The notes under the pieces are model-generated. The model was not told the origin of the DNA and made no database searches. It saw only the letters and a program-made list of their open reading frames with translations. The position numbers and the translations under genes are program-made. This document shows positions 1 through 64,000 of a DNA stretch of 64,000 bases, in pieces. Every line of letters starts with the position of its first letter. Position 1 is the first letter of the stretch. The stretch lies in the IMG/VR virus record IMGVR_UViG_3300005573_000005; one strand, given 5' to 3'. Origin of the DNA: a virus.

Positions 1-1
1 G

Positions 2-301
2 GTTAACGCATATGAGAACCTGAAGATCTGGAAAACTCTTAGTAAAATCAAATGGACTCCCAAAGAATGGGAGGTAGTAGAATGGTCGCTTGGGCATCTC
101 GATAGTCTTTTGGGTGCTGAAGACTTTTTGGAGGACAATCCGGGCTATGCAGAAAATGAAGAAATGCAATGGGAAGATTTCTACGATGATCTTGAGCGAT
201 ATATAGATATGTCTGACTACGAAAGCAAACAGCTTGGTAGATCAGCGAAAACGATTATCAGTAATATAAGAAAGAAATTACAAGCTGTACGTAACGAATA
301 G
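2..301 (+). CDS. hypothetical protein, 5' end lies upstream of the window
   Basis: The frame of the listed 110..301 ORF stays open back to nt 2 (VNAYENLKIWKTLSKIKWTPKEW...), so the TTG at 110 is probably not the start. Acidic C-terminal half; no recognisable motif. Confidence 0.45.
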   Translation, partial: VNAYENLKIWKTLSKIKWTPKEWEVVEWSLGHLDSLLGAEDFLEDNPGYAENEEMQWEDFYDDLERYIDMSDYESKQLGRSAKTIISNIRKKLQAVRNE

Positions 302-462
302 AAAAGGAGGTGCACAATAAAAGCATATATCCGTTTGGATGTGTCGCAGGGTCTTGCTGAATAGCAAAGTGTTTGGTGGCTACTTTCGGCGGAACGTTTT
401 ATGAATGAACGTAAGATACGCAATTTTATAACGAAGAGATAGCAAAACATAATAAAGAGAAT

Positions 463-882
463 TTGATTAAAACTATGAGAGAACCTTACTATACAGACGG
501 CAAACAGACGATATATTTAGGGGATTGTTTGGAGATTTTGCCGGAATTTGAGGATAAGAGTTTTGATTTAATTATAACGAGTCTGCCTTACAATGTGGGA
601 ATGCCATACGGAACTAATGACAGAAAAAATTATCAAGAGTATTTGAAATTTATTAAAAAAGTTTTATTTGAATGTTATCGTGTTTTAATTGATGGAGGAA
701 GAATGGCGATAAATTTACCTTCATCTATTTTACAATGTTCTCGTAGTAGGATGTTATATCTTTCTTTAGATTATGTTTTGATAATGGCTAAAATGCTTGG
801 CAGAAAAGCGGTAGGTATTGAAATCACCGAAAAGTATTGCGAGATAGCAAAGAGAAGGTTGGCACAGGGAGTATTTTTTTAG
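463..882 (+). CDS. beta-class N4/N6 DNA methyltransferase remnant, internally deleted (no AdoMet-binding FxGxG motif)
   Basis: Motif IV-like DLIITSLPYNVG sits near the N terminus. The C-terminal ..LGRKAVGIEITEKYCEIAKRRL is the segment that normally follows DPFxGSGTT. The ORF is only 139 aa, with neither the FxGxG motif nor a target-recognition region in between. Compare the intact gene at 2363..3055. The ATG at 475 is an alternative start (463 is TTG). Confidence 0.6.
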   Translation: MIKTMREPYYTDGKQTIYLGDCLEILPEFEDKSFDLIITSLPYNVGMPYGTNDRKNYQEYLKFIKKVLFECYRVLIDGGRMAINLPSSILQCSRSRMLYLSLDYVLIMAKMLGRKAVGIEITEKYCEIAKRRLAQGVFF

Positions 883-935
883 AATCTAATTAAGTTAAAG
901 AGATAAATTAAAACTATAAGTGAAAGATTTTTAAG

Positions 936-1256
936 ATGAGTAAAAAAGAGAAAGTTGTAATAGAATATTTAGCTTGTGATCAAACTTCAGTTATTAATCA
1001 AATAAGTCAGGAGCTACAAAAAGTAGCAGAGGAGATTAAAAATATTTACCAAAAGCGAGGTTTTGAATATGCTGTTGATTTTATTCAGGATAATATTAAA
1101 ATAGATTTACCTGAAGGTTTTGACATATGGATAGATGGGTATTATAGAAGTATTTCAATTGTGAGAAGAAACTTGCGGGCTTTTGAAAAAGCTGTTGTAA
1201 AGGTTTCATATGCTTTTGAAGATTTAAAAAAAGCTAAGAAAGCTATTTTGGAATGA
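936..1256 (+). CDS. hypothetical protein
   Basis: 106-aa ORF, co-oriented with no competing frame. No motif recognised. Confidence 0.4.
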   Translation: MSKKEKVVIEYLACDQTSVINQISQELQKVAEEIKNIYQKRGFEYAVDFIQDNIKIDLPEGFDIWIDGYYRSISIVRRNLRAFEKAVVKVSYAFEDLKKAKKAILE

Positions 1257-1334
1257 CTTAAAGAGAACTCTGTTTATTTTGTTGTAGAGTTAGAAGCAAG
1301 AGATTTTGCGATAGGAAATGTTTGTAAAAATAAG

Positions 1335-1667
1335 GTGGCGGCAGGAGATTACTTGGAAGGTTCGCTTGTGAAAGAAATTTTTTTACAGATATTGTCTTAT
1401 CTATGTGAAGATTTTAAAACACAAGGAATGCCTGAAGAACGTTTGCGACATGTTTTTAGAGTTGAGAACGCTTTTGCGGTTGATCAGCCTGGTTTTGGGT
1501 ATTCTTTTCAAAAGAACTGTTTAATTTTCTCTACGAAATATCAAGCTTTAGTTGAAGATTTTTATTGCAATTTTACTGAAAAACTTGTAATTAAGAGGAG
1601 TAAAAGACATAGAAAAATTAAAAATTTAATAAAAACAAAAGAAATATTAGACAAAACTATTAACTGA
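1335..1667 (+). CDS. hypothetical protein (GTG start)
   Basis: 110-aa ORF with a basic C-terminal tail (KRSKRHRKIKNLIK). Start codon uncertain. Confidence 0.35.
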   Translation: MAAGDYLEGSLVKEIFLQILSYLCEDFKTQGMPEERLRHVFRVENAFAVDQPGFGYSFQKNCLIFSTKYQALVEDFYCNFTEKLVIKRSKRHRKIKNLIKTKEILDKTIN

Positions 1668-1695
1668 CTAAAACTAAAAAGGAGGAGATACAGGT

Positions 1696-2334
1696 ATGAA
1701 AAGAAATTCACAAATAAATAACAATCAACTAAATAACAATCAACAACGTGTTTCAGAAGAAGTTTTTAAAAAATATCTTCCTACGGTTAGAAATATTGCC
1801 AGGAAGTATGCCAATCCTCTTGAGGAGGAAGATCTTTACCAGGAAGGTTGTTTGGTTTTGTACAAACTTCTACTTGAAGCTGGGGATTCTGAAGATTTTT
1901 GTTATAAGCTTATTGCGTGTTTGCGATGGCGTTTTACAGATATTTTAGATCATTTTTATGCAGAGAAGCGAGGTTTTGCAAAGACTTTTTCGGGGGATTC
2001 TATTATTTCTGAGAGCGAAGATGGGGATATTTTAACCTTCTGGGATACCATTCCTTGCGAAGATTACTTTAGAAAGGAGCGTGATTTTGCGGAACTTACT
2101 TATGAAGTTCGTAATAAATTATCTGATACAGAAAAACGAATTTTGGACGTATTTGTAGGAGAAGACGAAGATTTTTATTCTGTAGTAGAGGAATACAAAA
2201 AAAGACGAAATATAGATGTTTTAAATAAGATACCTCAGAAACTTGTGCGAGAATATTTGAATATGTCCCGGCGTGAGTTTGAGAGAGCTTTTGAACATAT
2301 ACAAGAAGTTTGTACTAAAGTTATTTTTGATTAA
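1696..2334 (+). CDS. phage-encoded sigma-70 family RNA polymerase sigma factor (region 2 plus region 4-like)
   Basis: AGGAGG RBS at 1680-1686. Region 2.1/2.2-like RNIARKYANPLEEEDLYQEGCLVLYKLL. C-terminal LSDTEKRILDVFVGE.. resembles region 4 HTH proteins. Confidence 0.6.
   Translation: MKRNSQINNNQLNNNQQRVSEEVFKKYLPTVRNIARKYANPLEEEDLYQEGCLVLYKLLLEAGDSEDFCYKLIACLRWRFTDILDHFYAEKRGFAKTFSGDSIISESEDGDILTFWDTIPCEDYFRKERDFAELTYEVRNKLSDTEKRILDVFVGEDEDFYSVVEEYKKRRNIDVLNKIPQKLVREYLNMSRREFERAFEHIQEVCTKVIFD
2221..2334 (+). repeat. direct repeat copy A (functional 3' end of the sigma gene)
   Basis: Hand alignment gives roughly 80-85% identity to 3071..3183, with one 1-nt indel. Both copies end in ..aaagttatttttgattaa. 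Confidence 0.85.
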
Positions 2335-2362
2335 CAAGTATGATAAGATTAAGTATGATAAT

Positions 2363-3055
2363 ATGAATAGTAATTTGAAAGATTTTATAAACACAATAGT
2401 TTGTGGTGATTGCTTGGAGGTAATGAAGGCATTGCCGGATAGTTCGGTAGATTTGATAATATCTGATTATCCCTTTAAGTTTAAGTATTTCAAGGAGACT
2501 GCGGAGGAGTATTATAGGCTTTTAAAGCCCGTTGGCAATTTGGTAGTTGTTAATAATCCGCACAATATGTTTGTGTTAATTCCCTATTTTCAAAAATTTT
2601 ATTTGCGAAATTCTATTGCTTTAATTAGACTTCGTTCTTTTTATTATGCGTGGCATTATGGATTTAAGCATAATTATTGTTTGATATTATCAAAAATTAA
2701 CAACATGAAGTTGAAATGGAACGGCACTAAAACAAATCATGATCATAGTTTTCAAACGGATGTTAGGGAGTATAAAAACGGATACAAACTGGGTAAGCAT
2801 TTTCATCCGGAAGCCTTGCCTGAGGATTTAGTGAAGGAGTGGATTGAGCATTTGTCAAATTCCGGGGATATAGTATTAGATCCATTTATGGGTAGTGAAA
2901 CTACGGCGGTAGTGTGTAAAGAGTTGGGACGGAACTTTATAGGAATTGAAAAGAACTTTGAGTATGTAGAAATGGCTAAAAAACGACTTTCTGCGATATC
3001 TGAAAGTTTATTCAAAAGACAAAGTGTTTTATTTAGTGAAGGAGGTGTGTTATGA
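2363..3055 (+). CDS. DNA methyltransferase, beta-class N4-cytosine/N6-adenine type (intact)
   Basis: Motif IV variant VDLIISDYPFKF, then the AdoMet motif VLDPFMGSETTAVVCKELGRNFIGIEKNFEYVEMAKKRL. The listed ORF starts at 2273 inside the sigma gene; ATG 2363 downstream of the sigma stop is the more likely start. Confidence 0.8.
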   Translation: MNSNLKDFINTIVCGDCLEVMKALPDSSVDLIISDYPFKFKYFKETAEEYYRLLKPVGNLVVVNNPHNMFVLIPYFQKFYLRNSIALIRLRSFYYAWHYGFKHNYCLILSKINNMKLKWNGTKTNHDHSFQTDVREYKNGYKLGKHFHPEALPEDLVKEWIEHLSNSGDIVLDPFMGSETTAVVCKELGRNFIGIEKNFEYVEMAKKRLSAISESLFKRQSVLFSEGGVL

Positions 3056-3070
3056 GATATTATTCAGGTT

Positions 3071-3183
3071 TTAAATAGGATACTTTAGAAACTTATGTGA
3101 GAATATTTGAATGTGTTTAAACGTAAGTTTGAGAAAGCTTTTGAGCGTATACAAGAGATTGCACTAAAGTTATTTTTGATTAA
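3071..3183 (+). pseudogene. decayed duplicate of the last ~113 nt of the sigma gene (direct repeat copy B)
   Basis: Aligns to 2221..2334 but carries in-frame stops (tta aat agg ata ctt TAG). It lies immediately after the methyltransferase stop. Confidence 0.85.
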
Positions 3184-3197
3184 TAAGGAGTCTATTT

Positions 3198-4226
3198 ATG
3201 AAAGGATTAGGAATGAAAATAATTGAAGATTATGTACGGCGTTATAAAGATTTACCTACGCAAACAATAGCAAAAAAGTTTCTTGTTGACTATCCAGGTG
3301 TGTTTAAAAGTTTAAATTCAGCCAGGATGGCGGTTCGCCGTTTGCGTGGCGAAGCAGGAAAGGCTGAAGAGGAAAAAAAGTATATACGAGAAGATTTACG
3401 ACGGAGCAAGTCGGAGCGTCATAAAGCTTATTCATATTGTCCTGATGAATTTGAAGAGCCGGAGGGTTTTAGGATAGTGGAACTGAATACAAAAGGGGTT
3501 AATCAGTTTTTAGTTATTGCGGATATGCATATAAAATTTCATCATCGCAAAGCGATTGAAGCAACTGTAGAATATGCACAGAGTGAGAAGTGTGATGGTA
3601 TTTTAATTTTGGGTGATTTTGTAGATTTTTATTTACTTTCTTCTTTCTTACATGATCCAAGATTTCCAGGTGTAATTGAAGAAGTTAATGCAGCAAAGCA
3701 AATGTTAGATTGGTTAACAGAACGTCTTAATCCTGTGAGAATTGTGTGGAAGTTGTCAAATCATGAAAAGCGGTTGCACTCATATCTATGTCGTTCTTCT
3801 CCTGAGATTGCTGAACTTGCAATGCAGTTTATCCCATTTGATACTTTATTTGAAACCTGGCGATGGAATGTTGAGATTGTTTATCCAGCTCAGATATTAC
3901 GTCATGAAGAACTTTTAATTTTACACGGTGATGAATATGCTTCAGGTTTGAATACAGCTCTTGCGAGTCCTGCTCGCTGGATGATACAGAAAGCGAAGTC
4001 TTGTGTTTTGTTCGCTCATTTCCATCAGCCTTCGGAGCATACAGAGACGACAGCAGGAGGAGTAGATTTGACAGCCTGGAGTTTGGGATGTTTATGTAAT
4101 TTACATCCTGCTTATAAACCGCTAAACAAATGGCAGCATGGTTTTGGTGTTTTAAAAGTTGCAAAGAAGCGACAAGTTTGGCGTTTTGAAAACAAAAGAA
4201 TTTTAAAAAATTTGAAAATAGTATAA
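3198..4226 (+). CDS. calcineurin-like metallophosphoesterase with an N-terminal helical (possibly HTH) extension
   Basis: Motifs LVIADMHIKFHH, ILILGDFVDF, SNHEKR, ILHGDE and FAHFHQP match the DxH / GDxxD / GNH(D/E) / H / GH pattern. RBS taaggag upstream. Confidence 0.7.
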   Translation: MKGLGMKIIEDYVRRYKDLPTQTIAKKFLVDYPGVFKSLNSARMAVRRLRGEAGKAEEEKKYIREDLRRSKSERHKAYSYCPDEFEEPEGFRIVELNTKGVNQFLVIADMHIKFHHRKAIEATVEYAQSEKCDGILILGDFVDFYLLSSFLHDPRFPGVIEEVNAAKQMLDWLTERLNPVRIVWKLSNHEKRLHSYLCRSSPEIAELAMQFIPFDTLFETWRWNVEIVYPAQILRHEELLILHGDEYASGLNTALASPARWMIQKAKSCVLFAHFHQPSEHTETTAGGVDLTAWSLGCLCNLHPAYKPLNKWQHGFGVLKVAKKRQVWRFENKRILKNLKIV

Positions 4227-4282
4227 AGGATTTAAAAAATAAGAGATACCTACCTGATAGTTCTATAGCCAGGCTTTTTTAA

Positions 4283-7200
4283 GTGAATGTGATATATTTT
4301 AATAGAAATCTGACTTTTTCGTGTTCAGAATCCTCTTTTAATTTTGGTATGAATGAAGTAGTTTGTAAAAAGTGTTCAATTAGATCTACACCTGTTTTGG
4401 GAAGTGGTCCTGGCGATTTTGTTGTATTCGTAGGTGAAGCACCGGGGATAGTAGAAGTAAATCAAAAAAAGCCTTTTGTAGGACCGGCAGGGCAGTTTTT
4501 GGATGAATGTCTTGCAAAAGTTTCTTCTGTTTCACTGCCTGTACCAGGAGCGGATATAAGGCGTAAATCTGTTAGGTTTGAGAATATTGTTAAATGTCCT
4601 CCTTTTAATTCTGATGGTACTATAGGGACTCCTCCGGCGGAATGTGTTAGACTTTGCAAATATCATTTATTTAGTTCATTAGAAGAGCTAAATCCTAAGT
4701 TGATTGTTACTCTTGGTAGTGTTGCTACAGGAGCTTTTCTTAGTGACGACAACGTTACTAATATTAGAGGTTATTTATTTGATTTTGAATGGAACGGTAG
4801 ACATTATCCGGTACTTCCGACCTATCATCCTGATTTTATTTTACGGAATAAGACAGAAGAGATTGTAGCGAGTTTCATGCTTGATTTAGTTCAAGCAAGA
4901 ATAATTGCGGATTTACCTTATCGCTGGGAGAAGCCTGGTTTTACGATTGTTAAGAATTTAAAAGAAGCTCAAGAATTGGCGAATGAGTTGCTCAATTATG
5001 AGGGACTTGTAGCTTGTGATTTAGAGACAAAGGGAAGAAATGAAAGTGCTTTTTACGATACTGATTCTAAAATTATTGGAATAGGTTTTCATTTCAATAA
5101 TAAGACTGTTTTTCTTCCCTGGTTGCACAAGCAGTCACCTTTTTATGATGATAACTTTGTAATTATTGAACTTATTAAACTTTATAGAGAAGTCTTTTCG
5201 AAGATAAGAATAATTGCTCATAATGCTGTTTTTGACAGTGCCTGGATTTATTCTAAGATAGGTGCTACGGTTAATGTTGCATGGGATACAATGTGTGCTA
5301 ACCATCATATTTACTATGGGGATTGTCCTTCCACTCTTGAATATGTTGCTGCAAGATATTTGAAAGTTCCTGTTTGGAAGAGTATGTTAACGAAGGATGA
5401 CCTTGACGAAGAGGATTTAACCACAATAGCTCAGTATTGTTCTTGCGATGTAACATACACTTATGAAATTTATCTTAAGCAGAAAGAGATTTTAGAACGG
5501 ACAGGTTTTCTTGAATCTTATTATTATCATTTCATTAGAGTACTTCCAGTTATAATTGGGTGGAAGATTAGAGGAGTTTGTATAGATGAACAACTCCGGC
5601 AGAACTTAGCAAAAGATTTTTCTCATTACTATAATGAGCTAATGAAGCCTGTTTACGAGTCAGTTTACTTTAAGAAGTATCAGGAATATTGCTACCAGAA
5701 ACAAGTAAAGGTCCTGGAAGAGATTTTTGATAGTAGAAAGTCTTCCTGGAAGGACAAGGTTGTTAATTCTTTAGGGATTACTGTTACAAACGATGATTAT
5801 TCACTCGTTAGGAGGAAGTATGCAGAAACTACAGCAAAGGTTCCGGAGGAACTAAACGTTCGTTCTGTCAACGATATGGTAGATTTTGTTGTTAATGTTC
5901 TTAAGTTGCCTGTTGTCGAAAAAGGTAAAAAATATCCTTCTTTTGGTAAGAATTCTTGGGAAACATATATTAATCTTTTCCAGGACAAGAAGCTTTACGA
6001 TAATGATGGTAAACTTGTTGAAGATCCTGTAATTTATCAAATTCTTATTTCTCTTAGAGATGCTCGTCATCTTAGTTATCTTAAATCTGGTTTTCTCGAT
6101 AATTTACCTGAGCATTATCCAGTACTTGATGTTAGTAAAGAGAAAATTTGGCAAAGCTTATTACCTAAGCCGGAAGGTCCTACTTTTGTTTATCCAGATG
6201 TAAATATTAGTGGTACTGCAACAGGACGGTATTCTGTTTCTAATCCTCCTTTGCATGGTTTTGCAGATGAAGAGAATTTACCTATAAAACGGTTAGTAGT
6301 TTCGAGATATCGGGATGTAGGTGGATTAGTTTTCAATTACGATATTGACCAAACAGAATATAGGGTTATTGCTTGTCTCGCTGAAGATCAGCGTATGCTT
6401 GAGATTTATCGTTCGGGAAGCGGTGATTTACATTTATTTATTTCAGCTAAATTTTGCAATTTACCTGAGAGTGAAATTCATCCTGCGATAAGAAGACTAA
6501 TGAAACGAGCTTCTTTTTGTGTTTGCTTTGGTGGTGGAGACGAGACTTTGAAAGAGACCTTGCAATCGCTTTTAGCAGCAGCGAGTCAGATTCAAGATCC
6601 ATCTGTACAATCTTTCTTACGTCGTCTTGAGACTGTTCGTTCAGATATAAGTGTTGCAGCTTCTTTTATTAAAGAAGAATTTTTCAAGAACTTTCCGGGA
6701 ATATCTGCTTATCATGAAAACATTTACAAGTATGCAATATCACATTCTTACGTAGTTTCACCGACTGGTAGGAGAAGATGGTTGCTTCCGATATTCTTTA
6801 ATGACCATGAGATTAGGACAAGAGCTATAAACAGTAGGGTTCAAACTGCTGCAAGTGATTTGGTAAATTCTTGCTTTGCTGTAGATACTCAATTGACTTT
6901 TGAAGAGTTAGGTTTGAAGTCTTTTGTGTATTTGACGAGGCACGATTCTGTTTGTATTGACCTTTATCCTTCTGAAATTAATTTAGCAATTAATATTGCT
7001 TATGGAACTGTTAAAGGGAGCAAGAATTTTGCTAATTGTAAGATACCGGATAAAAGTATAACACCTTATATTAAAAAATATTTTGAGAAGTGGCCTTATA
7101 CTTGGGTAAAAGTTCCTATAACCTGTAAGATGAAAATAGGCGCTTCCGAGGGTGATGTTCTTTCACTTAAGATTTGTGAAGGTTTTTATGAAGTTTCAGG

Positions 7201-7339
7201 GAAACAGGATAGATATGTCTTGTTTATTAAACAACTTATGCTGGCTAAAGAGAGAGGTTTAATAGATTTTGAAGTTTTTGATAAAGAAATTAAAGAAGAT
7301 AATGAAATAAAAGCTTGTGTTAACATTTTGATACCTTGA
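4283..7339 (+). CDS. family A DNA polymerase fused to an N-terminal family-4 uracil-DNA-glycosylase domain and a 3'-5' exonuclease domain
   Basis: UDG4 signature: CKKCS.., FVGEAPGIVEVNQKKPFVGPAGQFL, ECVRLCKYHL, TYHPDFILRN. Exonuclease motifs: ACDLETKG, AHNAVFDSAW, YCSCDVTYTYEIY. Polymerase motifs: A FNYDIDQTEYRV, B RRLMKRASFCVCFGGG, C LTRHDSVCID. GTG 4283 or ATG 4349 as start. Confidence 0.9.
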   Translation: MNVIYFNRNLTFSCSESSFNFGMNEVVCKKCSIRSTPVLGSGPGDFVVFVGEAPGIVEVNQKKPFVGPAGQFLDECLAKVSSVSLPVPGADIRRKSVRFENIVKCPPFNSDGTIGTPPAECVRLCKYHLFSSLEELNPKLIVTLGSVATGAFLSDDNVTNIRGYLFDFEWNGRHYPVLPTYHPDFILRNKTEEIVASFMLDLVQARIIADLPYRWEKPGFTIVKNLKEAQELANELLNYEGLVACDLETKGRNESAFYDTDSKIIGIGFHFNNKTVFLPWLHKQSPFYDDNFVIIELIKLYREVFSKIRIIAHNAVFDSAWIYSKIGATVNVAWDTMCANHHIYYGDCPSTLEYVAARYLKVPVWKSMLTKDDLDEEDLTTIAQYCSCDVTYTYEIYLKQKEILERTGFLESYYYHFIRVLPVIIGWKIRGVCIDEQLRQNLAKDFSHYYNELMKPVYESVYFKKYQEYCYQKQVKVLEEIFDSRKSSWKDKVVNSLGITVTNDDYSLVRRKYAETTAKVPEELNVRSVNDMVDFVVNVLKLPVVEKGKKYPSFGKNSWETYINLFQDKKLYDNDGKLVEDPVIYQILISLRDARHLSYLKSGFLDNLPEHYPVLDVSKEKIWQSLLPKPEGPTFVYPDVNISGTATGRYSVSNPPLHGFADEENLPIKRLVVSRYRDVGGLVFNYDIDQTEYRVIACLAEDQRMLEIYRSGSGDLHLFISAKFCNLPESEIHPAIRRLMKRASFCVCFGGGDETLKETLQSLLAAASQIQDPSVQSFLRRLETVRSDISVAASFIKEEFFKNFPGISAYHENIYKYAISHSYVVSPTGRRRWLLPIFFNDHEIRTRAINSRVQTAASDLVNSCFAVDTQLTFEELGLKSFVYLTRHDSVCIDLYPSEINLAINIAYGTVKGSKNFANCKIPDKSITPYIKKYFEKWPYTWVKVPITCKMKIGASEGDVLSLKICEGFYEVSGKQDRYVLFIKQLMLAKERGLIDFEVFDKEIKEDNEIKACVNILIP

Positions 7340-7399
7340 ATTTTATGATTTTTATGACTTTTTTGTTTTTGTTTTCCTTTTTAGATAATGGAGGTTGCT

Positions 7400-7852
7400 A
7401 TGCAAATTTGTTTAGATTCTACAAAAAAACGTTTTCAGTCACTTGTTGAGAAAGGTTTTTTAGAAAGAGATGTTTTTGGGAATATTGCAAACGCTTTAGA
7501 TTTTATATCTGAAGATTCGGACCATTTAAGCTGGATAAGTAATTTTACTAAGATAAGGACTGCACTTGCACAAGGAATATGTTCTTTGAATCTTGCTATT
7601 TCTGAAAAAGAGAACGAAATTTTGACAACTAAAGCACAGATAGCAAGAAACAGCTCTGTTCAACCTTTTAAGTCTTTTGATAAAGGTTTTTTGTATAATG
7701 AAATAGAGAGTGATCCTGAAATACTTAAATTATTGTTTCAGAAAGCGGAGCTTGTTTCTTTGAAATCTTTTTTGTTAGATGTTTTTAATTCTATAAGTGA
7801 ACAAATATTAGTACAATACAGTATAAATCAAAGAAAGGAGGTATTAGAATGA
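7400..7852 (+). CDS. hypothetical protein
   Basis: The ORF is listed from 7388. ATG 7400 is preceded by GGAGG at the right spacing. Its stop overlaps the next start (ATGA). Confidence 0.45.
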   Translation: MQICLDSTKKRFQSLVEKGFLERDVFGNIANALDFISEDSDHLSWISNFTKIRTALAQGICSLNLAISEKENEILTTKAQIARNSSVQPFKSFDKGFLYNEIESDPEILKLLFQKAELVSLKSFLLDVFNSISEQILVQYSINQRKEVLE

Positions 7853-8874
7853 AAATTAATCCTATAGACATAGACTTCTACAGGAAAGATATGGAAGTAG
7901 ATGAAGAGGGGCGACCTTCTTTATTTTATGCGTTAGTGCCTGGCGATAATGTGATAAGAATTCTACCCCCTTGGGCTCCTCATGGGCGGTTTTCATTTTC
8001 TGTTTTTCGGCATTTTTCGCTTCCGCCTGAAGGAAAAAATTTATATTGCATGGAAACATGGAATAAACTTTGTCCTGTTTGTGAAGTTTTGAAGAAATAC
8101 CGTCCTTTGCTGGAAGAAGCCAGGACGTATAGTTCCAGGGTGCGTGTTTATGTGAATGCTCTTATACCTGCATTAGGGATAGAGCCGAAAATTGTAGGTT
8201 TACCGTGGAGCGTTTATACATGGATTAGAAATGAAATTGTGAAAGTAGGAGATATAACTAATCCTTTAACAGGAGCTAATATTTTAATTCAAAAGACAGG
8301 GAAAGGTTTTGGAACTAGATATGAATGTGTCAGGCTGAAAGATTCGCCATTAGCTTCGTCAAATGAAGAGATTGTTTTTATTTTATCTAAGTTGCACAAT
8401 CTCGACGAAATCTTTAAAGAAAACCCTGATACAATTAAACTTCTTTTTAAAGCTTCGGAAGAATTAGTAAAAGCTTTTGAAGTTCTTTTACAGAAACAAA
8501 AAACAAAACTTCCAGAGGAAGCTACTGTAGATAACAAAGTTCAAACAAGCGAATCTAAAAGCAGTCAGGTATTAAATAACGTTGCACCACAGTCACAGGC
8601 AAGCGTACCTCCTGCTCCTGCACCTGTATCTCCTCATTTGCCTTCTGTGGTGCAATCTTCAATTTCTGCTCAAGCTACTGTTAATCAGTTACACTCTGAA
8701 GTTGCTTCACAAAGTAATACTCAAACACAAGTGGAGCAAAATCAGAAACAAGTTTTAGTTAAGCCGAAAGATGCACCAGATTGTTGGGGTAGATATAAAA
8801 ATGTTTTTACTGAATGTGTACTTTGTGTGCATGAATCTACTTGTATAGCTGCAACAAATACAACAGGTAAATAA
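7849..8874 (+). CDS. T4 gp32-like single-stranded DNA-binding protein with an atypical C-terminal extension
   Basis: Matches T4 gp32 as I recall it: VIRILP (T4 VIRFLP); a His...Cys...CPVC zinc site (FRHF..YCMETWNKLCPVCEVL); YVNALI (T4 WANILV); GANILIQKTGKGFGTRYE (T4 GANFVLKVKQVSGFSNYDE). Confidence 0.75.
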   Translation: MKINPIDIDFYRKDMEVDEEGRPSLFYALVPGDNVIRILPPWAPHGRFSFSVFRHFSLPPEGKNLYCMETWNKLCPVCEVLKKYRPLLEEARTYSSRVRVYVNALIPALGIEPKIVGLPWSVYTWIRNEIVKVGDITNPLTGANILIQKTGKGFGTRYECVRLKDSPLASSNEEIVFILSKLHNLDEIFKENPDTIKLLFKASEELVKAFEVLLQKQKTKLPEEATVDNKVQTSESKSSQVLNNVAPQSQASVPPAPAPVSPHLPSVVQSSISAQATVNQLHSEVASQSNTQTQVEQNQKQVLVKPKDAPDCWGRYKNVFTECVLCVHESTCIAATNTTGK

Positions 8875-8879
8875 GTTTT

Positions 8880-9947
8880 ATGAAGAAGTTATTAGAAAAA
8901 CTTGTGCAGTCTGTTAATAAGAACTTTCCAGGTGTTGCCAGTTTAGGAACAGATGTTATTTATGCTGATATAATAGATTCTGTTTCTACTGGTTGTACTC
9001 CATTGGATTGTGCTTTAATAGGTTCTGCAAATCCTAAAGGAGGGTTACCTTATGGACGCATGATAGAAATATTTGGTGATTCTTCTGAAGGGAAATCTAC
9101 ACTTGCAGAATCTGTTCTTGCACAGAATTCTAAGAAAGGTGGTATAGGAATACTTTTACTTACTGAAGGTTGTATAGATAAGAAGAGATTAGAGAAATTA
9201 GGTGTGGACCTTTCCAGTCTTGTAACACTTGAAGTATCTACGATAGAAGATGGTTTTGACAGTGCCGCTTTATTAGTTAAGCAGATTAAAGGTTTTACGT
9301 TAGAAGAGAAAAATAGAGATTCAGCTTTAGAGAAACTCAAAGACTTACCTATAGTAATTGTTTGGGATTCTATAAGCCAGTGTACTACAAGAGCAAGTTT
9401 TAAGTCTGATGATCCATCAAGATGGTCAGGGGGGATGGCAGATGTAGCAAGAGCTATAAGAGAAAAGCTTAGGGTTCACAGTTCAACTTTCTCTCGAGGA
9501 CGTGTTTGTTTTATTTTTGTTAGCCAAACAATTAAGCAGTTAGGTATGTGGGGTGGTTCTACTACTCCAGGTGGAAGCGGGATAAAATTTGCATCTTCTA
9601 TTCGTATGGAGATTTCAAGAACTGACTGGATTGATGGTAAATCGGGCAGGGAAGGAATAATTTCAGAAGTAAATATAGTTAAGTCTAAAGTATCAGTTCC
9701 TTTCAGGAAAGTTATTGTTCCTATAAGATTTGAAACAGGTATAGATAATGATTTATCACTATGGTATGCTCTTAAGGATACAGGGATTTTTAAATCTTCT
9801 GGTGGTTGGAATTATGTGACGTTGCCTGATGGGACCACTAAAAATTTTAGATGGGCTGATTACTACAAGATTTTGGATACTTCAATTGGTGAAAACAAAA
9901 CTATCAGGGATTATTTGCTTGAGAAAGTTAGTGAGCTTTACAAATGA
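8880..9947 (+). CDS. RecA-family recombinase (UvsX/RecA/RadA-like)
   Basis: Walker A IEIFGDSSEGKSTLA and Walker B-like PIVIVWDSIS. Sits next to the SSB, as in T4-type recombination modules. Confidence 0.7.
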   Translation: MKKLLEKLVQSVNKNFPGVASLGTDVIYADIIDSVSTGCTPLDCALIGSANPKGGLPYGRMIEIFGDSSEGKSTLAESVLAQNSKKGGIGILLLTEGCIDKKRLEKLGVDLSSLVTLEVSTIEDGFDSAALLVKQIKGFTLEEKNRDSALEKLKDLPIVIVWDSISQCTTRASFKSDDPSRWSGGMADVARAIREKLRVHSSTFSRGRVCFIFVSQTIKQLGMWGGSTTPGGSGIKFASSIRMEISRTDWIDGKSGREGIISEVNIVKSKVSVPFRKVIVPIRFETGIDNDLSLWYALKDTGIFKSSGGWNYVTLPDGTTKNFRWADYYKILDTSIGENKTIRDYLLEKVSELYK

Positions 9948-10168
9948 GTAAGACTAAGAAAAAGATTTTTGGAGTACATCCTGTTCAGAAAAAGCAAATA
10001 CGTAAGTATTGTTTGAAATGTGGTTCTCTTGTACTTGACCGCTATCAAGATAAGTTTTTGGGTATAATGTATCCATGTTTGGAAGAGCATTGTAAATATG
10101 AAGAAGACCGTGCTTTGATTGGTAAGTACTACAATAAAGAATTCTGGGCGCGGAGTCTTAGAGAGTAG
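9944..10168 (+). CDS. small Cys-rich (zinc-ribbon-like) protein
   Basis: CLKCGS ... CLEEHC. Overlaps the upstream stop (ATGA). Confidence 0.4.
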   Translation: MSKTKKKIFGVHPVQKKQIRKYCLKCGSLVLDRYQDKFLGIMYPCLEEHCKYEEDRALIGKYYNKEFWARSLRE

Positions 10169-10211
10169 AAGTCGTAAACACTAAAACTCCTTTGTTGCTT
10201 CAAAGACTTCT

Positions 10212-11189
10212 ATGAACAAGGTTATTTTTGATGCTAATTATCTTCTCAATAGAGTTCTTCATCTCGAAGGTTTTTTTAATTTGACTACTTCTACTTCTGT
10301 TTTTACTGGAGGTGTATTGGGGACTTTAAAAAGTCTTGTTAAGGTTCTTGAAGATATTCCAGCGGAAGAAGTTATTTTTTGTTGGGATGGAGGTTGGAGT
10401 AAGAGAAGACTTTTATTATATCCTGATTATAAGCGGGACCGCTTAGAAAAAGAAAGAACAGAAGAAGATTTTATTAGGGCAGAGAAATTTCTTTTTTCTA
10501 AAGGACTTTTGATTAAGCTACTCCCTAATTTTGGAGTTAGAAGCCTTGCTATTAAAGGTAAAGAAGGCGATGACCTTTGTGCTTTTATAAAATCTCTTTT
10601 TGAAAAAGAAGGAGCTAGCATTGTAATTGTTTCAGATGACTGGGATTTTGCAACGCTTGTATCAGATAGGTGTTCTGTTTATCGTGTTATGTCAGGAAAA
10701 CTTATTACGAATGAGAATTTTTCTTCTGAGACTGGTTTTGAAACTCCTTATGAGTTTCTTCTTTGTGCATCTATAGTAGGTGGTCATGACAATTTGAAAA
10801 CCATTCCTGGTATTGGAGAAGGCACTGTAAAGAAACTATTTAAGGAGTTTAAGTTTCGTACTAAATCAAAGATAGTGCCTGAGACACTTGAAGATTTGTT
10901 TAAGTATTGTCTTCTTAGTAAAAGAAAACGTTTTGTAGACATTGCAAATGCAAGAGAGCAGATTTTACTCAATATAGAACTTGTAGACATGTCTAAAGAG
11001 CAGTTTACTTTAGAGGAAGTTAAGTATGTTCTTGAGGCTTTAACTAAGCCTGTTTGTTTTAATGAGATAGAAGTAATTAAGATTCTTTCTGCTATGGAGT
11101 TTAAGGCTTTGGAGGAAACTTATAGGTATTGGTCTGGTAAATTTACAAGTCTTGGTAGAGGCATTTTGCTTAAGCAGAATGAAGAATAA
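10212..11189 (+). CDS. 5'-3' exonuclease / flap endonuclease (T4 RNase H / Pol I 5'-nuclease family)
   Basis: FCWDGGWSKRRLLLYPDYKRDR, GKEGDDLCAF, IVSDDWDFATL, and an H3TH-like IPGIGEGTVKKL. Confidence 0.8.
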   Translation: MNKVIFDANYLLNRVLHLEGFFNLTTSTSVFTGGVLGTLKSLVKVLEDIPAEEVIFCWDGGWSKRRLLLYPDYKRDRLEKERTEEDFIRAEKFLFSKGLLIKLLPNFGVRSLAIKGKEGDDLCAFIKSLFEKEGASIVIVSDDWDFATLVSDRCSVYRVMSGKLITNENFSSETGFETPYEFLLCASIVGGHDNLKTIPGIGEGTVKKLFKEFKFRTKSKIVPETLEDLFKYCLLSKRKRFVDIANAREQILLNIELVDMSKEQFTLEEVKYVLEALTKPVCFNEIEVIKILSAMEFKALEETYRYWSGKFTSLGRGILLKQNEE

Positions 11190-11239
11190 AAACAATTTTA
11201 ACTGACTGTTTCGTTTTTAAAAACCTCTTTAAGATTTGG

Positions 11240-11334
11240 GAAGGAGATGTAGGTTGGTTATGTTAGTCGTAGTAACAAATAAACTGACCTCCTCGTGTTT
11301 TATGTTGAACGGCTGACATAACCAACTTTCCTTC
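11240..11334 (+). promoter_or_regulatory. structured leader: long-range inverted repeat upstream of the sbcDC-like gene
   Basis: gaagga (11240-11245) pairs with tccttc (11329-11334). gttggttatgt (11253-11263) pairs with acataaccaac (11316-11326). The enclosed loop contains gacctcctc, which is complementary to SD-like GGAGG. Confidence 0.3.
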
Positions 11335-11347
11335 AGGAGTTTTAATT

Positions 11348-14212
11348 ATGAAATTTATAGTTTTCAGTGATTTACATGCTTCGGGTTTTAACTACTACAA
11401 GGCTTTAAACTATTCGCATCAGTTGTCTTGTGTGTATCATACTCTTATTTGGATAGCTGAATTGTGTAAAAAGAATAAACCAGATTTTGTAGTTTGTTGT
11501 GGCGATATTGTTAGTTCGAATTCTTATGTGGAAATACCTGTAAATAATGCTATTTTTGAAGGATTTTCTCAAATTGCTAAAGAAGTACCTGTTCATGTTG
11601 TGATGGGTAATCACGATTTAGATACTCGTACTAATGCTTCTTCTTATATAGAAGCTTTGAAAGAGATAAATAACGTTACTGTTTATACAGGAGTAAAAAG
11701 GGTTAGTATTAACAATAAAAATTTAATATTTGTTCCTTATACAGACGATTTTTCTATTATTCCTGAAGATTTGTTTAAGACTGCTTTTGATTATGCTTTT
11801 ATACATCTTCCTATACAAGGTGTTACTCTCGCTCCTGGTATTTTGGATGAAGGAATAGATCCTAAAAAATTTCTACTCTGGAATAGAGTCTTTGCTGGAC
11901 ATTATCATACTCCTCAAGATAACGCTTTAGGTTATAGTAATTTGTACTTTGTAGGGTCCGTTTTGTTCAGTAACTTTACTGAGAATTGTTTAACGGCTTT
12001 TGATAGAGGAGTAATTATTTGTGATAATGATTCTGTTATAAGATTGCCTAATCCTTTTACGCCGTTTTATACTACAGTTAGAAATAAAGAGGAACTTCTT
12101 TCTTATAAAAGAGATAAGAAGAGAACATTTCTCAGGATAAGTTTTGAGCCTGATGGCTTAGATTTATCCGAGTTTCTTAGGGTTTATACTATTAAGGCAG
12201 GGAAGGTAGAAAATGTGGCACGTACTAATTTATCTGTAAATACTGACCCTGCTGTTGCTGTAAAAGAGTATGGTAAGTTTAAGAATTTTTCAGATGATGT
12301 TATAGAATCAGGAATTCAAATATTAGATTCTGTAAAAGAAGATTTTAAAGTAAAGACTGTTCCTGTTTTTCATCGTTTTAATAAATTATATGTCCGTAAT
12401 TTTTTGTGTGTTTCTGAGATAACTCTTGATTTGAGTAATTTAGGTTCTGTTTTGGTAGAAGGTATTAACAAAGATGAGACCTGTTCTATTTCCTCAGGTG
12501 CAGGCAAATCAGCTTCTTTTGTTGAACCTATTTTATGGTGTCTTTTTGACAGGACTGTAAGAGGTGTTAAAAAAGATGCTGTAATTAATGAAAAAGCTGG
12601 TAAGGATTGTATTGTGCATCTGCAATTTACTTCGGGGAATAAAATTTATGATGTGGTAAGGTATAGGAAGCTGGATGGTTATAAAGTCTATGACAGGCTT
12701 TTAACAGATACAGGTATAAATATTTTTGAGAATGGTGTAGATATTTCTAAGAAAAAAGCATTAGATACGGATGCTTTAATTAGTTCTATAATAGGTTTAT
12801 CCTGGGAAGCTTTTGTTTCTCTTATTCTTATAGGAAGTGCGTCGCAGGGAAATTTTGTAACGTTTTCCAGTTTAGGACCGTTTGATAGAATCCTCTTTCT
12901 TGAGAGTTTTTTGCCTTGGCTTGAGATTTATGCTAAAGCTTATCAAAAAGCCTTGGATTTGTCTAACGATTTATCGAGTGAAGAAAATTCTTTAAATAGC
13001 AGTCTTGCTGTTTTAGATGAGAGAATTAAAGAGAAACAGAGTAAAATTTCTTCTTTTGAGCAAGAATCGAAAACATTTGAACTTTCAAGAGCTTCTAAGC
13101 TATCTGAAATAGACCAGAAGATTACAGCTTTAAAATCTAAGTTAGAAACGGTTGTCCTTGCTTTGAAGGAGAATAGAGAGAAGCTTTCTATTGTAGAATC
13201 TAAGGTGGAAGAACCTACAGATAAGTCTGCTGAAATTTCGGAACTTAATTCAATTATCAATATCAATGAAATAGAAAAGTCTAAACTGAAGAAAATGATT
13301 TCTAATGTAGCTAACGTTGTTTGTGATAAGTGTGGGCAACCTATTTCAGATGATTATAGAAATAAAGTGGTTGAAGAAAGCAAGTTAAAGATTTTAGAAC
13401 TCGATAATAGTATACTTATTGCTAAAAAGTCTCTTGAAGAAATTCTTAAGAAGAAGTCTGAGGAAGAAACAAGGTATAGGCAATGTCAGTCGCTTCTTAA
13501 TGAATTACAACATAAAATTTCTTCTTTAGATACAGATGAAAAACTTCTGAAGAGAGAATTAGAAATTCTACAGAGTTCTAAAATTGAAGTAGAGCAAAGT
13601 GAGAACCGTTATCTCTCTTTGATTGAGAAAGAGAAGACTGAACTCTTAAAGGCTGAGAAAGATTTTCAAGAATTGCAGAAGAAGCTTCAAGATTGTCTGA
13701 CAAGGAAGGAAAAGGTTTCGTTATGGGTACAAGGATTTTCACCTTCTGGTGTTCGTTCTTACATTCTTGACAGTGTATTGAATTTTATTAACGAACGTCT
13801 TAGTTTTTATTCTTCTCAGATTTTTGAGGATAATGTACTGGTTAAGTTTGTACCTTCTATTATTGGTAATAAAACTTCTATAGAAATCTTTTTAAGTTCT
13901 GCTAATTTCAAGAATCGTGTGTATTCTAATTGTTCTGGAGGAGAGAAACGTAGAGCAGATATTTCTATTGCATTAGCTATTCGTGATTTTGTGCAATCTT
14001 ATACAAATTCTAACTGTAATATTTTAATTGCTGATGAAATAATAGATTCGTTAGATAAGCGTTCAAGTTCTTTTGTTCTTACTTGTTTGAAAAGTGTTGC
14101 AGATAATGTATTTGTCATTTCTCATTCTCCAGATGTGAAAGGTCTACTCGATTCTGTAATAACTGTAGTTAAACAGAATGGTCAAACTACAATAGCTAAA
14201 GGAGGAATGTAA
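11348..14212 (+). CDS. fused SbcD/Mre11-like nuclease and SbcC/Rad50-like ATPase (T4 gp47+gp46 equivalents in one polypeptide)
   Basis: N-terminal phosphoesterase motifs: FSDLHAS, CCGDIVS, MGNHD, GHYH. Then Walker A SSGAGKSAS, a long coiled coil with a CxxC hook (VCDKCGQP), the ABC signature CSGGEKRRADISIALA, Walker B ILIADEIIDSLD and VFVISH. Confidence 0.8.
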   Translation: MKFIVFSDLHASGFNYYKALNYSHQLSCVYHTLIWIAELCKKNKPDFVVCCGDIVSSNSYVEIPVNNAIFEGFSQIAKEVPVHVVMGNHDLDTRTNASSYIEALKEINNVTVYTGVKRVSINNKNLIFVPYTDDFSIIPEDLFKTAFDYAFIHLPIQGVTLAPGILDEGIDPKKFLLWNRVFAGHYHTPQDNALGYSNLYFVGSVLFSNFTENCLTAFDRGVIICDNDSVIRLPNPFTPFYTTVRNKEELLSYKRDKKRTFLRISFEPDGLDLSEFLRVYTIKAGKVENVARTNLSVNTDPAVAVKEYGKFKNFSDDVIESGIQILDSVKEDFKVKTVPVFHRFNKLYVRNFLCVSEITLDLSNLGSVLVEGINKDETCSISSGAGKSASFVEPILWCLFDRTVRGVKKDAVINEKAGKDCIVHLQFTSGNKIYDVVRYRKLDGYKVYDRLLTDTGINIFENGVDISKKKALDTDALISSIIGLSWEAFVSLILIGSASQGNFVTFSSLGPFDRILFLESFLPWLEIYAKAYQKALDLSNDLSSEENSLNSSLAVLDERIKEKQSKISSFEQESKTFELSRASKLSEIDQKITALKSKLETVVLALKENREKLSIVESKVEEPTDKSAEISELNSIININEIEKSKLKKMISNVANVVCDKCGQPISDDYRNKVVEESKLKILELDNSILIAKKSLEEILKKKSEEETRYRQCQSLLNELQHKISSLDTDEKLLKRELEILQSSKIEVEQSENRYLSLIEKEKTELLKAEKDFQELQKKLQDCLTRKEKVSLWVQGFSPSGVRSYILDSVLNFINERLSFYSSQIFEDNVLVKFVPSIIGNKTSIEIFLSSANFKNRVYSNCSGGEKRRADISIALAIRDFVQSYTNSNCNILIADEIIDSLDKRSSSFVLTCLKSVADNVFVISHSPDVKGLLDSVITVVKQNGQTTIAKGGM

Positions 14213-14213
14213 A

Positions 14214-14657
14214 ATGTTTAAGTTTAAAACAGTAAAAGGTTCAGTAGCGCCTGTTAGGCAAACATTAACTTCAGCTATTTTTAATATTTGTGTCAATTTA
14301 AAGAGGACAGCAAAAAATTTAAAAAAGAATTCCAGTGATTTTGAAATATCAGGTGAGAAGATGTTTATAAAACCTTCGGGTTATGCAGAAATTCTTACAG
14401 GAATTTTTCTGGAAACAGATTCAGAGTGTGTAGGGTTATTATGTCCTGTAGATTTTTTATATTCTCGTTATGGTTTAATTATACCAAATTCTCCTAAAGT
14501 TTTTGATTGCAATTTTAAAGGGGAAATTTTTATTCCTGTTTTGAACATATCAGATTCTTTGTCAATTATACCAAATAAGGCGGTTTTGGCTCAATTTATT
14601 GCACAACTCAATATTATTTCTGAAGTGTGCAGGGAAAAGAATTCGTTTGGATCGTAA
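14214..14657 (+). CDS. dUTPase-like protein (divergent motifs)
   Basis: YSRYGLIIPNSPKVFDCNFKGEIFIPVLNIS resembles dUTPase motifs 2-3 (RSS..G..idsdYrGEi.v.l.N), but several conserved residues are substituted. Confidence 0.4.
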   Translation: MFKFKTVKGSVAPVRQTLTSAIFNICVNLKRTAKNLKKNSSDFEISGEKMFIKPSGYAEILTGIFLETDSECVGLLCPVDFLYSRYGLIIPNSPKVFDCNFKGEIFIPVLNISDSLSIIPNKAVLAQFIAQLNIISEVCREKNSFGS

Positions 14658-15151
14658 TGAAAGACTACGAAGCGAGGATTATAAAGTCTTTTCGTTCTTG
14701 TTGCATGGTTATCAGGCTTTATGATAGTTTTACCGCTAGAGGTAAAATTGTTCCGCCTCAAGGATGTGATATTTTACTTTTGTTAGAAGATTCAATTGTG
14801 ATACCTGTAGAATTGAAAAAATGTTCTAGTAAAAAATTTTCTGTTTTGTCCAGGATTCGCAGGAAGCAACTTCAGTTTCTTGAGTTATGTGCGGACAAAA
14901 AAATTTTTGCATTTGTGCTTGTAGAATTTAAGGATGTAATTATTTCCTTACCTTGTGTAGCTCTTATTGAATTTCTTAAGGAAAGGGATTTACGTCCTCG
15001 CAGAAGTTGTTTGCTGGATTTATCTACAATTAAGCCTCATACAGGTATTACAGGTACGGAAATTTTGTATAGTTTTGGATGTTATAAATCTATAAAAGAT
15101 TGGTTTTCAAGTTTAAAAAAAGCCTTAAGTTGCCTGGTTATAAAGGAGTAG
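14657..15151 (+). CDS. PD-(D/E)xK nuclease, possibly a Holliday-junction resolvase (Hjc-like)
   Basis: GCDILLLLEDSIVIPVELKK gives a D...E-x-K arrangement. ATG 14657 overlaps the upstream stop (TAATGA). Sits in the recombination module. Confidence 0.35.
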   Translation: MKDYEARIIKSFRSCCMVIRLYDSFTARGKIVPPQGCDILLLLEDSIVIPVELKKCSSKKFSVLSRIRRKQLQFLELCADKKIFAFVLVEFKDVIISLPCVALIEFLKERDLRPRRSCLLDLSTIKPHTGITGTEILYSFGCYKSIKDWFSSLKKALSCLVIKE

Positions 15152-15160
15152 GAGGAGGAT

Positions 15161-16150
15161 ATGAAAAAACTTAGCCAAAAATCTTTTCAAGAGCTTTTTC
15201 AAAGTCCTTGTGATTTGTATCAAGGTTGTGGAGAACAAATTGTTTTGAGAAATAAAGGTAAAACATCGGAACCTGATTTTGAGCAATTGCTTGAATTAGA
15301 AAATTCAGGCAAGTATGCGGCTGAACCTAAGTTTGATGGTGTTTGGGTAGCAATCTTTTATGACGGCAAAAGCCTTTTTGTTTTTTCTAGAAATGGCAAA
15401 GTTGAACATGTAAAACTTCCCTCTGAATATTTGGCGCCTCAATCTATTCTTATAGGCGAGCTCTGTAAGGGGGGGTATACTTTGGTAAATATTTTTGATG
15501 TGCTGATGTGGGATGGCGCATCTTTTTTTGATTATCCTTATGTTATCAGGACGGCTGTTCTTACAGATATATTTACTTCAGAACTTTCTTTTTGTAATAG
15601 TTTTTTCAGGAAAGTTCAATCTTTTTTGTCAGGTTGGGTAGATTTATATAAAAAACAGCCCGAAGGAATAATTCTTAAGAAGCTAAGTTCTAAGTATGTA
15701 GGGGGATATACTAAAGATTTTATTAAAGTTAAGAAATGGTTTACAGAAGATTTAGTTTGTATGGGTTGGTATCCTATTCAAGGTAAGGAAAAAATATCTC
15801 TTATTGTAGGTGTTTATAAAAAATGTTCTAAGGAAGAACAATTAGCAAAAATAGAAGAATTTAAGAAATTGGGTAATACTTATATAACAAAAAAGGAGGA
15901 TATACTGATGCAGGAAATAAAAGGTAAGAAGTATTATCTTGTTCCTGTTTGTAGTGTTGGGGGTATGTCCAGGAAGAATTGCAAAAGGCTTTCTGAGAAC
16001 TTTGCTTTATATGAAGGTCGTGTTGTAGAAGTACAGCATTGGGGTTATTTAGATGAGGGGTTATTGGCGCATCCATCTGTTTTTGAGTCTGCAGGCGATT
16101 TAGGTTTTCGTTTAGATAAAGACAGAAGAGATTGCTTACAGTGTATATAA
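15161..16150 (+). CDS. ATP-dependent DNA ligase
   Basis: Strong RBS (aggaggagga). Adenylation motif I AEPKFDGVW, motif III FDVLMWDG, motif IV EGIILKK, motif V IKVKK. Confidence 0.85.
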   Translation: MKKLSQKSFQELFQSPCDLYQGCGEQIVLRNKGKTSEPDFEQLLELENSGKYAAEPKFDGVWVAIFYDGKSLFVFSRNGKVEHVKLPSEYLAPQSILIGELCKGGYTLVNIFDVLMWDGASFFDYPYVIRTAVLTDIFTSELSFCNSFFRKVQSFLSGWVDLYKKQPEGIILKKLSSKYVGGYTKDFIKVKKWFTEDLVCMGWYPIQGKEKISLIVGVYKKCSKEEQLAKIEEFKKLGNTYITKKEDILMQEIKGKKYYLVPVCSVGGMSRKNCKRLSENFALYEGRVVEVQHWGYLDEGLLAHPSVFESAGDLGFRLDKDRRDCLQCI

Positions 16151-16271
16151 CCTTTATATATTTTATTATTTGAGATATAAAAGGTTTTTATGCCTATCCT
16201 AAGGAAAAGTTTAAAAGGCTTATGGAAAAGGCTTATAAAAGATATATAAAATTATTTGAGGAAACATAGTT

Positions 16272-17171
16272 ATGAATAAGCAGTCAGAAATAGAAAAACT
16301 AAAAGCGGAAATCGAGCGGTTGAAAAAGGAGTTGAAGAAAAGGAAGAAATACGGGCTTGTTTGGGAAGACAAAACAGAAGAAGTGGTTGAGATGTGTAAA
16401 GAAAAATTACCGGTGCTTAAAGAAGTAAAAGATAAAGAAATAATCACTGATAAAAACAAGCCGGTAAATTTATTGATTGAAGGTGATAATTACCACGCTC
16501 TTTCGGTTTTAAATTATACCTACGCCGGCAAAGTTGATGTTATTTATATTGACCCGCCGTATAACACGGGCAACAAAGATTTTATTTTCAACGACCATTA
16601 TGTTGACCGCGAAGATGCCTACCGTCACTCAAAATGGCTTTCTTTTATGGAGAAAAGATTAAAATTAGCAAAGAATTTATTAAAAGATACCGGAGTAATT
16701 TTTATTTCAATTGATGACAACGAAGTAGCGCAACTGAAATTATTGATGGATAATCCAGATTTGTTTGGGGAAGGTAATTTTATTGCTAATATAATTTGGC
16801 GAAAGAAAAGAACGTTCGGGCGAGGTGATGCGTTAATAATTCCTCAGACTGAATATATATTAAATTACGCGAAAGTTAAAAGAAATTTAAGAGGATATTT
16901 TTTACCTTTTTCTAAAAAAAAGATTAAGGATTATAAATTTAGAGATAATAGGGGGTATTATAGAAGAGTTCCTTTAGAACATCCTTTTCCAAAAGGTGCA
17001 TATATACGGAAAACATTTTACAAGTACTTGAACAGATATAATAAGAGCAATAAAGACCCAAACAGTTTATTGCCACCAAAAATATTGTTGACAAAAGAAG
17101 GAAATTATGATGATATATCTTCTCAAACAACAAAAGAAAGAAAAAATTTCAGCATACAAAATAGGGATTGA
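16272..17171 (+). pseudogene. N-terminal fragment of a type III Mod / type IIG-like N6-adenine DNA methyltransferase
   Basis: LLIEGDNYHALSVLNY.., VDVIYIDPPYNTGNKDFIFNDHYV, HSKWLSFMEKRLKLAKNLLKDTGVIFISIDDNE and NFIANIIWRKK are typical of this family. The C-terminal AdoMet-binding FxGxG half is absent and the tail degenerates into a K/N-rich sequence. Confidence 0.65.
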
Positions 17172-18363
17172 TGTTTGGATTGAAAAAAGTTATAAGGCAA
17201 AAAGACAAAAGATAAAAATGAAGCTAAACCAATCTCAAATAGAACTTCAGGAACGAATCATTCGAGTCTTAGAAGAACAGGGATTTAAAATAGATTCTCA
17301 TGTGAGACCCAGGGGATGTAGTAAAACAACTTATCGCAGAATCCAACAAAAGGCAAAGTTCGAACAATTATTTTTGCACAAAAATTTTTTAATAGATTCT
17401 TTTGAGAAAGTGAAAAATTATTGCAGAAATGGTTTTGAAATTATTCCTGAGAAGATTTCTTTAGAATTAAAAGAGGTTCAGTCAGGTTCTTTTGAAGAGG
17501 TTTTATTTAAATGGTGGAATTTAATCTGGTGGAGTATTCCATATCAACGTCCATGTGGTCGCCAGATGAGGTTTTTATTATGGGATATAACACATGATAC
17601 ACCGTTTGGGTTAATTAGCTTACAAAGTCCTGTACTTAAAATGTCTGTTCGTGATAATTACTTGGGTATACCTAAGGATGACTTAGACATATGGGTAAAT
17701 AAATCAATGAACGCGCATAGAGTTGGAGCTTTGCCGCCGTATAATGAATTATTGGGCGGAAAAATGGTTGCTCTTACCCTGTCTTGCAATGAAATCAGAG
17801 AAGCATATAGAAGAAAATATAAGAATTACACAACAATCATTAAAGGAAGAAAGTTAGAACCTGAGCTCTTATTTATTACTACTACAAGTGCTTTTGGGAA
17901 AAGCAGTTTATACAATCGTTTAAGATATAATGGAGAAGTCGTGGCACAAAGTTTAGGTTATACTCAAGGTTCTGGGACATTTCATATCCCTGAGGATTTA
18001 TATGAAGAACTCCTTGAATTTTTAAAAAGTCAGGGAGTTGATGTGGCAAGAGGTTGTGGACACGGACCTTCAAGAAAACTAAAACTAATAAGTCTTGGTC
18101 TAAAATATCTTGGGTTATCAAAATATGAATATCACGGGATTAAACGAGAGTTTTATTTGTTTCCACTTGTTAAAAATTTAAAAAAGGTTATTCAAGATGG
18201 GGAGGAACCAATATGGGTAGATCGTCCTTTTGATAAATTGGTTGATTATTGGAAAGAAAGATGGGCAATACCAAGGGCAGAGAGAATTTCTGAATGGAAA
18301 AATTTTGATAGCAATAAATTTTTCAAAAAGGTAGAAAAATTTTTAAATGCAGACAGTGTGTGA
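17107..18363 (+). CDS. DUF4338 (Druantia DruA-like) domain protein
   Basis: WWNLIWWSIPYQRPCGRQMRFLLWD..PFGLISLQSPVLKMSVRDNYLGI fits my recollection of the DUF4338 core (W..HHYLG...G..lRYlv...g..vallgf.saa.k...RD.wIGW). It overlaps the methyltransferase fragment by 65 nt across an A-rich tract. ATG 17218 is an alternative start. Confidence 0.5.
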   Translation: MMIYLLKQQKKEKISAYKIGIDVWIEKSYKAKRQKIKMKLNQSQIELQERIIRVLEEQGFKIDSHVRPRGCSKTTYRRIQQKAKFEQLFLHKNFLIDSFEKVKNYCRNGFEIIPEKISLELKEVQSGSFEEVLFKWWNLIWWSIPYQRPCGRQMRFLLWDITHDTPFGLISLQSPVLKMSVRDNYLGIPKDDLDIWVNKSMNAHRVGALPPYNELLGGKMVALTLSCNEIREAYRRKYKNYTTIIKGRKLEPELLFITTTSAFGKSSLYNRLRYNGEVVAQSLGYTQGSGTFHIPEDLYEELLEFLKSQGVDVARGCGHGPSRKLKLISLGLKYLGLSKYEYHGIKREFYLFPLVKNLKKVIQDGEEPIWVDRPFDKLVDYWKERWAIPRAERISEWKNFDSNKFFKKVEKFLNADSV

Positions 18364-19051
18364 CAAAGAATGTCTTTACAAAGCCTTTTTAGGTTTTGTA
18401 AAAAATACAGAAAATAAAGACAACTGTAATAAACTTTTAAAAGAATTGAAGAGAGTTTGTGAGTATTTATTGCCTGTATATGTAAATTGTCCCCAAGGTT
18501 ATGAAGAGGATTTTTTGATGGAAGCTGTTGAGAAATGCTGGGTTGTTTGTAACAATTTAGCCAGTAGAGATTGTTACAAGAAAGTTTGTCCTGATTCAAC
18601 TAAATTTAGAAATTTTCTTTTCAGATGTATAGAAAATTCTTTTCATGACACATGGAGAAAATTTAATTTTTCTGCTTTTACAGATTTAGATTTACCTTTT
18701 GTTTGTTCCAGAATATTGTCTCCACGTAGTATTGTAGATTTTAATTTATTTATGTCGGAATATAAAGGCATTGTTTTGAAATTTTTAAAAGAAAATAATA
18801 GATATGAAGAATTGTCAGATAGTGTCATTGAATATTTTGTTGAAAAATTTTTTGCAGGGGATAGCAGAGAAGAGATAGTTAATAGTCTTTACAATGTTTT
18901 TTTTGTAAGGAATCCTTATTTCTTTTATCAATATTTGACTGTTTTGTGCAGGATTGCTTTAAAGAAGCTTGCTGATTCTTTTAAAATGGAGGAAATAGAT
19001 ATTTATATAGAACCTTTTTTGGAGTATAACGAAGATGAAGAGACAGAATAA
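18347..19051 (+). CDS. hypothetical protein, possibly a second divergent sigma-like factor
   Basis: EEDFLMEAVEKCW and FRNFLFRCIENSFHDTWRK loosely resemble sigma region 2 (F..yl...i.N...D..Rk). Weak. Confidence 0.3.
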   Translation: MQTVCDKECLYKAFLGFVKNTENKDNCNKLLKELKRVCEYLLPVYVNCPQGYEEDFLMEAVEKCWVVCNNLASRDCYKKVCPDSTKFRNFLFRCIENSFHDTWRKFNFSAFTDLDLPFVCSRILSPRSIVDFNLFMSEYKGIVLKFLKENNRYEELSDSVIEYFVEKFFAGDSREEIVNSLYNVFFVRNPYFFYQYLTVLCRIALKKLADSFKMEEIDIYIEPFLEYNEDEETE

Positions 19052-19442
19052 TTTGTTAGATATTTTTGAGAATAATGAATTTTTCCGTAGAAATGCTTCA
19101 ATATTAGTTTTGCTTCTTCTTATAGACCAGAGATTTTCTTTATTGCCGGAACTTTATAGAGTTTTCGGTGCAAAAAAATTATTGCTTTTTCTTGAGATTT
19201 TTTCTGGAATGACTTTTAATGTTATTTCAAGGAAGAAATTATTAGAACTTTATAGAGATGTGCATATTTACACAGCAATTAGCAATGCAGGACCGTCAAA
19301 GAGAAATGTTATAAATGATTTAGCCAGACAATACTCTTTAGATAGTGATGTTGTAAGAAAGATTTACAAAAGAGTTGCTGAGTGCGTTCAAAAAGATTTT
19401 GCTACTCTGGCAAAAATTAAAAAGGAGATAGAAATATGGTAA
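19035..19442 (+). CDS. Mor-like transcriptional activator (candidate late regulator)
   Basis: LYRVFGAKKLLLFLEIFSGMTFNVISRKKLLELYRDVHIY...NDLARQYSLDSDVVRKIYKRV follows the Mor-family layout (fGG..i.iP....l.r..Rd..I....g.....LA..Y.ls...v..I). Confidence 0.4.
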   Translation: MKRQNNLLDIFENNEFFRRNASILVLLLLIDQRFSLLPELYRVFGAKKLLLFLEIFSGMTFNVISRKKLLELYRDVHIYTAISNAGPSKRNVINDLARQYSLDSDVVRKIYKRVAECVQKDFATLAKIKKEIEIW

Positions 19443-20056
19443 AATGTAAAGTTTGTGGTAAAGAGTTTGCGAAATTAACCTGGAAACATTTACGTACGCA
19501 TAAGATGACTGTTGAAGAATATCGTAAATTTTATGGTGGTCCTGCACCTGTTTCTGTTACTCCGAACACTATTTTAGATGGTTTAGCTAAGTGGGCACAG
19601 GAAGGTACTATTCCTGATTCTGTTAGAAATCTTGTAGATAGATTATATGAAGATCCGCAAACCAGACTAAAGATGATATTGATGGCAGTAGCTATTCAAT
19701 CTTTAACACGGTTAGCAAGTTTGCAGGGTATAGTTGATTTAGTTTCTTCAAAGATTTTTTCTGCTGAACGTATAAATGACCCACGAACTTCTTTGAATGA
19801 TTTGATAAAAATATTTAATGCTGCATCTACAGAAATAAAGAATATTACAGATTTGTTTAAAGATATTTCTCTTGAACCTGTAAAAAGTGGTACTGCTTAT
19901 ATAGATGAAGTTAATTTAAATTTTTCTGAGCTTCCGCAAGATCCTAAGAAGAGAGCTGAGATTTATGAAGTAATTACCAATGTTTTGAACGCATTGGAAG
20001 GCAAAGTTAATAAAGACAAGCAATTATCTTCTCCTGAAAAGGAGCAAAAGAAATGA
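19436..20056 (+). CDS. C2H2-type zinc-finger protein, possible small terminase subunit (by position)
   Basis: CKVCGKEFAKLTWKHLRTH at the N terminus. Lies immediately upstream of, and overlaps, the large terminase gene. Confidence 0.3.
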   Translation: MVKCKVCGKEFAKLTWKHLRTHKMTVEEYRKFYGGPAPVSVTPNTILDGLAKWAQEGTIPDSVRNLVDRLYEDPQTRLKMILMAVAIQSLTRLASLQGIVDLVSSKIFSAERINDPRTSLNDLIKIFNAASTEIKNITDLFKDISLEPVKSGTAYIDEVNLNFSELPQDPKKRAEIYEVITNVLNALEGKVNKDKQLSSPEKEQKK

Positions 20057-21981
20057 GTATTTTTGATGTAAGACCTGAATTAGCAGAGAAATTATTAATG
20101 CTTAAAGAATCTCCGGAGAGATTGTCTGAATTTCTGGATTCTTTGACTTCAGAAGAACGTTATTGGTTACTCAGAGTTTTGAAAGAGATTAAAGAGTATG
20201 GAAGGTCAGATACCTTAAGGATGATTCGTAGTGTTGATTTTATAAGAGAACCTGTTTCAGTAAGAGAATTTCTTACACCTAAGTATTTAGGTAAATTTGG
20301 TTACGGCATTTATAAAGTTTGGTTGGATACACTTGAGTTAATAGAACGAAACAGGGTTTTTGAATGGATTATTACAGGAGCTATAGGTTGTGGAAAGACG
20401 AGTGCTGCAAGATTTATGGAATTATATAAACTTTATTTACTTTCCTGTCTCAGAGACCCATCTAAATATTTTGGACATTTATCTGGAGTTCCTGTTGTAA
20501 TAGGTTTTTATAGCAGGACAAGAGAGAAGGCGGATGTTTATTATTCTGTTTTTGAGTCTATTGTTAGGGAAGCTCCTTACTTTAAAGAATGTTATTCACC
20601 TCTGGGTAAGCATGGTTTAGATTTTCCTAATCGTGTGTCTGTTATGACTGGTTCATCTGAGTTGCATGGGTTAGGGGATGATTTAATTTTATTACATATA
20701 GATGAAATGAACTTTATGCATGGTGAAGGAGAATTGTCGCAAGCTCATAAGCTATATTCCTCTTTAAGAATTAGGATGCTAAGTCGTTTTTTGGATAAAG
20801 GCATTAATCCAGGTTTACTTATTTTAATTTCTTCAAGGCGGTCTGAGTCGGATTTTCTTGAAAAGCATATTGAAGAAGTGAAAGAAGAAATTAGAGTCAG
20901 GGAAAGTATGAATTTGCCAGCTGGAGTGCATATTTCTGATTTTAGTTTGTGGGAAGTTACACCAGAGCGATTTTCTACTAAGAAATTTTATGTTTTTGTA
21001 GGTAGCAAAACAGAGTCGCCTAAGGTTATAAATAATCTTGAGGATTTTCTTAAGAGTGTTCCTGAGGGTGATAGAGATGATTACAAGAGGAGAATAATAG
21101 AAGTACCAGAAGATTTTCGTGCGGATTTTGAGCGTGATTGCGAACGAGCATTGCGGGATTTAGCAGGTAAAGCTACTGTTGCTGTTTCTGGTTTGATAAA
21201 AGATAAAGAAGCTTTATTAAGTTGTTTTGATGGACAAGACCCATTTAAAAAGAATCCCATTACTATATCTACAAAAGACCGTAAGACAAGGATAGTAGAT
21301 TTTTTAGATGTAAATAAACTTTGTAAGGTTACATTAGGATCTTATGTTCCACGTGTAAATAGCAATATTCCTCGTTGTTTGCATGTAGATTTAGGACTTG
21401 TTGGAGATAGGGCAGGTATATGTATGGGGCATGCAGTTCCATTAGAGAAAGGAGATTATCGTTATTCAACTACTAATGCAGTTGTAGTACCTTTTATAAT
21501 AATAGATTTTATTCTTGCTATTTCTCCGCCACCTTTAGGGGAAATAGATTTTCAAGAGATTGTTAATTTTATATGTACTTTACGTGATCTTGGTTTTACT
21601 TTTGATGCTATAACATACGATGGATGGCAATCAGTACATTCAAGACAATTACTTTTAAATTCTGGTTTTAAAAATGTTAGTGTTTTATCGGTAGATAGAG
21701 ATGATACACCTTACAGATTTGCAAGACAGGCTTTAATGGAGAAACGTGTATTTGCTCCTTATCATAAGATTTGCATAGAAGAATTACTTTCTCTTGAGCA
21801 TGATATTGTTAAGAAGAAAGTAGACCATCCTCCAGGAGGAAGTAAGGACTGTGCTGATGCTTTAGCAGCGGTTATTTATAATTGTTCGTTGAATGTTAAG
21901 GTAGCTCCAGCTACAAGCAGAGATTCTAATATTTCTACTGCGATAGATTCATTAATTTCTTCTAACAAACCAATAATATAA
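20053..21981 (+). CDS. terL: terminase large subunit
   Basis: Walker A ITGAIGCGKTSAA and Walker B ILLHIDEMNF. C-terminal RNase H-like nuclease acidic residues (HVDLGLVGDRAG, DCADAL). Confidence 0.85.
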   Translation: MSIFDVRPELAEKLLMLKESPERLSEFLDSLTSEERYWLLRVLKEIKEYGRSDTLRMIRSVDFIREPVSVREFLTPKYLGKFGYGIYKVWLDTLELIERNRVFEWIITGAIGCGKTSAARFMELYKLYLLSCLRDPSKYFGHLSGVPVVIGFYSRTREKADVYYSVFESIVREAPYFKECYSPLGKHGLDFPNRVSVMTGSSELHGLGDDLILLHIDEMNFMHGEGELSQAHKLYSSLRIRMLSRFLDKGINPGLLILISSRRSESDFLEKHIEEVKEEIRVRESMNLPAGVHISDFSLWEVTPERFSTKKFYVFVGSKTESPKVINNLEDFLKSVPEGDRDDYKRRIIEVPEDFRADFERDCERALRDLAGKATVAVSGLIKDKEALLSCFDGQDPFKKNPITISTKDRKTRIVDFLDVNKLCKVTLGSYVPRVNSNIPRCLHVDLGLVGDRAGICMGHAVPLEKGDYRYSTTNAVVVPFIIIDFILAISPPPLGEIDFQEIVNFICTLRDLGFTFDAITYDGWQSVHSRQLLLNSGFKNVSVLSVDRDDTPYRFARQALMEKRVFAPYHKICIEELLSLEHDIVKKKVDHPPGGSKDCADALAAVIYNCSLNVKVAPATSRDSNISTAIDSLISSNKPII

Positions 21982-21995
21982 AAAAGGAGGGTAAT

Positions 21996-23612
21996 ATGGA
22001 CATTTTATCTTTATTCAGAAAAATTTTCAGAGCTCCTGTACAGCCTGCGGAAGTACCAACTATTCCTGATGTTCCTCCAGGTGATTTAGGAGCAACTTCT
22101 ATTATTGATATGTACAGGAAAGAAGTAGATGTTACAGAAGACCGTCATTATCTTATACAGCTATATACAGATATGGAGAAAGATGAAATTATAGGAGCAG
22201 TACTTGATGCTTATGCGGAAGAAGCTACGCAAAGGTCTTATGAGAATGATAAAATTGTTTGGATACACTCGGACTCTGAGGATATTAAAAACTTTGGTGA
22301 AGAGTTCTTAGACAAGATTAAGTGTGATTACAATGTTTTTTCTTTAGTACGAACAATTGCCTGGTATGGTTATGATTTTGAATTAGTTGTAGGCGATTTT
22401 GGTAAAGGAATATTAGAATTAAAACCTCTTGATTTATCCAAGATAGAAAGAGTAGAAGAGAGCGGTATTCTAAAAGGTTTTCAATTTACAGGGGGTTCTG
22501 GTTCAATTACTTATCAGCCCTGGGATATAATCCATTTTCGTAATCTTTCAAGGAAGCGAACAAATATTTACGGGGATTCTATTCTTTATTCAGCGAGAAA
22601 GATATGGAAGAAATTACAGATGATAGAAGATGCTGTTATTATATACAGGCTTCGTAGACATCCAGATAGATTAGTTTTTTATATAGATACAGGAAAAGCT
22701 TCTCCTGTAGAACAATTGAAGATTATAAACAGATGGAAACAAGCTCTTCGCAAATCTTTTTATGTAAAAGATTCAACTATAAGGCAAGAAATACGTATAT
22801 TTGCTGCTGACGAAGATTTATTCTTCCCTAAGGCGGAAGGTAATAACAGTAGCATAGATGTATTGAAAGGATCATCTAATGTTGGTGATATTTATGATTT
22901 GGAGTATTTTCTTAATAAATTGTTTGGTGCTCTTAAAGTACCTAAAGCTTACTTTGGATTTGAAGGTGAGATAAATGCAAAAGCTTCGCTTGTTCAGCAA
23001 GATATTAGATTTGCACGTTCTGTTGCTAAGTTACAGACTTTTGTGATGGAAGGACTGGCTACTGCGTTTCAGATAGATTTAATTTATCGTGGTATAGACC
23101 CTACTGACCCTGCTCATTCTTTTAAATTTCGTATGGTTCCTGTGTCTTATCTTGAAGAGATGGCCAGGCAGGAAATTTATGATACACGTATAAAAGCAAT
23201 GCAAGATTTTTCAAGTTTATTTAATAGTCTTGAGATTACAAAGGAGAAATGGGTATCCTGGGTATTTAGAAATCTTGGTGGTTTTACTGAGGAAGAAACA
23301 GCTTTCTTACTTTCAGGTGTAGAGAAAGAAGAAGTTTCTGCTGAAGAGGTTGCAGGTGAGTCTTTGTCTGCTGAAGATTCCAGGAGACTTAAGAAAGCTT
23401 TGAGCTCTACTCCGAAAGGACGTTCTATCATTAGTGAGCTTAACGAGATTTTAGCTAAGGCAGGTTCTTTCTCAAGTGATAAGCTTCTCAGGAGAGAACA
23501 TTTAGGACTTATGAAGGTTAACAAAGAAGAGAAGCCATTAGTTGAAAAAACTAATGGTAATAGTGAAATACAAAGAAGATTAAAGTACAGAAAGGAGGAG
23601 TTATTACGATGA
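21996..23612 (+). CDS. portal protein (by size and position)
   Basis: 538-aa ORF directly after terL with a strong RBS (aaggaggg). The size and acidic C-terminal tail are typical of portals. No diagnostic motif checked. Confidence 0.55.
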   Translation: MDILSLFRKIFRAPVQPAEVPTIPDVPPGDLGATSIIDMYRKEVDVTEDRHYLIQLYTDMEKDEIIGAVLDAYAEEATQRSYENDKIVWIHSDSEDIKNFGEEFLDKIKCDYNVFSLVRTIAWYGYDFELVVGDFGKGILELKPLDLSKIERVEESGILKGFQFTGGSGSITYQPWDIIHFRNLSRKRTNIYGDSILYSARKIWKKLQMIEDAVIIYRLRRHPDRLVFYIDTGKASPVEQLKIINRWKQALRKSFYVKDSTIRQEIRIFAADEDLFFPKAEGNNSSIDVLKGSSNVGDIYDLEYFLNKLFGALKVPKAYFGFEGEINAKASLVQQDIRFARSVAKLQTFVMEGLATAFQIDLIYRGIDPTDPAHSFKFRMVPVSYLEEMARQEIYDTRIKAMQDFSSLFNSLEITKEKWVSWVFRNLGGFTEEETAFLLSGVEKEEVSAEEVAGESLSAEDSRRLKKALSSTPKGRSIISELNEILAKAGSFSSDKLLRREHLGLMKVNKEEKPLVEKTNGNSEIQRRLKYRKEELLR

Positions 23613-23962
23613 GAGTTCAGTCTTTTTCTCGCTTAGTTGCGGATAAGCTTGGTATGCAAGCTAAAGATGTTACACCTATACTTGTAAGTTTCTTTGATAC
23701 GCTTAATGAATTACTGTCTAAAGGTTGTGTTGTATCTTTTCCAGGTATAGGTAAATTTACACCTTCCCTTCGGGGAGGTTATACCAAGCCTAATTATTTT
23801 AAAAAAGGTGAAGATATGTATGTAGCTCCTTATGTTAATGTCAGATTTACACAGTTTGAATCTTCTAAAAGGAAGTTATATGAAATGAATAAAACTCTAT
23901 GGGATATTGTTTTAAAGAGTAAAAATACTACGACAAAAGGAGGAAAAACTAATGAAAAATGA
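23609..23962 (+). CDS. HU/IHF-family DNA-binding protein
   Basis: LVADKLGMQAKDVTPILVSFFDTLNELLSKGCVVSFPGIGKFTPSLRGGYTKPN...VRFTQ matches the HU fold pattern (v.l.gfG.F.....R.grNP......i....v.F). Confidence 0.7.
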   Translation: MRVQSFSRLVADKLGMQAKDVTPILVSFFDTLNELLSKGCVVSFPGIGKFTPSLRGGYTKPNYFKKGEDMYVAPYVNVRFTQFESSKRKLYEMNKTLWDIVLKSKNTTTKGGKTNEK

Positions 23963-24722
23963 AAATAGCAATATAGATATTTCTGTTCTTAGAGAAGGAG
24001 ATTGGATGGAAGTTCAGAGTTTTGGTTTACTTGGTAAGCTTATAAGATTTCGTTGTGGTAGTTATACTAATCATGGACAACCTATTCATGTAGAGAATGG
24101 TAAATTGTATGTATTAAATGCTACTGTACCACGTTTAAAAGTAGACCCAATAGAGAGCTGGATAGAAGATGCGAAGAAGAAGAGTTGTAATTTTATTATA
24201 ATGCGTCAAACTTATTTACCTGTTGAGATTTATAGTAAAGCAGCGTTACAGTTTGAAGCGGATATTGCAAAAAAGAGACCTTTCTATGATGTTATATCAT
24301 TTGTTAAATTTATCTGGGAATTACCGATTCTGGCGATTAAATACAATAAGATTATGAAAATGCTGGAAAAGGATATTTATTTTGTTTCTTTAGCTTCTGA
24401 GCCTCATTTACGTATGATAGAATTTAGTAAATTTGCCAGAAAACTTCCAGAAGAGAGTCTTAAGAAGACAGAAGTCCTTATGGAGTATAAAAAGTTTGCA
24501 GAAAGGTTTGACAGGATATCAGAGAGTTTATGGTATTGTACTGAATTGCTAAAAGGTATTTATGTAACTGCAGGGGATAATCCTTTTAAGAAACTTTATA
24601 ATGTTGACTATTGCACTCCTAAGGAAGTAGAGAGATTTACAAAAGATAAATATATGATATTTTTGTGTGGTTATTATAATGGAACTGTTTCTGACGAACT
24701 TTATAAAAAGATTGTGATCTGA
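23952..24722 (+). CDS. hypothetical protein (possible permuted papain-like / YiiX-like fold)
   Basis: GDWMEVQS..LGKLIRFRCGSYTNHGQPIHVENGKLYVLNAT is reminiscent of YiiX/NlpC-like enzymes. Weak. Confidence 0.25.
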   Translation: MKNENSNIDISVLREGDWMEVQSFGLLGKLIRFRCGSYTNHGQPIHVENGKLYVLNATVPRLKVDPIESWIEDAKKKSCNFIIMRQTYLPVEIYSKAALQFEADIAKKRPFYDVISFVKFIWELPILAIKYNKIMKMLEKDIYFVSLASEPHLRMIEFSKFARKLPEESLKKTEVLMEYKKFAERFDRISESLWYCTELLKGIYVTAGDNPFKKLYNVDYCTPKEVERFTKDKYMIFLCGYYNGTVSDELYKKIVI

Positions 24723-24726
24723 TAAG

Positions 24727-25317
24727 ATGTACTCGCAGAGTGAAGAAGAAAAATATATTTTAGAATATTTTGGTGACTACACAGGCAAGTTTTTAGATAT
24801 AGGGGCAGGAGATGGTATAACTTTTTCTAACACTTTTGCTTTATTAGAGCGTGGTTGGTCAGGTATTCTTGTAGAACCAGAACCAAGATTATTTTTAGAG
24901 CTGTTAACTCACCTTAAAGATAATCCTAAAGTAATTTTATTTAATGTAGCTGTTAGCAGAAGAGGTCAGATTTGTCAGTTTTTTAGGACTAATGATTTTT
25001 TAAGTACAGTAAATAGAAATTTTGCTAAAGCGTTGGAAGAGAAGTTTTCTTTTGCAACTTACTTTATTCGTACAATTTCGATAGAAGAACTTCTTAATTT
25101 TACAGGTTTTGTAGATTTTATTTCTATAGATACAGAAGGTACTTCCGTAGAACTTACTTTAAGTCTTCCAGAAGAGTTTTTAAAGAATCTAAAACTTATT
25201 TGTGTTGAGTATAATTCTGTAGTTTCAGATTTTAATCTTGTTTGTGATTTTTTGAGAAAGGCGAGTTTTACTAAATTACTTTATAAAAGTGCTGAGAACG
25301 TTTTACTGGGGAAATGA
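24727..25317 (+). CDS. class I SAM-dependent methyltransferase (FkbM-like)
   Basis: SAM motif I KFLDIGAGDGITFSNT. Size and layout resemble FkbM-family methyltransferases. Confidence 0.55.
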   Translation: MYSQSEEEKYILEYFGDYTGKFLDIGAGDGITFSNTFALLERGWSGILVEPEPRLFLELLTHLKDNPKVILFNVAVSRRGQICQFFRTNDFLSTVNRNFAKALEEKFSFATYFIRTISIEELLNFTGFVDFISIDTEGTSVELTLSLPEEFLKNLKLICVEYNSVVSDFNLVCDFLRKASFTKLLYKSAENVLLGK

Positions 25318-25404
25318 TAATGACGGTTTTAGTTGTAGATGCAAGTTATTTTTCACAGAGAAGTAAATTTTCCTCTTTAGGTATTAGAGCAAGCAAACTT
25401 ATGC

Positions 25405-25504
25405 GAAAACTTTTTATAATGCGATATAAACGGTTTTTGCGAACAGGCATAGAGTTTTGCTTTAGTGCGGTTAGAAAACTTTTTATATGCTAATACAAAA
25501 AGAA
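25405..25504 (+). promoter_or_regulatory. two tandem sigma70-like promoter-like units upstream of the glycosyltransferase cassette
   Basis: GAAAACTTTTTATAATGCGATATAAA (25405-25430, perfect TATAAT) and GAAAACTTTTTATATGCTAATACAAAAAGAA (25474-25504, TGn-TAATAC extended -10). The second unit recurs almost verbatim at 44331..44363. Confidence 0.35.
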
Positions 25505-25547
25505 ACTCAGGCATTTTATTTGTGGAAGGAGACTTTAAAATTTCAAA

Positions 25548-26843
25548 ATGAAGAAATTAAGTTTAATACATCCTACAAGAGGTAGACCTGCAATGTCTAC
25601 AGTTTGTATGCAGAATTGGATTTTATCAGCTTCGGGCAAAAATCCTATAGAGTATATATTGAGTTTAGATGAGTCAGATGCTTTTAATTACGAAGAAGCT
25701 ATAAAAACCTGGAGGAAATTTTTTGAGAAATATCCTTTTGTTACTTTTATTGTAAATATTGATAGAACATATTCCGTAACATCTTCACTTAACAGTGGGG
25801 CTAAATGTGCAACTGGAGATATTTTAATATCTGTTTTTGATGACATGGTACCTCCGAAGGATTGGGATGAGACTATAATAAAGCTAACAGAGGGTCGGGA
25901 GGATTGGGTATTATTTCCATTTGACGGGAATCGTAAGGATGATTTAATTACTATTTGTATTCTTGATAGAAAGTATTACGAACGGTTTGGTTATATTTAT
26001 TATCCTGGATATTTCAGTATGTGGAATGATAATGATTATTCTCAAACGGCTTTTTTACTAAACAAGGTTATAGATGTTCGCAAAGTTTTTACTATTGAAC
26101 ATAGACACTGGGCAATAAATAAAAGAGAGAAAGATAATACAGATATGAGACACGACAATGCAAAAACGTTTTCAGAAGGAAAGCGTTTATACGATAGACG
26201 TAAAAAGGACTTATTTGGTGTAGATGCTTTTTTAGATCCTATTAAACATCCTTTTGTACCTATAAATAAAGACATTTATTTGACAATAATGATACCTACT
26301 CTTGAAGAACGGAAGATTTTATTTGAGAGCTTAGTAGAATCACTTAAAAGACAGATAGTTACAAATAATTTGGAGAAAAAGGTGGAAATAATTTATTTAA
26401 GAGATAAAGGAGAAGAGAAAATAGGGAGAAAACGAAATAGACTACTACGTATGGCGTCAGGTTTGTTTTCAGTTTTTATAGATGACGATGATTTAGTTCC
26501 AGACGATTATGTAAAGACTTTTGTAGAAGTCATAGAGAAGTATGGCGATTCTATAGATTGTATAGGATTTGAAGGACTAACATTGAGACCTAATGGTAAG
26601 AAAGAAAGATTTGTTCATTCATTAGCATTTGGACCTGCCTGGTATACGAATAATTTAGGGACAGCATGTCGTCCACCTAACCATTTGAATCCTATTAGAA
26701 CGGAAATATCACGTTCTGTAAGCTTTCCACATGTAAGATGGGGCGAAGACCATGCATGGTCATTACAGATTTACGACAAATTGTCAAAAGAATATTTTAT
26801 AAAAAGAATAATGTATTACTACAGGTGCAAATATAATGCCTAA
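25548..26843 (+). CDS. two-domain glycosyltransferase (C-terminal GT2-like domain, N-terminal GT-A-like domain)
   Basis: C-terminal half: IYLTIMIPTLEERKILFESLVESLKRQ and FSVFIDDDDLVPDDY (DxD). N-terminal half: LSLIHPTRGRP... and ISVFDDMVPPKDWDE. Confidence 0.6.
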   Translation: MKKLSLIHPTRGRPAMSTVCMQNWILSASGKNPIEYILSLDESDAFNYEEAIKTWRKFFEKYPFVTFIVNIDRTYSVTSSLNSGAKCATGDILISVFDDMVPPKDWDETIIKLTEGREDWVLFPFDGNRKDDLITICILDRKYYERFGYIYYPGYFSMWNDNDYSQTAFLLNKVIDVRKVFTIEHRHWAINKREKDNTDMRHDNAKTFSEGKRLYDRRKKDLFGVDAFLDPIKHPFVPINKDIYLTIMIPTLEERKILFESLVESLKRQIVTNNLEKKVEIIYLRDKGEEKIGRKRNRLLRMASGLFSVFIDDDDLVPDDYVKTFVEVIEKYGDSIDCIGFEGLTLRPNGKKERFVHSLAFGPAWYTNNLGTACRPPNHLNPIRTEISRSVSFPHVRWGEDHAWSLQIYDKLSKEYFIKRIMYYYRCKYNA

Positions 26844-27813
26844 AATAGGGATATTAGTTACGACATTTTTACGACCTTTGTCAATACAAACGTTTTTAAA
26901 GACATTGTATAACTACGTACCGAATGATATATTTAGTGTATATGTGGCAGATCAGAGTAGCATGTATTACAATGTTGCAAGTATTTGGAATACATTGAAT
27001 TTTAATGCTATTAATACGTATGATATATATAATACATACACTAGTAAAACATATAATATATATAATAATATATATACTAGTACTTATAGTATATATACTA
27101 GTGACAAAGAAAGTAAAATAAATAATAAAGATTTATATACTAGTGACAAAGAAGACAAAATAAGTAATAAAGATTTATATAAAAATAATAAAGAAAGGTG
27201 TAATAAACTAGATAAATCAATTTTTTTCCATTATTTTGACATAGGTTTCGATAAAGGTACGAGTTATGCTCGCAATTTTCTTACTGAAGTAGTAAAAGAA
27301 CCTATTTGTCTTATAGTAGATGACGATTTTATGTTTGATGAAAACACAAACTTTGAAATCTTTTTAGATTTTTTAGAAGATTATCCGGATTTTGATATTG
27401 TGGGTGGACAATTACTTAAATCTGAGCCTTATATATATAATCTACGTTTTGAAGAAAATACTTTGTATTATTCTAAAGATTTAGAAGTTTTTGAGTATAA
27501 AGGTAAAAAAGTTTTAGTAGCTAATATAGTTCCTCAGTGTATGTTTTGCAGAACATCTATTTTCTCTGATTATCACTGGGATGAAATTTTTCATGTTTTT
27601 GACCATGATGACTTCTTTTTGAATTATCTTTCTTCAGGTAAAAAAGTAGCTTATTTAGATAGTTTTATTTGTATTCATAATAAATCAAGACCAAGTTCTG
27701 CATATAACACTTATAGAAATAGAGCCTGGATGGAAATACCTAAATTTCTTAACAAGTGGAATATTAAAGAAGTTGTAGGTCATCCTTATTTATACAAATT
27801 TTGTAAAGGATAA
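26836..27813 (+). CDS. GT-A/GT2-like glycosyltransferase interrupted by a low-complexity Y/N/T/K-rich insert
   Basis: IGILVTTFLRPLSIQTFLKTLYNY, then a ~75-aa low-complexity insert, then ARNFLTEVVKEPICLIVDDDFMFDE (DxD). Confidence 0.55.
   Translation: MPKIGILVTTFLRPLSIQTFLKTLYNYVPNDIFSVYVADQSSMYYNVASIWNTLNFNAINTYDIYNTYTSKTYNIYNNIYTSTYSIYTSDKESKINNKDLYTSDKEDKISNKDLYKNNKERCNKLDKSIFFHYFDIGFDKGTSYARNFLTEVVKEPICLIVDDDFMFDENTNFEIFLDFLEDYPDFDIVGGQLLKSEPYIYNLRFEENTLYYSKDLEVFEYKGKKVLVANIVPQCMFCRTSIFSDYHWDEIFHVFDHDDFFLNYLSSGKKVAYLDSFICIHNKSRPSSAYNTYRNRAWMEIPKFLNKWNIKEVVGHPYLYKFCKG
27097..27180 (+). repeat. 2 x 42-bp in-frame tandem repeat inside the glycosyltransferase insert
   Basis: actagtgacaaagaaagtaaaataaataataaagatttatat / actagtgacaaagaagacaaaataagtaataaagatttatat, encoding TSDKESKINNKDLY / TSDKEDKISNKDLY. 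Confidence 0.9.
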
Positions 27814-27827
27814 TAACTTTTTCAAAA

Positions 27828-27850
27828 GTTTTTTCCTCTTTTAGTTCTGG
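27828..27850 (+). promoter_or_regulatory. conserved intergenic motif GTTTTTTCCTCTTTTAGTTCTGG
   Basis: Near-identical to 43038..43061 (ACTTTTTTCCTCTTTTAGTCTTGG). Both copies sit in intergenic DNA just after a long ORF and before the next gene. Confidence 0.3.
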
Positions 27851-27901
27851 AGGTTCTAATTAAACTTTTTAATAAAAATAAAAAAATAAGGAGATTTATA
27901 C

Positions 27902-28873
27902 ATGAATAGTCAAGTAAGTCTAAGTAATAGTCAAGTTAATCGGAATGTTTCAGAACTTCCTACTATAAAGACTTTTTATTCGGATATTTATCCGGCTTAT
28001 GGAATTGGTTATAAAGAATTAGATTTTAAAGATTTTCAGATTTCTTGTGGAGATAATGCAATAAATTTAGCTATAGATGATAAGAAAAAGAAACTTTCCA
28101 AGAGTGCTATAAGAACAATCAGGTCTGTTATAGGCTTTAATCTCTATGATTTAATCACTTATGCAGATGATCCAGACTTAGTAGAAAGAATTTTTACTTA
28201 TCACAGGAAAAAATTTGGTAATTTAAAATTTAGTATTTCTTATGATGATGAGCAAGTACTTACGATTAAACGAGAAGCTTTTCTTCCTGTAGAAGAAGTA
28301 ATAAAAACCCTTATAGAGATTGTGCCTGCTTCTCGTGTTGTAGATTTTTACAGATCCCGTAATTCTTATGTTCTTAAGATTATTACTGAGATTGCCAGGA
28401 ATCCGGCTACACGTCCAGGGGATCTATCTCATTCTGGGTTATTTTTAAGTGTAAATGGTTGTGTTCACGTCTCTCCGTTTGTTTACAGACTGGTATGTTC
28501 GAATGGGTTGATTACAGAGAACTGTCTGGGAAATGCTGAAGTTAATTTGTCAGACAATCTAAAGTCGGTTCTTTCGGATTCTGTTCATGCGTTGTCAGAT
28601 TTTGTAGAACTTGTAAATATAAAAGTAGATTCACCTGCTGAGTTTGTAGCAAGGATTGCAAATGAAAAGCGTATACCGTTCAGGTATATAGAAAAGATTT
28701 TACGCAATCTTGCAAGTATGGAAGGGGATACTGCTTATGATCTTGTTAACAGTATTTCGTTTATTAGTAGTGCTTCAGGTCAAAGAAGCTATGAACATAT
28801 AGCAGGTTTGTTTATGTCTTCTGTTGTTTTGCCTCGTTGTTCACAGTGTAAGAGTGTTCTTATAGAAGCTTAA
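27902..28873 (+). CDS. hypothetical protein (possibly DUF932-like)
   Basis: RBS taaggag. The central FVYRLVCSNGLI resembles the R.vC.NG motif I associate with DUF932 phage/plasmid proteins. Unverified. Confidence 0.3.
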   Translation: MNSQVSLSNSQVNRNVSELPTIKTFYSDIYPAYGIGYKELDFKDFQISCGDNAINLAIDDKKKKLSKSAIRTIRSVIGFNLYDLITYADDPDLVERIFTYHRKKFGNLKFSISYDDEQVLTIKREAFLPVEEVIKTLIEIVPASRVVDFYRSRNSYVLKIITEIARNPATRPGDLSHSGLFLSVNGCVHVSPFVYRLVCSNGLITENCLGNAEVNLSDNLKSVLSDSVHALSDFVELVNIKVDSPAEFVARIANEKRIPFRYIEKILRNLASMEGDTAYDLVNSISFISSASGQRSYEHIAGLFMSSVVLPRCSQCKSVLIEA

Positions 28874-28906
28874 GTAGCTTTCTTTTGAGAAAAATAAGAG
28901 GTTTTT

Positions 28907-29068
28907 ATGCGACAAAAAATTTATCAACAAAACGCAATAGATGAGTTATTAGCAAAATCCAGGAAGCTTTTGAATTTATCAGGTGGTAAAAAATTTGTTT
29001 TTAAATCACCGACTGGTTCCGGAAAAATAATAATGATGGCGGAGTTTTTGAAGCAATTCTCCTATTAG
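28907..29068 (+). pseudogene. 53-codon remnant of a superfamily-2 helicase / type III restriction Res-like gene (N terminus only)
   Basis: Not in the ORF track (<60 aa). Translates to MRQKIYQQNAIDELLAKSRKLLNLSGGKKFVFKSPTGSGKIIMMAEFLKQFSY*. That is a Q-motif-like region plus Walker A (SPTGSGK), then a stop with no helicase motifs II-VI downstream. Confidence 0.55.
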
Positions 29069-29082
29069 TTATCAGGTAAGCA

Positions 29083-29505
29083 ATGAAGATACAGAAACAA
29101 ACATCTGATACTAAACATTTTTTGAAATTTTTTGGTTCTCCCGTGATATTGATATTAAAGTTTAGTAAACCTTTAAGTAAAGAAACTTTTGATTGTTGGA
29201 TTAAATCAATTTTTGAGTGTTTGAACAATTGTTCTGAATTATGGGGAAATCCTATATTTTTAGACCCTAAAAAGGTTCATGTGTATGGTGTAGATAGACA
29301 TTTATGGAAACCTTTTTTTATTGAATTTACAGATAAATATTTGGTTGCTTTTGTGTATAAGAAAACTTGTAAGAATACTATTCGTAGACTTGTATGTAAT
29401 ATTCAAAGATTTGTTGATACTGAAGTAAAAGCTTTTATCGGAGAGATAAACGTCAAGACCTGGAATGATTTTGAATGTCTAGCTAAGTCCCAAAAAAGAA
29501 AGTAA
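29083..29505 (+). CDS. hypothetical protein
   Basis: 140-aa ORF following the helicase remnant. No motif recognised. Could itself be a fragment. Confidence 0.3.
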   Translation: MKIQKQTSDTKHFLKFFGSPVILILKFSKPLSKETFDCWIKSIFECLNNCSELWGNPIFLDPKKVHVYGVDRHLWKPFFIEFTDKYLVAFVYKKTCKNTIRRLVCNIQRFVDTEVKAFIGEINVKTWNDFECLAKSQKRK

Positions 29506-29622
29506 TTTGAAAAAAGGGTATGTAATGAGTTTGAAGTATAAAAAGCTTTTGAGTAATTCTAAAACTAAAAATTCTTATAGAACGTATTTTGCATTTTACG
29601 AATGGTTATTTTAGCATTTTTT

Positions 29623-29642
29623 AGCGTTTTAACGCTTTTTTT
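29623..29642 (+). terminator. short hairpin plus T-run (weak intrinsic terminator candidate)
   Basis: agcgtt-tt-aacgct followed by tttttt, inside the 240-nt gap 29506..29743. Confidence 0.3.
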
Positions 29643-29743
29643 ACGTTGATTCTTATGAATATCTGTGATAGATTGCTTTTTAAAGACGGTTTTAAAATTT
29701 CTATGTTTTAAGTAGCTAAACGTAGATTAGGAAGTGACTTTCT

Positions 29744-30382
29744 ATGTCTATTGTAGATAGTGTTTTTTTAGAGCAAATCCTTTTAGGGGAGCGTCTGGAT
29801 GTACAACAAATAAGAAATTTAGCTATGCGAGGCTTGTCTATAGCATTAATTGCATCTTTGCTTGGCATACCTGAAACTGAAGTTAAAGCAGCACTTAATA
29901 TACCTTCTAAGATACAGCATAAAATTTCTTCTATTTGGAAGAATAAAAAATTTTTACGCGATTTTATTTTTTCTTTGTGGAAGATGGAGACTGCTTTAGC
30001 TTCTTCAGCGGTTGGGGATAAAGGTAAATCTATAGGACCTTTACAGATACAGAAGAGTGTAGTAGATGACGTAAATAGAGTTTATGGTACAAAATATTCT
30101 TATGACGATAGAAAAGATTTGACAAAATCTATAGAAATTGCTATAAGATATCTTTCGCATTATTCAAAAGGTAGAAATCTTACTCCTGAAACGTTATACA
30201 GGATTTGGAATGGTGGTCCAAATCTTGGAGGAGAAAAGACAGCAATGCGAACAAAAAAATTTATGAACATTTATAACGATGTTTCTAAAGGTTTTTTGAG
30301 TTTGTCAGATGCGGATAAGTATATTGAGTTAGCGAAAGTATTGGATTCTGTAATTTTAGAAAGAAAAGGAGTTGTCGCATGA
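29744..30382 (+). CDS. lytic transglycosylase (SLT-like) domain protein, candidate lysin
   Basis: WKMETALASS..GDKGKSIGPLQIQKSVVDDVN..IEIAIRYLSHY follows the SLT pattern (E-S/T ... G.mQi ... a..yL). Confidence 0.45.
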   Translation: MSIVDSVFLEQILLGERLDVQQIRNLAMRGLSIALIASLLGIPETEVKAALNIPSKIQHKISSIWKNKKFLRDFIFSLWKMETALASSAVGDKGKSIGPLQIQKSVVDDVNRVYGTKYSYDDRKDLTKSIEIAIRYLSHYSKGRNLTPETLYRIWNGGPNLGGEKTAMRTKKFMNIYNDVSKGFLSLSDADKYIELAKVLDSVILERKGVVA

Positions 30383-31209
30383 ATCTAATGAATGTTTATT
30401 ATGTAGGGATGTTTGGTTATCTTTCAGAAGAAGAAAAGAAAGAAGATTTGAAGAATATAGATAAACGAAAATTCAAAGTTTTGAAACCAGAGAGTACTTC
30501 AGGCTTGTTTATTTATATTTATTTAGGTTCAGATCCTATGGCAGCAAGGGATAAATTTGATGAACTAAAACGTTTATTGACAGGAGCTATTTCGGCAGAT
30601 TTACTTGTGCGTCCCTCTTTATTTCCTGTGAAGGATTCTAAGAAGCTTGGTGGTGTTTTCTATCAGGATAGGATAGAGGATATTTCAAATTTTGAACAAA
30701 CAAAAATGGAAATGATGGAAAATGTGGAAGACATAGAAGAGGTAGTCAAAAAGATAGAGGATGTGCTTACCTATTACAAAAAAGATGTGGGGCATTCTAT
30801 CAATATCACACGGAAAGAAATCATCAAAATTCTCACTTCTTCTCCAACAAAATGGGAAGAGTTTGTAGAGAAAGAAATGTGGGGTTTTGAAAAAGAATGC
30901 GACGAAGAAGATTTGAAATATGTCAGTCCTTCACGCAAAACTGGAGTATATGTGCTAGATGGAAGGGACATTTTTTGGCACGTCATTTCACCAGATGTGG
31001 GAATGGTGATAGAAGAGCTTTCCGATGGTATCGTCATCTATATTAATGAAAAACTCTACAAGGTTGACGACTATGGATGGATATACTGGGTGATGAAAAA
31101 AGACAAAAATAAGGAGTTCTATTGGGCTGTCCGAGGATACGGTACATTTGAAAGGGCGAAACGAGAAGCTCTTCGGATAGAAAGAAGTTTTGTAAAAGCT
31201 AAAGATTAG
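30379..31209 (+). CDS. hypothetical protein
   Basis: 276-aa ORF that overlaps the upstream stop. Acidic. Confidence 0.45.
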   Translation: MNLMNVYYVGMFGYLSEEEKKEDLKNIDKRKFKVLKPESTSGLFIYIYLGSDPMAARDKFDELKRLLTGAISADLLVRPSLFPVKDSKKLGGVFYQDRIEDISNFEQTKMEMMENVEDIEEVVKKIEDVLTYYKKDVGHSINITRKEIIKILTSSPTKWEEFVEKEMWGFEKECDEEDLKYVSPSRKTGVYVLDGRDIFWHVISPDVGMVIEELSDGIVIYINEKLYKVDDYGWIYWVMKKDKNKEFYWAVRGYGTFERAKREALRIERSFVKAKD

Positions 31210-31266
31210 TATTAAGATTACAAAAAGTTGATGTTATAATAGTACTTAACAAGTAAGGAGGTTATT

Positions 31267-31785
31267 ATGATAACAGAAAATCAAAAGAAAGAATTGTTAA
31301 AGCATATACAAGATAAAGTTTATTCTCGATATTCCGATTGGGAACTTTATATGAAAGCCTGGAAAGAACATAATGATAATTTTCGTACAGAGGTATGGTT
31401 TGATTTTGATGCTGATGATATAGTGATCATACCAGGGCTTTCTACAGGTACGTATTCAAAAAGAAATGGTGTGATTTTGTTCACAATTGAGCAGAATACT
31501 ATGGCAAATTCTACATGGAAGGAGGAAGATGTACTATGGGATTATGAAATAGAAGAGCTAGAAAAAATGCGTGAAGAGGATTATGTAGATCTGGATGATT
31601 TTTGTAAAATGAAAGGTATAAATTTGAAGCGTCGTATAGGGGAATTTGAGGCTGATTTCTTTAAAATAGATTGGGACAAAGTGGAATATCAATTATCTGA
31701 GGAGGGTTTAACAGAGTCAGAACAAGTTTCGGTTAAACGTTTTATTATAGATAAACTTTTTGAAAAATGTGCGAAAAGAAAGTAA
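31267..31785 (+). CDS. hypothetical protein ending in the KRFIIDKLFE tag
   Basis: Strong RBS (aaggagg). The C terminus is ..EQVSVKRFIIDKLFEKCAKRK. Confidence 0.5.
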   Translation: MITENQKKELLKHIQDKVYSRYSDWELYMKAWKEHNDNFRTEVWFDFDADDIVIIPGLSTGTYSKRNGVILFTIEQNTMANSTWKEEDVLWDYEIEELEKMREEDYVDLDDFCKMKGINLKRRIGEFEADFFKIDWDKVEYQLSEEGLTESEQVSVKRFIIDKLFEKCAKRK

Positions 31786-31809
31786 AGAGATAGAAAGGAT
31801 TTGTATAAC

Positions 31810-32826
31810 ATGTCTGAAAAGTGTACTATATTAGATAAGTCGTTTGAAGTTGTAAGAGGAGTTCCTGGTTCTCGTGAATTTCCCACAATAGTGTCTTACG
31901 TAGATTTTTTAAACAGTGTAGGAGCAAAAGCTACTTTACGTAACGGTAAAATTGATGTAGAAAGGAGTATTTTGCCTGCGTTTGTTTATATTCAGAATGG
32001 TAAGATAGCTTATCCGTTTGGTTGTGTAAAGGGTGCTTTTGTATTGGATTACATTTCTTCTCTTCGCTCTTTGGAGAACTGTCCTGAATATGTAGGTGGT
32101 TTTTTCTCTTGTACAGATACGCAAATTACTTCTCTTCAAGGCGCTCCTGAGCATGTAGGTGAGGATTTCGATTGTTCTTATTGTAAAAATCTGAAATCTC
32201 TAAAAGGTGCTCCGAAGTACGTAGGCAGAGATTTTAATTGTTTACGTTGTGAGAATCTTACATCTCTTGAAGGAGCTCCTGAGTATGTAGGCAGAAATTT
32301 TAACTGTTTTCGTTGTGAGAATCTTTTATCCCTGAAAGGAGCTCCAAAATGTGTAGGTGGATCTTTTTATATTTTGGCTTGTTTTCAGTTGATATTTTTG
32401 GAAGGAGCTCCCGACTATGTAAGTGGAGATTTTAATTGTTCTTATTGCTATAATCTTACATCTTTGGCGGGTGCTCCGAAGTATGTAGGCAGAAATTTCA
32501 ACTGTTTTCGTTGCGAGAATCTTAAATCTCTCGAAGGAGCTCCCGAATATGTAGGCAGAGATTTTAATTGTTTACGTTGTGAGAATCTTAAATCTCTTGA
32601 AGGTGCTCCTGAGCATGTGGGCAGAAATTTCGATTGTTCGGAGTGTGTAAAGTTGATTTCTCTGGAGGGCGTTCCTGAGTATATAGGCGGAGATTTTGAT
32701 TGTTCTAAATGTGAAAAGTTAACATCTTTGGAAGGCTTAAATATTGTGAAAGGTAAAATTTATGCTAAGGAAATACCTATAAAAGATTTAGCTGGTTTTC
32801 CAGAAAATAAAGTTGTTTTAAAGTAG
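31810..32826 (+). CDS. Cys-containing 22-residue LRR-like repeat protein, paralog 1 (degenerate N-terminal tag MSEKCTILDKSFE)
   Basis: Pre-repeat module (SREFPTIVSYVDFLNSVGAKATLRNGKIDVE..). About 11 units of L.GAPEYVG.DF.C..C.NL.S. Conserved cap LNIVKGKIYAKEIPIKDLAGFPENKVVLK. Confidence 0.7.
   Translation: MSEKCTILDKSFEVVRGVPGSREFPTIVSYVDFLNSVGAKATLRNGKIDVERSILPAFVYIQNGKIAYPFGCVKGAFVLDYISSLRSLENCPEYVGGFFSCTDTQITSLQGAPEHVGEDFDCSYCKNLKSLKGAPKYVGRDFNCLRCENLTSLEGAPEYVGRNFNCFRCENLLSLKGAPKCVGGSFYILACFQLIFLEGAPDYVSGDFNCSYCYNLTSLAGAPKYVGRNFNCFRCENLKSLEGAPEYVGRDFNCLRCENLKSLEGAPEHVGRNFDCSECVKLISLEGVPEYIGGDFDCSKCEKLTSLEGLNIVKGKIYAKEIPIKDLAGFPENKVVLK
32401..32524 (+). repeat. 124-bp tract identical, bar 1 mismatch, to 41425..41548 in paralog 3
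   Basis: Base-by-base comparison shows the only difference is aaatttCa versus aaatttTa. The flanking repeat units are clearly more diverged by eye. Confidence 0.9.
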
Positions 32827-32850
32827 GTCTTTTCAATAAAAGGAGTTAAT

Positions 32851-33783
32851 ATGAAACCTGATGCTGAAATTTTGCTTGGTAAAGATTATCCTATAATACC
32901 TCGTTACAAGAAAACAATTATTTTATGTTTACCTGTTTATTTAGATACTTCTATAGCTAACAATATCTGGATGAAGAAACTGGAGAAAAAAGGTCAGATA
33001 AAAGTTGACCGTAGTAAAATGTTTTTACAATTTCTTGAGTTTTATTCTTATATAGCCTCTCTTGCTATAGTTTATCTTCAGCCACCTAAGAAGGGTTTAC
33101 AGGATCAAGTTTATATAACAAATGCAGCAGTTCGTTTGCCTCATTTGCCAGATGTTTTTGTTTTATCTAAGTTTAAGGCAGAAGGACGTCAAGGTGAAGA
33201 ACAGGAAGTTAAACCTTTATTAAACGCTTTAGGTTATAGAACTATACAATGTCCTTATTTCTTTGAAGGAGAAGCTGAATTAAAATGGATTGATAAGAAT
33301 GTTTATATAGGAGGTTATGGAATACGTACTTCTTTGGAAGCTCTTAAATGGATAGCTAAGAATTTTGATGCTGTTATTATTCCTTTAAAAGAACAAGATG
33401 AATTTCTTTATCATCTTGATTGCCATGTTTTTCCTATAACTAACGATCATGTTCTTGTTTATACAGGAGATAAACCAGATACTTCCATAAAGGCTATAGA
33501 AAAATATGCTAATGTGATACCTGTAAACAAAGCGTGTGCTTATGCAGGTATTACAAATAGTGTCAGGGTTGGTACAATTGTATTTAATGCAACTAATATA
33601 AATGAGCTTAAACGGGATGATGAAGACTTTGCGAAAGAGAAAGAGAAGAATGAAACTCTTGAGAAGATTTGTAGGGAGCTTGGTCTTGAATTGGTATTTT
33701 TCAATATGAGTGAATTTCTTAAATCTGGTGCTTTATTGTCATGTTGCGTACTTCATGTTGTTCATGATAAAATCTATACATAA
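32851..33783 (+). CDS. guanidino-group-modifying enzyme superfamily protein (DDAH / amidinotransferase / deiminase fold)
   Basis: GGYGIRTSLEALKWIAKNF, LYHLDCHVFPI (His-Leu-Asp) and a C-terminal SGALLSCCVLHV. The last resembles the catalytic-Cys segment of DDAH as I recall it (DGLLTCCSVLI). Confidence 0.5.
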   Translation: MKPDAEILLGKDYPIIPRYKKTIILCLPVYLDTSIANNIWMKKLEKKGQIKVDRSKMFLQFLEFYSYIASLAIVYLQPPKKGLQDQVYITNAAVRLPHLPDVFVLSKFKAEGRQGEEQEVKPLLNALGYRTIQCPYFFEGEAELKWIDKNVYIGGYGIRTSLEALKWIAKNFDAVIIPLKEQDEFLYHLDCHVFPITNDHVLVYTGDKPDTSIKAIEKYANVIPVNKACAYAGITNSVRVGTIVFNATNINELKRDDEDFAKEKEKNETLEKICRELGLELVFFNMSEFLKSGALLSCCVLHVVHDKIYT

Positions 33784-33803
33784 AAGAGAAAGGAGATATT
33801 CAA

Positions 33804-34013
33804 ATGCCTCCACCTAACTTAAAGCATTGTGTTCAAAAAGTTATGAGAAAAGGTTGGTCAAAACCAAGAGCGTATGCAATTTGTGTTTCTTCTACTGGCT
33901 GGAGACGAGCTCCTGGTAAGAAATGGGTAAAAGATGGTAAAGTCTGGAAGAAGCCTACAAGTGAATCTGTGAAGACTTTTATTATTGATAAATTATTTGA
34001 ATCTGTGTTATGA
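33804..34013 (+). CDS. small basic protein ending in the KTFIIDKLFE tag
   Basis: Strong RBS (aaaggag). MPPPNLKHCVQKVMRKGWSKPRAYAIC... The C terminus is ..SESVKTFIIDKLFESVL. Confidence 0.5.
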   Translation: MPPPNLKHCVQKVMRKGWSKPRAYAICVSSTGWRRAPGKKWVKDGKVWKKPTSESVKTFIIDKLFESVL

Positions 34014-34729
34014 TGCATGTTTATAAATGGTTAGAAACACCTGAGATAAAGAAGTTGCGAGAAGGTTCTCTATCGGACTTGCTGTATAAAGAGTTCTTTA
34101 GAGATCCTATGCGACCTGTTTATTTTAGCAGTTCTTGTTTTCTTTCACCTGCTGATGGTACAATTCTTTATGCAGGTGTATATAAGCCTGACGAAGAAGT
34201 TTTATCTGTTAAAGGTACAAAGCTTTCAGCCAAGAAATTATTACAGGATGACTCTTATGATAAAACCAGTATAATTATAGGTATTTTTATGTGTGCTCTT
34301 GATGTTCATATAAATCGTGTACCTTTGAGTGGTATGCTCCGATTCAGGAAAGCTGAGTCTATTCAAGCTACGAATAGAACTATGATAGGAGTGGAAAAAG
34401 ATATTCTTTTAAAGTTAGGTGTTAATCCTAAAAATTTGCTTTATGCTGCTACTAATGAAAGGGTAATAAACGAATTTGTAAGTCCTTATTATGGTAAGTA
34501 TTTTGTTGTACAGATTGCGGATACGGATGTTAAAGTTATTTCTCATTTTGTTGATAATGGTAGTTTTGTTCAGCAAGGAGACAGATTTTCTTTTGTACGG
34601 TGGGGAAGTCAAGTAGATCTTATAATACCAGTACGAGAAGAGTGCGTTTATGTTTTACATACAAAACCCTATCTACACGTTGAAGGCGGAAAAGATAAAT
34701 TATTATCTTTTTCTTTTAAGGAGGATTAA
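34010..34729 (+). CDS. phosphatidylserine decarboxylase-like pyruvoyl-dependent decarboxylase
   Basis: FLSPADGTILYAG, DVHINRVPLSGML, NERV, and FSFVRWGSQVDLIIP (a G-S self-cleavage site in the position of the LGST motif). Confidence 0.6.
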   Translation: MMHVYKWLETPEIKKLREGSLSDLLYKEFFRDPMRPVYFSSSCFLSPADGTILYAGVYKPDEEVLSVKGTKLSAKKLLQDDSYDKTSIIIGIFMCALDVHINRVPLSGMLRFRKAESIQATNRTMIGVEKDILLKLGVNPKNLLYAATNERVINEFVSPYYGKYFVVQIADTDVKVISHFVDNGSFVQQGDRFSFVRWGSQVDLIIPVREECVYVLHTKPYLHVEGGKDKLLSFSFKED

Positions 34730-34731
34730 AA

Positions 34732-35172
34732 ATGCACGATAGTTTCGTAGACAAATTATTTACAACTTTTGCGAGAGTAAAGGAGCTTAAGGAAGAAAGT
34801 GAAAAAGAAAAAAAAGATGTTGAAAAAGAAGTTCCTGTAGAGATTACTAAAGATACAGCAGAACTTCCTTCTCCTGAAATACCTACTGAAATTGAGCATA
34901 CTTGTCCTGATTGTGGTGAAGAAATGGAGTTAATTCCAGATTATAAATATGTTTGTCCTTCTTGCGGTTATGCTGTTCCTTATGAGGATGCAGAAGAAGA
35001 AATTCCTGAGGAACCTTCAGTAGCTCCTGCTGTAGCTGATAAAAAAACTACGGACGAAGAGGAACCTGAAGGTGCTGAAAAGCCTGAGAAAGTTTCACTG
35101 AAGGTTGATATTAAGACAGATGACGAGGAAGAAGGAGAACCTGTTAAAGTGACCGTTTCAGGAGAGAAGTAA
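34732..35172 (+). CDS. acidic protein with a zinc ribbon
   Basis: CPDCGEEMELIPDYKYVCPSCGY flanked by E/K/P-rich low-complexity sequence. Confidence 0.45.
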   Translation: MHDSFVDKLFTTFARVKELKEESEKEKKDVEKEVPVEITKDTAELPSPEIPTEIEHTCPDCGEEMELIPDYKYVCPSCGYAVPYEDAEEEIPEEPSVAPAVADKKTTDEEEPEGAEKPEKVSLKVDIKTDDEEEGEPVKVTVSGEK

Positions 35173-35175
35173 ATA

Positions 35176-35718
35176 ATGCTTATTTTTGTGAAACAGTTAG
35201 AGAAGGACTCTGTTGTTCTGCATATTATTTTAGGGAAAGAGTCCTATTTTATGTTTGAGTGTTTTGGTTTTATAGCGGAGGAAATTACTTCGCTAATTAG
35301 TGATTTGGTTAAAGAAGGTAAAAGGATTTACTTACATATTGTTAATAACGATGTAAGCGAGTACGAGTTATGGAAAAAGCTTACTATGCTTGGAATTCCT
35401 GTATTGGTACATAATATTGTCAAAGTGGAAAAAAGGGAAACAGGCGAAACTCGTGAAGTTTTTCCTGTAGAAGATGTTAGTTCGGTCTTGCAAGAAGATA
35501 TTAAAGAGAAGAGTACAAAAGAAGCAAAAGAAGTGCAGAAGGAGCTTCAGAAAATGCACAACAAGTCTGCTACTGAGTGTTTTTATTGTGGTGGTACAGC
35601 TGATATTATACCTGGAACGTTTCCAGTTATGTGTAAGAGTTGTTTTGAGTTAAACATAGGGCTTTCTGCGGGTATGAGAAAGACTAAGAGAAAGAAAGCT
35701 TCCCATGATAAAGACTGA
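35176..35718 (+). CDS. hypothetical protein with a C-terminal zinc ribbon
   Basis: CFYCGGTADIIPGTFPVMCKSC followed by a basic tail. Confidence 0.45.
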   Translation: MLIFVKQLEKDSVVLHIILGKESYFMFECFGFIAEEITSLISDLVKEGKRIYLHIVNNDVSEYELWKKLTMLGIPVLVHNIVKVEKRETGETREVFPVEDVSSVLQEDIKEKSTKEAKEVQKELQKMHNKSATECFYCGGTADIIPGTFPVMCKSCFELNIGLSAGMRKTKRKKASHDKD

Positions 35719-36085
35719 TAATTCAGATAACAATGAAATTCTTATCTTATTAGGTTCTTTAAAAGCTTCTGTACAAGACGTACAGAAGATGGTGAAGGAG
35801 CAGTCCGATTTATTAAGAGAAGTCCGAGAGACAGGCTGTCCTTTTGGACGTCAGACAAGAGAGTTAGTTTCTCATCTTCGAGGTAATAATTATGAGAATG
35901 GGAATTCTATTATTGTTTCAAGGACATTTTTGAAAAAATATGGATGGCATATTTTTATTTTGTGCGTTTTAGGCTTAATTTATTTACGTGATTTAGTTAT
36001 TTCTCGTTATAATGTTGATATTTTAGTAGATAAAGTTTGTGAGCGAGTACTACAGAATGAGAATATTAGAAGTGTCCCTAAATGA
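35705..36085 (+). CDS. hypothetical membrane protein (one predicted TM helix)
   Basis: Hydrophobic span WHIFILCVLGLIYLRDLVI near the C terminus. Confidence 0.4.
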   Translation: MIKTDNSDNNEILILLGSLKASVQDVQKMVKEQSDLLREVRETGCPFGRQTRELVSHLRGNNYENGNSIIVSRTFLKKYGWHIFILCVLGLIYLRDLVISRYNVDILVDKVCERVLQNENIRSVPK

Positions 36086-36440
36086 TTTTGTTAATTTTTT
36101 GTTAGAAGGATATGCTATAGGACCTTCAGCAAGAGTTTGGAAGACTTTGTCTAAGCAAGATAGAGAGTTTTTGAGTAATCTTGCTCAAGTTGCAGCAGAC
36201 TATAATGTCATACGGTTGAATTATGGTCCGAAACTTACTACAGGACGTTACGTTTCACGTACTATTGAGCCATATTCGCTTCGGTTTCGTAAGTTACGGA
36301 TAGGTAAGGTTCCAGTTTTATTCGGGTTTGACGTTGTAAAAGGGCATATAAAGATGTTTCCTATTTATCGTATTCATTCTTTTGAATATAGAGGCAGGAA
36401 GTTCGAGCCACGTTGGCCAGTTGAATTTAAGAAGGATTAA
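36039..36440 (+). CDS. hypothetical protein (weak WYL-like resemblance)
   Basis: EPYSLRFRKLRIGKVPVLFGFDVVKGHIKMFPIYRIHSFE. GTG 36039 or ATG 36057 as start. Confidence 0.3.
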   Translation: MSEYYRMRILEVSLNDFVNFLLEGYAIGPSARVWKTLSKQDREFLSNLAQVAADYNVIRLNYGPKLTTGRYVSRTIEPYSLRFRKLRIGKVPVLFGFDVVKGHIKMFPIYRIHSFEYRGRKFEPRWPVEFKKD

Positions 36441-36445
36441 TTTTT

Positions 36446-39004
36446 ATGAGTATTATAAACTACCCAAGACCAACATTATCGCTTACTGTTTGGAAGCTTG
36501 AAGGTGATACTTATGTTTTGTCTGATGAAGCACGAGAAGTTATTCTGTCTGCACTTCGTAGTTTTCCTTACGTGGATTTGTTAGATATTGCTAAAGAAAT
36601 ACACATAGTAGGTTCTATAACTACAAATACTTATGAAGACACTTGCGATGTGGATGTTCATATAATTCCTGATGAAGATAAACTTAAAAAATATCTTAAC
36701 TCTGCTAATTTATCGTTTGAAGATTTTAATGAGAGAGTAAAGAAATTTTATAAGAAAGAGATTTTTAAAATAGGTACTCATCCTGTTGAAATTTATATAC
36801 AAGCTAATCCTGCACAGGACTTATTATCTGATGGCGTATATTCTTTTACAAAAGATGTTTGGAAGAAAGGACCTTTGTTACGTGGTGAAACTTATAATCC
36901 GAGAAAAGTTTTTGCACACATTTACGAACTTTTGAAGAAGAAAATTAAGAATGTAGATGTTTTGTTAGGACAAGTTAAGCGTGATGCTATTGATTATTCG
37001 GCTATAAAAAAGGTTATAGATAAACTTTCTCCTGAAGCACGTAAAGTTCTTGAGAATGAATTGGAAGAAATTGTTGATAATTTGTTCAAGAATATTGACG
37101 AACTTTTAAAAGTTAAAAAAGAATGGGTAGAATTACGCAGAAAATCTTCTGCTCCTTCTTCCCCAGAGGAGGCGTTGAATTCTGTTAAACTGGTCAGAAA
37201 ATGGACAGATGCGAATGCTTTATTTAAGCTTCTTGATTTATACGAATACTTGTATATAATTTCTGAGTTAGAAAAAGCTGTTTCTGATGATGTTTTAACT
37301 CCTTATGAAATTGAAGATATAAGGAAGAAATTGTCATATAGGAAGGATGAATCTGTTAGGATGCTCTATGATATTAGTTTATTAGAATCAATTCTCGACG
37401 GTCATTATCTTTTAGAGGACCGTGAGACTCGTAGACAGGACTTAAAGAAGAAACGTGATTTAGGTTACTTAAAAGTAACTGATGCGGATATAGAAACTGC
37501 TCTGGATATAAGTGAGCCTTATGCTTACTGGATACTTATCCAGGTAACAAAAGGTACAATTAAGCTTCCTCAAGATAAAGACCTTATAGCAAAATTAATA
37601 AAAGATTTTGATTTTGTGAAAAAGTCTTCTCGTTTTACAGGTTCTAAAGATATCTATGCGTATAAAACTCTTCAAGACTTGAAAGCTCAAGTAGAAAAAT
37701 CTAAGACCTTTGAAATTTCTAAGGGAGAGCAGAAACGCAGAGCAACTAAAGAAGGTCAAAGGATAGTAGCTGAGGACCCTCCTTACACAGTAATAGAGAT
37801 AACAACTCCTGAGGCTTCTGCTAAACTTCTTAGAGATACAAAATGGTGTGTAAAAGACCCTGATTATTTCGCTAAATATATTAAATACGGACCTATTTAT
37901 TTAGTCTTAAAGAACGGTAAGAAATTTTTATGCTACAGTGACTATGATGGGTTTAGTGATGTGGAGAATCATCCTGTTAGGGAAGTTGATAAAAAATTGT
38001 TTGATATTTTTGTAAGATTAAAAACTAAAGTAGCTAGGTTTGCGTCTCCGGTTTCAGAGCTTTCTTTGGGCCAATATGTAAGTTTTTTAAGAGATAGCGG
38101 ATTAAAAGTTACTCTACGTAATGGTAAGATTGATGTAGAAGGAGATGTTTCTAAAAAGTTTGTTTATTGCAGAAACGGTAAAATAGTATATTCTTTTGGT
38201 AAAGTTAGTGGTAATTTTTTAGTTGAAGGACTACCACTTCGTACTCTTGAAGGAGCTCCTGAGTACGTAGGTGGTGACTTTGATTGTTCTGGATGTTATG
38301 AACTTACATATCTAAAAGGAGCTCCCAGACGTGTAGAAGGTGTTTTTCGTTGTATTGATTGTAAAGATCTTCTTTCCCTTGAAGGTGCTCCGGAGTATGT
38401 GGGAAAAGATTTTGATTGTCGTCATTGTTACAGTCTTACATCTCTAAAAGGAGCTCCAGAGCGTGTAGGTAGAGATTTTGATTGTTCTTATTGTCACGGT
38501 CTTACATCTCTAAAAGGAGCTCCTAGGCGTGTAGAAGGCAATTTTAATTGTTCAGAATGTGAAAATCTTAAATCTCTTGAAGGAGCACCAGAGTATGTAG
38601 GCGGAAATTTTTATTGTTGGGCTTGTAAAAATCTTACTTCTTTTGAAGGTGCTCCAGAGTATGTGGGCGGAAATTTATATTGTTTGGGTTGTGAAAATCT
38701 TAAATCTCTTCAAGGCGCTCCTGAGTATGTTGGTGGAGATTTTGATTGTTCTTATTGCCCTAGTCTTACATCTCTAAAAGGAGCTCCAGAGCGTGTAGAA
38801 GGTCATTTTGTTTGTTCTGGTTGTATAAACCTTACATCTCTTGAAGGAGCTTCTGAGTACGTAGGTGGCGACTTTTATTGTGCTTATTGTCCTAATTTAA
38901 CTTCTTTGAAAGGTTTAAAAGTAGTAAAGGGTAAAATTTATGCTAAAGGTACTCCTATAAAAGATTTAGCTGGTTTTCCAGAAGATAAAGTTGTTTTGAA
39001 GTAA
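36446..39004 (+). CDS. three-part protein: N-terminal minimal nucleotidyltransferase (Pol-beta fold), a central domain of unknown function, and a C-terminal Cys-LRR-like repeat array (paralog 2)
   Basis: NTase signature IHIVGSITTNTYEDTCDVDVHI plus a downstream HPVEIYIQ. The central domain is shared with 40141..41856. Then the pre-repeat module, about 12 x 22-aa units, and the cap LKVVKGKIYAKGTPIKDLAGFPEDKVVLK. Confidence 0.65.
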   Translation: MSIINYPRPTLSLTVWKLEGDTYVLSDEAREVILSALRSFPYVDLLDIAKEIHIVGSITTNTYEDTCDVDVHIIPDEDKLKKYLNSANLSFEDFNERVKKFYKKEIFKIGTHPVEIYIQANPAQDLLSDGVYSFTKDVWKKGPLLRGETYNPRKVFAHIYELLKKKIKNVDVLLGQVKRDAIDYSAIKKVIDKLSPEARKVLENELEEIVDNLFKNIDELLKVKKEWVELRRKSSAPSSPEEALNSVKLVRKWTDANALFKLLDLYEYLYIISELEKAVSDDVLTPYEIEDIRKKLSYRKDESVRMLYDISLLESILDGHYLLEDRETRRQDLKKKRDLGYLKVTDADIETALDISEPYAYWILIQVTKGTIKLPQDKDLIAKLIKDFDFVKKSSRFTGSKDIYAYKTLQDLKAQVEKSKTFEISKGEQKRRATKEGQRIVAEDPPYTVIEITTPEASAKLLRDTKWCVKDPDYFAKYIKYGPIYLVLKNGKKFLCYSDYDGFSDVENHPVREVDKKLFDIFVRLKTKVARFASPVSELSLGQYVSFLRDSGLKVTLRNGKIDVEGDVSKKFVYCRNGKIVYSFGKVSGNFLVEGLPLRTLEGAPEYVGGDFDCSGCYELTYLKGAPRRVEGVFRCIDCKDLLSLEGAPEYVGKDFDCRHCYSLTSLKGAPERVGRDFDCSYCHGLTSLKGAPRRVEGNFNCSECENLKSLEGAPEYVGGNFYCWACKNLTSFEGAPEYVGGNLYCLGCENLKSLQGAPEYVGGDFDCSYCPSLTSLKGAPERVEGHFVCSGCINLTSLEGASEYVGGDFYCAYCPNLTSLKGLKVVKGKIYAKGTPIKDLAGFPEDKVVLK
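37371..39004 (+). repeat. segmental duplication, copy A (partner 40141..41856)
   Basis: Long collinear DNA similarity. For example 37428-37600 versus 40198-40370 differs at only a few positions per 100 nt by eye. The copy starts at the internal Met codon of MLYDISLLE. Confidence 0.85.
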
Positions 39005-39051
39005 ATATTTAGTGTTTGAACGTAAAAGTTAAAAAACAAAAGGAGGTAATT

Positions 39052-39678
39052 ATGACAAAATTACAAGATTTAAGTAAAGTTCAATTAGTAGGTTTAACAA
39101 AAGAAGAGCAAGACGCAATTAGAAAATGGATAGAACTTAGAAGACAATATGATAAGATAGAAGAAATAGTTAAGACTCTTGCTGAAAAACTTCAGCCTAT
39201 TGAAAAAGAGGTTATGGATATTCTTTATAAAAAGAAAGATCAAATGGTTATTGTAGATAATTATATTGTGAAGTGGGCTGGTTATGAAAAGAAATCTACT
39301 GCTTACGGAAAAGTTTTTTCAGAAGCTCTTAAGAAAATTTGTGAACAAGATCAAAAAATTCTTATGGAACTCAAGGATTTGTTTACTACGATTTCAAGGG
39401 TGGATAAAGCTACTGTTGCTGAATTAGTTAAAGAAGCACCACAACAGTCTGGTAAAGTTACGGAAAGCGTGAAAGATAAAGTGATTAAGTTTTTGCAAAA
39501 GGTTCGTGAGAAACTTTCTAAGATTTTGACTTTATTACTTTCACAGGATACTAATATTAATCAATTTGTTAATTTAGTTACGCAAGCCGAATTTGCAGTT
39601 ATTGAATCTGTTGTTGAAGATTTATATGAAGGTAAACAAAAGCTTCAGCATGGAGGTTTTTATGCCTTATATTTGTAA
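39052..39678 (+). CDS. hypothetical coiled-coil protein
   Basis: ATG 39052 is preceded by aaaggagg. The listed ORF starts at TTG 39016. Confidence 0.45.
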   Translation: MTKLQDLSKVQLVGLTKEEQDAIRKWIELRRQYDKIEEIVKTLAEKLQPIEKEVMDILYKKKDQMVIVDNYIVKWAGYEKKSTAYGKVFSEALKKICEQDQKILMELKDLFTTISRVDKATVAELVKEAPQQSGKVTESVKDKVIKFLQKVREKLSKILTLLLSQDTNINQFVNLVTQAEFAVIESVVEDLYEGKQKLQHGGFYALYL

Positions 39679-40144
39679 AAGATATAAAGGTAAATGGGGC
39701 AGGTTCAGAAAAGACACAGGTGAATTAAAGTCTACTCATGATACTAAAGAAAAATGTCTTGCAGCTATTCGAGCTGTTTATTGGAGTATGGGTAAGAGAG
39801 GTGAAAAGCACGAAGGTGTTACTACTACAGCTTCTATAGCTACTTTACCTAAATCTTTTGGTTATTTAAGACCTTTCTATGTATGTAATACTTGTAGAGT
39901 AATTTTAGACCAACCTACTTGTCCTGTTTGTAAAGGGAAGGCGGTTAAGATTTCTTCGTTAGAGGATTTAGGTATTACTGTAAAAGAACTAACAGATTCT
40001 TTTTATGATGGTTTACTTACGGAAGATAAAAAGTCCTTGGCAGATCTTCTGAAGAAGATGAATTGGTTGATTGCAACTATTATAGGTGCAGGTGCTTTTG
40101 CTTTGAAAATAAAGCGTGATTTGTCTAAAGTGGACTTAAAATGA
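39662..40144 (+). CDS. hypothetical protein with a zinc ribbon and a C-terminal TM helix
   Basis: ATG 39662 follows ggagg. CNTCRVILDQPTCPVCKGK, and a hydrophobic WLIATIIGAGAFALKI. Confidence 0.4.
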   Translation: MPYICKRYKGKWGRFRKDTGELKSTHDTKEKCLAAIRAVYWSMGKRGEKHEGVTTTASIATLPKSFGYLRPFYVCNTCRVILDQPTCPVCKGKAVKISSLEDLGITVKELTDSFYDGLLTEDKKSLADLLKKMNWLIATIIGAGAFALKIKRDLSKVDLK

Positions 40145-41856
40145 CGATTTACGATACAAATTTGATTGAATTTGTTCTTGACGGCTATTATCTCTTAGAG
40201 GACCGTGAGACTCGCAGGCAGGACTTAAAGAAAAAACGTGATTTAGGTTACTTAAAAGTAACTGATGCGGATATAGAAACTGCTCTGGATATAAGCGAGC
40301 CTTACGCTCACTGGATACTTATTCAGGTAACAAAAGGTACAATTAAGTTTCCTCAGGATAAAGACTTTATAACTCAGTTATTAAAAGACTTTGATTTTGT
40401 GAAAAAGTCTTCTCGTTTTACGGGTTTTAAAGATATCTATGCGTATAAAACTCTTCAAGACCTTAAAGCTCAAGTAGAGAAATCTAAGACCCTTGAAATT
40501 TCTAAAGGTGAGCAGAAACGCAGAGCAACTAAAGAAGGTCAAAGGGTAGTAGCTAAAGACCCTTCTTACACGGTGATAGAGATAACAACTCCGGAGGCTT
40601 CTGCTGAACTCCTTAGAGGTACAGAATGGTGTGTAAAAGATCCTGATTATTTTGCTGATTATATTGAATATGGACCTGTTTATTTAGTTTTAAAGAACGA
40701 TAAGAAATTTTTATGCTACAGTGATTATGATGGGTTTAGCGATATGGAAGATCATCCTGTTAAGAGAGTAGATAAGAAATTGTTGGGTATCTTTATAAAA
40801 TTAGGAACTAAAGTACTCAGGTTTGTAAGTGCCTCAAGTTTAGATTTATCTTTAGAACAATATGTAAGTTTTTTAAAAGACAGAGGCGTGAAAGCTACTA
40901 TAAGGGACGGCAAGATTGATGTAGAAGGCGATATTTTTGCGGAGTATGTTTATTATAAAGGAAGCGAAATAGTTTATCCTTTTGGTAAAGTTAGTGGTAA
41001 TTTTTCAGTTGAAGGACTTCCACTTCGTACTTTAAAGAATTCTCCTGAGTACGTAGGAGACGACTTTAATTGTTCTGTATTTGATAAACTTATTACTCTT
41101 GAAGGAGCTCCAGAGCGTGTAGAAGGCACTTTTGATTGTTCGTATTGCGATGGTCTTACTTCCCTTGAAGGAGCACCAGAGTATGTGGGGCGGATGTTTA
41201 ATTGTTCTCAGTGTCACGGTCTGACATCTCTAAAAGGAGCTCCCAGGCGTGTAGAAGTGTTTTGGTGTTCTGGTTGTGAAAATCTTAAATCTCTTGAAGG
41301 AGCTCCGGAGCATGTTGGCAGAGATTTTGATTGTTCTTATTGCGATAGTCTTACATCACTAAAAGGAGCTCCCAGGCGTGTAGAAGTGTTTAAGTGTTAT
41401 TCCTGTAAAAATCTTATCTCCCTTGAAGGAGCTCCCGACTATGTAAGTGGAGATTTTAATTGTTCTTATTGCTATAATCTTACATCTTTGGCGGGTGCTC
41501 CGAAGTATGTAGGCAGAAATTTTAACTGTTTTCGTTGCGAGAATCTTACATCTCTAAAAGGAGTTCCTAAGCGTGTAGGTAGAGATTTTAAGTGTTTTTA
41601 TTGCCGTAGTCTTACATCTCTTGAAGGAGCTCCTGAGTATGTAGGTAAATTTTTTGATTGTTCTTATTGCGATAGTCTTACATCTCTAAAAGGAGCTCCA
41701 GAGTACGTAGGTGGCGATTTTTATTGTGCTTATTGTTCTAAGCTTACTTCCTTACAAGGTCTGAAAGAAGTGAAAGGTATAATTTATGCTGAAGGAACTC
41801 CTATAAAAGATTTAGCAGGTTTTCCAGAAGATAAAGTTTATTTTGGGACAAAATAA
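40141..41856 (+). CDS. Cys-LRR-like repeat protein, paralog 3: an N-terminally shortened duplicate of 36446..39004 that lacks the NTase domain
   Basis: MTIYDTNLIEFVLDGYYLLEDRETRRQDLKKKRDLGYLKVTDADIETALDISEPYAHW... aligns with residues about 309 onward of the 852-aa protein. About 12 repeat units and the cap LKEVKGIIYAEGTPIKDLAGFPEDKV. Confidence 0.7.
   Translation: MTIYDTNLIEFVLDGYYLLEDRETRRQDLKKKRDLGYLKVTDADIETALDISEPYAHWILIQVTKGTIKFPQDKDFITQLLKDFDFVKKSSRFTGFKDIYAYKTLQDLKAQVEKSKTLEISKGEQKRRATKEGQRVVAKDPSYTVIEITTPEASAELLRGTEWCVKDPDYFADYIEYGPVYLVLKNDKKFLCYSDYDGFSDMEDHPVKRVDKKLLGIFIKLGTKVLRFVSASSLDLSLEQYVSFLKDRGVKATIRDGKIDVEGDIFAEYVYYKGSEIVYPFGKVSGNFSVEGLPLRTLKNSPEYVGDDFNCSVFDKLITLEGAPERVEGTFDCSYCDGLTSLEGAPEYVGRMFNCSQCHGLTSLKGAPRRVEVFWCSGCENLKSLEGAPEHVGRDFDCSYCDSLTSLKGAPRRVEVFKCYSCKNLISLEGAPDYVSGDFNCSYCYNLTSLAGAPKYVGRNFNCFRCENLTSLKGVPKRVGRDFKCFYCRSLTSLEGAPEYVGKFFDCSYCDSLTSLKGAPEYVGGDFYCAYCSKLTSLQGLKEVKGIIYAEGTPIKDLAGFPEDKVYFGTK
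41425..41548 (+). repeat. 124-bp tract identical, bar 1 mismatch, to 32401..32524 in paralog 1
   Basis: See 32401..32524. Encodes LEGAPDYVSGDFNCSYCYNLTSLAGAPKYVGRNFNCFRCENL in both genes. Confidence 0.9.
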
Positions 41857-41913
41857 AAGATTTGCGTAGGGTTTAAGTTTTGCGAAAGATAAAATTTTGA
41901 ATCTGGTTTTATT

Positions 41914-41960
41914 CTTTTAAGTTTGTGGAGTAGAACTAACAATAACAAAAAAGTAGGAGG
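41914..41960 (+). promoter_or_regulatory. conserved leader/promoter-like element upstream of a tagged gene
   Basis: cTTTTAAGTTTGTGGAGTAGAACTAACAATAACAAAAAAGTAGGAGG. Related copies lie at 59731..59778 and 60331..60368. Confidence 0.4.
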
Positions 41961-41968
41961 TTAATAAA

Positions 41969-42991
41969 ATGTCTAAACGTTATATTATAGATAAGTTATT
42001 TGAAGCCGTAGATGCGGATAAAACGCCTGTAAGTTCTCGTGAGTTCCCCACAATAGAGTCTTATGTTGACTACTTGAACAGTAAGGGGATAAAAGCATCT
42101 TTACGTAATGGTAAGATTGATGTAGAAGGTGACATTTCTGCGAAGTATGTTTATTACAAAGGAGACGAAATAGTTTATCCTTTTGGCAAAGTTAATGGTA
42201 ATTTCTCAGTTGAAAAACTTCCGCTTCGTACTTTAAAGAACTCACCTGAGTGGGTAGGAGGTGGCTTTAATTGTTCTGCATGTGATAAACTTATTACTCT
42301 TGAAGGAGCTCCTGAGTATGTAAGTGGTAATTTTTATTGTCTTAATTGCGGTAGCCTTACATCTCTTGAAGGAGCTCCAGGGCGTGTAGGTGGAGACTTT
42401 AGTTGCTCTTATTGTGATAAGCTTACATCTCTTGAAGGAGCTCCTAGGCGTGTAGGTAGAGATTTTGATTGTTCTGCTTGTAAAAATCTTATTTCCTTAG
42501 AAAGTGCTCCATCGTATGTAGGTAGAGATTTTGATTGTTCTTATTGTCATGGTCTCACATCTCTAAAAGGATTTCTTGAGTATGTGGGTGGTAATTTTTA
42601 TTGTGACAAATGCGATAGCCTTACATCTCTTGAAGGGGTTCCAGAGTATGTAGGCGGAGATTTTGGTTGTTCTTATTGCGATAATCTTACATCTTTAAAA
42701 GGAGCTCCTAAGCGTGTAAATGGTGTTTTTGATTGTTCTCATTGTGGGGGGCTGACTTCCTTAGAAGGAGCTCCTAAGTATGTAGATAGATATTTTAATT
42801 GCTCTTCTTGTCATAACCTTACTTCTCTTGAAGGAGCTCCTGAGTATGTAGGAGGCGACTTTAATTGTTCTCGTTGTCCTAAGCTTACTTCCTTACAAGG
42901 TCTGAAAGAAGTGAATGGTAAAATTTATGCTTCAAAAACTCCTATAAAAGATTTAGCTGGTTTTCCAGAAGATAAAGTTATTTTGGAATAA
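41969..42991 (+). CDS. Cys-LRR-like repeat protein, paralog 4, with the N-terminal MSKRYIIDKLFE tag
   Basis: Strong RBS (aggagg). Tag, then the pre-repeat module (SREFPTIESYVDYLNSKGIKASLRNGKIDVEGD..), about 10 units, and the cap LKEVNGKIYASKTPIKDLAGFPEDKVILE. Confidence 0.7.
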   Translation: MSKRYIIDKLFEAVDADKTPVSSREFPTIESYVDYLNSKGIKASLRNGKIDVEGDISAKYVYYKGDEIVYPFGKVNGNFSVEKLPLRTLKNSPEWVGGGFNCSACDKLITLEGAPEYVSGNFYCLNCGSLTSLEGAPGRVGGDFSCSYCDKLTSLEGAPRRVGRDFDCSACKNLISLESAPSYVGRDFDCSYCHGLTSLKGFLEYVGGNFYCDKCDSLTSLEGVPEYVGGDFGCSYCDNLTSLKGAPKRVNGVFDCSHCGGLTSLEGAPKYVDRYFNCSSCHNLTSLEGAPEYVGGDFNCSRCPKLTSLQGLKEVNGKIYASKTPIKDLAGFPEDKVILE

Positions 42992-43037
42992 TTTTTTAAT
43001 GTTTGGGCGTAATTGCAATTGTTTTGACTTAATTGAA

Positions 43038-43061
43038 ACTTTTTTCCTCTTTTAGTCTTGG
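43038..43061 (+). promoter_or_regulatory. conserved intergenic motif ACTTTTTTCCTCTTTTAGTCTTGG
   Basis: Second copy of the motif at 27828..27850. Confidence 0.3.
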
Positions 43062-43093
43062 TAAAGAACTTCTTGAAAGAAAGGAGTAAAGTT

Positions 43094-43258
43094 GTGTTGC
43101 TTAATGAAACTAATACAATTAGTCAATTAAAAAACGTTCGTTTTGAGATTGAAAGCCAGGTTTTAGAAGTTCAGAAAGAACTTTCTAAGTTTAGAGAACC
43201 CGACTCAGGATTACGTTTTTGTATCAGAAAATTCATTGCCTTAGTTGATAAAGTATAA
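43094..43258 (+). CDS. small hypothetical protein
   Basis: GTG 43094 lies 7 nt after AAGGAG. The listed TTG 43058 start lies inside the conserved intergenic motif. Confidence 0.3.
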   Translation: MLLNETNTISQLKNVRFEIESQVLEVQKELSKFREPDSGLRFCIRKFIALVDKV

Positions 43259-43622
43259 CAGTTTTGTTCAGATTTTTAAGAGGACTATGTTCCGTTTTTT
43301 CTGGAAAACTAAACAGGTTAAAGAACATTTGAAAAATCATCCGCATTGTGCTGTTTGCGGATATTTACCTAAATTTGGTCATAATGAAGTTCATCATATA
43401 ATACCTGTTTCAGTTGACCCTTCTTTAAAGAATGATCCTGAAAATTTAGTGACACTTTGTCACCATTGTCATAAAAGGTTTGGGCATTTCTCTAATTGGA
43501 AATACTGGAATCCAGATTTACGAAAGATTACACGTAATTTTTCTATAGGTATGGAAATGCTTTCTGCAGAAATAGCTTTTAAGGTTAATTATGAAAAAAG
43601 AAAAAATACTAAAGATTCTTGA
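43245..43622 (+). CDS. HNH endonuclease
   Basis: HPHCAVCGY..NEVHHIIPVSVDPSLKNDPENLVTLCHHCHKRFGH (Cys4 plus the H-N-H core). ATG 43287 is an alternative start. Confidence 0.75.
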   Translation: MIKYNSFVQIFKRTMFRFFWKTKQVKEHLKNHPHCAVCGYLPKFGHNEVHHIIPVSVDPSLKNDPENLVTLCHHCHKRFGHFSNWKYWNPDLRKITRNFSIGMEMLSAEIAFKVNYEKRKNTKDS

Positions 43623-44076
43623 AGATATTGATAGTTTTTCTACGCTTTGTAATTGTCCTTATAGGAAGAGTGTTCTAAAGAGATTGTCTTTCTTTGCTTA
43701 CGACAATCTTAGTAACATTGTTTCTTTTAGAAACGTTTTATCTTTTTCTTCTGATTTTGCTATTAATGTTTTTCTTTTTCTTATTTCTGATTCCTTTACT
43801 GCTTTGATAAAGAAAGACTTTAATGCAGAAATTATTCCTTATTGTTCTGGTTTTTTACGCTTTGTTAATGTTTCAGGGGAGAAATTCGGTATTCTTAAGT
43901 TTGAAGAAAGGGATGCTGTTCTTAAGGATGTTGAATTTTCTTTTGTTTTTTCTGATACAGATTGGCGTCCTCCTTTCTTCAGTATGTTAGTTTCTACTTC
44001 TAGATTTAAAATACAAGACGGTTTTAAATATAATAAGTTTACTGTAGTTCTAAAGAGGTTTAAGCAAAATGAATAA
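43591..44076 (+). CDS. hypothetical protein
   Basis: 161-aa ORF overlapping both neighbours. No motif recognised. Confidence 0.4.
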   Translation: MKKEKILKILEDIDSFSTLCNCPYRKSVLKRLSFFAYDNLSNIVSFRNVLSFSSDFAINVFLFLISDSFTALIKKDFNAEIIPYCSGFLRFVNVSGEKFGILKFEERDAVLKDVEFSFVFSDTDWRPPFFSMLVSTSRFKIQDGFKYNKFTVVLKRFKQNE

Positions 44077-44269
44077 AAAAGTTAGGATTCTTAAAGCTCC
44101 TTGTCCTGCTTGTGGTGCTTTGATATCGATTAAAGAAGGGTTGACTGTTTATTCTTGCGAATCCTGCGGTACAGCTCTTAGATTAGTTCTTTTAGAAACA
44201 CCACAACAACTTTTGCTTGTTAGAGATTTTGACAGGGAGGGCGATAATTTTGAAAAATCTTGTAGTTAA
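44069..44269 (+). CDS. small zinc-ribbon protein
   Basis: CPACGALISIKEGLTVYSCESCGT. Confidence 0.4.
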   Translation: MNKKVRILKAPCPACGALISIKEGLTVYSCESCGTALRLVLLETPQQLLLVRDFDREGDNFEKSCS

Positions 44270-44330
44270 GCTTTTTTGCATTATAAAAGCTTTTCTGCGA
44301 GGTATGTATTTATGTAATTTCTTTGTAGCG

Positions 44331-44363
44331 GAAAACGTTTTATATGCTAATATACAAAAAGAA
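44331..44363 (+). promoter_or_regulatory. sigma70-like promoter-like motif (copy of the 25474..25504 element)
   Basis: GAAAACGTTTTATATGCTAATATACAAAAAGAA contains TGn-TAATAT (extended -10-like). Confidence 0.35.
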
Positions 44364-44461
44364 TTTAAGGGGTTTTATTAGTGAATTCTGAGTAGTTAGA
44401 TAGAGCATTTTTGACAGTATTTGGACTTTTAAAGAGAATTGCTTGGATATTAGATATAATT

Positions 44462-44824
44462 ATGTTTGATAAAATGAAAAACTACGAGAATTTAAGGAAG
44501 AAGGGATTGAATGAAAGGCAGATAAAAGCAGTGATGTATGTGAAGGAAAAAGGGAGAATCACGAATAGAGAATACAGGAGTATGTTTGGCATTACAGATA
44601 GAATGGCACTTATTGACATTACTAAACTTTGCTTAAAAGGTATATTTGAAAAAGTTGGTGTTACTGGACGAAAAGCAGAATATATTTTGACAAGTAAAAC
44701 CCGAAATAAACCCGAAACAAACCCGAAAGTTTTTGAAGAAAAGAAAAAAATGAGGTGGCTGAGAAGAAATTCGTTGCTTAAAATGCGGGGATTTGTTCCC
44801 TATTTTCTATCGGTAATCAGATAA
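44462..44824 (+). CDS. stand-alone winged-helix DNA-binding protein resembling the C-terminal HTH of Fic / RecG-like (AAA-4) regulators
   Basis: LNERQIKAVMYVKEKGRITNREYRSMFGITDRMALIDITKLCLKGIFEKVGVTGRKAEYIL. The listed ORF begins at TTG 44411. Confidence 0.45.
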   Translation: MFDKMKNYENLRKKGLNERQIKAVMYVKEKGRITNREYRSMFGITDRMALIDITKLCLKGIFEKVGVTGRKAEYILTSKTRNKPETNPKVFEEKKKMRWLRRNSLLKMRGFVPYFLSVIR

Positions 44825-44927
44825 AATGAAATTTTTAGCGATTTTGTTTTGTTGCTTAAAAATATAATTTTTTGTTTATAAATTGCTCTTTTTTTGTTGA
44901 ATTTTTAGAGAAGAGAGGTTTTGTAAA

Positions 44928-45788
44928 GTGAAGAAGTTACTTTTAGCTATAAATGCATTTAATCGTCCTTATACGTTAAAATTATTGCTAACTTATTTAG
45001 AGTATGTTGGGTTTAGTTATCCTTTTATTGTGTTAGATCACGGTTCAACTGATTCTGAACAGATAGCTCTTTTAAAATCTTTACAGAGTAACAAAAAGCC
45101 TGGAAATTGCTTAGACATTATTAAATTTGATGTTAATCAATATAAAGGCAATTTTGCTTGTGGATTTGCTCGTAAAAATTGTATAGATTTTTTACTTGAC
45201 AAATATAGTAACTATGATTACTTTTTTGTGATAGATTGTGATATTCTTATAAACAACAAGACTATAGAGATTTGTTTGGAGGATTTTCAGAAATTGCGAG
45301 ATTGTAATTATAAAGTTGCTACTTATTCGCCTTATTCTTTTGTAGATGGGAATAATTTTGTTATTGACAATGTTATTTATTCTAATGCTGTTATAGGTGG
45401 AGATGCTTCTGTTTTTTACGATAGAAAAGCACTCATAGATATTGGTAATAACTTTGGAGCTTTTCCTGGAGGTTTTGGAGATTATCAATGGTATTGTGGC
45501 AGGAGGAAAGGTTATTTACATATTACAAGATTATCTCCAGTTTCAGAAATTCAACATTTAGGCATTTTAGATGGTTGCGTTTGTGAAAGACCGTATAGAC
45601 CATTCTGGTTAAATGATTTATTAAGAGATTGCAAGACAGGACAATATGTATCTATAAAAGATTTTAATCCTTTTGAGTTTTATCTTTTAGCTAAAAGATT
45701 TGGTTGTAAGGTTGCTTGTGACAAGTTTTTAGAGAAGTTTGAGCAAGAATTTCTTTCAACTACCGTGGAGAGAGATTGTCTAACGTGA
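44928..45788 (+). CDS. family 2 glycosyltransferase
   Basis: GTG start. LLLAINAFNRPYTLKLLLTYLEYV and YDYFFVIDCDILINNK (DxD). Confidence 0.6.
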   Translation: MKKLLLAINAFNRPYTLKLLLTYLEYVGFSYPFIVLDHGSTDSEQIALLKSLQSNKKPGNCLDIIKFDVNQYKGNFACGFARKNCIDFLLDKYSNYDYFFVIDCDILINNKTIEICLEDFQKLRDCNYKVATYSPYSFVDGNNFVIDNVIYSNAVIGGDASVFYDRKALIDIGNNFGAFPGGFGDYQWYCGRRKGYLHITRLSPVSEIQHLGILDGCVCERPYRPFWLNDLLRDCKTGQYVSIKDFNPFEFYLLAKRFGCKVACDKFLEKFEQEFLSTTVERDCLT

Positions 45789-46183
45789 AACAGAAACCTG
45801 TTATATTAAATTATGGAGGGTTAGTAAAAGCTTTAGGAAGAAAACCTGTTTTGTTATCTTTAAGGAAGGACCAACTTATAGGGAGGCTTACAGATCAGTC
45901 TTTACATGAATTGCGTAGTTTTGTTTCAAAAGGGAAAGATTTCTGGTTTAGTTTACCTGTTGTTAAGAGCAGTACGTTTGAAGAGTTGCTTGAAGAGTTC
46001 CTGACAAGTTCAGTTTCATGTCGTAATACTGTTTACAGATATGGTAAAAATTCCGATTATATGTTTCTTTTAGTAGAGAAAAATGGTTCAGCAGAATTGT
46101 ACATAGATGATGAACAAATGCGGAATTATTTAGCAAATTTGTTAGATTTTACTTTGATGGAGGAGAATAAAGATGCAAATTAG
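45776..46183 (+). CDS. hypothetical protein
   Basis: 135-aa ORF overlapping both neighbours. Start uncertain (TTG 45776 or GTG 45785). Confidence 0.4.
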   Translation: MSNVKQKPVILNYGGLVKALGRKPVLLSLRKDQLIGRLTDQSLHELRSFVSKGKDFWFSLPVVKSSTFEELLEEFLTSSVSCRNTVYRYGKNSDYMFLLVEKNGSAELYIDDEQMRNYLANLLDFTLMEENKDAN

Positions 46184-46616
46184 ACAAAGTGTTGTAGGTG
46201 TATCTACAAGTCCTGTAGTTGCAATGCTGGTTGAAAATTCTTCAACTATGGTAGTTGCTCTAAGAGTGACTAATTTGAGTAATGTTCAAGTTTCTGTTGA
46301 TGTAGAGGATTACGACGGTTCAAGCTGGACTTCTGTTCTTACAGCTTCTGCTACTGTTGAAGCGAAGGGTGTAAAAGACATAGTAGCTAATCTTAAAAGA
46401 AGTTCTACTTATCGTGTTCTTGTTACTGCGAATGCTAAAGGACAGGGACTTGTTAAAGTAGAACAAATTGTTTCTGAATATGACGTATCGGCTACAATAG
46501 CTGCGGATGATCGTCAACAGGTTCCTGGTGCTTGTTCTTCAATGTGTCAGACAGCTTGTCAGTTGTCTTGCGAACAGAATTGTCAGTCAGTTTGTGAACT
46601 TGCAAATCAAGCATAA
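46173..46616 (+). CDS. beta-rich protein with a C-terminal (C-x3)5-C cysteine-ladder tail
   Basis: About 110 aa of alternating beta-strand-like sequence, then GACSSMCQTACQLSCEQNCQSVCELANQA. Followed by a clean hairpin terminator. Confidence 0.5.
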   Translation: MQIRQSVVGVSTSPVVAMLVENSSTMVVALRVTNLSNVQVSVDVEDYDGSSWTSVLTASATVEAKGVKDIVANLKRSSTYRVLVTANAKGQGLVKVEQIVSEYDVSATIAADDRQQVPGACSSMCQTACQLSCEQNCQSVCELANQA

Positions 46617-46654
46617 TTGCTTGAACACACCTACCTGTGTTGTAAGATTTGTAT

Positions 46655-46684
46655 GGGCAAGTATGGTAGGATGCTTGCCCTTTT
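46655..46684 (+). terminator. rho-independent terminator
   Basis: gggcaag (46655-46661), a 12-nt loop, cttgccc (46674-46680), then tttt. Confidence 0.6.
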
Positions 46685-46712
46685 ACAAAAAATTTAAGGA
46701 GGTTTAGTTACA

Positions 46713-47714
46713 ATGCAGATAGTAGACCCTTACGATTTTGTTAATCAGCATGTTCAGGGTGGTAATGTTTGTTTTCTTGGTCATGGTGATTTACGTAATG
46801 ATTATATTGACCAGATTTCTTATAGAATTGCGTATTTAATGTTATCTCGGAAGTTTAAAAAGATAGTTACTGAAGGTAATGTAAAAAGATTTCGTGTAGG
46901 AGGGACTGTTGGGGTTATTAACATAGATAAAGAGTATCTTCATAGCATAATTTCACTTGAAGACATACCAGAAGGGGATTCTTATGATTATTTCAAAAAA
47001 CTTGTTGCAGACAGGCTTAAAAATGTTCTAGATACTGATGTTGATTGTTTTATTTCTGTGGGCGGTGGAGTTTTTCATGATAGCTATGACTCAATAGCTT
47101 TACATAGATTAGCTGAAATGCAATTTTATCTTGATAAAAATGTTCCTGTAGGTGTTTTTCCTATAAGTGCTTATTTCTCCAATAAGAAACTACTTACAAT
47201 CTTTACAAATGTTATAAGACAATGTAAGTTTGTTATGGTAAGAGATGCTTTTACTTATAAATGGCTTCTGTCTATAGGTGTAGATAATGTTGTTCTTAGC
47301 TGGGATTTACCTTTACTTGAGACACCTCATAAACCTCTTCAAGAATACTCTGGTAGAATTGGTGTTATTCTTACAATTGATAGAATTTCATCTAAAGGTT
47401 TTGAGAATTTACTTGAAAAGAATAATAAAAAGATGATGTTCTTTTCTACTTCTCCGAGGAAAGATGAACGAAGATTGAGATATGCTGCTTCTGAATGTGG
47501 TGGAGAACATGTGTATGCGTCTTCTCCTGATCATCTTATGGATTTAATTTCTTCTTGCAGTGCTATTGTTTCTGACAAGTACGGTGGCATTATACTTTCT
47601 GTTCTTCATGGTATTCCAGTAATACCACTTTGTGGTAAAGACCATTCTTCCAGAGGTTTTCTGGAAATGTTATCTGAGTTTAATTTTCTATCACCTCTTG
47701 AAATCCGAAAATAG
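46713..47714 (+). CDS. polysaccharide pyruvyl transferase-like protein
   Basis: ISVGGGVFHDSYDS and a C-terminal IVSDKYGGIILSVLHGIPVIPL resemble the GGG.l and RlHg.I.a...g.P.i motifs of the CsaB/WcaK family. From memory only. Confidence 0.4.
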   Translation: MQIVDPYDFVNQHVQGGNVCFLGHGDLRNDYIDQISYRIAYLMLSRKFKKIVTEGNVKRFRVGGTVGVINIDKEYLHSIISLEDIPEGDSYDYFKKLVADRLKNVLDTDVDCFISVGGGVFHDSYDSIALHRLAEMQFYLDKNVPVGVFPISAYFSNKKLLTIFTNVIRQCKFVMVRDAFTYKWLLSIGVDNVVLSWDLPLLETPHKPLQEYSGRIGVILTIDRISSKGFENLLEKNNKKMMFFSTSPRKDERRLRYAASECGGEHVYASSPDHLMDLISSCSAIVSDKYGGIILSVLHGIPVIPLCGKDHSSRGFLEMLSEFNFLSPLEIRK

Positions 47715-47723
47715 GAGTTTACT

Positions 47724-48053
47724 ATGATACAGGCAAATATAAATTATTATGATGTTCCTGCTACTCTTGGAACTATTTGCAATATAGTGGATGCTACGCA
47801 GGATACGAGATTTTTCTATTTTACTAATTTAGATAAAGTTAACACAATAACTTTGAAATTTCAGCAATCTACTGATGGAGGTAATACCTGGAATGATATT
47901 CAGGGAGCTGAAATTGTATTAGACCCTGAAGAAACAAAGTCTTTTTCTATTACAAATGCTAATTTACTACGTATAGTTGGTTCGGGAAATGCTCAATTAC
48001 TGGTAGTTCTGGTAAGAAACTTTGCTCCTAATGCTGTAACAATTGTTTTGTGA
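47724..48053 (+). CDS. small beta-rich protein (same style as the N-terminal parts of 46173 and 49961, no Cys tail)
   Basis: 109 aa with a beta-sandwich-like alternation (TITLKFQQSTDGGNTWNDIQGAEIVLDPEETKSFSITNANLLRIVGSGNAQLLVVLV). Confidence 0.45.
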   Translation: MIQANINYYDVPATLGTICNIVDATQDTRFFYFTNLDKVNTITLKFQQSTDGGNTWNDIQGAEIVLDPEETKSFSITNANLLRIVGSGNAQLLVVLVRNFAPNAVTIVL

Positions 48054-48062
48054 GAGACTTTT

Positions 48063-48944
48063 ATGAAGATCTTTATAGAAGATAAAGTTTTATTTATTGA
48101 AACAGAAAATTCTTGTTTTGGGTTTACTCCACTTGATTGTCCTGTTGAAGAAGCTTTATCTATTGTGGAAAATTTGTCTAAAGAAGATACAGAGAAAATG
48201 ATTAAATGGCTTAAGTCCCATTGTTCGGTTGTATATGCTCCTGTTTCACTTGTAGAGTCTTTGATAACTTTTCCACATTCTGGTAAAGGTTATGCTTACT
48301 TTGACGGGCAATCCTGGATACCTGTAGTTTCTTATACAAACAAACGTGAGTTATATCCTGCATTCTGTGGGGATGTTTGTTTAGGAGTAGACCTTGGTAA
48401 TAATTCCACTATTTTGATTTACGAAAGTTCGGATTTCTTTGTTGTACCTACTAATTGGGTTATTGAAGCCAGAAAGAGCTTATCTGTTCCTGATGTACTT
48501 GACAGAATAAACATGAAAAGAGGTAAAAAGAGGAAATTTTTTAAATTCTTGCGTCGTATTTCAGAAGAATACGAACCATCCAGGAATGTTCTTTATCCTT
48601 CCGTTCAGTTATTTAATTATATAAACAGAAAAATAGCTGAATTGCGTATTTATGACAAAATTGAGGATATAGAAGTTAAAGATGAGAATTTGTTTATAAT
48701 TCACTATCTTTATGGTGAGAAAGAAGAGAAAAGTTTTGAAGAAAAGTCTAAATATGAAAATTTTGTACGTTTATTAAGTGTTGTATTTCCGTATCTTGAA
48801 CAGTTTAGTTCTGATAACAAACGTATAATAGTTTGTTCTACAAGTCCTTTTGAAGCTAAATCTTCTGAGATAGTTTCTGTTAAGAAACTTGCAACTTCTT
48901 CTGCTGAACCTATTGGTTATGTAGATGAAAGAAAGGAGAATTGA
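48063..48944 (+). CDS. hypothetical protein
   Basis: 293-aa ORF. No motif recognised. Confidence 0.45.
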   Translation: MKIFIEDKVLFIETENSCFGFTPLDCPVEEALSIVENLSKEDTEKMIKWLKSHCSVVYAPVSLVESLITFPHSGKGYAYFDGQSWIPVVSYTNKRELYPAFCGDVCLGVDLGNNSTILIYESSDFFVVPTNWVIEARKSLSVPDVLDRINMKRGKKRKFFKFLRRISEEYEPSRNVLYPSVQLFNYINRKIAELRIYDKIEDIEVKDENLFIIHYLYGEKEEKSFEEKSKYENFVRLLSVVFPYLEQFSSDNKRIIVCSTSPFEAKSSEIVSVKKLATSSAEPIGYVDERKEN

Positions 48945-48945
48945 A

Positions 48946-49245
48946 ATGAAGAAATTTGGTCTTCTCTGTAGTTGCCCTATTTGTAATAGAACCTCTTTTG
49001 TAAAATGTAATGATGTTCTTACTGAAGCACTGAGAGTAAAATGTCCTTTTTGTGGTAAAGATTTTGATATTACTTTAAAGACTGAAGTTCCTCAGGAGAA
49101 GAAACCTGAGCCTGCACCTGAAAAGAAACCTTCTCCTCCGCCTGAGATGAAATCTGAAGTTGGTAAAGAAACTCCTGTTGAGAGAGAACCTGAGTCTGAA
49201 ATAGAAAGAGAGAGACCTGTATCAAGAGAGACGGAGAGAATGTAG
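48946..49245 (+). CDS. MJ0042-type zinc-finger protein with a Pro/Glu/Lys-rich tail
   Basis: RBS aaaggaga. CSCPICNRTSFVKCNDVLTEALRVKCPFCGKDF, then KKPEPAPEKKPSPPPEMK. Confidence 0.45.
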   Translation: MKKFGLLCSCPICNRTSFVKCNDVLTEALRVKCPFCGKDFDITLKTEVPQEKKPEPAPEKKPSPPPEMKSEVGKETPVEREPESEIERERPVSRETERM

Positions 49246-49247
49246 TT

Positions 49248-49526
49248 ATGGATAAAAACGGAATTTTAAAAATTTTATTCAGGAGATCTGAAGGTCTTCT
49301 TTCAGAAGATGTTACAGTTTTGTCTGATAGACCTGAGAAGGATGAAATTTTGCAAGATTTTGCTAAGAAGCATGGTGTAAAGTTTCGTAAAGATGGTAAA
49401 AAATTCCGTCTTAATGTACCTAAAGATAAATTGGGTAAAGTTTCTGCTACTCTTTCTTCTCTTGGTTTTGATGTTGCAATTGGGGATGAAAAACGATTAC
49501 AGAGAGGTTTAGCAGGACGGTTATGA
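49248..49526 (+). CDS. small hypothetical protein (weak tag-like N terminus MDKNGILKILFRRSE)
   Basis: 92-aa ORF overlapping the downstream start. Confidence 0.4.
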   Translation: MDKNGILKILFRRSEGLLSEDVTVLSDRPEKDEILQDFAKKHGVKFRKDGKKFRLNVPKDKLGKVSATLSSLGFDVAIGDEKRLQRGLAGRL

Positions 49527-49786
49527 ACAAGCATAAGATAATTGATATTTTATTTGAGAGTAAGAAGGATTTTGAACAGTTGTCAAGAGAAGGTCTTTTT
49601 GGTAAAACAAATAATTTGACTTACGATTCTTATACTAAAGTAAGAGATGCTTTTCAAAATCTTGAAAGAGTAATAGAACTTAGTTTTGGTGAGAATCAAG
49701 AGAAGATGAGAAAACTTCTCGGTTTATTACGGGAGGCTTTAGCTATTCTTGAACAAAATTATCCTGTCGAAGATAAAAAGGAATGA
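49523..49786 (+). CDS. small hypothetical protein with a tag-like N terminus MNKHKIIDILFE
   Basis: 87-aa ORF whose N terminus is a variant of MSKRYIIDKLFE. Confidence 0.45.
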   Translation: MNKHKIIDILFESKKDFEQLSREGLFGKTNNLTYDSYTKVRDAFQNLERVIELSFGENQEKMRKLLGLLREALAILEQNYPVEDKKE

Positions 49787-49790
49787 AGTT

Positions 49791-49949
49791 ATGAAGACTT
49801 TGTCCGATAAAGAGAATGTAAAAAGTTCTGATGAAGTACGGAGTGAAGTTTTAGCTGAAAAGGCTAAGAAGGTGCGTGAGATTCTTCAGGATTTGAAACG
49901 TAAAAAGATTTCTCCTGAAACTGCTGTTGAAAGACTTAAGAAATTATAA
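49791..49949 (+). CDS. small hypothetical protein
   Basis: ATG 49791 follows aaaagga. The listed ORF starts at 49749 inside the previous gene. Confidence 0.35.
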   Translation: MKTLSDKENVKSSDEVRSEVLAEKAKKVREILQDLKRKKISPETAVERLKKL

Positions 49950-49960
49950 GGAGATTTTCT

Positions 49961-50500
49961 ATGGCTAATGCATACGATTCAAAATATTTGGTTTTCAGAG
50001 ATGTTGTTAGAGATTATAAGAGATTTATTATTCCTTTTGCGAACGGTCTTACTTACAAACTACAAAATTTAGATGCGGTAAGTGTTGAGTGTTATGTATC
50101 TCTTGTTACTCTTCAAGGAGATTCTTACGGTATTATCGGAGATTTCGAATTAGCTCCTTTAGCAACATACACAGATGTGATTCCTTTTGAATGTGTTGCA
50201 GGAACAGAAGTTTCTGATCCTTTTCATCCTTATTTGTTTTTGGATTTACGTGTGGAACCTTTTGAAGGGAACGAGTGGAATACGTTGTTCAGGTATGGAC
50301 CTGTAGTTAAAGGCGTAGTAATTGAAGTTTGGCAAAATGCTCTTATGGATGTAAATAAAGAACATCCAGCACAAATACTGAGCGACCGAGAAAGATTTTT
50401 TGCTAGTTGTAGTGTTTCTTGTGAAACCTGGTGCGAATCTGGTTGCGAAACTGTTTGTCAATTTGATGTAATGTCTAAAAGTAATCCTGATGAACAGTAG
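49961..50500 (+). CDS. beta-rich protein with a C-terminal (C-x3)4-C cysteine-ladder tail
   Basis: ..FFASCSVSCETWCESGCETVCQFDVMSKSNPDEQ. Same architecture as 46173..46616. Confidence 0.5.
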   Translation: MANAYDSKYLVFRDVVRDYKRFIIPFANGLTYKLQNLDAVSVECYVSLVTLQGDSYGIIGDFELAPLATYTDVIPFECVAGTEVSDPFHPYLFLDLRVEPFEGNEWNTLFRYGPVVKGVVIEVWQNALMDVNKEHPAQILSDRERFFASCSVSCETWCESGCETVCQFDVMSKSNPDEQ

Positions 50501-50521
50501 AATTGGAAGGGGTAAATAAAA

Positions 50522-51379
50522 ATGAAGTTTATACTTAGATTCTTTTCTATTTTTCTTCTGTTTACATCTTACAGTTTGTCTGACGCTCCTTTTTCTATGG
50601 AAATTGGTACTAATTCAGTTAAAGTAAGTGCTGAAGCTATTTCTTCTCTTTTTAGTTTAGCTTCCTGGAGAGCTACTAATACATACACTCAAGGGAGTTT
50701 GGTAAAGTATGGCAGTAATGTGTATATGGCTGTAAATGGTGGTATTAGTGGTACTACTGCACCAACACATACTTATGGTGAGGTTTCAGATGGTAGTATA
50801 CTTTGGAGGTATTTAAATAAGCGGACCTCTAGAATAGTAGTATTATCTAATTTGTCTACTAATAATGTCTATTTGTCTGTAAACGGACCTGCGGAAGTAG
50901 AGAAAGGTATTTTATTGTTACCTTATGAAACAAAATTCTTTTTAGGTATTAGAGAACCTATCTTTGCTATATCTTCAGGAACAAGTAAAATACTTTTACA
51001 GGAACTTACTTCTGCAAGTTTCTTAGGTGGTAGCGGTGTTAATGTTAGTGTTAATGTTGAAGGTGGTTCTGGTGGTGGTACAGATGAACGTTATAGCACT
51101 ATTATTTGTGGTGTTAAAACTGTTAGTAATCCAAGTACTCCTGAGAAATTGGTTGCAAGTAGTACTCCTTGCAAGGCTGTTTGGGTTGGAGCAAGGTGTA
51201 ATGAAAATGGTGTTGCTTTAAATACAAAACCTTGTTTCTTAGGCGGTAGTTCAGCTCAATATATAACTCTTCGTACCGACAATTTTGAGGGTTTTACATT
51301 TAAAGTATCTGATGCTACTAATATCTATGTTAAGGTTGGTGCTTCTGGAGAAGGTGTGTTCTATGCTATCTTCCAATAG
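50522..51379 (+). CDS. secretion-signal-bearing protein with a CBM5/12-like carbohydrate-binding motif
   Basis: N terminus MKFILRFFSIFLLFTSYSLSDA (n-h-c signal-peptide layout). WRATNTYTQGSLVKYGSNVYMAVNGGISGTTAPTHTYGEVSDGSILWRYL matches the W..Y..G..V.Y.G..Y.a......P......W pattern of CBM5/12. Confidence 0.5.
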   Translation: MKFILRFFSIFLLFTSYSLSDAPFSMEIGTNSVKVSAEAISSLFSLASWRATNTYTQGSLVKYGSNVYMAVNGGISGTTAPTHTYGEVSDGSILWRYLNKRTSRIVVLSNLSTNNVYLSVNGPAEVEKGILLLPYETKFFLGIREPIFAISSGTSKILLQELTSASFLGGSGVNVSVNVEGGSGGGTDERYSTIICGVKTVSNPSTPEKLVASSTPCKAVWVGARCNENGVALNTKPCFLGGSSAQYITLRTDNFEGFTFKVSDATNIYVKVGASGEGVFYAIFQ

Positions 51380-51388
51380 GAGGTGATT

Positions 51389-52204
51389 ATGGCTACTGTT
51401 ACTTCTGTTAAAAGCGGTTATTGGCATGACTCAGATACATGGGATGTTGGTGTTCCTCAAGAGAGTGATGATGTCGTGGTTCAGCAAGGACATATAGTAA
51501 CTTTAAATCAACCTATGGATACAATTCTTAATTCTATTAGTAATTCTGGCTCGTTGTATTTGGCTGGTTCTGGTTATGCTACAACAGTTACGAACTCAGG
51601 TTATTTAGAAATTGAATTGGGGAGTGACAATTGGATAAACACAGCTTTTACTAATGCTGGTACTTTACGGTTTAGTGTACTGTATAATGATTCTTTTTTG
51701 CATGGACCCATTGCTAATTATGCTAATGTTGAAGGTTTTTCGTATAATTTCTATTCCTTGCTTATATTTGATGGTAGTTATTGTTATCACGGTTATTCGG
51801 ATAGTTTACTTGAAGTAGTTGGTGGATTGTTACTGCATGGCAACGGCTCAGTTATTATTTTGGACGGTGGTGCAAAGTTTGTTGTAGACAGTGATAGTTC
51901 TGTAGAAATTAACCAATTTGGGGATGCAATGATTTATGCAGATGATGGTTCTGAGCTCTATATTTATGGTTTGTTATTGTCGTCTTACGGATATCCTGAG
52001 GTTGTTTCTTTGTATTTAAACGGGAAAATGTATATCTGGGGGACTTTTAATAATTATAGAGGATGTAGTGTGTCAAGAGTTGGTGGACATGGTACGATTT
52101 ACTTAATGAGTCGTAGTAAAGTGTTAGAGTTTTCATCGAATTTTATATATGGTGAAGGTGTATCTATTGTACCATCTATCCCATATCAACCGCATGATAT
52201 TTAA
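51389..52204 (+). CDS. putative beta-helix / G8-like adhesin or fibre protein
   Basis: SGYWHDSDTWDVGVPQESDDVVVQQGHIVTLNQ is typical of the start of G8/parallel beta-helix domains. ATG 51389 follows aggagg. Confidence 0.35.
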   Translation: MATVTSVKSGYWHDSDTWDVGVPQESDDVVVQQGHIVTLNQPMDTILNSISNSGSLYLAGSGYATTVTNSGYLEIELGSDNWINTAFTNAGTLRFSVLYNDSFLHGPIANYANVEGFSYNFYSLLIFDGSYCYHGYSDSLLEVVGGLLLHGNGSVIILDGGAKFVVDSDSSVEINQFGDAMIYADDGSELYIYGLLLSSYGYPEVVSLYLNGKMYIWGTFNNYRGCSVSRVGGHGTIYLMSRSKVLEFSSNFIYGEGVSIVPSIPYQPHDI

Positions 52205-52222
52205 CAAAAAGGAGGGAAATAA

Positions 52223-52543
52223 ATGCTAATAGAAGTAACTGATCAAGAACTTCAAATTCTTAATAACATACGAAAAACGCCAGAGCAAAGAAAGCAAGAA
52301 GCAGAAGCTCGTCGTCAAGCATTGTTAAACCAATTACCTGAAGAGAAACGTGCTGAGATTTTACGCAGAGAACAAGAGTATGCAGCTCTTTCTGAGAAAG
52401 AGAAAGCACGATTGGTGTCTGTACGTTTGATTCTTATTGGTGTTTCTCGTCTTAAATCTTTAGGACCTATTGATAAGAAACTTTTATCTCAGTCTGAAAT
52501 TGCTACTTTACAAACCTTGAGAGGCAGTGATTTGTTGGTTTAA
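52223..52543 (+). CDS. hypothetical coiled-coil protein
   Basis: Strong RBS (aaggaggg). Charged helical sequence. Confidence 0.45.
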   Translation: MLIEVTDQELQILNNIRKTPEQRKQEAEARRQALLNQLPEEKRAEILRREQEYAALSEKEKARLVSVRLILIGVSRLKSLGPIDKKLLSQSEIATLQTLRGSDLLV

Positions 52544-52545
52544 CT

Positions 52546-54606
52546 GTGAAAAAACTTTCTGAAATACTTTTTCTATTTTTACTATCTTCGTTATCTTATG
52601 CTGAAGTAGTCATGATAGGTGTTGATACCAATACAGGTGTAATTTATCCACCTATAGGTGGTCTTACAAATAATTTTAATGATTTTGTAAAGAAAGATCA
52701 ATTATTCACTGGTGCTGGTACTACGGGATTAGTTACAAGCACTTCTGCTGATACTAGTAAGTTTTTACGAGGTGATGGTACCTGGGCGACTGTAAATGGC
52801 GGAGGTGGAAGTACAGGCTCGGGGCTTTCAATCTATACTCAAAGTCTTGGCAGTGTGACTCAAGTTCTCGTCAAAGTCATTTCTGACGAACAAAGATACA
52901 ATCGTGTATATTGCAAGTGGGCGACTTCAACAAATGATGTAGCACAGACTCCTGCAATCGTTCCGCATCAGCCAGGTGGAACTGAGTGGTATGGATTTTC
53001 TGACAGTACAGGATGCTATAGTTTTGTAGCGAGCTATACTGATAGTGAACCGCAGACATGGATTCTTGCAGCAGAGAGGCGTGGCGTGCTGGAATTTTCT
53101 GCACCTATCACATTGGGAATGTTTAATCCATATCCCTGGGACAAACAATTCAATCAGCTCTGGTCTTGTTATGCATACTCGCAGGCATACGATTCAGATG
53201 GACATATAGTTGATACTGGTTGCTATCGTACAAACTGGGCGACAAACGGAATTGTATCTCCAACCTGGTGGGCGTCGACGAATGCAAGGAGTGCGTGCTA
53301 TGAATTTGCAAATCATGTGAACAATGAACCTGCGAAGCAAGTGGCGAGGCCTGAGTGGGGGACGTCATTGGGCTATGTGACGAACTGGACGTTGTCAATG
53401 TGGGTGAGCTGGTATACTGCAACCTGGGACAAGCCTGCATATGGTTTTTTTGCCACTATCGGAAATACGAATGGAGGCAATGCTGTAGTTCCATTTGGAT
53501 TGCATTATTTTGAAGCTCCTTACATGCGGTTATATGGTGCAGTGAATGGAAACTGGCTTTATTTTGGTACTGCGGGCTGGATAGGATTCTACAGCGGATT
53601 TTTGTATACACTCACAGCTACTACAAATCGAATAGTTCTGTATTCGAATATGACACCGCTCTTCACAAACACGACAGTAAACATAAACATCATCAATCTG
53701 AACACGAACAACTTGCATATTGGTTATTACACTGTCAATCAAAATTTAAGTTACACTGGCTTGCTTGACAGAGTAGCTTTCTACACGACAACGAAGTCAG
53801 TGAGTGACATTGAAGACATCTGGTGGAACACAGGGACGAACTGGGTTGTGTCTGAGTGGGATTATTACAATCGTGGCGACTGGTCAAACACGTGGACACA
53901 CAAATGTTTTCACTTTCTGACTCACGGGGGCGGAGGATATTACGACGCATATCGGCAAAATCATTCGGATATGAAACCGAATGGTGTGATACCAATTGGT
54001 ACAGACCGCCCTACACTGATTAATAGTACGAATGGAAATTCATATTTATATTTTGACGGAAATGATTATGTTCATCTGTCGTACTTCCAAGATTATGCCA
54101 GCACCGCTGGACTTGTTGGAAAAAGCAACTTGACAGTTTCAATCTGGATCAAGCCGACTGTATCTGCAGGTGCGTCAATCATAGATTACCGTTCGAAAGG
54201 CTTTGCAATATATCAGTCTGCAACGGATGTGTATTGTTACATCGGTTCTGGAAATTACGGTTATACGACAGATGGAAGTTTATCATTGAACACGTGGCAT
54301 CATCTTGTTATGATTTTTGATGGCACACAGGTTGACAATGCGAGTAGATTGAAATTGTATATTGACAATGCACAAAAGACATTGACGTTTACTGGAACTG
54401 TACCCACAACAATTCAGGATGGAGTACAACCACGCTTTTTTCTATGCAGACGTGCGGATTTAGAAGCTGGCGATTACTTTTATACAGGTTATCTTGATGA
54501 AGTTAGAATTTACGTAGGCAACGGTTCTCAATACTCGAAAGATGCTACGTGGATTAATTCATATTACACGTGGCACAAAAACACGAAAGGGTGGTTCAAT
54601 GATTAA
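52546..54606 (+). CDS. large receptor-binding/fibre-like protein with two LamG (concanavalin-A-like lectin) domains and a signal-peptide-like N terminus
   Basis: MKKLSEILFLFLLSSLSYAEV. A Gly-rich linker, NGGGGSTGSG. LamG signatures WTLSMWVSWYT...GLLDRVAFYT and LTVSIWIKPT..WHHLVMIFDG..LKLYIDN..YTGYLDEVRIY. Confidence 0.6.
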   Translation: MKKLSEILFLFLLSSLSYAEVVMIGVDTNTGVIYPPIGGLTNNFNDFVKKDQLFTGAGTTGLVTSTSADTSKFLRGDGTWATVNGGGGSTGSGLSIYTQSLGSVTQVLVKVISDEQRYNRVYCKWATSTNDVAQTPAIVPHQPGGTEWYGFSDSTGCYSFVASYTDSEPQTWILAAERRGVLEFSAPITLGMFNPYPWDKQFNQLWSCYAYSQAYDSDGHIVDTGCYRTNWATNGIVSPTWWASTNARSACYEFANHVNNEPAKQVARPEWGTSLGYVTNWTLSMWVSWYTATWDKPAYGFFATIGNTNGGNAVVPFGLHYFEAPYMRLYGAVNGNWLYFGTAGWIGFYSGFLYTLTATTNRIVLYSNMTPLFTNTTVNINIINLNTNNLHIGYYTVNQNLSYTGLLDRVAFYTTTKSVSDIEDIWWNTGTNWVVSEWDYYNRGDWSNTWTHKCFHFLTHGGGGYYDAYRQNHSDMKPNGVIPIGTDRPTLINSTNGNSYLYFDGNDYVHLSYFQDYASTAGLVGKSNLTVSIWIKPTVSAGASIIDYRSKGFAIYQSATDVYCYIGSGNYGYTTDGSLSLNTWHHLVMIFDGTQVDNASRLKLYIDNAQKTLTFTGTVPTTIQDGVQPRFFLCRRADLEAGDYFYTGYLDEVRIYVGNGSQYSKDATWINSYYTWHKNTKGWFND

Positions 54607-55009
54607 AAAAATTGTTTTGATATTATGCTTGTTTACATTCGTCATACAAGCAACAGAAATTGAGCATGTTGTCATTCTTGTAAATAACAATGTTTTTAAT
54701 ACAAAGCGAACGATATTGAAATATGTTGTGGAAAACATTTTGAGTCAAGGAATTGATAATAGAGTATTCAACGAAGGCTGGGTGTACATTGCAGAGAAAA
54801 CAAATACAAACAATCTCTGGCGTGCTTGCTGGGTCACACAGAATCAATTACCTGCACGGGTTACAACTGCAAAAATTAATACGTTGACAAATCTTGTGAA
54901 TGCCAGTAAAAACTTTAGAATTTTCATTACGACTGAACCTGTATGGACTGTTCTATTGCGTGATTTTGTGATAGTAAATCGAACAAATGAATTAAGTGTT
55001 ATACCTTGA
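54599..55009 (+). CDS. hypothetical protein with an N-terminal signal/anchor sequence
   Basis: MIKKIVLILCLFTFVIQATE. ATG 54599 overlaps the stop of the LamG gene. Confidence 0.4.
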   Translation: MIKKIVLILCLFTFVIQATEIEHVVILVNNNVFNTKRTILKYVVENILSQGIDNRVFNEGWVYIAEKTNTNNLWRACWVTQNQLPARVTTAKINTLTNLVNASKNFRIFITTEPVWTVLLRDFVIVNRTNELSVIP

Positions 55010-55021
55010 AAGGAGTTCGTT

Positions 55022-55201
55022 ATGAAAAAATTACATTCTGTATTACCACCTGCAGACGAGAATGAACGTTTAGAATTATTAGTAAAACAGATGAAAGAAC
55101 TTATACAAGAAGTTCACGAACTAAACGAGAAAATTTCTTGTTATCTTTCTGGCTTAAGAGTCGGTTGTTCTTCTTGTTGTAAGGAAGATAAGGAGCGTTA
55201 A
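55022..55201 (+). CDS. small unlisted ORF (59 aa): helical protein ending in a Cys cluster
   Basis: RBS gaaaggag 6 nt upstream. MKKLHSVLPPADENERLELLVKQMKELIQEVHELNEKISCYLSGLRVGCSSCCKEDKER. Exactly fills the gap between neighbouring genes. Confidence 0.5.
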   Translation: MKKLHSVLPPADENERLELLVKQMKELIQEVHELNEKISCYLSGLRVGCSSCCKEDKER

Positions 55202-55203
55202 TT

Positions 55204-56115
55204 ATGTTTTCGTCTTTATTAGACTTCTTTAAGAATTTATTTAAAAAGATTTTTGGAGGTAGTAATAGCAATAATTCTACTACACCTATTGTAATTTCTT
55301 ATCCTGATGATAAAGAACCTATTAAAGCTATTATGGCGACTGATATGGGTTGTATTCCTGATTTAGAGCGATTAAGAGATAACGATTTAAAGATACTACG
55401 TAACTATTACAATACTGTTTATTTTGTAGCAGACCTTCCTGATAAGTCTTATGGAGGAGAAGGGAAGGTACGTCCCTATATTGTTCCAGGTAGAACTACT
55501 ACTGCTGTTACAGATGTTCTTGTTAATAATATAAAACTTATTTGTAATAAATACAATTTCCGTGTTATGCTCACTCTTTGTAATGAACCAAGTGTCCGTA
55601 AAGGTTTATCCTGTTATATGAGTGGCTGGAATTATAAATTAGTACCTACTTCTTTGTGGTATGGTAGAGAACGTCTTGATTGCGATATTTCTGCTTACAA
55701 AGACCTTATATCTAAAGCAGGTAAATATATTTATGCTATTGTTCTTTATCTTGAACCATCTAAACGTGAAAGTATCAATTATTGTCGTGTTCTTGCTGAA
55801 ACTATTCGTAAAACTGGATGGAATGGCAGACTCTATTCTAACGGTATTGGAGAAGGTTACTGGAGTGGAGATGCTACTTTGAATGTAGGTAAAGCAAGCT
55901 CATTAAATAATCTTAAAGCCTGGTTGGGTAGTAAAGAAGATTTAAAGAATGGTGATGGTTTTTCTGAATTAAATGAAAAAACTGCTTCTGATTTAATTCC
56001 TAAACTTGTAAATTCTCCAGGTAAAGATGGTTTTATTCTCTGGTTTGATGAATATCGTGGTAGTCCAGATGGTCCAGGTAAATTACGAGAATATATGTAT
56101 AAATACGTTAAATGA
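55204..56115 (+). CDS. hypothetical protein, possibly a TIM-barrel glycoside hydrolase (GH5-like NEP motif)
   Basis: MLTLCNEPSV and VLYLEPSK could be the two catalytic-Glu strands. Weak. Confidence 0.25.
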   Translation: MFSSLLDFFKNLFKKIFGGSNSNNSTTPIVISYPDDKEPIKAIMATDMGCIPDLERLRDNDLKILRNYYNTVYFVADLPDKSYGGEGKVRPYIVPGRTTTAVTDVLVNNIKLICNKYNFRVMLTLCNEPSVRKGLSCYMSGWNYKLVPTSLWYGRERLDCDISAYKDLISKAGKYIYAIVLYLEPSKRESINYCRVLAETIRKTGWNGRLYSNGIGEGYWSGDATLNVGKASSLNNLKAWLGSKEDLKNGDGFSELNEKTASDLIPKLVNSPGKDGFILWFDEYRGSPDGPGKLREYMYKYVK

Positions 56116-56378
56116 TTGTTATGTTATTACCACCTACAACTGTAAAATATTGGCGTGTTCAACTTGAAGACCCTTATTCGGATTCTTCAGATATCCTAAT
56201 TCTATTAGATAATGGAGATAGTTATAAAGTCTCCCTGGAACTTTTTGAACATTTGCTTAAAAGAATGGATTTTAGTTGTTCAGATGTTATTCTTAATCAT
56301 TTGTGGAATGCTAAAGCTGTACGTTTAGATTTAGAAAATAAGGTTTCTCATTCTGTTTGTTATTTAACAGGATTATAA
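56112..56378 (+). CDS. small hypothetical protein
   Basis: 88-aa ORF overlapping the upstream stop. Confidence 0.4.
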   Translation: MIVMLLPPTTVKYWRVQLEDPYSDSSDILILLDNGDSYKVSLELFEHLLKRMDFSCSDVILNHLWNAKAVRLDLENKVSHSVCYLTGL

Positions 56379-56395
56379 AGAAAGGAGTTCTGACT

Positions 56396-58156
56396 ATGGC
56401 TACTATACCGCTCTATGTTTATGGACGTGCTGATACTGATTTTCTTATAACGGAAAAGTATGAGCAAAAACAATCTGATGGTTCAAGTAGAATTGTTCTT
56501 GTAGGAAAGATCCAAGAAGCAGATAAAGCTAATAGAAATGGTCGTATTTATCCAAGAAAGCTCTGGGAGAAAGTACTCTCTGAGAATTCTTCTTTTAAAA
56601 CCCTTCTTAAGGAACGTAAAGTACTTGGACAATTAGAGCATCCCGAGAAAGGAATATCCTCCTTAAAAGAGGTCTCTCATCTCGTTGAAGATGTATGGAT
56701 GGACCCTGCGACTGGAGCTGTCTATGGCAGGTTTCTTGTCTTAGACACTCCCAGCGGGAAGATTGTAAAAGAGCTCGTATCTGCTGGGATACCTGTAGGG
56801 GTTTCCAGTAGAGCTATGGGCTCTGTAAAAAGAAGTCCTGATGGCTACGATATTGTACAAGAAGATGGTTTTGAATTAAAGACTTTTGACTTTGTATGTG
56901 AGCCATCTGTAGTTGATGCTTATCCGTCTTATATAAAAGAAGCACTGGAAAATCTGTGTAAACAAAAGGAGACTAATATGAGTGATATAAAGAACGATAT
57001 TAAACTAATTTCAGAATGTGAGAGGTTTCTTGATTCCGTAGGGAGTGATTTTGCTTCTTCTAAGGAGATTTTAGAGAAGCTTGATATTGTTGACTCTTAT
57101 ATTTCTAAGCTTGCTTCTGTTGACCAGAGCCTTCGTTCAGATGCTGATATTTGTATAGGTAAATTGCTTGCTGTGAAGTCTATGCTCAAGAAATCTTTGA
57201 TAGAGTCAAGTACAGAGAGTAATGTACCTGTTGTGGAAGCAAAACCAGTAAGTAACAAAGAAGGAGATGCAAAAGTTGTGTCTAAGGTTGTTGAAGAATT
57301 ACTTACGGAGCTTCGTAGGGAGAAAAAAGAAGCTGAATCGAAAGAATCTAAGGTTGCAAAAGAAGAATCTGAGAAAGAAAGCGAAGTGAAAGAACCTGAG
57401 GTTGCAAAGGAAGAGCCTGGAAAAGAAGACGAAGTGAAAGAACCTGAGGTTGCGAAAGAAGAGTCTAGAAAAGAAGATGAAGTGAAAGAACCTGAGGTTG
57501 CGAAAGAAGAGCCTGGAAAAGAAGACGAAGTGAAAGAACCTGAGGTTGCGAAAGAAGAACCTAAAAAAGAAGACGAATTATCTTCAGATGAGAAGGAAGA
57601 AGTTCCTGTTGTTAAGGATAAATTTGAAGAACCTATAGAATTTAGAAGACGTCTTCTTAGACATAGAAGAATTAGACCAAGAAGGTTCTATAGACTTCCT
57701 TATTCTTCTGAAGACCGTTCTGATGGCGAAACTGCAGACGTATTTGACAAATCTGCGGAAATAATTGATGTTGCAGCTGAAGCTATAGATAAAGCTGCTG
57801 ATGTGATTGATAATTCAGCAGAACGTATTGCTAATCTCAGTGAGCTTGCTTCTTATCAAAGGGATTGTTTGAGAAGTGCAAATCAGTTTATATGTGCTCT
57901 TGTAGAACGTGGTCGTGAGATAAAGAAAGAATTATTTGTTTATAAGTTTTTAGAAGCTCGTCCAGATCTTAAAGGTCTTCGTGAGGAACTTAATAATTGT
58001 CGTACTGTTGTAGAATGTAAAGATTTGTTACACAATAAATACAAGATACCTTTGAATGAAATGGAGTTTGATTCAAAGAAGAAAGAAAAAGAGATATTAG
58101 AATCCAGTACAGAAAGTCGGAAAGGGTTTGTACACTTTCTGGCTAAACGATTGTAA
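56396..58156 (+). CDS. T4 gp21-like prohead core protease fused to an acidic repeat, scaffold-like C-terminal region
   Basis: ADKANRNGRIYPRKLWEKVL...VLGQLEHPEKG...VEDVWMD...GIPVGVSSRAMGS parallels T4 gp21 as I recall it (VNRNKRLYPKRILEKAV..ALGELNHP..IEDMWW..GWIPGVSSRGLGS). An E/K-rich repeat and helical region follow. Confidence 0.75.
   Translation: MATIPLYVYGRADTDFLITEKYEQKQSDGSSRIVLVGKIQEADKANRNGRIYPRKLWEKVLSENSSFKTLLKERKVLGQLEHPEKGISSLKEVSHLVEDVWMDPATGAVYGRFLVLDTPSGKIVKELVSAGIPVGVSSRAMGSVKRSPDGYDIVQEDGFELKTFDFVCEPSVVDAYPSYIKEALENLCKQKETNMSDIKNDIKLISECERFLDSVGSDFASSKEILEKLDIVDSYISKLASVDQSLRSDADICIGKLLAVKSMLKKSLIESSTESNVPVVEAKPVSNKEGDAKVVSKVVEELLTELRREKKEAESKESKVAKEESEKESEVKEPEVAKEEPGKEDEVKEPEVAKEESRKEDEVKEPEVAKEEPGKEDEVKEPEVAKEEPKKEDELSSDEKEEVPVVKDKFEEPIEFRRRLLRHRRIRPRRFYRLPYSSEDRSDGETADVFDKSAEIIDVAAEAIDKAADVIDNSAERIANLSELASYQRDCLRSANQFICALVERGREIKKELFVYKFLEARPDLKGLREELNNCRTVVECKDLLHNKYKIPLNEMEFDSKKKEKEILESSTESRKGFVHFLAKRL
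57383..57574 (+). repeat. 4 x 48-bp in-frame tandem repeat (EVKEPEVAKEEPGKED units), with a degenerate partial unit upstream from 57347
   Basis: The unit gaagtgaaagaacctgaggttgc(a/g)aa(g/a)gaagagcctggaaaagaagac repeats at 57383, 57431, 57479 and 57527. Confidence 0.9.
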
Positions 58157-58241
58157 TGTGTGTCTGCAAGCGAATGTATTTTCGCTCTGTCAGACAGTGA
58201 GTGCTTAGCTGTTTACTGCCTATCCGAAAGGAGTTGATACC

Positions 58242-59648
58242 ATGGCGAATGCACAGAATCTATATGAAGATATCCGCAAGGTTGGAGAAATGCTTGCGGA
58301 GAAGTGGTCAAATATGCCTAAGGATCAACTACCTTGCTTTGAGGACTATCCTGAGTCAAGGATAGACTTTCTGGAAGGTATTGAAGATCCTTGGAAGCGT
58401 AACCTGATTGCCATCCTTTGTGAGAACTATAGAAAACTTACAGAGGATGTGACAACTACAGGTCAATTGGCCACTTTCCCTCGCTATGTGTATCCACTGA
58501 TCCGTGCAGTGTATGCTAACATCATTACTGGCGAGCTATTTAGCGTTCAGCCTTTGACAGGTCCTACTGGATTGGTGTTCTACTGGGACATCATATACGG
58601 ATCTACAAAAGGCAACGTTACAGCTGGCAGTAAGATGTATGATGCTCTTGCAGGACCGATGACGAATGAGACAGATTATATCAGTGAAAAGATTAATAGT
58701 GAAGTACTGGCCAATGGGGATGGTAGTGCAAATCGTTTCACTGGTAATTTGTCCTGGATTCCTGTTAGAGCTGGATCTGTTATAATCACTGACGGAACTG
58801 AGACCTTTACGGATAACGGTAACGGGAATCTGACTGGCAGTGCAGGTGGTTCTGGAACGATTGACTATGTAACTGGTGCTTATGATATTACATTTAATGA
58901 AGCTCCTCCTTCTGGAGCTACTGTTGTGGCAGATTATTCCTACAATATGGAACAATCTGACCAGGTTCCAGAAGTAGAATTCCTGCTAACTTCATCACCA
59001 GTAGTAGCTCAACCGTTCAGACTACGTTCACGCTGGTCACAGGATGCCGAGTTTGACCTGAAGGCGGTGCATGGTATAGTTGCTGAAACAGAAATTGTAG
59101 GTTTCTTAGGGAATGAAATCCAGAAAGAGATCTACAATAAAATGATTCGGCAAGCTCGGGCAATTGCTCCTGGTGGTTATGTAGAGTGGGATCACACTCC
59201 GCCACTGGCAGTGCCTGAAGTCCTGCATCGTCAGACACTTGCATTGAAAGTTGTTCATGCAAGTAATGAAATCTTCAGACGTACGCAGAGATTCGGTGCA
59301 GACTGGATAGTCTGTGGTGTGGATTTTGCTGCGTACATTGAAGCTCTTCCAGACGGGTTCTTTACTCGGACTCCTGTAGCTCCTGGTACCGCAGGTGTCC
59401 ATAAGATTGGGACACTCCGTTCTGGTCAAGTGGTTTATAAGGATCCTGCATATCCAAGCAATGAGGCACTGCTGGGTCATAAGGGTACATCATTGCTCGA
59501 TGCGGGTATCATCCAGGCAGTTTACATTGGTCTTTATACAACTGATACTATCAGGCTGGATGACTTCCGTGTAAGGAAGGGGCTTGCTAACAAGTCCGCC
59601 ATAAAGGTAGTCAATCCACGGTATTATCAGAAGATGAGGATCGTGTAA
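58242..59648 (+). CDS. major capsid protein (T4 gp23-like HK97-fold family)
   Basis: Lies directly after the protease/scaffold. LIAILCENYRKL..TTTGQLATFPRYVYPLIRAVYANIITGELFSVQPLTGPTGLVFYW matches the conserved gp23-family N-terminal block (..dlvsvQPm.gP.g.vfy). Followed by a strong terminator. Confidence 0.7.
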   Translation: MANAQNLYEDIRKVGEMLAEKWSNMPKDQLPCFEDYPESRIDFLEGIEDPWKRNLIAILCENYRKLTEDVTTTGQLATFPRYVYPLIRAVYANIITGELFSVQPLTGPTGLVFYWDIIYGSTKGNVTAGSKMYDALAGPMTNETDYISEKINSEVLANGDGSANRFTGNLSWIPVRAGSVIITDGTETFTDNGNGNLTGSAGGSGTIDYVTGAYDITFNEAPPSGATVVADYSYNMEQSDQVPEVEFLLTSSPVVAQPFRLRSRWSQDAEFDLKAVHGIVAETEIVGFLGNEIQKEIYNKMIRQARAIAPGGYVEWDHTPPLAVPEVLHRQTLALKVVHASNEIFRRTQRFGADWIVCGVDFAAYIEALPDGFFTRTPVAPGTAGVHKIGTLRSGQVVYKDPAYPSNEALLGHKGTSLLDAGIIQAVYIGLYTTDTIRLDDFRVRKGLANKSAIKVVNPRYYQKMRIV

Positions 59649-59663
59649 ACTGTGAAGGATTTG

Positions 59664-59705
59664 GAGCCTGTCGGTTCTATCCCGGCAGGCTCTTTATTCT
59701 TCTTT
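59664..59705 (+). terminator. rho-independent terminator after the capsid gene
   Basis: gagcctgtcgg (59664-59674), loop ttctatc, ccggcaggctc (59682-59692; one G-U pair), then tttattcttcttt. Confidence 0.75.
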
Positions 59706-59730
59706 GCGATTTTTTGGAAGCTGTTTTACT

Positions 59731-59778
59731 TTTTTAAGTTTGTGGAGTAAAACTAGCAAAAACAAACAAAATAGGAGG
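59731..59778 (+). promoter_or_regulatory. conserved leader/promoter-like element upstream of a tagged gene
   Basis: TTTTTAAGTTTGTGGAGTAAAACTAGCAAAAACAAACAAAATAGGAGG. Compare 41914..41960. Confidence 0.4.
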
Positions 59779-59784
59779 TGAAAA

Positions 59785-60336
59785 ATGTCTAAACGTTATA
59801 TTATAGACAAATTGTTTGAGGCTGCCGGTGTGGTTTTTGAAATAAAGTTTCCTACAATAGAGTCTTATGTTGGTTTCTTAAACAGTAAAGGACTAAAAGC
59901 TACTCTACGAGATGGTAAGATTGATGTGGTAGGAGATGTTTGGTCAAGATTTATTTATATTGAGGATGAAAAGATAGTTTATCCTTTTGGTAAAATTAAC
60001 GGTGGTTTTTCAGTTTCAGGGCTTCCTCTTCATACTCTTGAAGGAGCTCCTAAGTATGTAGGTGGATTTTTTGATTGTTCTTCTTGCCGTAATCTTACAA
60101 CTCTAAAAGGAGCTCCCAGGCATGTAGAAGGCCATTTTGATTGTTCTAATTGTATAAACCTTACATCCCTTGAAGGCGCTCCTGAGTACGTAGGGGATAA
60201 CTTTTATTGTGCTTATTGTCCTAATTTAACTTCTTTGAAGGGTTTAAAGGTAGTAAAGGGTAAAATTTATGTTAGAGGAACTCCTATAAAAGACTTTTCA
60301 GGTTTTTCAAAAGATAAAGTTAAATTGTCTTTTTAA
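59785..60336 (+). CDS. short Cys-LRR-like repeat protein, paralog 5, with the N-terminal MSKRYIIDKLFE tag
   Basis: Tag, pre-repeat module (FPTIESYVGFLNSKGLKATLRDGKIDVVGD..), about 4 units, and the cap LKVVKGKIYVRGTPIKDFSGFSKDKVKLSF. Confidence 0.7.
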   Translation: MSKRYIIDKLFEAAGVVFEIKFPTIESYVGFLNSKGLKATLRDGKIDVVGDVWSRFIYIEDEKIVYPFGKINGGFSVSGLPLHTLEGAPKYVGGFFDCSSCRNLTTLKGAPRHVEGHFDCSNCINLTSLEGAPEYVGDNFYCAYCPNLTSLKGLKVVKGKIYVRGTPIKDFSGFSKDKVKLSF

Positions 60337-60368
60337 GTTTGCGGGTAAGAACGAACAGAAATAGAGGA
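60331..60368 (+). promoter_or_regulatory. third, more diverged copy of the leader element
   Basis: TTTTAAGTTTGCGGGTAAGAACGAACAGAAATAGAGGA. Overlaps the last codons of 59785..60336. Confidence 0.3.
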
Positions 60369-60374
60369 TATAAC

Positions 60375-61499
60375 ATGTCTAAGCGTTATATTATAGACAA
60401 ATTGTTTGAAGTTGTAAAAGCCAGGGAGAGTACAGATAGCAGAACATTAGGTGGCAAAACTCTGGAACAATTTAAAGAAGCTGTTGAGGGGCTTGAAGAT
60501 TTTTATCCTTATGCTGTAGAAGTTGGTTTAGAGTTTCTTTCCGGGCGACAGAAACAAAGTTGGGATTTTATCGATACTGCGAGATTGGCACAGCAATACC
60601 AGAAGCTTCTTAAAGATGAGCCGTTAGATACGGACTTTTTAGATGAAACTATTTTTATTTTAAGAAATAATATAGGGAAAATTTTGGCTAATTCTATGTA
60701 TATTTATTATCCAACAGGTGTTTTTCAACTTATGGATGAAGAGTTAGATGCTTTTAGTGATTTTATTGCAGATGAGTATGGTAATTGCAGAGCAACAGAA
60801 GCTCCAGAAAAGTTTGAAAAAGCTTTAAGAGAACTAACTATTGCAAAGACAGATCGTCAGAAGCTTGTAGCAATAAATAATACTCTTGATATTGTGCATG
60901 GGATAGGCGAAGTTGCATATTGGTTTGTTAAAGGTGGAAAAATTACTCTGGATAAGTTATCGGGTAAGCTTCAGGAGAGTAATTTAGAAGATAAAGCAAG
61001 AATTCCGCCGGGATTTGAATTTTTGGTGAAAGAAGCGAAGAAATATAAGAGTGCTGAGGAATTTGTAGAAGCGCAGGCAAAGAAGATAACAGAAAAGATG
61101 GTAGCTAAAATTTGTGATATTTATGATGTTCCTAAAATAGATGTTGAGTTTTTAGATACAGATTTAACATCTGGGGGTGGATTGGGGAGTTTTAAGGTTT
61201 TTCGTGGTAAATATCCGTTTATAGAAATTGCGAAAGAGGGGTTGTTAGATAATCATTCGCTTTATCATGAGTTGGCTCATTATATTTTATGGACAAGGAA
61301 AAGAGAAAACGTTTTTCATCCGGTATTAGCACATGGAGAAGAACATGACAGAATAATGTGCAGAATAGCTCATTTTTTAAAACCAGATTATATTTCAAGG
61401 TCTCAACTTATTGACATTTATAATTATGCTACAAAAAAATTAAATAAAACAGAACGACCTGAAGCTAAGGCGAGTGAAGCTGTAGCAAAAGAAGAATAG
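60375..61499 (+). CDS. MSKRYIIDKLFE-tagged protein with a C-terminal HExxH (zinc metallopeptidase-like) motif
   Basis: ATG 60375 (the listed ORF starts at TTG 60339). N terminus MSKRYIIDKLFEVVKA. NHSLYHELAHYILW contains H-E-L-A-H. Confidence 0.5.
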   Translation: MSKRYIIDKLFEVVKARESTDSRTLGGKTLEQFKEAVEGLEDFYPYAVEVGLEFLSGRQKQSWDFIDTARLAQQYQKLLKDEPLDTDFLDETIFILRNNIGKILANSMYIYYPTGVFQLMDEELDAFSDFIADEYGNCRATEAPEKFEKALRELTIAKTDRQKLVAINNTLDIVHGIGEVAYWFVKGGKITLDKLSGKLQESNLEDKARIPPGFEFLVKEAKKYKSAEEFVEAQAKKITEKMVAKICDIYDVPKIDVEFLDTDLTSGGGLGSFKVFRGKYPFIEIAKEGLLDNHSLYHELAHYILWTRKRENVFHPVLAHGEEHDRIMCRIAHFLKPDYISRSQLIDIYNYATKKLNKTERPEAKASEAVAKEE

Positions 61500-61577
61500 T
61501 TAAATGTACAGTTAGTATTTGTTCAGTATTTTCTTTTCTGAGTATTTTGTCAAAATAGAGTATATAGGAGACTAAAA

Positions 61578-62189
61578 ATGAAAATTAGCAGATATATTAA
61601 TCGTACTAATCACACTCTTTCTTTGTCTTCGCCTACTGGTGGTATTAGACTTTTTCGTCCTGGAGAGTTTTCTTATGATTCTTATTATGCACGTTTTGTA
61701 GGACCAGATTCTTTGACGAAGGAAGATGTGGAAGTAGATAAACTATCTTCTCAAGAGAAGGTAGTTCTTGAGAAAGATTTAGCTTTTCAAAAGCAACGTG
61801 AGCAATTTGCTCATATGCTTTCCAATACTTTTTCTAAGACAGGTGTAGATATAGGTGTTGTTGAACGAGTTGTTATAGAAACTTCTAAAGAAGCTAAAAC
61901 TCCTTCTATTGAAACTAAACCTGTCTCTCAATCTGAGAATATAGAACAAAAAACTAAATCTACTGAACAAACCAAGAAAGAAGAGAAACCTTCTCAGAAA
62001 GAGCAGACTGCAGATGTAGCTTCTGAGCTTCTATCTGCTTTTAAGTATGAAGATGGTAAATTTATTTTTGTAGTTACAAATCCTAACTTTGAAACTACGA
62101 GCAAGAGAGCTTTTACGAGATTTATAAATACTAACTTTCCTCAGTATTCTGAGGCTTTAAGGAAATTTTATGAACTGAAATCTTTATAA
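61578..62189 (+). CDS. hypothetical protein (possible virion protein by position)
   Basis: RBS taggaga. Central K/E/Q/T-rich low-complexity region. Confidence 0.4.
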   Translation: MKISRYINRTNHTLSLSSPTGGIRLFRPGEFSYDSYYARFVGPDSLTKEDVEVDKLSSQEKVVLEKDLAFQKQREQFAHMLSNTFSKTGVDIGVVERVVIETSKEAKTPSIETKPVSQSENIEQKTKSTEQTKKEEKPSQKEQTADVASELLSAFKYEDGKFIFVVTNPNFETTSKRAFTRFINTNFPQYSEALRKFYELKSL

Positions 62190-62198
62190 GGAGCTTTT

Positions 62199-62906
62199 AT
62201 GGATCGTTGGGAACAATCTATAGAATATCCCTTAACGCAACAGGGTGTAATAGATAGGACTAAACGTTCTTTAGGTTATCCTGTTCGTTCACTTGAATTG
62301 ACAGATGAACAGATAGCTGATGCTATTTCTGATGCCATCTATCTATTTAATCGCTACAAGCCACGACTTTACTATGGCACTCTTGAGAACGTTGCTGATA
62401 GGACTGTTATTCAGATAGATAATGATATAGATGATATAATTGAAGTTCAGTTTGTTCGGGAAGGTGTTGGTATTTACAATTATGATATGAATATTTTTAC
62501 ATTAGATAAAATGCTTTCCTGGCGACGTTTAGGTGCTGGAGACTATTATGAGTGGCAACATTGGGTAGAGATGGCTAAGCGTTCTTTCAGTGCGGATCCT
62601 GATTGGTTTTATGACCAGGAGAATCGCAGGTTATATATTTATATAACAGGTGGACCTTATCATGTTATGTTTACAGGTATAAAGAATCATACATTAGCTA
62701 CTATACCTAAACGACTTGTACCAGAATTTCTTATGGCTGTAGAAGCCTATTGTAGGTTACGTATAGCAGAAATACGCAGTCGTACACCTTTGATATTGCC
62801 TACAGGTAATGTTGATGTAGGACCACGTGATGAAGATAAAGCTAAAGAGATGCTTGATAATTTGATTGCTAAGTTGAGTGAACCAGTACCGCCATTGATG
62901 GGATAA
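62199..62906 (+). CDS. neck/head-completion protein, T4 gp13-like
   Basis: IDRTKRSLGYPVRSLELTDEQIADAISDAIYLFNRY parallels the N terminus I recall for T4 gp13 ([33 protein letters not shown]). Both proteins also end in ..PP..(L/M).G. From memory only. Confidence 0.4.
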   Translation: MDRWEQSIEYPLTQQGVIDRTKRSLGYPVRSLELTDEQIADAISDAIYLFNRYKPRLYYGTLENVADRTVIQIDNDIDDIIEVQFVREGVGIYNYDMNIFTLDKMLSWRRLGAGDYYEWQHWVEMAKRSFSADPDWFYDQENRRLYIYITGGPYHVMFTGIKNHTLATIPKRLVPEFLMAVEAYCRLRIAEIRSRTPLILPTGNVDVGPRDEDKAKEMLDNLIAKLSEPVPPLMG

Positions 62907-62911
62907 TTGTT

Positions 62912-63529
62912 ATGGATAGAGTAATGACAAATTTTTATGGTTTACGTTTTACTCAATTCCCTGAGATAGGGTATGAGTTATGGCGTATACTTGAAGCTCA
63001 TGTAGGTTCTGGAGGAGCTTTAGGAGCTTACAGATTACATCCTGTTAAGTATTGGTGTATTGACAGAGAGGCCTCTGAAACTTTTGTTGACAAACTTCAT
63101 AATGAAATTGAACGAGAGTTACTTGTTTTTAAAGACCCTATTTGTTTTCCTTGTTATTATGATGTTCAAAAAGAGTCTTATGATTTAACAAAATTTGGAC
63201 TGGACGAAGTCCGAGCTACAGGGAAACTGGTAGTGCCTTTATCTATTTTAGCTGTATTTAATTTGGTAAAACAATCTGAACCAGATGCTATTCCTGTACC
63301 TTTGATAGGTCCAGGAGATAGATTTCAATACTGGAACAGGATTTATAAAGTTTATTATGTTGCTTATGAAGTGTATTATATGAATAGTGGCATACCTCTA
63401 TATTTTGGTTGTTATGCCAATTTAGAGCGAGATGTTTCTTTAGATTTACCTAAGAAGGTAATTACACTTCCTTCTGTTCTTAAATATGAAAATTTATCTT
63501 TAGAAGTACCTAATCTTATTTTGAGGTGA
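62912..63529 (+). CDS. hypothetical protein (possible neck/structural protein by position)
   Basis: 205-aa ORF directly after the gp13-like gene. Confidence 0.4.
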   Translation: MDRVMTNFYGLRFTQFPEIGYELWRILEAHVGSGGALGAYRLHPVKYWCIDREASETFVDKLHNEIERELLVFKDPICFPCYYDVQKESYDLTKFGLDEVRATGKLVVPLSILAVFNLVKQSEPDAIPVPLIGPGDRFQYWNRIYKVYYVAYEVYYMNSGIPLYFGCYANLERDVSLDLPKKVITLPSVLKYENLSLEVPNLILR

Positions 63530-63535
63530 TTAATT

Positions 63536-63871
63536 ATGGTAGCCATAGTAGATAGAGAAAAAATGTTTGAAGTTATTGATTCAGTTTTGGAGAATTCTTT
63601 ATATAGAGTTTTACCGGATGCAAGAATGGCTATTCGGAAATTTTTGAAAGTTACGTTTACTAATGATGGTGTTACAATAGGTATTTCAGATAAAGAGTTT
63701 GCGAAGACATTAAGGCTTTATAATTATGGTTCAAGTGAGCAGAATATAACTCCGATGTACTTTTTACCGAAGCTAACTTCTGCTTTACAAGATTTTTTTG
63801 AAGCAGAATTTAACAATTATTTTAGTAAGAACAATGCTAATATCAGATTAGATTTTAAGGAGATTAAGTAA
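63536..63871 (+). CDS. hypothetical protein
   Basis: 111-aa ORF. TAATG overlap with the next gene. Confidence 0.4.
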   Translation: MVAIVDREKMFEVIDSVLENSLYRVLPDARMAIRKFLKVTFTNDGVTIGISDKEFAKTLRLYNYGSSEQNITPMYFLPKLTSALQDFFEAEFNNYFSKNNANIRLDFKEIK

Positions 63872-64000
63872 TGCCAGGTAACGAAGAAATTATTAGTGAA
63901 GTAGAAAAATCTAAGATAGTTCAGATTTACGACAATTATGACCATGCTTTTGCGGATTGGGCATCTTTTTATTCTTATAGACCGGATGACCCTAAAGATA
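63871..64000 (+). CDS. hypothetical protein, 3' end beyond the window
   Basis: The ATG at 63871 overlaps the previous stop. The open frame MPGNEEIISEVEKSKIVQIYDNYDHAFADWASFYSYRPDDPKD.. runs to the window edge. Confidence 0.4.
   Translation, partial: MPGNEEIISEVEKSKIVQIYDNYDHAFADWASFYSYRPDDPKD

Follow-up and report, generated by a model that had tools for sequence, protein, structure and literature searches.

Five paralogous repeat genes and their predicted fold

The window, meaning the whole 64-kb stretch of viral DNA analysed here, encodes five paralogous repeat proteins (P1 to P5), all in direct orientation and all as intact ORFs (Table 1). The repeat period is 66 nt, corresponding to 22 aa, and P1 to P5 contain 10, 10, 11, 10 and 3 units, respectively; this falls within the 20-30 residues per tandem repeat expected of leucine-rich repeat (LRR) proteins. 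P1 to P4 form a cluster in which P1 is the most diverged member, with 67-71% nucleotide identity to the other three, and the N-terminal domains of P2 and P3 are 88% identical over 300 nt. Repeat units were found only inside the five complete ORFs, and no silent or partial donor cassettes were detected. An exact-product look-up of the P1 product with a TTG start returned no match, and the called gene starts at the ATG at 31810. A leader, MSKRYIIDKLFE, is common to three of the five paralogs (degenerate in P1) and to one unrelated neighbouring gene, near the head genes. The window also encodes an exonuclease, a ligase, a T4-like portal, a gp23-like capsid protein and an S77 prohead protease, as well as the recombination genes listed in Table 1.

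Table 1. Positions of the genes and sequence tracts in the 64-kb window
Feature	Position	Strand	Evidence and remarks
Single-strand DNA binding protein (SSB)	7849..8874	+	phrog_1192 E=5e-17
UvsX/RecA-like recombinase, putative strand-invasion catalyst	8880..9947	+	phrog_97 E=7e-51; precomputed PF00154 RecA_N match
Fused SbcD/SbcC-like (Mre11/Rad50, T4 gp47/46-like) nuclease, putatively resecting DNA ends	11348..14212	+	phrog_77 E=2e-93, phrog_100 E=8e-37, Pfam Metallophos
P1, 10 units, 338-aa product on record	31801..32826 (called start ATG 31810)	+	ORF and unit calls
Tract copy in P1 (units 6-7), probable donor	32401..32524	+	123/124 match to 41425-41548
P2, 852 aa, 10 units preceded by a large N-terminal region	36446..39004	+	ORF and unit calls
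P3, 571 aa, 11 units including two of 63 nt	40141..41856	+	ORF and unit calls, mosaic tests
Older, weaker P2-P3 exchange signal	40980..41017 (partner 38194-38231)	+	Run of 19 polymorphic sites with one mismatch, pairwise p 0.003
Tract copy in P3 (units 7-8), probable recipient	41425..41548	+	Unit matrix and permutation test
Older, weaker P3-P4 exchange signal	41738..41774 (partner 42879-42915)	+	37-nt exact match; run of 17 polymorphic sites, pairwise p 0.0007
P4, 340 aa, 10 units	41969..42991	+	ORF and unit calls
HNH endonuclease gene, with no evidence tying it to the tract	43245..43622	+	Pfam HNH E=4e-11; phrog_144 E=1e-15
P5, 183 aa, 3 units, directly downstream of the major capsid gene	59785..60336	+	Absent from the original prediction

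The original prediction had labelled the family LRR. The label holds for the repeat pattern and the predicted fold, but no Pfam LRR model matched P1 to P4 at E values up to 0.01, or P4 and P5 at E values up to 10. Some homologues elsewhere carry precomputed PF12799 matches. For the conserved LRR segment LxxLxLxxN/CxL, the consensus of 61 homologues, VGGxFxCxxNxLTSL, is LRR-like with a Cys ladder, and the copies in the window read FxCxxCxxLTSL, longer by one residue and with Cys replacing Asn. The AlphaFold2 model of P3 has a pLDDT of 97-98 over the repeats. The top 13 structural matches in the PDB were all LRR proteins or LRR-containing complexes, including InlA, InlJ, SDS22, SspH1 and YopM at the top, although the best E value was only 2e-3 and TM-scores did not exceed 0.41. 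InlA was also the best match in a PDB sequence search (E=0.012), and the top matches in BFVD included viral 'leucine-rich repeat' proteins. The proteins are predicted to form an LRR-like solenoid with internal cysteines and, judged from the LRR pattern, both Cys of FxCxxC would lie at core positions.

The closest comparison is with the 21-22-residue LRRs of the Listeria internalins, especially the cysteine-ladder LRR of InlJ (PDB 3bz5). The phage repeats are likewise 22 residues long, and the consensus of the wider family, FxCxxNxLTSL, shares with InlJ the Cys in the LxxLxL-type segment. Unlike the internalins, the copies in the window have two Cys per repeat (CxxC), the second three residues further on, and the phage proteins have phage-specific N- and C-terminal caps, variable N-terminal domains and no Pfam LRR match. 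Vibrio phages, Lak phages and megaphages encode multiple copies of relatives of this family.

A near-identical tract in P1 and P3

Direct base comparison of 32401-32524 in P1 with 41425-41548 in P3 confirmed that the two segments, 9 kb apart in the genome, are identical at 123 of 124 positions. The sole difference, C at 32499 and T at 41523, is synonymous (TTC/TTT, Phe). The tract is bounded by mismatches at 32400 and 32525, and its length of ~124 nt corresponds almost exactly to two 66-nt repeat units. Identity starts with the Glu codon of LEGAP and excludes the Leu codon before it, which is TTG in one copy and CTT in the other; the two-unit peptide originally quoted for the tract therefore has the right sequence but extends one residue beyond the identical block at its N-terminal end. 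With 98 nt of uninterrupted identity, the tract contains the longest exact repeat of the entire 64-kb window. The second longest, of 62 nt, lies in the N-terminal domain common to P2 and P3, and within the repeat arrays the next exact repeats measure 42, 40 and 37 nt. Neither an Rfam match nor a tRNA was found.

The four clustered arrays align colinearly, and the tract occupies the same array position and lies at the same distance from the C-terminus in P1 and P3. On the left, the tract ends at a point of collapsing homology, P1 unit 5 being the most degenerate unit and P3 unit 6 having a 3-nt deletion. Its right end lies within the conserved 'NL-x-SL' junction, and column frequencies showed that the inter-unit junctions are conserved at the DNA level. 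Since units 6-7 of P1 and units 7-8 of P3 are positionally equivalent, no unit or cassette has moved, and the shuffling of cassettes envisaged in the original prediction is not borne out.

We compared the 41 repeat units all-against-all, giving 820 pairs of 66-nt units. Mean identity was 68.6% (SD 7.9%, n=820). The pairs P1u6/P3u7 and P1u7/P3u8 were clear outliers, both being 97% identical, and were the only two of the 820 pairs above 88%; the best other pair reached 87.9%. The large number of near-identical pairs that had been named as speaking against an exchange was not seen. The units flanking the tract were much less alike (P1u5/P3u6, 56%; P1u8/P3u9, 71%), in agreement with the prediction that neighbouring units are far more diverged. 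Given the match frequency of each column, the 124 columns of the tract would show one mismatch or none by chance with a probability of ~2e-21. A home-made GENECONV-style test, with 10,000 column permutations over all six paralog pairs, found a P1-P3 run of 36 consecutive concordant polymorphic sites, or 45 with one mismatch, where the permutation maxima were 21 and 26 (global p <1e-4). This is the excess of run length by which Sawyer/GENECONV logic recognises gene conversion.

Synonymous sites were homogenised as well, another hallmark of gene conversion. Over all units, positions with the same amino acid used the same codon in 63% of cases, compared to 41/43 in the two focal pairs. Selection at the protein level therefore does not explain the match. 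Site patterns also differed between tract and flanks, as is characteristic of a converted segment. Among two-state sites, the tract had 11 that group P1 with P3 against P2 with P4 and zero that were P1-only or P3-only, the single C/T mismatch lying outside this count. In contrast, the flanks were dominated by P1-only sites (69 over 504 nt on the left and 32 over 299 nt on the right), and the P1P3 grouping was rare there (7 and 6 sites). Together, the permutation result, the discordant site patterns and the homogenised synonymous sites uphold the original claim of a discrete, recent, non-reciprocal exchange between P1 and P3.

The closest paralog of P3 alternates along the gene in the order P4/P2/P1/P2/P4, and two further signals link P3 to P4 and to P2 (Table 1). 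P3 is a patchwork of older exchanges with P2 and P4, and the P1-P3 event is the latest of several.

The direction of transfer was probably from P1 to P3, as suggested by the second unit of the tract and by the site patterns. Apart from P1u7, the best matches of P3u8 are all P1 units (u3, 85%; u4, 83%; u8, 80%), and P1u7 itself belongs to a P1-specific subfamily (u3, u4, u7 and u8) whose members are 80-88% alike. The only GRNFNCFRCENL-type unit outside P1 is the one in the tract copy of P3. For the 11 shared-derived sites, ~15 are expected from the P1-only rate and ~5 from the P3-only rate, giving a likelihood ratio of ~5 for P1 to P3. The first tract unit is of the consensus type and stands slightly nearer to units of P2, P3 and P4 (82-86%) than to the rest of P1 (no more than 79%), and the distances from the tract to P2 and to P4 are intermediate between the predictions of the two directions.

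Tract copies in independent assemblies and the search for relatives

The ENA contig ERZ27247235 contained both tract copies, including the distinguishing C/T difference, and two JGI contigs (3300027863) contained one copy each. The ENA and JGI contigs were 100% or 99.994% identical to the window, the lone SNP lying elsewhere, at 30716. Contigs from three further samples were identical to it over other parts of the genome. Alternative cassette arrangements, which had been proposed as something to look for among natural variants, did not appear at the contig level: in the two samples with tract-covering contigs (JGI 3300027863 and ENA ERZ27247235), the sequences were identical there and revealed no population variants. 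At 90% identity, the protein clusters of P2, P3 and P5 had one member each. One JGI assembly is split into two contigs at ~36.2-36.4 kb, with the break at ~36.23 kb. We considered this break as a possible variant junction and rejected it, the start of the contig being a hairpin end artefact.

A megablast of 39-44 kb against INPHARED gave no match, and neither did an IMG/VR search with P3 and the neighbouring 310-aa protein. Among JGI metagenome contigs, P3 retrieved nothing beyond a match of 33% identity. The nearest sequence outside this genome, among 5.8 billion proteins, had 47-55% protein identity. No third copy of the tract was present in the window and an extra 12 kb from other contigs, together ~76 kb of the ~97-kb genome. 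Because no variant allele or close relative showing the pre-conversion state was found in the collections searched, neither assignment of the donor nor dating by comparison was possible. Literature searches on LRR gene conversion in phages and on PcfJ in phages found nothing relevant.

Origin of the shared tract

The analysis demonstrates the identity of the tract, its statistical excess, its discordant site patterns, its positional homology and its reproducibility across assemblies. We consider it likely that the tract was left by a single gene conversion, recent, short and non-reciprocal, between P1 and P3 within the same phage genome, probably from P1 to P3. In the proposed course of events, a break or gap in one repeat array would have arisen during recombination-dependent replication of the phage. 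A 3' end may then have invaded the paralogous array through the highly conserved inter-unit junction DNA GAAGGAGCTCC, which encodes EGAP; repair synthesis would have copied two units between positionally equivalent units, and the event would have been resolved without crossover. The exchange could have been carried out by the UvsX-like recombinase, the SSB and the Mre11/Rad50-like nuclease of the phage, a set that, as judged from gene content, would be sufficient for the event.

The closest enzymatic comparison is with T4, in which break repair with co-conversion involves UvsX, gp32, exonucleases, a resolvase and a ligase (PMC2988022). Genes resembling those of T4 recombination-dependent replication and double-strand break repair (UvsX, gp32, gp46/47), as well as an HNH gene, are present in the window. 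In homing, co-conversion takes place at allelic sites of co-infecting genomes, spreading from the cleavage site (PMC3016280; PMC2988022). In contrast, the phage tract involves paralogs 9 kb apart in a single genome, with no known cleavage site. The HNH gene reported at 43245-43622 is real, but its proposed role as supplier of the break finds no support: the two tract copies are 1.7 kb and 10.7 kb away, and the UvsX, SSB and Mre11/Rad50-like set needs no dedicated nuclease. The usual targets of free-standing HNH enzymes of phages are co-infecting genomes in which these enzymes are absent, not their own genome (PMC2988022).

Several other origins of the tract were weighed. That a third donor converted both copies, either a further paralog in the unseen ~20 kb or the homologous gene of a co-infecting phage, is unlikely. 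It is favoured by the fact that ~76 kb of the ~97-kb genome was examined, by the hint of opposite origins in the two tract units, and by recombination between co-infecting phages, which is common. On the other hand, the additional 12 kb and the window hold no further copy, no relative exceeds ~55% protein identity among the 5.8 billion proteins, the phage's own paralog aside, and two independent conversions with identical endpoints are less parsimonious than one event. An assembly artefact, in which reads of one paralog were threaded into the other or similar paths were collapsed, is highly improbable. The genes are repetitive, typical final k-mers and reads are longer than 124 nt, so that errors in a low-k graph are conceivable, and one JGI assembly was broken at about 36.2-36.4 kb. 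However, independent samples and pipelines (JGI, and ENA, where the 'k141' name suggests MEGAHIT) gave the same tract copies, the ~70% background identity is too low for bubble merging, and the JGI break, a hairpin end artefact, falls at neither tract. Selection acting directly on the sequence is exceedingly improbable, whether as strong purifying selection, as a constraint on codons or through a DNA or RNA element embedded in the tract, for example the template/variable repeat pair of a diversity-generating retroelement (DGR), even though the tract is in frame and the unit junctions are conserved in DNA. Constraint on codons or protein and an embedded RNA element are ruled out by the unit matrix, with two outlying pairs, by the confinement of synonymous identity to the tract, and by the Rfam and tRNA nulls. 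A DGR pair was also rejected: the single mismatch is C/T and not adenine-specific, and no reverse transcriptase was identified with Pfam or PHROGs among 45 different ORFs scanned, including 38 of the 41 ORFs of at least 200 aa and three neighbours of the LRR cluster.

Programmed or nuclease-stimulated diversification, in which the HNH enzyme cuts the arrays, paralogs donate cassettes and binding-surface units are shuffled, is very unlikely. Consistent with it are the position of the HNH gene 250 nt past the last clustered paralog, the five paralogs in direct orientation and the presence of more than one mosaic signal. Such a system accords poorly with a single recent tract beside signals that are old and short, and with repeat units confined to five intact ORFs, none of them in silent or partial cassettes. 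Variants would be expected from frequent switching, and none was found among the contigs, those covering the tract in two samples being identical and the P2, P3 and P5 clusters single-sequence, which disfavours this explanation. The tract also sits at the same position in both arrays, with nothing shuffled. PMC2988022 bears on both sides: phage endonucleases of the free-standing type are able to cleave sites hundreds to thousands of bp away from the gene encoding them, but the known HNH enzymes of this kind target genomes in which the HNH gene is absent.

Comparison with known systems and significance for the family

In Neisseria pilE/pilS and Borrelia vlsE, a variable gene receives short segments copied from paralogous donors, and lamprey VLRs are assembled from LRR cassettes. 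These systems have silent promoterless cassettes, a single site of expression and switching at a high frequency, which shows up as heterogeneity of the population. The phage tract resembles them in that a segment was copied from a paralogous donor into a repeat gene, the VLR units being LRR modules. It differs in that each phage copy is a complete ORF and all contigs recovered are identical.

Plant NBS-LRR clusters provide a case of interlocus gene conversion and concerted evolution in a repeat multigene family. The LRR-containing PSA surface antigen family of Leishmania is reported to evolve by recombination (PMC2584048). The phage family shares with both a short non-reciprocal tract between tandem paralogs, ends in conserved repeat junctions and a mosaic history, and the tract was found by the same Sawyer/GENECONV logic. 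The differences are that the host of the event is a ~97-kb uncultured T4-like phage, that the family is uncharacterised, that only one tract is clearly recent and that no link to selection on specificity is apparent.

Collectively, the finding is a clean, statistically solid and unsurprising interlocus gene conversion within a phage genome. The process is textbook, explained by the phage's own recombination genes, and involves no new mechanism. A bolder reading, in which the five cysteine-ladder LRR-like paralogs would be virion-packaged, injected effectors or anti-defence proteins and recurrent segmental conversion, possibly stimulated by the HNH enzyme, would generate new binding specificities against the host, is decidedly unlikely. 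It draws on the leader MSKRYIIDKLFE near the head genes and likens the paralogs to the internal proteins of T4, which are diverse and have a capsid-targeting leader as their sole common feature. The gene conversion between P1 and P3 shows an uncharacterised multi-copy family of repeat proteins evolving as a mosaic; trees built from these genes would therefore be misleading, a point of importance for both annotation and phylogeny. The conversion also hints mildly at pressure on the family to vary, and the function of these proteins is a more interesting question than the conversion itself.

Features of the repeat-protein family

The window comes from an uncultured tailed phage (~97 kb, 34% G+C) without a close relative in INPHARED. 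Five paralogous genes, P1 to P5, encode repeat proteins with a conserved ~60-aa N-cap, 22-aa units (LxGAPxxVGxxFxCxxCxxLxS) and a conserved C-cap; P5, which lies directly downstream of the major capsid gene, was missing from the original prediction. P2 and P3 share an extra upstream domain (88% identity over 300 nt). The N-terminal 305 aa of P2 (36446-37360, + strand) match phrog_36119 (E=4e-11) and, weakly and below threshold, the nucleotidyltransferase-fold families NTP_transf_2 (E=0.005) and MTPAP-like (E=0.002); P2 may join an enzyme-like domain to the repeat module. This module is widespread, with over 2,260 homologues detected; in many it is joined to a PcfJ-like or another N-terminal domain, and in Vibrio phages, Lak phages and megaphages it is multi-copy.

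The paralogs had been described as LRR proteins. The 22-residue period, the LRR-like consensus of 61 homologues with its cysteine ladder (VGGxFxCxxNxLTSL) and structural comparison speak for this. An AlphaFold2 model of P3 had a pLDDT of 97-98 across the repeats, and its top 13 PDB structural matches, among them SDS22, InlA, the InlJ 'cysteine ladder', SspH1 and YopM, were all LRR proteins or LRR-containing complexes, although with TM-scores ≤0.41 and a best Foldseek E-value of 2e-3. Internalin A was the best match in a PDB sequence search (E=0.012). However, Pfam LRR models gave no hit to P1-P4 with an E cut-off of 0.01, nor to P4 and P5 with one of 10. We call the paralogs a predicted LRR-like solenoid with two cysteines per turn, a likeness short of demonstrated membership of a curated LRR family.

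Coordinates of the paralogs, concordant runs, recurring peptides and phage genes
Feature	Position	Strand	Details
P1	31801-32826	+	341 aa from TTG 31801; 338 aa as called (ATG 31810); 10 units
P2	36446-39004	+	852 aa; 10 units
P3	40141-41856	+	571 aa; 11 units, two of 63 nt
P4	41969-42991	+	340 aa; 10 units
P5	59785-60336	+	183 aa; 3 units
P3-P4 run	41738-41772 / 42879-42913	+	17 sites; pairwise p = 0.0007
P2-P3 run	38194-38231 / 40980-41017	+	19 sites incl. one mismatch; pairwise p = 0.003
KLFE peptide, N-terminal	41969-42010, 59785-59826, 60375-60416, 31810-31854
KLFE peptide, C-terminal	31735-31785, 33969-34013
Family-A DNA polymerase	4283-7339	+
SSB	7849-8874
UvsX/RecA-like recombinase	8880-9947
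Fused SbcD/SbcC-like nuclease	11348-14212
5'-3' exonuclease			recombination gene
Ligase			recombination gene
HNH gene	43245-43622	+	genuine
T4-like portal			structural gene
gp23-like capsid protein			≤35% identity to known ones
S77 prohead protease			structural gene
Tail sheath and baseplate			structural genes

Two side observations concern genes near the paralogs. Between P1 and P2, at 32851-33783 and 34010-34729 (+), lie a phosphatidylserine-decarboxylase-family gene (PF02666, E=7e-29) and a gene for a 310-aa phrog_12759 protein, which may be auxiliary metabolic genes. The peptide (K)(R/T)(Y/F)IIDKLFE, underlain by 26-nt exact DNA repeats, recurs at gene ends. As MSKRYIIDKLFE it forms the N-terminus of P4, P5 and an unrelated 374-aa gene adjoining P5, with a degenerate form in P1; as SVK(R/T)FIIDKLFE it ends the products of two small genes, one directly upstream of P1. 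It could serve as a common docking or capsid-targeting peptide in the manner of the T4 internal-protein leader (PMC3012670), but the copies at C-termini are at odds with a simple N-terminal signal.

Probable gene conversion between P1 and P3

As originally predicted, positions 32401-32524 in P1 and 41425-41548 in P3 match at 123 of 124 bases. The sole difference (C at 32499, T at 41523) is synonymous in a Phe codon (TTC/TTT). The block stops at mismatches at 32400 and 32525, beyond which in-register identity drops to random on the left and to 70-85%, the level usual between any two repeat units, on the right. No exact repeat in the 64-kb window is longer than a 98-nt segment of the tract. The second longest (62 nt) lies in the N-terminal domain common to P2 and P3, and the next longest within the arrays are 42, 40 and 37 nt.

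We compared all 41 units of P1-P4 in an all-against-all DNA matrix. Over the 820 pairs, mean identity was 68.6% (SD 7.9%). The two focal pairs, P1u6/P3u7 and P1u7/P3u8 (units numbered along each array), were each 97% identical, the best other pair 87.9%, and the neighbouring pairs were as diverged as had been claimed (P1u5/P3u6 on the left, 56%; P1u8/P3u9 on the right, 71%). With match frequencies taken from each column, one mismatch or fewer across the 124 columns has a chance probability of ~2e-21. Where amino acids agree, codons were identical at 63% of positions over all units versus 41/43 in the focal pairs. This excess and the matrix outliers argue against a large set of near-identical pairs kept alike by constraint.

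A protein-guided codon alignment of the P1-P4 arrays, which are colinear except for one extra 21-aa unit in P3, contained 419 polymorphic sites. In a GENECONV-style test with 10,000 column permutations, the longest concordant P1-P3 run spanned 36 polymorphic sites (45 with one mismatch allowed), against permutation maxima over all pairs of 21 and 26 (global p <1e-4). Site patterns were discordant: the flanks show P1 as the most divergent copy (69 and 32 P1-only sites), whereas within the tract the counted two-state sites include none private to P1 or to P3, and 11 sites group P1 and P3 against P2 and P4. Together, these results support gene conversion between P1 and P3. In a sliding window, the nearest paralog of P3 switches from P4 to P2, P1, P2 and P4 along its length, which makes P3 a patchwork with the P1-P3 tract simply as its newest patch.

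The tract comprises units 6-7 of P1 and 7-8 of P3, which stand opposite units 6-7 in both P2 and P4 in the alignment, and its copies are equally far from the C-terminus. This makes the exchange a conversion between positionally equivalent segments, not cassette relocation. Since both copies now have the same sequence and one original version is lost, the event was non-reciprocal, as proposed. On its left the tract ends at the family's most conserved DNA motif (GAAGGAGCTCC), next to the unit pair with the poorest match, in which P1u5 is degenerate and lacks its first Cys and P3u6 is short by 3 nt; on its right it ends within the conserved NL-x-SL junction. Such endpoints would be expected if strand exchange requires local identity.

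The second tract unit (LAGAPKYVGRNFNCFRCENL) belongs to a subfamily otherwise confined to P1, whose u3, u4, u7 and u8 are 80-88% alike; besides P1u7, P3u8 best matches P1u3 (85%), P1u4 (83%) and P1u8 (80%). The 11 shared-derived sites fit the flank P1-only rate (~15 expected) better than the P3-only rate (~5), and a likelihood ratio computed from site-pattern counts favours P1 as donor (~5). The first tract unit is consensus-type and uninformative on direction, and the distances separating the tract from P2 and P4 fall between the predictions of the two directions. On these sequence patterns, transfer from P1 to P3 seems about twice as likely as the reverse.

Independent assemblies and alternative origins of the tract

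The same phage was found in five samples (JGI 3300027863, JGI 3300009503, ENA ERZ27247235, SRR6049666 and SRR5248875). Identity to the window over the overlapping parts of the recovered contigs is 100% or 99.994%, and tract-bearing contigs show one SNP only, at 30716. Both copies of the tract, with the one C/T difference between them, are on a single ENA contig. The JGI 3300027863 assembly has them on separate contigs, since it splits the genome into pieces of 9.3 kb (window 27083-36355) and 87.8 kb that overlap by ~126 nt. A variant junction at the start of the 87.8-kb contig (Ga0207433_10000541) was rejected: positions 1-9 (window ~36221-36229) are a reverse-complement hairpin of downstream sequence, an assembly end artefact. 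Elsewhere, the prohead protease/scaffold-like gene (56357-58156) contains an in-frame tandem repeat of 48-nt period (57382-57558, +), where an ENA contig aligned in two overlapping pieces (99.8% identity with gaps), which suggests that copy number differs between samples.

Because contigs from separate assemblies match, misassembly of the tract is very unlikely. Constraint, or the presence of an embedded element, for instance a DGR, is scarcely credible: the unit matrix refutes it, synonymous sites are homogenised, the sole mismatch is C/T, no reverse transcriptase was found among the 45 ORFs scanned and there was no Rfam hit. Shuffling of repeat cassettes, as originally suggested, whether programmed or HNH-driven, is improbable. 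The tract occupies the same array position in both colinear genes, silent cassettes were not found, the recovered contigs gave no sign of alternative cassette arrangements, and P2, P3 and P5 are each the sole sequence of their protein cluster at 90% identity. A third donor, or an intergenomic origin, has an outside chance: no third copy was present in the window plus 12 kb of additional genome, but one could lie in the other ~20 kb.

Recombination genes of the phage

T4 break repair with co-conversion is attributed in PMC2988022 to UvsX, gp32, phage exonucleases, resolvase and ligase. By this comparison, the phage's own recombination genes supply all that is needed for ectopic repair from a paralogous template, and conversion would have proceeded by these genes. 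The HNH gene had been proposed to supply the breaks, but no observation links it to the repeat arrays. PMC2988022 describes free-standing phage HNH and GIY-YIG enzymes as cutting or nicking related genomes in which they are absent, which drives conversion between co-infecting genomes. As separate observations, an N-terminal domain of the uracil-DNA-glycosylase superfamily (PF03167, E=3e-22) is fused to the exonuclease and polymerase domains of the DNA polymerase, and a gene strongly matching the Druantia defence protein DruA domain (17107-18363, +; PF14236, E=6e-71) has a DNA methyltransferase gene on one side and the packaging genes on the other.

Gene conversion between P1 and P3 is thus a supported reading; it adds one more case of a well-known process, here in a phage gene family that is uncharacterised.

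Follow-up and report, generated by a model that had tools for sequence, protein, structure and literature searches.

Cysteine ladders in proteins of uncultured tailed phages co-occur with radical SAM/SPASM maturases and may be thioether-stapled segments

Our comparative data indicated that cysteine ladders with the repeat unit C-[Q/E]-x-[S/T/G/A], found in two proteins encoded in a 64,000-nucleotide stretch of viral DNA (IMG/VR record IMGVR_UViG_3300005573_000005; hereafter, the window), occur together with a radical SAM/SPASM (rSAM/SPASM) gene, whether loci are retrieved by the ladder or by the enzyme. We propose, with a probability of roughly 0.6, that the ladders are enzyme-stapled and probably glycosylated segments of phage proteins, a chemistry that we infer by analogy with characterized maturases. 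No prior description of the pairing of a phage ladder with an rSAM enzyme as protein stapling was found.

All ORFs named in the initial annotation of the window were present on the plus strand at their coordinates (Table 1), and the two tails that it had described were confirmed. Ladder protein A ends in GACSSMCQTACQLSCEQNCQSVCELANQA and has no cysteine apart from the six of its ladder, and ladder protein B carries CSVSCETWCESGCETVCQ with five cysteines, the spacing being exactly i/i+4 in both. At the cysteine frequency of the window ORFs (2.0%), ~7e-5 five-Cys and 1e-6 six-Cys ladders would be expected by chance. A six-frame regular-expression scan of the window recovered no further ladder of four or more cysteines, and its two 3-Cys matches both lay in stop-interrupted frames outside ORFs.

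Table 1. Features of the ladder region in window coordinates
Feature	Coordinates	Strand	Description
GT2-like glycosyltransferase	44928..45788	+	First cassette gene; weak PF13704 match (E 5e-4, below cutoff)
p135	45776..46183	+	Conserved partner; stop overlaps ladder A start by 11 nt
Ladder protein A	46173..46616	+	147 aa; jelly-roll body (residues 1-102), linker, C-terminal (C-[Q/E]-x-x) ladder with 6 Cys at 46533-46595
Hairpin with U tract	46655..46684	+	Intrinsic-terminator-like, 3' of ladder A; 10-bp stem at 46655-46680, then UUUU
Polysaccharide pyruvyl transferase, CsaB-like	46713..47714	+	PF04230 (E 5e-22; 79.6 bits vs cutoff 25.3)
p109	47724..48053	+	Small, beta-rich; may be a paralog of the ladder A body that lacks the tail
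Ladder protein B	49961..50500	+	179 aa; 5-Cys ladder at 50408-50458 near the C-terminus

An exhaustive phmmer search of 1.84e9 representatives recovered four relatives of ladder A with 27-30% identity, and, judged from sequence, the 147-aa protein is the founder of a rare family with five diverged members. The earlier reading had been made dependent on conservation of the tails in homologs, and this was observed throughout: the body and a tail of 5-8 Cys are kept in 4/4 relatives, and 6 of the 13 invariant columns of the family-A alignment lie inside the ladder. As far as alignments can tell, the view that the ladder tails are conserved and functional held up. For ladder B, a ladder-bearing protein stands at the syntenic position in contig L016 (9472-10281, CLFQCEFGCETSCEVLCQ), with marginal similarity beyond the ladder; no ladder-bearing counterpart was found in contig L021.

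The source phage is a T4-like (Gp23-type) myovirus, in which PHROG and Pfam matches identified the Gp23 major capsid protein, S77 prohead protease, portal, gp13/gp15, sheath, and T4 baseplate proteins; its major capsid protein shares only 30-34% identity with its counterpart in any cultured phage. Over positions 1 to ~11,000, the window overlaps with 0 mismatches with contigs L012 and L007, which hence represent the same phage genome; they carry a 455-aa gene with Radical_SAM and Fer4_12 domains, followed by a Glyco_transf_9 (GT9) gene and then p156. With its end 8.8 kb upstream of the first window position, the rSAM gene is 55 kb away from ladder A, and the initial annotation, made from the window alone, was therefore written without the decisive partner. 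The location of the enzyme gene 55 kb from the ladder genes of the window phage, rather than next to them, is a point against stapling. The C-terminal 252/455 aa of the window-phage enzyme could be read, and this part has the SPASM motif CMSCNIRYLCGGGC; CX2CX5CX3C and an upstream Cys/Gly-rich motif were found in L012:3-761 (CGAGKGYLSC...AC and CMSCNIRYLCGGGCREC), and the enzyme passes TIGR04085 (45.3 bits vs cutoff 27). The N-terminal radical SAM domain is putatively assigned from precomputed PF04055 and PF13353 matches of the 455-aa product and from homologs; the CX3CX2C cluster motif was seen in a 46%-identical one (L010), as CQLRCDYC. The top family matches of the partial enzyme were the SCIFF maturase, QhpD, and PapB, which on sequence grounds places it among the radical SAM/SPASM enzymes of the PapB/SCIFF/QhpD thioether-forming clade. 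No rSAM gene was found on the contigs of the other family-A phages, each of 24 kb or less.

The association between ladders and enzyme was evident in both directions. Ten IMG/VR viral loci were retrieved by ladder pattern only (a 10-residue search pattern); an rSAM/SPASM gene lay within 10 kb of the ladder in 8/10 contigs, the other two ending at the ladder gene, and PapB ranthipeptide maturase was the best match for 8/8 of these ladder-adjacent enzymes, with those of L029 and L031 being close homologs of the window-phage enzyme (E 1e-58 to 5e-62). When 19 IMG/VR loci and 3 MAG contigs were retrieved by enzyme only, same-strand ladder ORFs were found 84 bp to 7.1 kb upstream of the enzyme in 16/19 and 3/3, respectively (19/22), and the three contigs without a ladder stop within 1.2 kb on the upstream side of the enzyme gene. 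The base rate for any homolog of the phage enzyme is 54 in 50,697 phage records. GT9 follows the rSAM gene in 15/19 of the enzyme-selected IMG/VR loci, a homolog of the window GT2-like gene is present in 11-12/19, and p156 homologs are present in at least 12/19, with some GT2-like and p156-like domains being fused. Because this GT9/GT2-like/p156 cluster recurs in enzyme-selected loci, the ladder locus of the window can be tied to the distant rSAM locus of the same phage.

These data bear on the mechanism proposed earlier for the tails, an unmodified cysteine zipper in which the i/i+4 spacing sets the thiols on one face of a helix for inter-chain disulfides or metal binding (Cu(I), Zn, Fe-S) and in which the rSAM enzyme would have no role. 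The AF2 model of ladder A does draw the tail as a helix, albeit with low confidence (pLDDT <50, compared with 81-93 for the body), and Csp copper-storage proteins use CxxxC-lined helices. The body also matched Ena endospore appendage subunits in Foldseek (probability 1.0; TM ~0.46-0.49, target-normalised), which are also small jelly-rolls and are covalently locked by disulfides from a Cys-bearing terminal extension; in Ena, however, the connector is short and N-terminal, the disulfides are spontaneous, there is neither repeat nor maturase, and no sequence-family match links Ena to ladder A. A repeat with a period of exactly 4.0 shifts by ~40 degrees around an alpha-helix with every unit, and over 30-125 Cys a ladder would not stay on a single face; the bacterial cytoplasm, where phages are assembled, does not form disulfides. 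The zipper would also leave unexplained both the conserved Gln/Glu after each Cys and the near-perfect two-way association with PapB/SCIFF-type maturases, and we consider it unlikely. Since the rSAM/SPASM partner co-occurs with ladders in both search directions, enzyme-installed thioether staples are likelier than zippers that form spontaneously through disulfides or metals. The first suggestion, that a structural or fibre protein is covalently locked, stays close to the comparative data.

The composition of the repeat points to ranthipeptide chemistry. Among 321 ladder units, the first position is Cys in 100% and the second is Gln in 57% and Glu in 32%, an enrichment that in the first ten loci owes part of its size to the 10-residue pattern used for retrieval; the enzyme-selected set is free of this effect. 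The same unit, C-Q-[T/S]-[S/A] at period 4, forms the core of SCIFF peptides (CteA-CteB, Tte1186a-Tte1186), as in CQTSCQSAC; canonical SCIFF peptides contain CGECQTSCQSACKTSC, and CQTSCQSACKTSC may be compared with CQTACQLSCEQNC in the window, which bears out the earlier impression that the tails resemble RiPP cores. The SCIFF maturase (TIGR03974) is, moreover, the best or near-best family match of the phage rSAM/SPASM enzyme. SCIFF peptides (TIGR03973), however, are free, ~45 aa long, with exactly six Cys and an adjacent maturase, and come from Clostridia, whereas the phage core is fused to proteins of 147-3000 aa with 5-125 repeats, the window-phage carriers (147/179 aa) lie 55 kb from the enzyme, and phage clusters add GT9 and GT2-like genes. 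Membership in the SCIFF system was rejected, the maturase scoring 73 bits (partial) or 157-170 bits (full or near-full-length homologs) against an equivalog cutoff of 425 and the carriers falling outside the precursor definition. Only one thioether has been detected in characterized SCIFFs although they have six Cys (PMC8326336), which speaks against a fully stapled ladder.

PapB, the freyrasin maturase (NF047865), resembles the phage system in having a tandem motif, with Cys at a period of ~5 and an acidic acceptor, and it installs six in-line thioethers (PMC9413430). The links run between Cys and Asp/Glu of six C-X3-D/E motifs, and PapB also accepts spacings of n = 0-6 (PMC9413430). The phage unit differs from the C-X3-D/E motif of PapA in having Q/E at +1 instead of +4, with Gln commoner than Glu, and PapA is a leader-dependent peptide rather than a structural protein. 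Here too the scores, 56 bits (partial enzyme) and 93-190 bits (enzymes next to ladders), lay below the equivalog cutoff (340), and membership was rejected. Other linkage geometries are on record: with NxxcB the link runs between Cys23 and Asn20 (acceptor-x-x-Cys), and the cross-links made by QhpD are in a protein subunit, not a peptide (PMC8326336). QhpC, the QhpD substrate in quinohemoprotein amine dehydrogenase (TIGR03906), resembles the phage case in carrying rSAM/SPASM-installed Cys-Asp/Glu thioethers in a protein kept in a functional assembly (PMC8326336), but it lacks a tandem repeat, its three links are specific and accompanied by a cysteine tryptophylquinone cofactor, and it is a periplasmic enzyme subunit of non-viral origin. 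The bioinformatically defined CXXX-repeat rSAM targets (TIGR04114/04117/04118 with TIGR04115/04119; PF27846) also pair a tandem Cys-x-x-x repeat with an rSAM maturase of its own, and weak matches to them were found for the window tail and the relatives P0003 and P0007; scores of 16.1, 15.8, and 11 bits against cutoffs of 20, 50, and 35 did not support membership, the phage enzymes match TIGR04115 much worse than PapB or SCIFF, and no NCBIfam model matched the long phage ladders at E 1e-5. To our knowledge, the CXXX-repeat systems are cellular and chemically uncharacterized. The initial annotation had not recognized the motif as a described family; its unit is in fact that of the SCIFF core and resembles the NCBIfam 'Cys-Xaa-Xaa-Xaa repeat radical SAM target', although the phage proteins stay below every curated cutoff.

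The tandem C-[Q/E]-x-[S/T/G/A] tails, in which folded phage proteins carry the unit of the SCIFF ranthipeptide core at their C-termini, are most likely the substrates of the phage's own rSAM/SPASM maturase. By analogy with PapB, CteB/Tte1186, and QhpD, its closest characterized relatives, this enzyme would remove a hydrogen from the side chain of the Gln/Glu (or Ser/Thr) in each unit, and the carbon so activated would then bond to the sulfur of a neighboring Cys, giving a string of small thioether rings that would make the tail a covalently stapled, redox-independent rod. We know of no demonstration that Gln, the commonest residue at position 2, serves as a thioether acceptor. The same segment or protein is probably glycosylated by GT9 and the GT2-like enzyme, joined in the T4-like clade by the pyruvyl transferase. 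Alternatively, the enzyme and the ladder may be partners in a different chemistry, such as formylglycine or dehydro-residue formation (anSME-like), epimerization, or mainly S-/O-glycosylation by GT9/GT2-like enzymes with the rSAM enzyme acting on the sugar. The GT9 family includes the protein O-heptosyltransferases TibC/AAH, SunS-type GT2 enzymes S-glycosylate Cys, and the link of two glycosyltransferases to the cluster is as tight as that of the rSAM gene; anaerobic sulfatase maturase families were also matched (E 1e-17 to 1e-28). The thioether-forming families clearly outscore anSME (e.g., 184 vs 98 bits), the anSME target motif (C/S-x-P/A-x-R) does not occur in the ladders, and the ladder unit matches the SCIFF core, all of which makes such an alternative improbable. 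A comparison with sublancin-type glycocins, raised in the initial annotation on account of the GT2 gene, was not sustained: these have a helix-loop-helix with two nested disulfides instead of a uniform C-x3-C tandem repeat, no thiol-disulfide oxidoreductase or transporter was found at 43-52.5 kb of the window, and the GT2-like gene was the sole common feature.

Ladder carriers ranged from the 147 and 179 aa of the window phage up to ~2950 aa elsewhere, with 5-125 ladder Cys, and most other phages have it, internally or at the C-terminus, in baseplate, tail-tip, or further large proteins of 300-3000 aa. Tail_P2_I was found in six carriers and Phage_Tail_Tip in two, and by these domain matches P2-gpI baseplate or tail-tip proteins make up most of the assignable carriers. 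In Foldseek, the ladder A body matched jelly-roll relatives, including ~110-aa proteins annotated as 'virion protein' or 'virion structural protein', one of which was from Synechococcus phage S-SCSM1. Considering this likeness together with the late-region position, the terminator, and the ladders on baseplate and tail proteins of other phages, ladders A and B may be virion proteins; the modified proteins would probably be abundant late or virion-associated ones, as in other phages the ladder forms part of baseplate (P2 gpI-like), tail-tip, and further large proteins. These carriers also weigh on the possibility that ladder A is a RiPP precursor, whose ~120-aa body would serve as a leader or recognition domain (cf. 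Nif11, NHLP) and whose modified tail would be cleaved after the Gly-Ala/Gly before the first Cys and freed as a ranthipeptide for signaling, host takeover, or competition. The core does stand at the extreme C-terminus after small residues (PGA|C, KLG|C, and EAG|C in the family-A alignment), a nif11-like peptide maturase family was among the best enzyme matches, the ladder A gene appears highly expressed, and SCIFF-derived peptides are linked to quorum sensing in work cited in PMC8326336. No peptidase or exporter (C39/PCAT) was found in the window or related loci, however, the body is a well-folded jelly-roll like small virion proteins, and release from proteins of 300-3000 aa is implausible, so we give this possibility little weight.

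Extending the stapling proposal, we suggest tentatively, and at slightly below even odds, that many uncultured tailed phages build rods of tens to >100 C-[Q/E]-x-x units into baseplate, tail-tip, and further large proteins and into small accessory proteins, staple them by dedicated phage-encoded rSAM/SPASM enzymes into consecutive thioether rings, and glycosylate them with GT9 and GT2-like enzymes inherited together (joined by a pyruvyl transferase in the T4-like clade), an undescribed element in which RiPP chemistry would serve as virion hardware. Small secreted peptides and one enzyme subunit (QhpC) are the known settings of radical-SAM thioether chemistry; on phage tail, baseplate, and accessory proteins it would constitute a structural post-translational modification of viruses and provide a second biological context for the long-enigmatic SCIFF motif. 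Orphan 'radical SAM maturase' and 'arylsulfatase regulator' genes, listed in the phage literature as unexplained or as antibiotic genes (e.g., PMC12801897), would be accounted for, and natural tandem substrates (5-125 units) with compact maturases would become available for engineering redox-proof stapled protein rods.

The cassette around ladder A has an order common to the family-A loci: GT2-like, p135, ladder protein, hairpin, pyruvyl transferase, and p109. Homologs of p135 lie immediately 5' of every family-A gene (L014, L016, L018, and L021; E 1e-10 to 6e-15); p135 itself had no match in Pfam, PHROG, or PDB. The GT2 assignment was weak on the window protein, but homologs stand upstream of the ladder A gene in L016 (E 3e-38) and L021 (E 3e-59), and one directly after rSAM-GT9 in L029 (E 5e-23) passes PF00535 (27 bits vs 23.3). 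The pyruvyl transferase, a solid assignment above the PF04230 gathering score and below the cutoff for TIGR03609 CsaB (E 2e-10), follows ladder A wherever downstream DNA is visible (L014, L016, L018, and L021). The suggestion that the adjacent sugar enzymes belong with the ladder system agrees with this conserved cassette and with the GT2-like homologs in rSAM clusters. A terminator proposed for the first ladder gene was missed by a simple terminator scan, yet the hairpin and UUUU are real: the 96-nt spacer has an MFE of -27.6 kcal/mol (z -2.5), and strong hairpins with U-rich tracts occur after the homologous gene in 3/4 other loci (L016, L021, and L018), at the same place with different sequence (z -3.3 to -4.8), which appears in line with high expression. 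Downstream of the pyruvyl transferase, p109 is kept in L016 (E 2e-17) and L021 (E 2e-20), and its proposed identity as a ladder A body without the tail drew weak support from profile-profile comparison with family A (hhalign probability 24%, E 8e-4) and the common motif NL(S/D)...DG..W.

Two proteins encoded in the window carry ladders, that is, tandem C-x3-C repeats (C-[Q/E]-x-[S/T/G/A]), and the initial annotation described both of their open reading frames (ORFs) correctly. A six-frame regex scan found no further ladder of at least 4 Cys in the 64 kb, and at the 2.0% Cys content of the window's ORFs, chance predicts about 7e-5 five-Cys ladders. Every gene of the window is on the + strand, the GC content is about 33%, and tRNAs were absent. 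PHROG and Pfam matches comprised a family-A DNA polymerase, SbcCD, portal, S77 prohead protease, and Gp23-type major capsid protein within the window, with gp13, gp15, sheath, and T4 baseplate proteins immediately past it. The phage is a deep-branching T4-like myovirus, and its major capsid protein shares only 30-34% identity with its counterparts in cultured phages. The ladder genes belong to the late region, where the protease and capsid genes follow 6-10 kb downstream of them. No match was obtained against 50,697 cultured or deposited phage records, either by blastn with the region 44.9-52.2 kb or by tblastn with ladder A, one long ladder protein, and a family 9 glycosyltransferase (GT9).

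Coordinates of the ladder genes, their neighbors, and additional features in the window and in other contigs
Feature	Sequence	Position	Strand	Description
GT2 gene	window	25548-26843	+	two GT2 stretches
GT2 gene	window	26836-27813	+	
HNH endonuclease gene	window	43245-43622	+	immediately upstream of the cassette
GT2-like gene	window	44928-45788	+	
p135	window	45776-46183	+	small conserved protein
Ladder A	window	46173-46616	+	147 aa, C-terminal end GACSSMCQTACQLSCEQNCQSVCELANQA
Hairpin	window	46655-46684		10-bp stem then UUUU
Pyruvyl transferase	window	46713-47714	+	
p109	window	47724-48053	+	small conserved protein
Zinc-ribbon protein	window	48925-49245	+	
Ladder B	window	49961-50500	+	179 aa, includes CSVSCETWCESGCETVCQ
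Radical SAM homolog	L010	70-1914		
Zinc-ribbon protein	L021	11947-12948		
Tail-tip-type ladder carrier	L027	5149-8400		
Tail-tip-type ladder carrier	L030	1003-4341		
SCIFF peptide	L033	19411-19626		
SCIFF peptide	L034	1002-1160		
SCIFF peptide	L035	565-732		
Ladder ORF	L043	1492-3438		648 aa
Ladder protein	L050	1448-3667		739 aa

Ladder A, ladder B, p135, and p109 belonged to no family in Pfam, PHROGs, or NCBIfam. The pyruvyl transferase call of the initial annotation proved firm (PF04230, E 5e-22), and its GT2 call stood in part: the match of the window protein itself was weak, but a homolog in another phage passed PF00535. Counting the two additional GT2 genes of the window, GT9, the GT2-like gene, and the pyruvyl transferase, this phage encodes at least five glycan-related enzymes. 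The HNH endonuclease was recognized by the Pfam HNH match of an identical gene in another contig (L002).

Word-indexed protein searches with both ladder proteins returned near-identical copies only. An exhaustive phmmer search of 1.84 billion representatives identified four relatives of ladder A (153-166 aa; 27-30% identity in alignment), all of which combine a beta-rich body (NLSN...DG..W) with a ladder of 5-8 Cys at the C-terminus (e.g., CESSCQDQCQTTCVTSCEDNCQTACELSCQTALE). The tail that the initial annotation had singled out was thereby found to be conserved in homologs, being kept in all four relatives, and 6 of the 13 invariant alignment columns of the family fall within the ladder. The contigs of these relatives share the cassette order GT2-like, p135, ladder A, a spacer of about 90 nt, pyruvyl transferase, and p109; in the two long contigs (L016 and L021), Peptidase_S77 and Gp23 follow the cassette at a distance of a few kb. 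The p135 gene overlaps the start of ladder A, which suggests that the two are translationally coupled. The hairpin noted earlier after ladder A is present, and the spacers of 4/5 loci contain a strong hairpin and a U-rich tract; since the hairpin recurs although the spacer sequences are unrelated, ladder A may be followed by a conserved terminator and be highly expressed. At the position of ladder B, a second ladder protein was found in L016 and none in L021, and homology of the ladder B body was marginal. Of the compared loci, only those of the T4-like clade had the pyruvyl transferase, p135, p109, and the ladder A body. The window phage and the diverged relative L021 also share, within the late-gene block of the ladders, a zinc-ribbon protein (CPxC...CPxC) whose tail is rich in Pro, Glu, and Lys (PEKKPxP).

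A six-frame regex scan for CX3CX2C radical SAM ORFs found none inside the 64-kb window. On contigs overlapping the window start by about 11 kb with zero mismatches, a 455-aa gene had precomputed matches to Radical_SAM and Fer4_12; Glyco_transf_9 (GT9) and a 156-aa ORF (p156) come directly after it. The stop codon of this radical SAM gene precedes window position 1 by 8.8 kb and is separated from ladder A by 54.9 kb. The C-terminal 252 of its 455 residues, the portion read, contain the SPASM signature CGAGKGYLSC and CMSCNIRYLCGGGCREC and pass the SPASM domain model. They scored best, in each case below the equivalog cutoff, against the SCIFF thioether maturase (E 2e-20), QhpD (5e-19), and PapB (3e-15). 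The CX3CX2C motif is present in homologs 38-46% identical in alignment, and the L010 homolog (46%) has an extra C-terminal extension of about 170 aa relative to the enzyme of the window phage. A word-indexed protein search with the C-terminus yielded no match. As a base rate, homologs of the enzyme occurred in only 54 of the 50,697 deposited phage records, and the radical SAM locus of Campylobacter phage CP220 is without a ladder.

IMG/VR queries with a single ladder A protein, a single enzyme fragment, or a three-sequence enzyme alignment gave no matches, and loci were retrieved only with family alignments. Searching IMG/VR with a degenerate ladder pattern built from the family alignment yielded ten loci that encode 300-3000-aa proteins with huge ladders; a radical SAM/SPASM gene was found within 10 kb in eight, often abutting the ladder gene, and the other two contigs stop at the ladder gene. 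The enzymes of all eight loci matched PapB best, followed by SCIFF, QhpD, and nif11-type maturases, and two of them, from L029 and L031, are closely homologous to the enzyme of the window phage (E 1e-58 to 5e-62 against its C-terminal fragment). In the opposite direction, querying with just an enzyme alignment recovered 19 IMG/VR loci and 3 MAG contigs. Same-strand ladder ORFs (5-125 ladder Cys) were located 84 bp-7.1 kb upstream in 16/19 and 3/3, respectively; in the three exceptions the contig extends less than 1.2 kb upstream of the enzyme. A spontaneous disulfide or metal zipper through the ladder Cys, an idea of the initial annotation, would leave this enzyme association and the conserved Gln/Glu unexplained, and the ladders are far longer than one helical face accommodates, making it an unlikely account.

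The carrier domains included P2 gpI baseplate (six), lambda-J-type tail-tip (two), and fn3 (one). The ladder tail might instead be released as a ranthipeptide, with the body serving as a protein-sized leader, as the C-terminal location of the ladder and the G-A/G residues preceding the first Cys would allow; this is improbable given that no peptidase or exporter was found and that ladders are embedded in large tail proteins. In the tail-tip-type carriers of L027 and L030, the ladder is followed by GGGGC[W/I]..GTPV..., which by eye resembled a Hint/intein-type autoprocessing domain, but a whole-protein Pfam scan detected no Hint/intein family. The most extreme ladder seen, in L043, has 125 ladder Cys, nearly all in C-E-x-x repeats. 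The L050 protein, adjoining a radical SAM homolog, has 119 ladder Cys with the unit C-T-x-G, in which Thr replaces Gln/Glu at position 2, suggesting that acceptor-residue variants of the system may exist.

The enzyme-selected loci have the order ladder protein(s), radical SAM enzyme, GT9, GT2-like, and p156-like. GT9 follows the enzyme in 15/19, homologs of the window's GT2-like gene occur in 11-12/19, and p156 homologs occur in at least 12/19, some fused to a GT2-like domain. Genes that are 55 kb apart in the window phage, GT2-like on one side and the enzyme-GT9-p156 block on the other, are therefore neighbors or fusions elsewhere, which is the strongest evidence that the GT2-like-headed ladder cassette and the distant block probably work together. 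p135 and p156 are mutually unrelated and had no PDB relative.

Among 321 units, each opening with Cys, the second residue was Gln in 57% and Glu in 32%; for the first ten loci, but for no others, the search itself imposed part of this bias. Thr, Ser, Gly, and Ala predominate at the third and fourth positions. The canonical SCIFF peptides examined contain GGCGECQTSCQSACKTSC, a unit identical to that of the phage ladder. PapB forms six links from Cys-S to Asp-C-beta or Glu-C-gamma in C-X3-D/E motifs, tolerating 0-6 intervening residues with in-line or nested rings (PMC9413430). NxxcB joins Cys23 to Asn20 (acceptor-x-x-Cys), SCIFF maturases link Cys to Thr, and the target cross-linked by QhpD is a protein subunit (PMC8326336). 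Based on the shared SCIFF core and these precedents, we propose that the radical SAM enzyme could install in-line thioether rings along the ladder (e.g., [Q/E]-x-x-C), which would turn it into a covalently stapled, reductant-proof rod. GT9 and the GT2-like protein might add a glycan on Ser/Thr or Cys, with pyruvylation possibly added in the T4-like clade of the window phage. There is a small chance that the enzyme performs other radical SAM chemistry or that glycosylation is the principal event. Membership in the sublancin-type S-glycopeptides, the other suggestion of the initial annotation, was rejected, a GT gene being the only defining feature in common; copper-storage (Csp) proteins likewise share only the Cys spacing.

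AlphaFold2 modeling from a 5-sequence alignment gave a confident eight-to-nine-strand sandwich for ladder A residues 1-102 (pLDDT 81-93) and a low-confidence helix for the tail (pLDDT <50). Jelly-roll relatives identified by Foldseek included PirA, the Ena subunits of endospore appendages (disulfide-locked pili), and proteins of about 110 aa that carry the annotation 'virion protein' or 'virion structural protein'; Synechococcus phage S-SCSM1 encodes one of these 110-aa proteins. The modeled body and these relatives fit a small protein that may be virion-associated.

The ladder system appears to work like a ranthipeptide/SCIFF or QhpCD system, by analogy, although it fell below every curated membership threshold tested and differs from them in being viral, in its carriers (phage structural proteins), in its copy number (5-125 units), and in its GT partners. 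Canonical SCIFF peptides with adjoining SCIFF-type maturases were also seen in L033, L034, and L035 (MT835472, MT835702, and MT836452), 'UNVERIFIED Bacteriophage sp.' contigs from human faeces, which represent either phage-borne systems or bacterial DNA deposited as phage. A full-text literature search turned up no account of a pairing between phage ladder proteins and radical SAM maturases. For the cultured T4-like Vibrio phage vB_VspM_VS1, 'arylsulfatase regulator' and radical SAM genes are listed next to an LPS heptosyltransferase, and cyanophage S-SCSM2R encodes a 'radical SAM superfamily maturase', with both papers leaving these enzymes unexplained (PMC10473537 / PMC12801897); either phage could offer a cultivable handle on related systems.

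Follow-up and report, generated by a model that had tools for sequence, protein, structure and literature searches.

The window analysed here, a stretch of 64,000 nucleotides from an uncultivated phage (IMG/VR record IMGVR_UViG_3300005573_000005) for which no close relative was found in INPHARED or IMG/VR, encodes a gp21-type prohead protease and a gp23-type major capsid protein (Table 1) as well as gp13, gp15, sheath and T4 baseplate proteins. The protease, already recognised as clearly gp21-like in the preliminary description, matched Pfam Peptidase_S77 (9e-22) and PDB 5jbl (2.5e-14) with the His of an LEHP motif and the Ser of a GVSSR motif aligned, and the capsid protein matched Pfam Gp23 (9e-42) and could be aligned to PDB 5vf3. 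The protease polypeptide continues into a tail of about 390 amino acids that is acidic and rich in repeats (48-nt repeats at 57324-57577 of the window) and contains 17 [LI]xE sites, the highest density of this motif among the large proteins examined. A gene for a separate gp22-like scaffold was not identified, and none lies between those for protease and capsid; relatives have similar protease proteins (451-563 aa). We propose this fused product as candidate docking partner and processing enzyme of the terminal peptide that is the subject of this analysis. The capsid propeptide carries conserved FLE45, LCE61 and RKLTE68 sites, and its L-x-E sites are conserved across 18 relatives.

A peptide of the form (S)K(R)[YF]IIDKLFE is present in seven copies in the window, all of them at protein ends, five N-terminal and two C-terminal. 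The window sequence agreed with the original observation that the exact peptide MSKRYIIDKLFE opens the ORFs starting at 41969, 59785 and 60375, that diverged copies open those at 31810 and 49523, and that the same peptide closes the proteins encoded at 31267-31785 (ending in SVKRFIIDKLFEKCAKRK before the stop) and 33804-34013 (ending in SVKTFIIDKLFESVL before the stop). Just these seven copies, the two diverged N-terminal ones included, were recovered by a PSSM scan of the plus-strand frames of the window, which detected no internal copy. A further copy had been suspected at the start of 49248 (MDKNGILKILF..); nothing scored there in the PSSM scan, and 49248 was rejected as an unsupported tag carrier. 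The N-terminal copies (five of the seven) begin at Met1 and span 12-13 residues. The start of 60375 is the ATG chosen by gene callers, not the in-frame TTG upstream at 60339. All copies lie no more than two residues from the start methionine or 3-6 residues from the stop, a placement with a chance probability of about 2e-9 when every copy is counted, or about 1e-6 if five independent families are counted. At the DNA level, a degenerate pattern for [YF]IIDKLFE gave five matches in the window versus none in 100 shuffles.

Table 1. Tag copies, shared upstream DNA and head genes discussed in the text.
Feature	Position	Strand	Remark
N-terminal tag MSKRYIIDKLFE of Cys-LRR protein 41969-42991	41969..42004	+	exact copy
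N-terminal tag MSKRYIIDKLFE of Cys-LRR protein 59785-60336	59785..59820	+	exact copy
N-terminal tag MSKRYIIDKLFE of orphan HExxH protein 60375-61499	60375..60410	+	exact copy
Diverged N-terminal tag MSEKCTILDKSFE of Cys-LRR protein 31810-32826	31810..31848	+	P3 = S, not L
Diverged N-terminal tag MNKHKIIDILFE of 87-aa acidic protein 49523-49786	49523..49558	+	PSSM scan
C-terminal tag SVKRFIIDKLFE of 31267-31785, 6 residues ahead of stop	31729..31764	+	PSSM scan
C-terminal tag SVKTFIIDKLFE of 69-aa basic protein 33804-34013, 3 residues ahead of stop	33966..34001	+	PSSM scan
Conserved 5' cassette (TTTTAAGTTTGTGGAGTA... and ribosome-binding site) before 41969	41912..41968	+	upstream DNA comparison
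Same 5' cassette before 59785	59729..59784	+	downstream of terminator-like hairpin 59663-59693
Diverged copy of 5' cassette before 60375	60328..60374	+	upstream DNA comparison
gp21-type prohead protease with acidic, repeat-containing, scaffold-like C-terminal region	56396..58156	+	Peptidase_S77 homology
gp23-type major capsid protein	58242..59648	+	Gp23 match

The tag ends in L-F-E in six of the seven copies and in S-F-E in 31810. The C-terminal copies form a conserved subtype of their own, S-V-K..F; an L-T-E site lies five residues upstream of the tag in 31267-31785, and in 33804 the upstream Glu is part of PTSE, with T rather than L or I three residues before the cut. Across all ORFs of the window an [LI]xE motif ending at residues 8-16 was observed 14 times versus 9.2 expected, an excess due to the tagged genes alone. 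Tags are confined to the region between 31 and 61 kb, with none in the 8.3 kb of replication genes upstream or the 4 kb of tail genes downstream. Two tagged genes (59785 and 60375) lie directly downstream of the capsid gene, as had been pointed out, 59785-60336 being the first gene after it.

A comparison of codons among the five strong copies identified at least eight synonymous and three non-synonymous nucleotide changes. As only 16.7% of random nucleotide changes would be expected to be synonymous, this predominance indicates that selection acts on the tag peptide and not on the underlying DNA. The three exact copies also have about 55 nt of DNA before the ATG in common, which could reflect one duplicated 5' cassette; no T4 late promoter TATAAATA was found ahead of the tagged genes. 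Common flanking DNA is lacking for both C-terminal copies and for 49523, and in unrelated carriers the likeness ends exactly at the Glu.

The carriers comprise short Cys-LRR proteins, an HExxH protein and small basic and small acidic proteins, that from 33804-34013 being highly basic. They had been described as unrelated to one another, which holds for five families that show no mutual BLASTP relation once the tag is removed; paralogy of 31810, 41969 and 59785 (BLASTP 1e-48 to 1e-120) reduces the number of independent carrier families from seven to five. The tag is thus portable. The LRR family has five paralogs in the window, of which two long ones lack the tag. Remote homologs of the C-tagged 31267 protein (P0210-P0215) stop after the shared domain and are untagged, indicating that the tag was added to 31267. 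LRR homologs in other phages contain a conserved internal helix, for example, LKQYIIDWLCEN, to which the tag can be aligned; instead of being a dedicated signal, the tag may thus have originated as a part of the LRR family and spread from there. A homolog search with 60375 recovered only the protein itself, its SprT-like match was sub-threshold and its AlphaFold model from the single sequence had a pLDDT of 37. A cluster look-up of the tagged proteins returned no sequence variants, and Foldseek with the LRR model gave only weak, generic LRR matches. In the AlphaFold model of 59785 (mean pLDDT 92), residues 1-20 have a pLDDT of about 55; residues 3-13 form a helix and 14-24 a coil, and the tag is modelled as a low-confidence helix on a flexible linker, detached from the fold. 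The helical amphipathicity of the window tag was not above that of shuffles and not significant. A RiPP leader peptide was rejected as an identity for the tag, since the carriers are 69-374 aa in size, with folded LRR domains among them, and the tag is also found C-terminally.

Leaders of other sequence were identified in related metagenomic phages. In L133, whose capsid protein is 65% identical, the stretch from the capsid gene to gp13 contains two ORFs of 118 aa, unrelated to each other, that open with MNNKQLARKLVE, the two copies being two synonymous changes apart. In L136, with a capsid protein 47% identical, M-x-x-F-E-x-A-V-x-x-L-L-x-E opens at least 19 ORFs from at least 15 families, all in a 21-kb region surrounding the genes for protease and capsid. 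Three related phages have their tagged genes grouped next to these head genes. The tag endings resemble the propeptide sites of the same phage, with DKLFE beside RKLTE here and RKLVE beside RKLYE in L133. No common leader was found in the contig parts examined of the closest relatives L130, L134 and L135 (capsid 62-64% identical) or of the distant L137 and L138. N-termini ending in KLLE or KLIE in L132 are suggestive; they are not identical to one another and were not counted. In L011 and L012 the leaders carried by LRR homologs (MK.L..Y..E; K..IIDWI helix) were not found on non-LRR ORFs and thus provide no evidence of portability. A search for [YF]IIDKLFE, with a pattern that matched FIIDKFFE as well, gave seven single matches in IMG/VR and at least 117 in metagenome contigs; among the matches listed almost all were internal or in another frame, and those at protein ends were few and no more than expected by chance.

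The capsid targeting sequence (CTS) of T4 internal proteins, reportedly the subject of work by Mullaney and Black in 1996, is the closest known counterpart. It is found on IPI, IPII and IPIII, which are internal proteins, and is removed by the gp21 prohead protease (PMC9026906, PMC8442874, PMC3012670). The T4 CTS is MKTYQEFIAE (PMC8442874), T4 CTSs are 10-19 aa long with gp21 cutting after L/I-x-E (PMC9026906), and diverse T-even internal proteins have just the CTS in common (PMC3012670). The peptide described here is likewise a short N-terminal leader (12 aa) with an L/I-x-E end on otherwise unrelated, partly small basic proteins, in a phage with gp21- and gp23-family genes, and in both systems leader and upstream DNA act as a cassette. 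Direct comparison, however, revealed no homology to MKTYQEFIAE beyond the K-x-Y start and the [LI]-x-E end, making the tag an analogue of the T4 CTS rather than a homologous member. It further differs in being placed also at C-termini, three and six residues before the stop, whereas the T4 signal is N-terminal; in a scaffold that is apparently fused to the protease, whereas gp22 of T4 is separate; and in a putative cargo that includes Cys-LRR and HExxH proteins.

By this analogy, the 12-residue peptide is probably a lineage-specific head-targeting signal of the T4 CTS type. This reading is favoured by the strictly terminal, peptide-selected copies on five families; by the portable L-x-E leaders that L133 and L136 have of their own beside protease and capsid genes; by the match to the T4 CTS in length and ending in a phage with a gp21-type protease and capsid; and by a low-confidence tag helix detached from the fold together with the restriction of tags to 31-61 kb. 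We infer docking, cleavage, packaging and injection of the tagged proteins as follows. The tag would dock its carrier onto a scaffolding core made of the long acidic C-terminal region fused to the protease, and the capsid shell would close round this core. A protease cut after the terminal K-L-F-E would then free N-tagged cargo inside the head, the scaffold being degraded by the same enzyme at its many [LI]xE sites, and the cargo would remain with the DNA and probably be delivered to the host.

The proposal in the preliminary description of a combined targeting and cleavage signal fits the length, L-x-E end and gp21-type protease, but not the C-terminal copies or the S-F-E of 31810. As a cut after LFE cannot remove a C-terminal tag, the C-terminal copies need a different or extended mechanism. 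C-tagged proteins may dock likewise and be released by a cut at the Glu just before the tag (GLTE in 31267, PTSE in 33804) or by destruction of the scaffold alone. In T4 Alt, 63 residues of a C-terminal propeptide are removed at LTE-619, and gp21-family proteases are also C-terminally processed (PMC5694885, PMC9026906). Alt is a precedent for gp21-dependent C-terminal processing of a packaged protein that recalls the L-T-E of 31267; no targeting role, in contrast, has been assigned to its propeptide, which shares no sequence with the N-terminal CTS, whereas the C-terminal element here is the same peptide as the N-terminal tag. The P1 protein DarB has a capsid-targeting signal at its N terminus, the P1 Dar proteins share no consensus signal, and propeptides of phiKZ/SPN3US-type head proteins, mostly >100 residues long, are cut by a gp21 homolog at A/S/G-x-E (PMC5694885, PMC9024508). 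These systems also use N-terminal regions that send ejection or anti-restriction proteins into the prohead, in the giant phages with cleavage after Glu, unlike the tag in that the latter is a shared peptide of 12 residues. Counted against head targeting were the S-F-E of 31810, the T in PTSE of 33804 and the lack of significant helical amphipathicity; the common upstream DNA and the likeness to an LRR helix; and the lack of a shared leader in the examined parts of L130, L134, L135, L137 and L138 and of an identified separate gp22-like gene.

Encapsulin cargo-loading peptides are short, portable and terminal (C or N) and load unrelated cargo into an HK97-fold shell, which binds them. The tag resembles them as a portable terminal peptide on unrelated proteins, and its occurrence with the same core sequence at both termini, the C-terminal copies forming a conserved subtype, would suit direct binding to the inner face of the gp23-type shell with no proteolytic removal and an incidental or secondary L-x-E. 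We nevertheless regard such shell binding as unlikely. Encapsulins lack portal, tail, scaffold and maturation protease, whereas this is a tailed T4-like phage with a gp23-type capsid and gp21-type protease, and to our knowledge the tag is unlike encapsulin consensus peptides. The K-L-x-E end recurs in the independent L133 leader and the L-x-E end in the L136 leaders and the conserved capsid propeptide sites, which argues for a link to the protease, and in T4 docking takes place on the scaffold core (PMC5694885).

Quite unlikely is docking of the carriers to another partner, such as a tail, baseplate or outer-capsid site (LRR adhesins) or a chaperone, or a role as degradation or recognition signal for a protease outside the head. 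LRR proteins are typically binding modules, phages with multiple receptor-binding proteins use short conserved terminal anchors, and use at either terminus suits a generic docking peptide; the 69-aa highly basic, 87-aa acidic and HExxH carriers, however, are improbable fibre or adhesin parts, the tail module is free of tags, tagged genes lie beside protease and capsid genes in three related phages, and the two long LRR paralogs, likelier structural proteins, are untagged. Very unlikely, finally, is a duplicated 5' expression cassette, comprising a promoter-like element, a ribosome-binding site and the initial 12 codons, or a recombination scar shuffled among five LRR paralogs, with no targeting role for the peptide: despite the shared upstream DNA of the exact copies, three paralogous carriers and the LRR-helix likeness, synonymous changes dominate, the C-terminal copies and 49523 have no common flank, likeness in unrelated carriers stops at the Glu, a scar would not be expected within six residues of protein ends in all seven cases and L133 and L136 show the same phenomenon with other sequences.

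Of all phage weapons, the first to act are proteins that are carried in the head and enter the cell together with the DNA, T4 examples being IPI against GmrSD and Alt against host RNA polymerase; they are very hard to recognise from sequence. Head targeting, the most likely reading, would extend the known T4 mechanism, its new feature being the use of the tag at C-termini as well. A broader generalisation, that some T4-like phages have a position-independent (N/C) head-loading peptide recognised by a protease-scaffold fusion and defining an expandable set of packaged, probably injected proteins, is offered tentatively. If head targeting is true, a short terminal tag that is specific to a lineage and linked to a gp21-type protease would provide a simple rule for listing the packaged proteins of uncultivated phages. 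If the broader generalisation also holds, injected effectors could become readable from sequence through the terminal tag of their lineage, and the arsenal would have seven members here and at least 19 in L136, with Cys-LRR proteins, an HExxH protein and small charged proteins as new candidate effectors in this phage. The number of tagged ORFs round the head genes of L136 suggests that such arsenals can be large, and the tag could enlarge the set of T4 tools for packaging proteins, possibly allowing fusions at the C terminus.

Six-frame searching recovered the exact tag at the start of three ORFs, diverged versions at the start of two more and C-terminal copies in another two, as the preliminary description had it. 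A PSSM derived from these copies and scanned across all plus-strand frames of the window matched the same seven only (scores 28–37, next best 9.5). All lay within two residues of the start methionine or three to six residues from the stop, and no internal copy was found in these frames. A further copy proposed at 49248 gave no PSSM score and was rejected; with such minor corrections the observation is confirmed. The random-placement probability of the terminal pattern was ~2e-9 (~1e-6 with independent families only), and the back-translated [YF]IIDKLFE pattern gave 5 matches vs 0 in 100 shuffles. Gene callers in public data predict the same tagged ORFs, including both C-tagged ones, and choose the same ATG start for 60375. 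Tags were confined to 31.2–61.5 kb, and were absent from 8.3 kb of upstream replication genes and 4 kb of downstream tail genes.

Coordinates of tagged ORFs, head genes and other features (window unless a contig is named)
Feature	Coordinates	Strand	Remarks
Tagged LRR protein	31810-32826	+	N-terminal MSEKCTILDKSFE
Tagged LRR protein	41969-42991	+	N-terminal MSKRYIIDKLFE
Tagged LRR protein	59785-60336	+	N-terminal MSKRYIIDKLFE
Tagged HExxH protein	60375	+	N-terminal MSKRYIIDKLFE; 374 aa
Tagged acidic protein	49523	+	N-terminal MNKHKIIDILFE; 87 aa
Tagged protein	31267-31785	+	C-terminal ..SVKRFIIDKLFEKCAKRK, then stop; 172 aa
Tagged very basic protein	33804-34013	+	C-terminal ..SVKTFIIDKLFESVL, then stop; 69 aa
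Untagged LRR paralog	36446-39004		Longer
Untagged LRR paralog	40141-41856		Longer; leader-like N terminus MTIYDTNLIE
Leader-like N terminus	19035-19442		MKRQNNLLDIFE
Leader-like N terminus	43591-44076		MKKEKILKILE
gp21-family prohead protease	56396-58156	+	Pfam Peptidase_S77 9e-22; PHROG 207
48-nt repeat	57324-57577		5.3 copies; acidic KEDEVKEPEVAKEEP units in scaffold-like protease tail
gp23-type capsid protein	58242-59648	+	Pfam 9e-42; PDB 5vf3
Arginine dihydrolase/dimethylargininase-like enzyme	32851-33783		NCBIfam 8e-27
Phosphatidylserine decarboxylase	34010-34729		Pfam 7e-29
Cys-x3-Cys tail proteins	46173-46616, 49961-50500; L133 6706-7122		C-terminal repeats, e.g. CETWCESGCETVCQ
Replication module	1696-2334, 4283-7339; L141 12654-15644		
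Nucleoside diphosphate kinase	L012 10383-10787		~12-residue N-terminal extension MKQLKDYIKRNG
Interrupted capsid gene	L133 468-2915		
118-aa leader ORFs	L133 4610-4966, 6214-6570		Each opens MNNKQLARKLVE
Small leader ORFs	L136 1600-21300		JGI 3300035099, Ga0373621_000023, 172-kb contig

The carriers had been described as unrelated, which holds for five families rather than for every protein. With the tag removed, 31810, 41969 and 59785 (ORFs named by start coordinate) are paralogs of one leucine-rich repeat (LRR) family, Cys-containing and with repeats of ~23 residues, and are similar also to the two longer untagged paralogs; 60375, 49523, 31267 and 33804 show no similarity among themselves or to the LRR family, so the carriers form five independent families. 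Five LRR paralogs occur in the window, the tag being on the three short ones only; the family has >7,500 metagenomic relatives, with weak relatives in Vibrio phages SRILMA/TDDLMA and Lak megaphages. The HExxH protein had no homologs among 5.8 billion proteins searched and a sub-threshold SprT-like match only. Exhaustive HMMER searching with 31267 yielded five remote homologs (E 2e-12 to 3e-5) that align to residues ~20–151, stop 0–15 residues past a common ..DW..I..QL.. motif and all lack the tag; its 27-residue tail (EGLTESEQVSVKRFIIDKLFEKCAKRK) is therefore an addition to a family otherwise without one. An AlphaFold model of 59785, built from a 15-sequence alignment (mean pLDDT 92, residues 1–20 only ~55), has the tag as a helix (3–13), followed by coil (14–24) and the folded domain.

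All genes of the window are on the plus strand (GC 34%), and no close relative was found in INPHARED (best capsid identity 34%) or IMG/VR. The gp21-like protease anticipated earlier was substantiated by a match to PDB 5jbl (2.5e-14) with aligned His (LEHP) and Ser (GVSSR) motifs. Fused to it is a ~390-aa tail with 48-nt acidic repeats and 17 [LI]xE sites; none of the other large proteins examined has these sites at so high a density. Downstream of the capsid gene lie homologs of gp13, gp15, sheath and T4 baseplate proteins. Two enzymes encoded between tagged genes, the dimethylargininase-like enzyme and the decarboxylase, are uncommon as phage auxiliary genes. The L133 Cys-x3-Cys protein weakly matches a Pfam family of radical-SAM-target Cxxx repeats. 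The replication module departs from that of T4: its DNA polymerase is of family A and carries fused UDG and exonuclease domains. A phage sigma-like factor is suggested by a faint match to sigma-70 region 2.

Head-targeting tags are already established for T-even phages. The internal proteins of T4 carry N-terminal capsid targeting sequences (CTSs) of 10–19 residues, MKTYQEFIAE in IPII and IPIII, which attach to the scaffolding core and which gp21 clips off by a cut after L/I-x-E; targeting is mainly via residues 4 and 7 and processing via residues 8 and 10, and the CTS is the sole common part of otherwise very diverse T-even internal proteins (PMC9026906, PMC8442874, PMC3012670, PMC5694885). 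The window tag resembles a CTS in length, K-x-Y start, L-x-E end, portability and associated enzymes; it differs in having no sequence homology to it and, chiefly, in occurring also at C termini. T4 Alt, which loses 63 C-terminal residues at LTE-619 for an unknown purpose, and gp21-family proteases, whose C termini are lost, are loose precedents only. Together with an L-T-E five residues on the N-terminal side of the tag in 31267 and a P-T-S-E immediately preceding it in 33804, they make removal of C-terminal tags as propeptides conceivable, if weakly indicated. Most likely, at somewhat better than even chances, the tag is this lineage's own analogue of the T4 CTS and would dock cargo proteins on a protease–scaffold fusion. 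Alternatively, it might bind the capsid shell directly, encapsulin-like and without processing, or dock its carriers to another partner.

A further rival takes the tag for a recombination scar or part of an expression cassette that was duplicated, and draws on ~55 nt common to the three exact copies 5' of the tag (TTTTAAGTTTGYGGRGTA, followed by A-rich sequence and a ribosome-binding site); the mobile unit there is therefore a 5' cassette that combines a promoter-like element, a ribosome-binding site and the tag. The upstream copy at 59785 is preceded by a terminator-like hairpin 3' of the capsid gene, and the other four tag copies have no flanking DNA in common. Selection acts on the peptide, because the five strong copies differ by at least 8 synonymous changes in ten shared codons (AAA/AAG, ATA/ATT, GAT/GAC, TTA/TTG/CTT, GAA/GAG) and only 3 non-synonymous nucleotide changes (R/T, Y/F), against an expected synonymous share of 16.7% for random single-base changes. 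Both C-terminal tags have a derived form in common (S-V-K, F replacing Y) in different codons, which speaks for maintained tags rather than scars in decay.

The tag may have originated as an LRR-family helix that later spread to other genes, since LRR homologs of other T4-like phages have a conserved helix that aligns with it (e.g. LKQYIIDWLCEN, VKNEIIDWIVNN) and the long window paralogs show HPVKRVDKKLLG and HPVREVDKKLFD at the equivalent position. In those homologs, one encoded immediately after a Peptidase_S77 gene, the helix follows an extra T4-CTS-like leader (MKSLNTYVIEGL..); no portability of the helix was found in two contigs, L011 and L012. The kinase extension in L012, a T4-like phage contig, resembles the CTS-like leaders of adjoining LRR genes. 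Three weaker leader-like N termini in the window end in [LI]-x-E at residues 10–12, as a class not above chance.

Metagenomic homologs of the window capsid reach 43–65% identity, and a Peptidase_S77 protein of 451–563 aa lies immediately 5' of the capsid gene in all seven relatives examined for this order (L130, L132, L133, L135-L138), wherever the region was captured. Comparison of 18 capsid propeptides shows conservation at three Glu sites, (I/V)(D/N)F(L/M)E-G, L-x-E-N and (R/K)-L-x-E (RKLTE68 in the window, RKLYE in L133), and alignment to gp23 places the T4 cleavage position among them. An ORF whose product has an endonuclease domain like that of Tn7 TnsA interrupts the L133 capsid gene, which suggests an intron or homing-endonuclease insertion. 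No common leader was found in the parts of L130, L134, L135, L137 and L138 examined. In L133, whose capsid is 65% identical, the interval from the capsid gene to gp13 holds two ORFs in the slot of window 59785 and 60375; their leaders have two synonymous differences, and they are dissimilar in remaining protein and upstream DNA. Gene 61578 of the window also has a homolog there (E 1e-17), which confirms synteny. In L136 (capsid 47% identical), a 21-kb stretch around the protease and capsid genes contains at least 19 ORFs that open M-x-x-F-E-x-A-V-x-x-L-(L/V)-x-E; with the leader removed, these sort into at least 15 families unrelated to one another. Because both relatives have portable leaders of their own, a short leader ending in L-x-E, on genes adjoining the head protease, recurs in the clade, its sequence differing between lineages, which co-evolution with a scaffold partner would predict. 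New here are the occurrence of the N-terminal tag at C termini as well, the types of putative cargo and the scale in L136, whose leader set would amount to a putative head-cargo arsenal of very large size.
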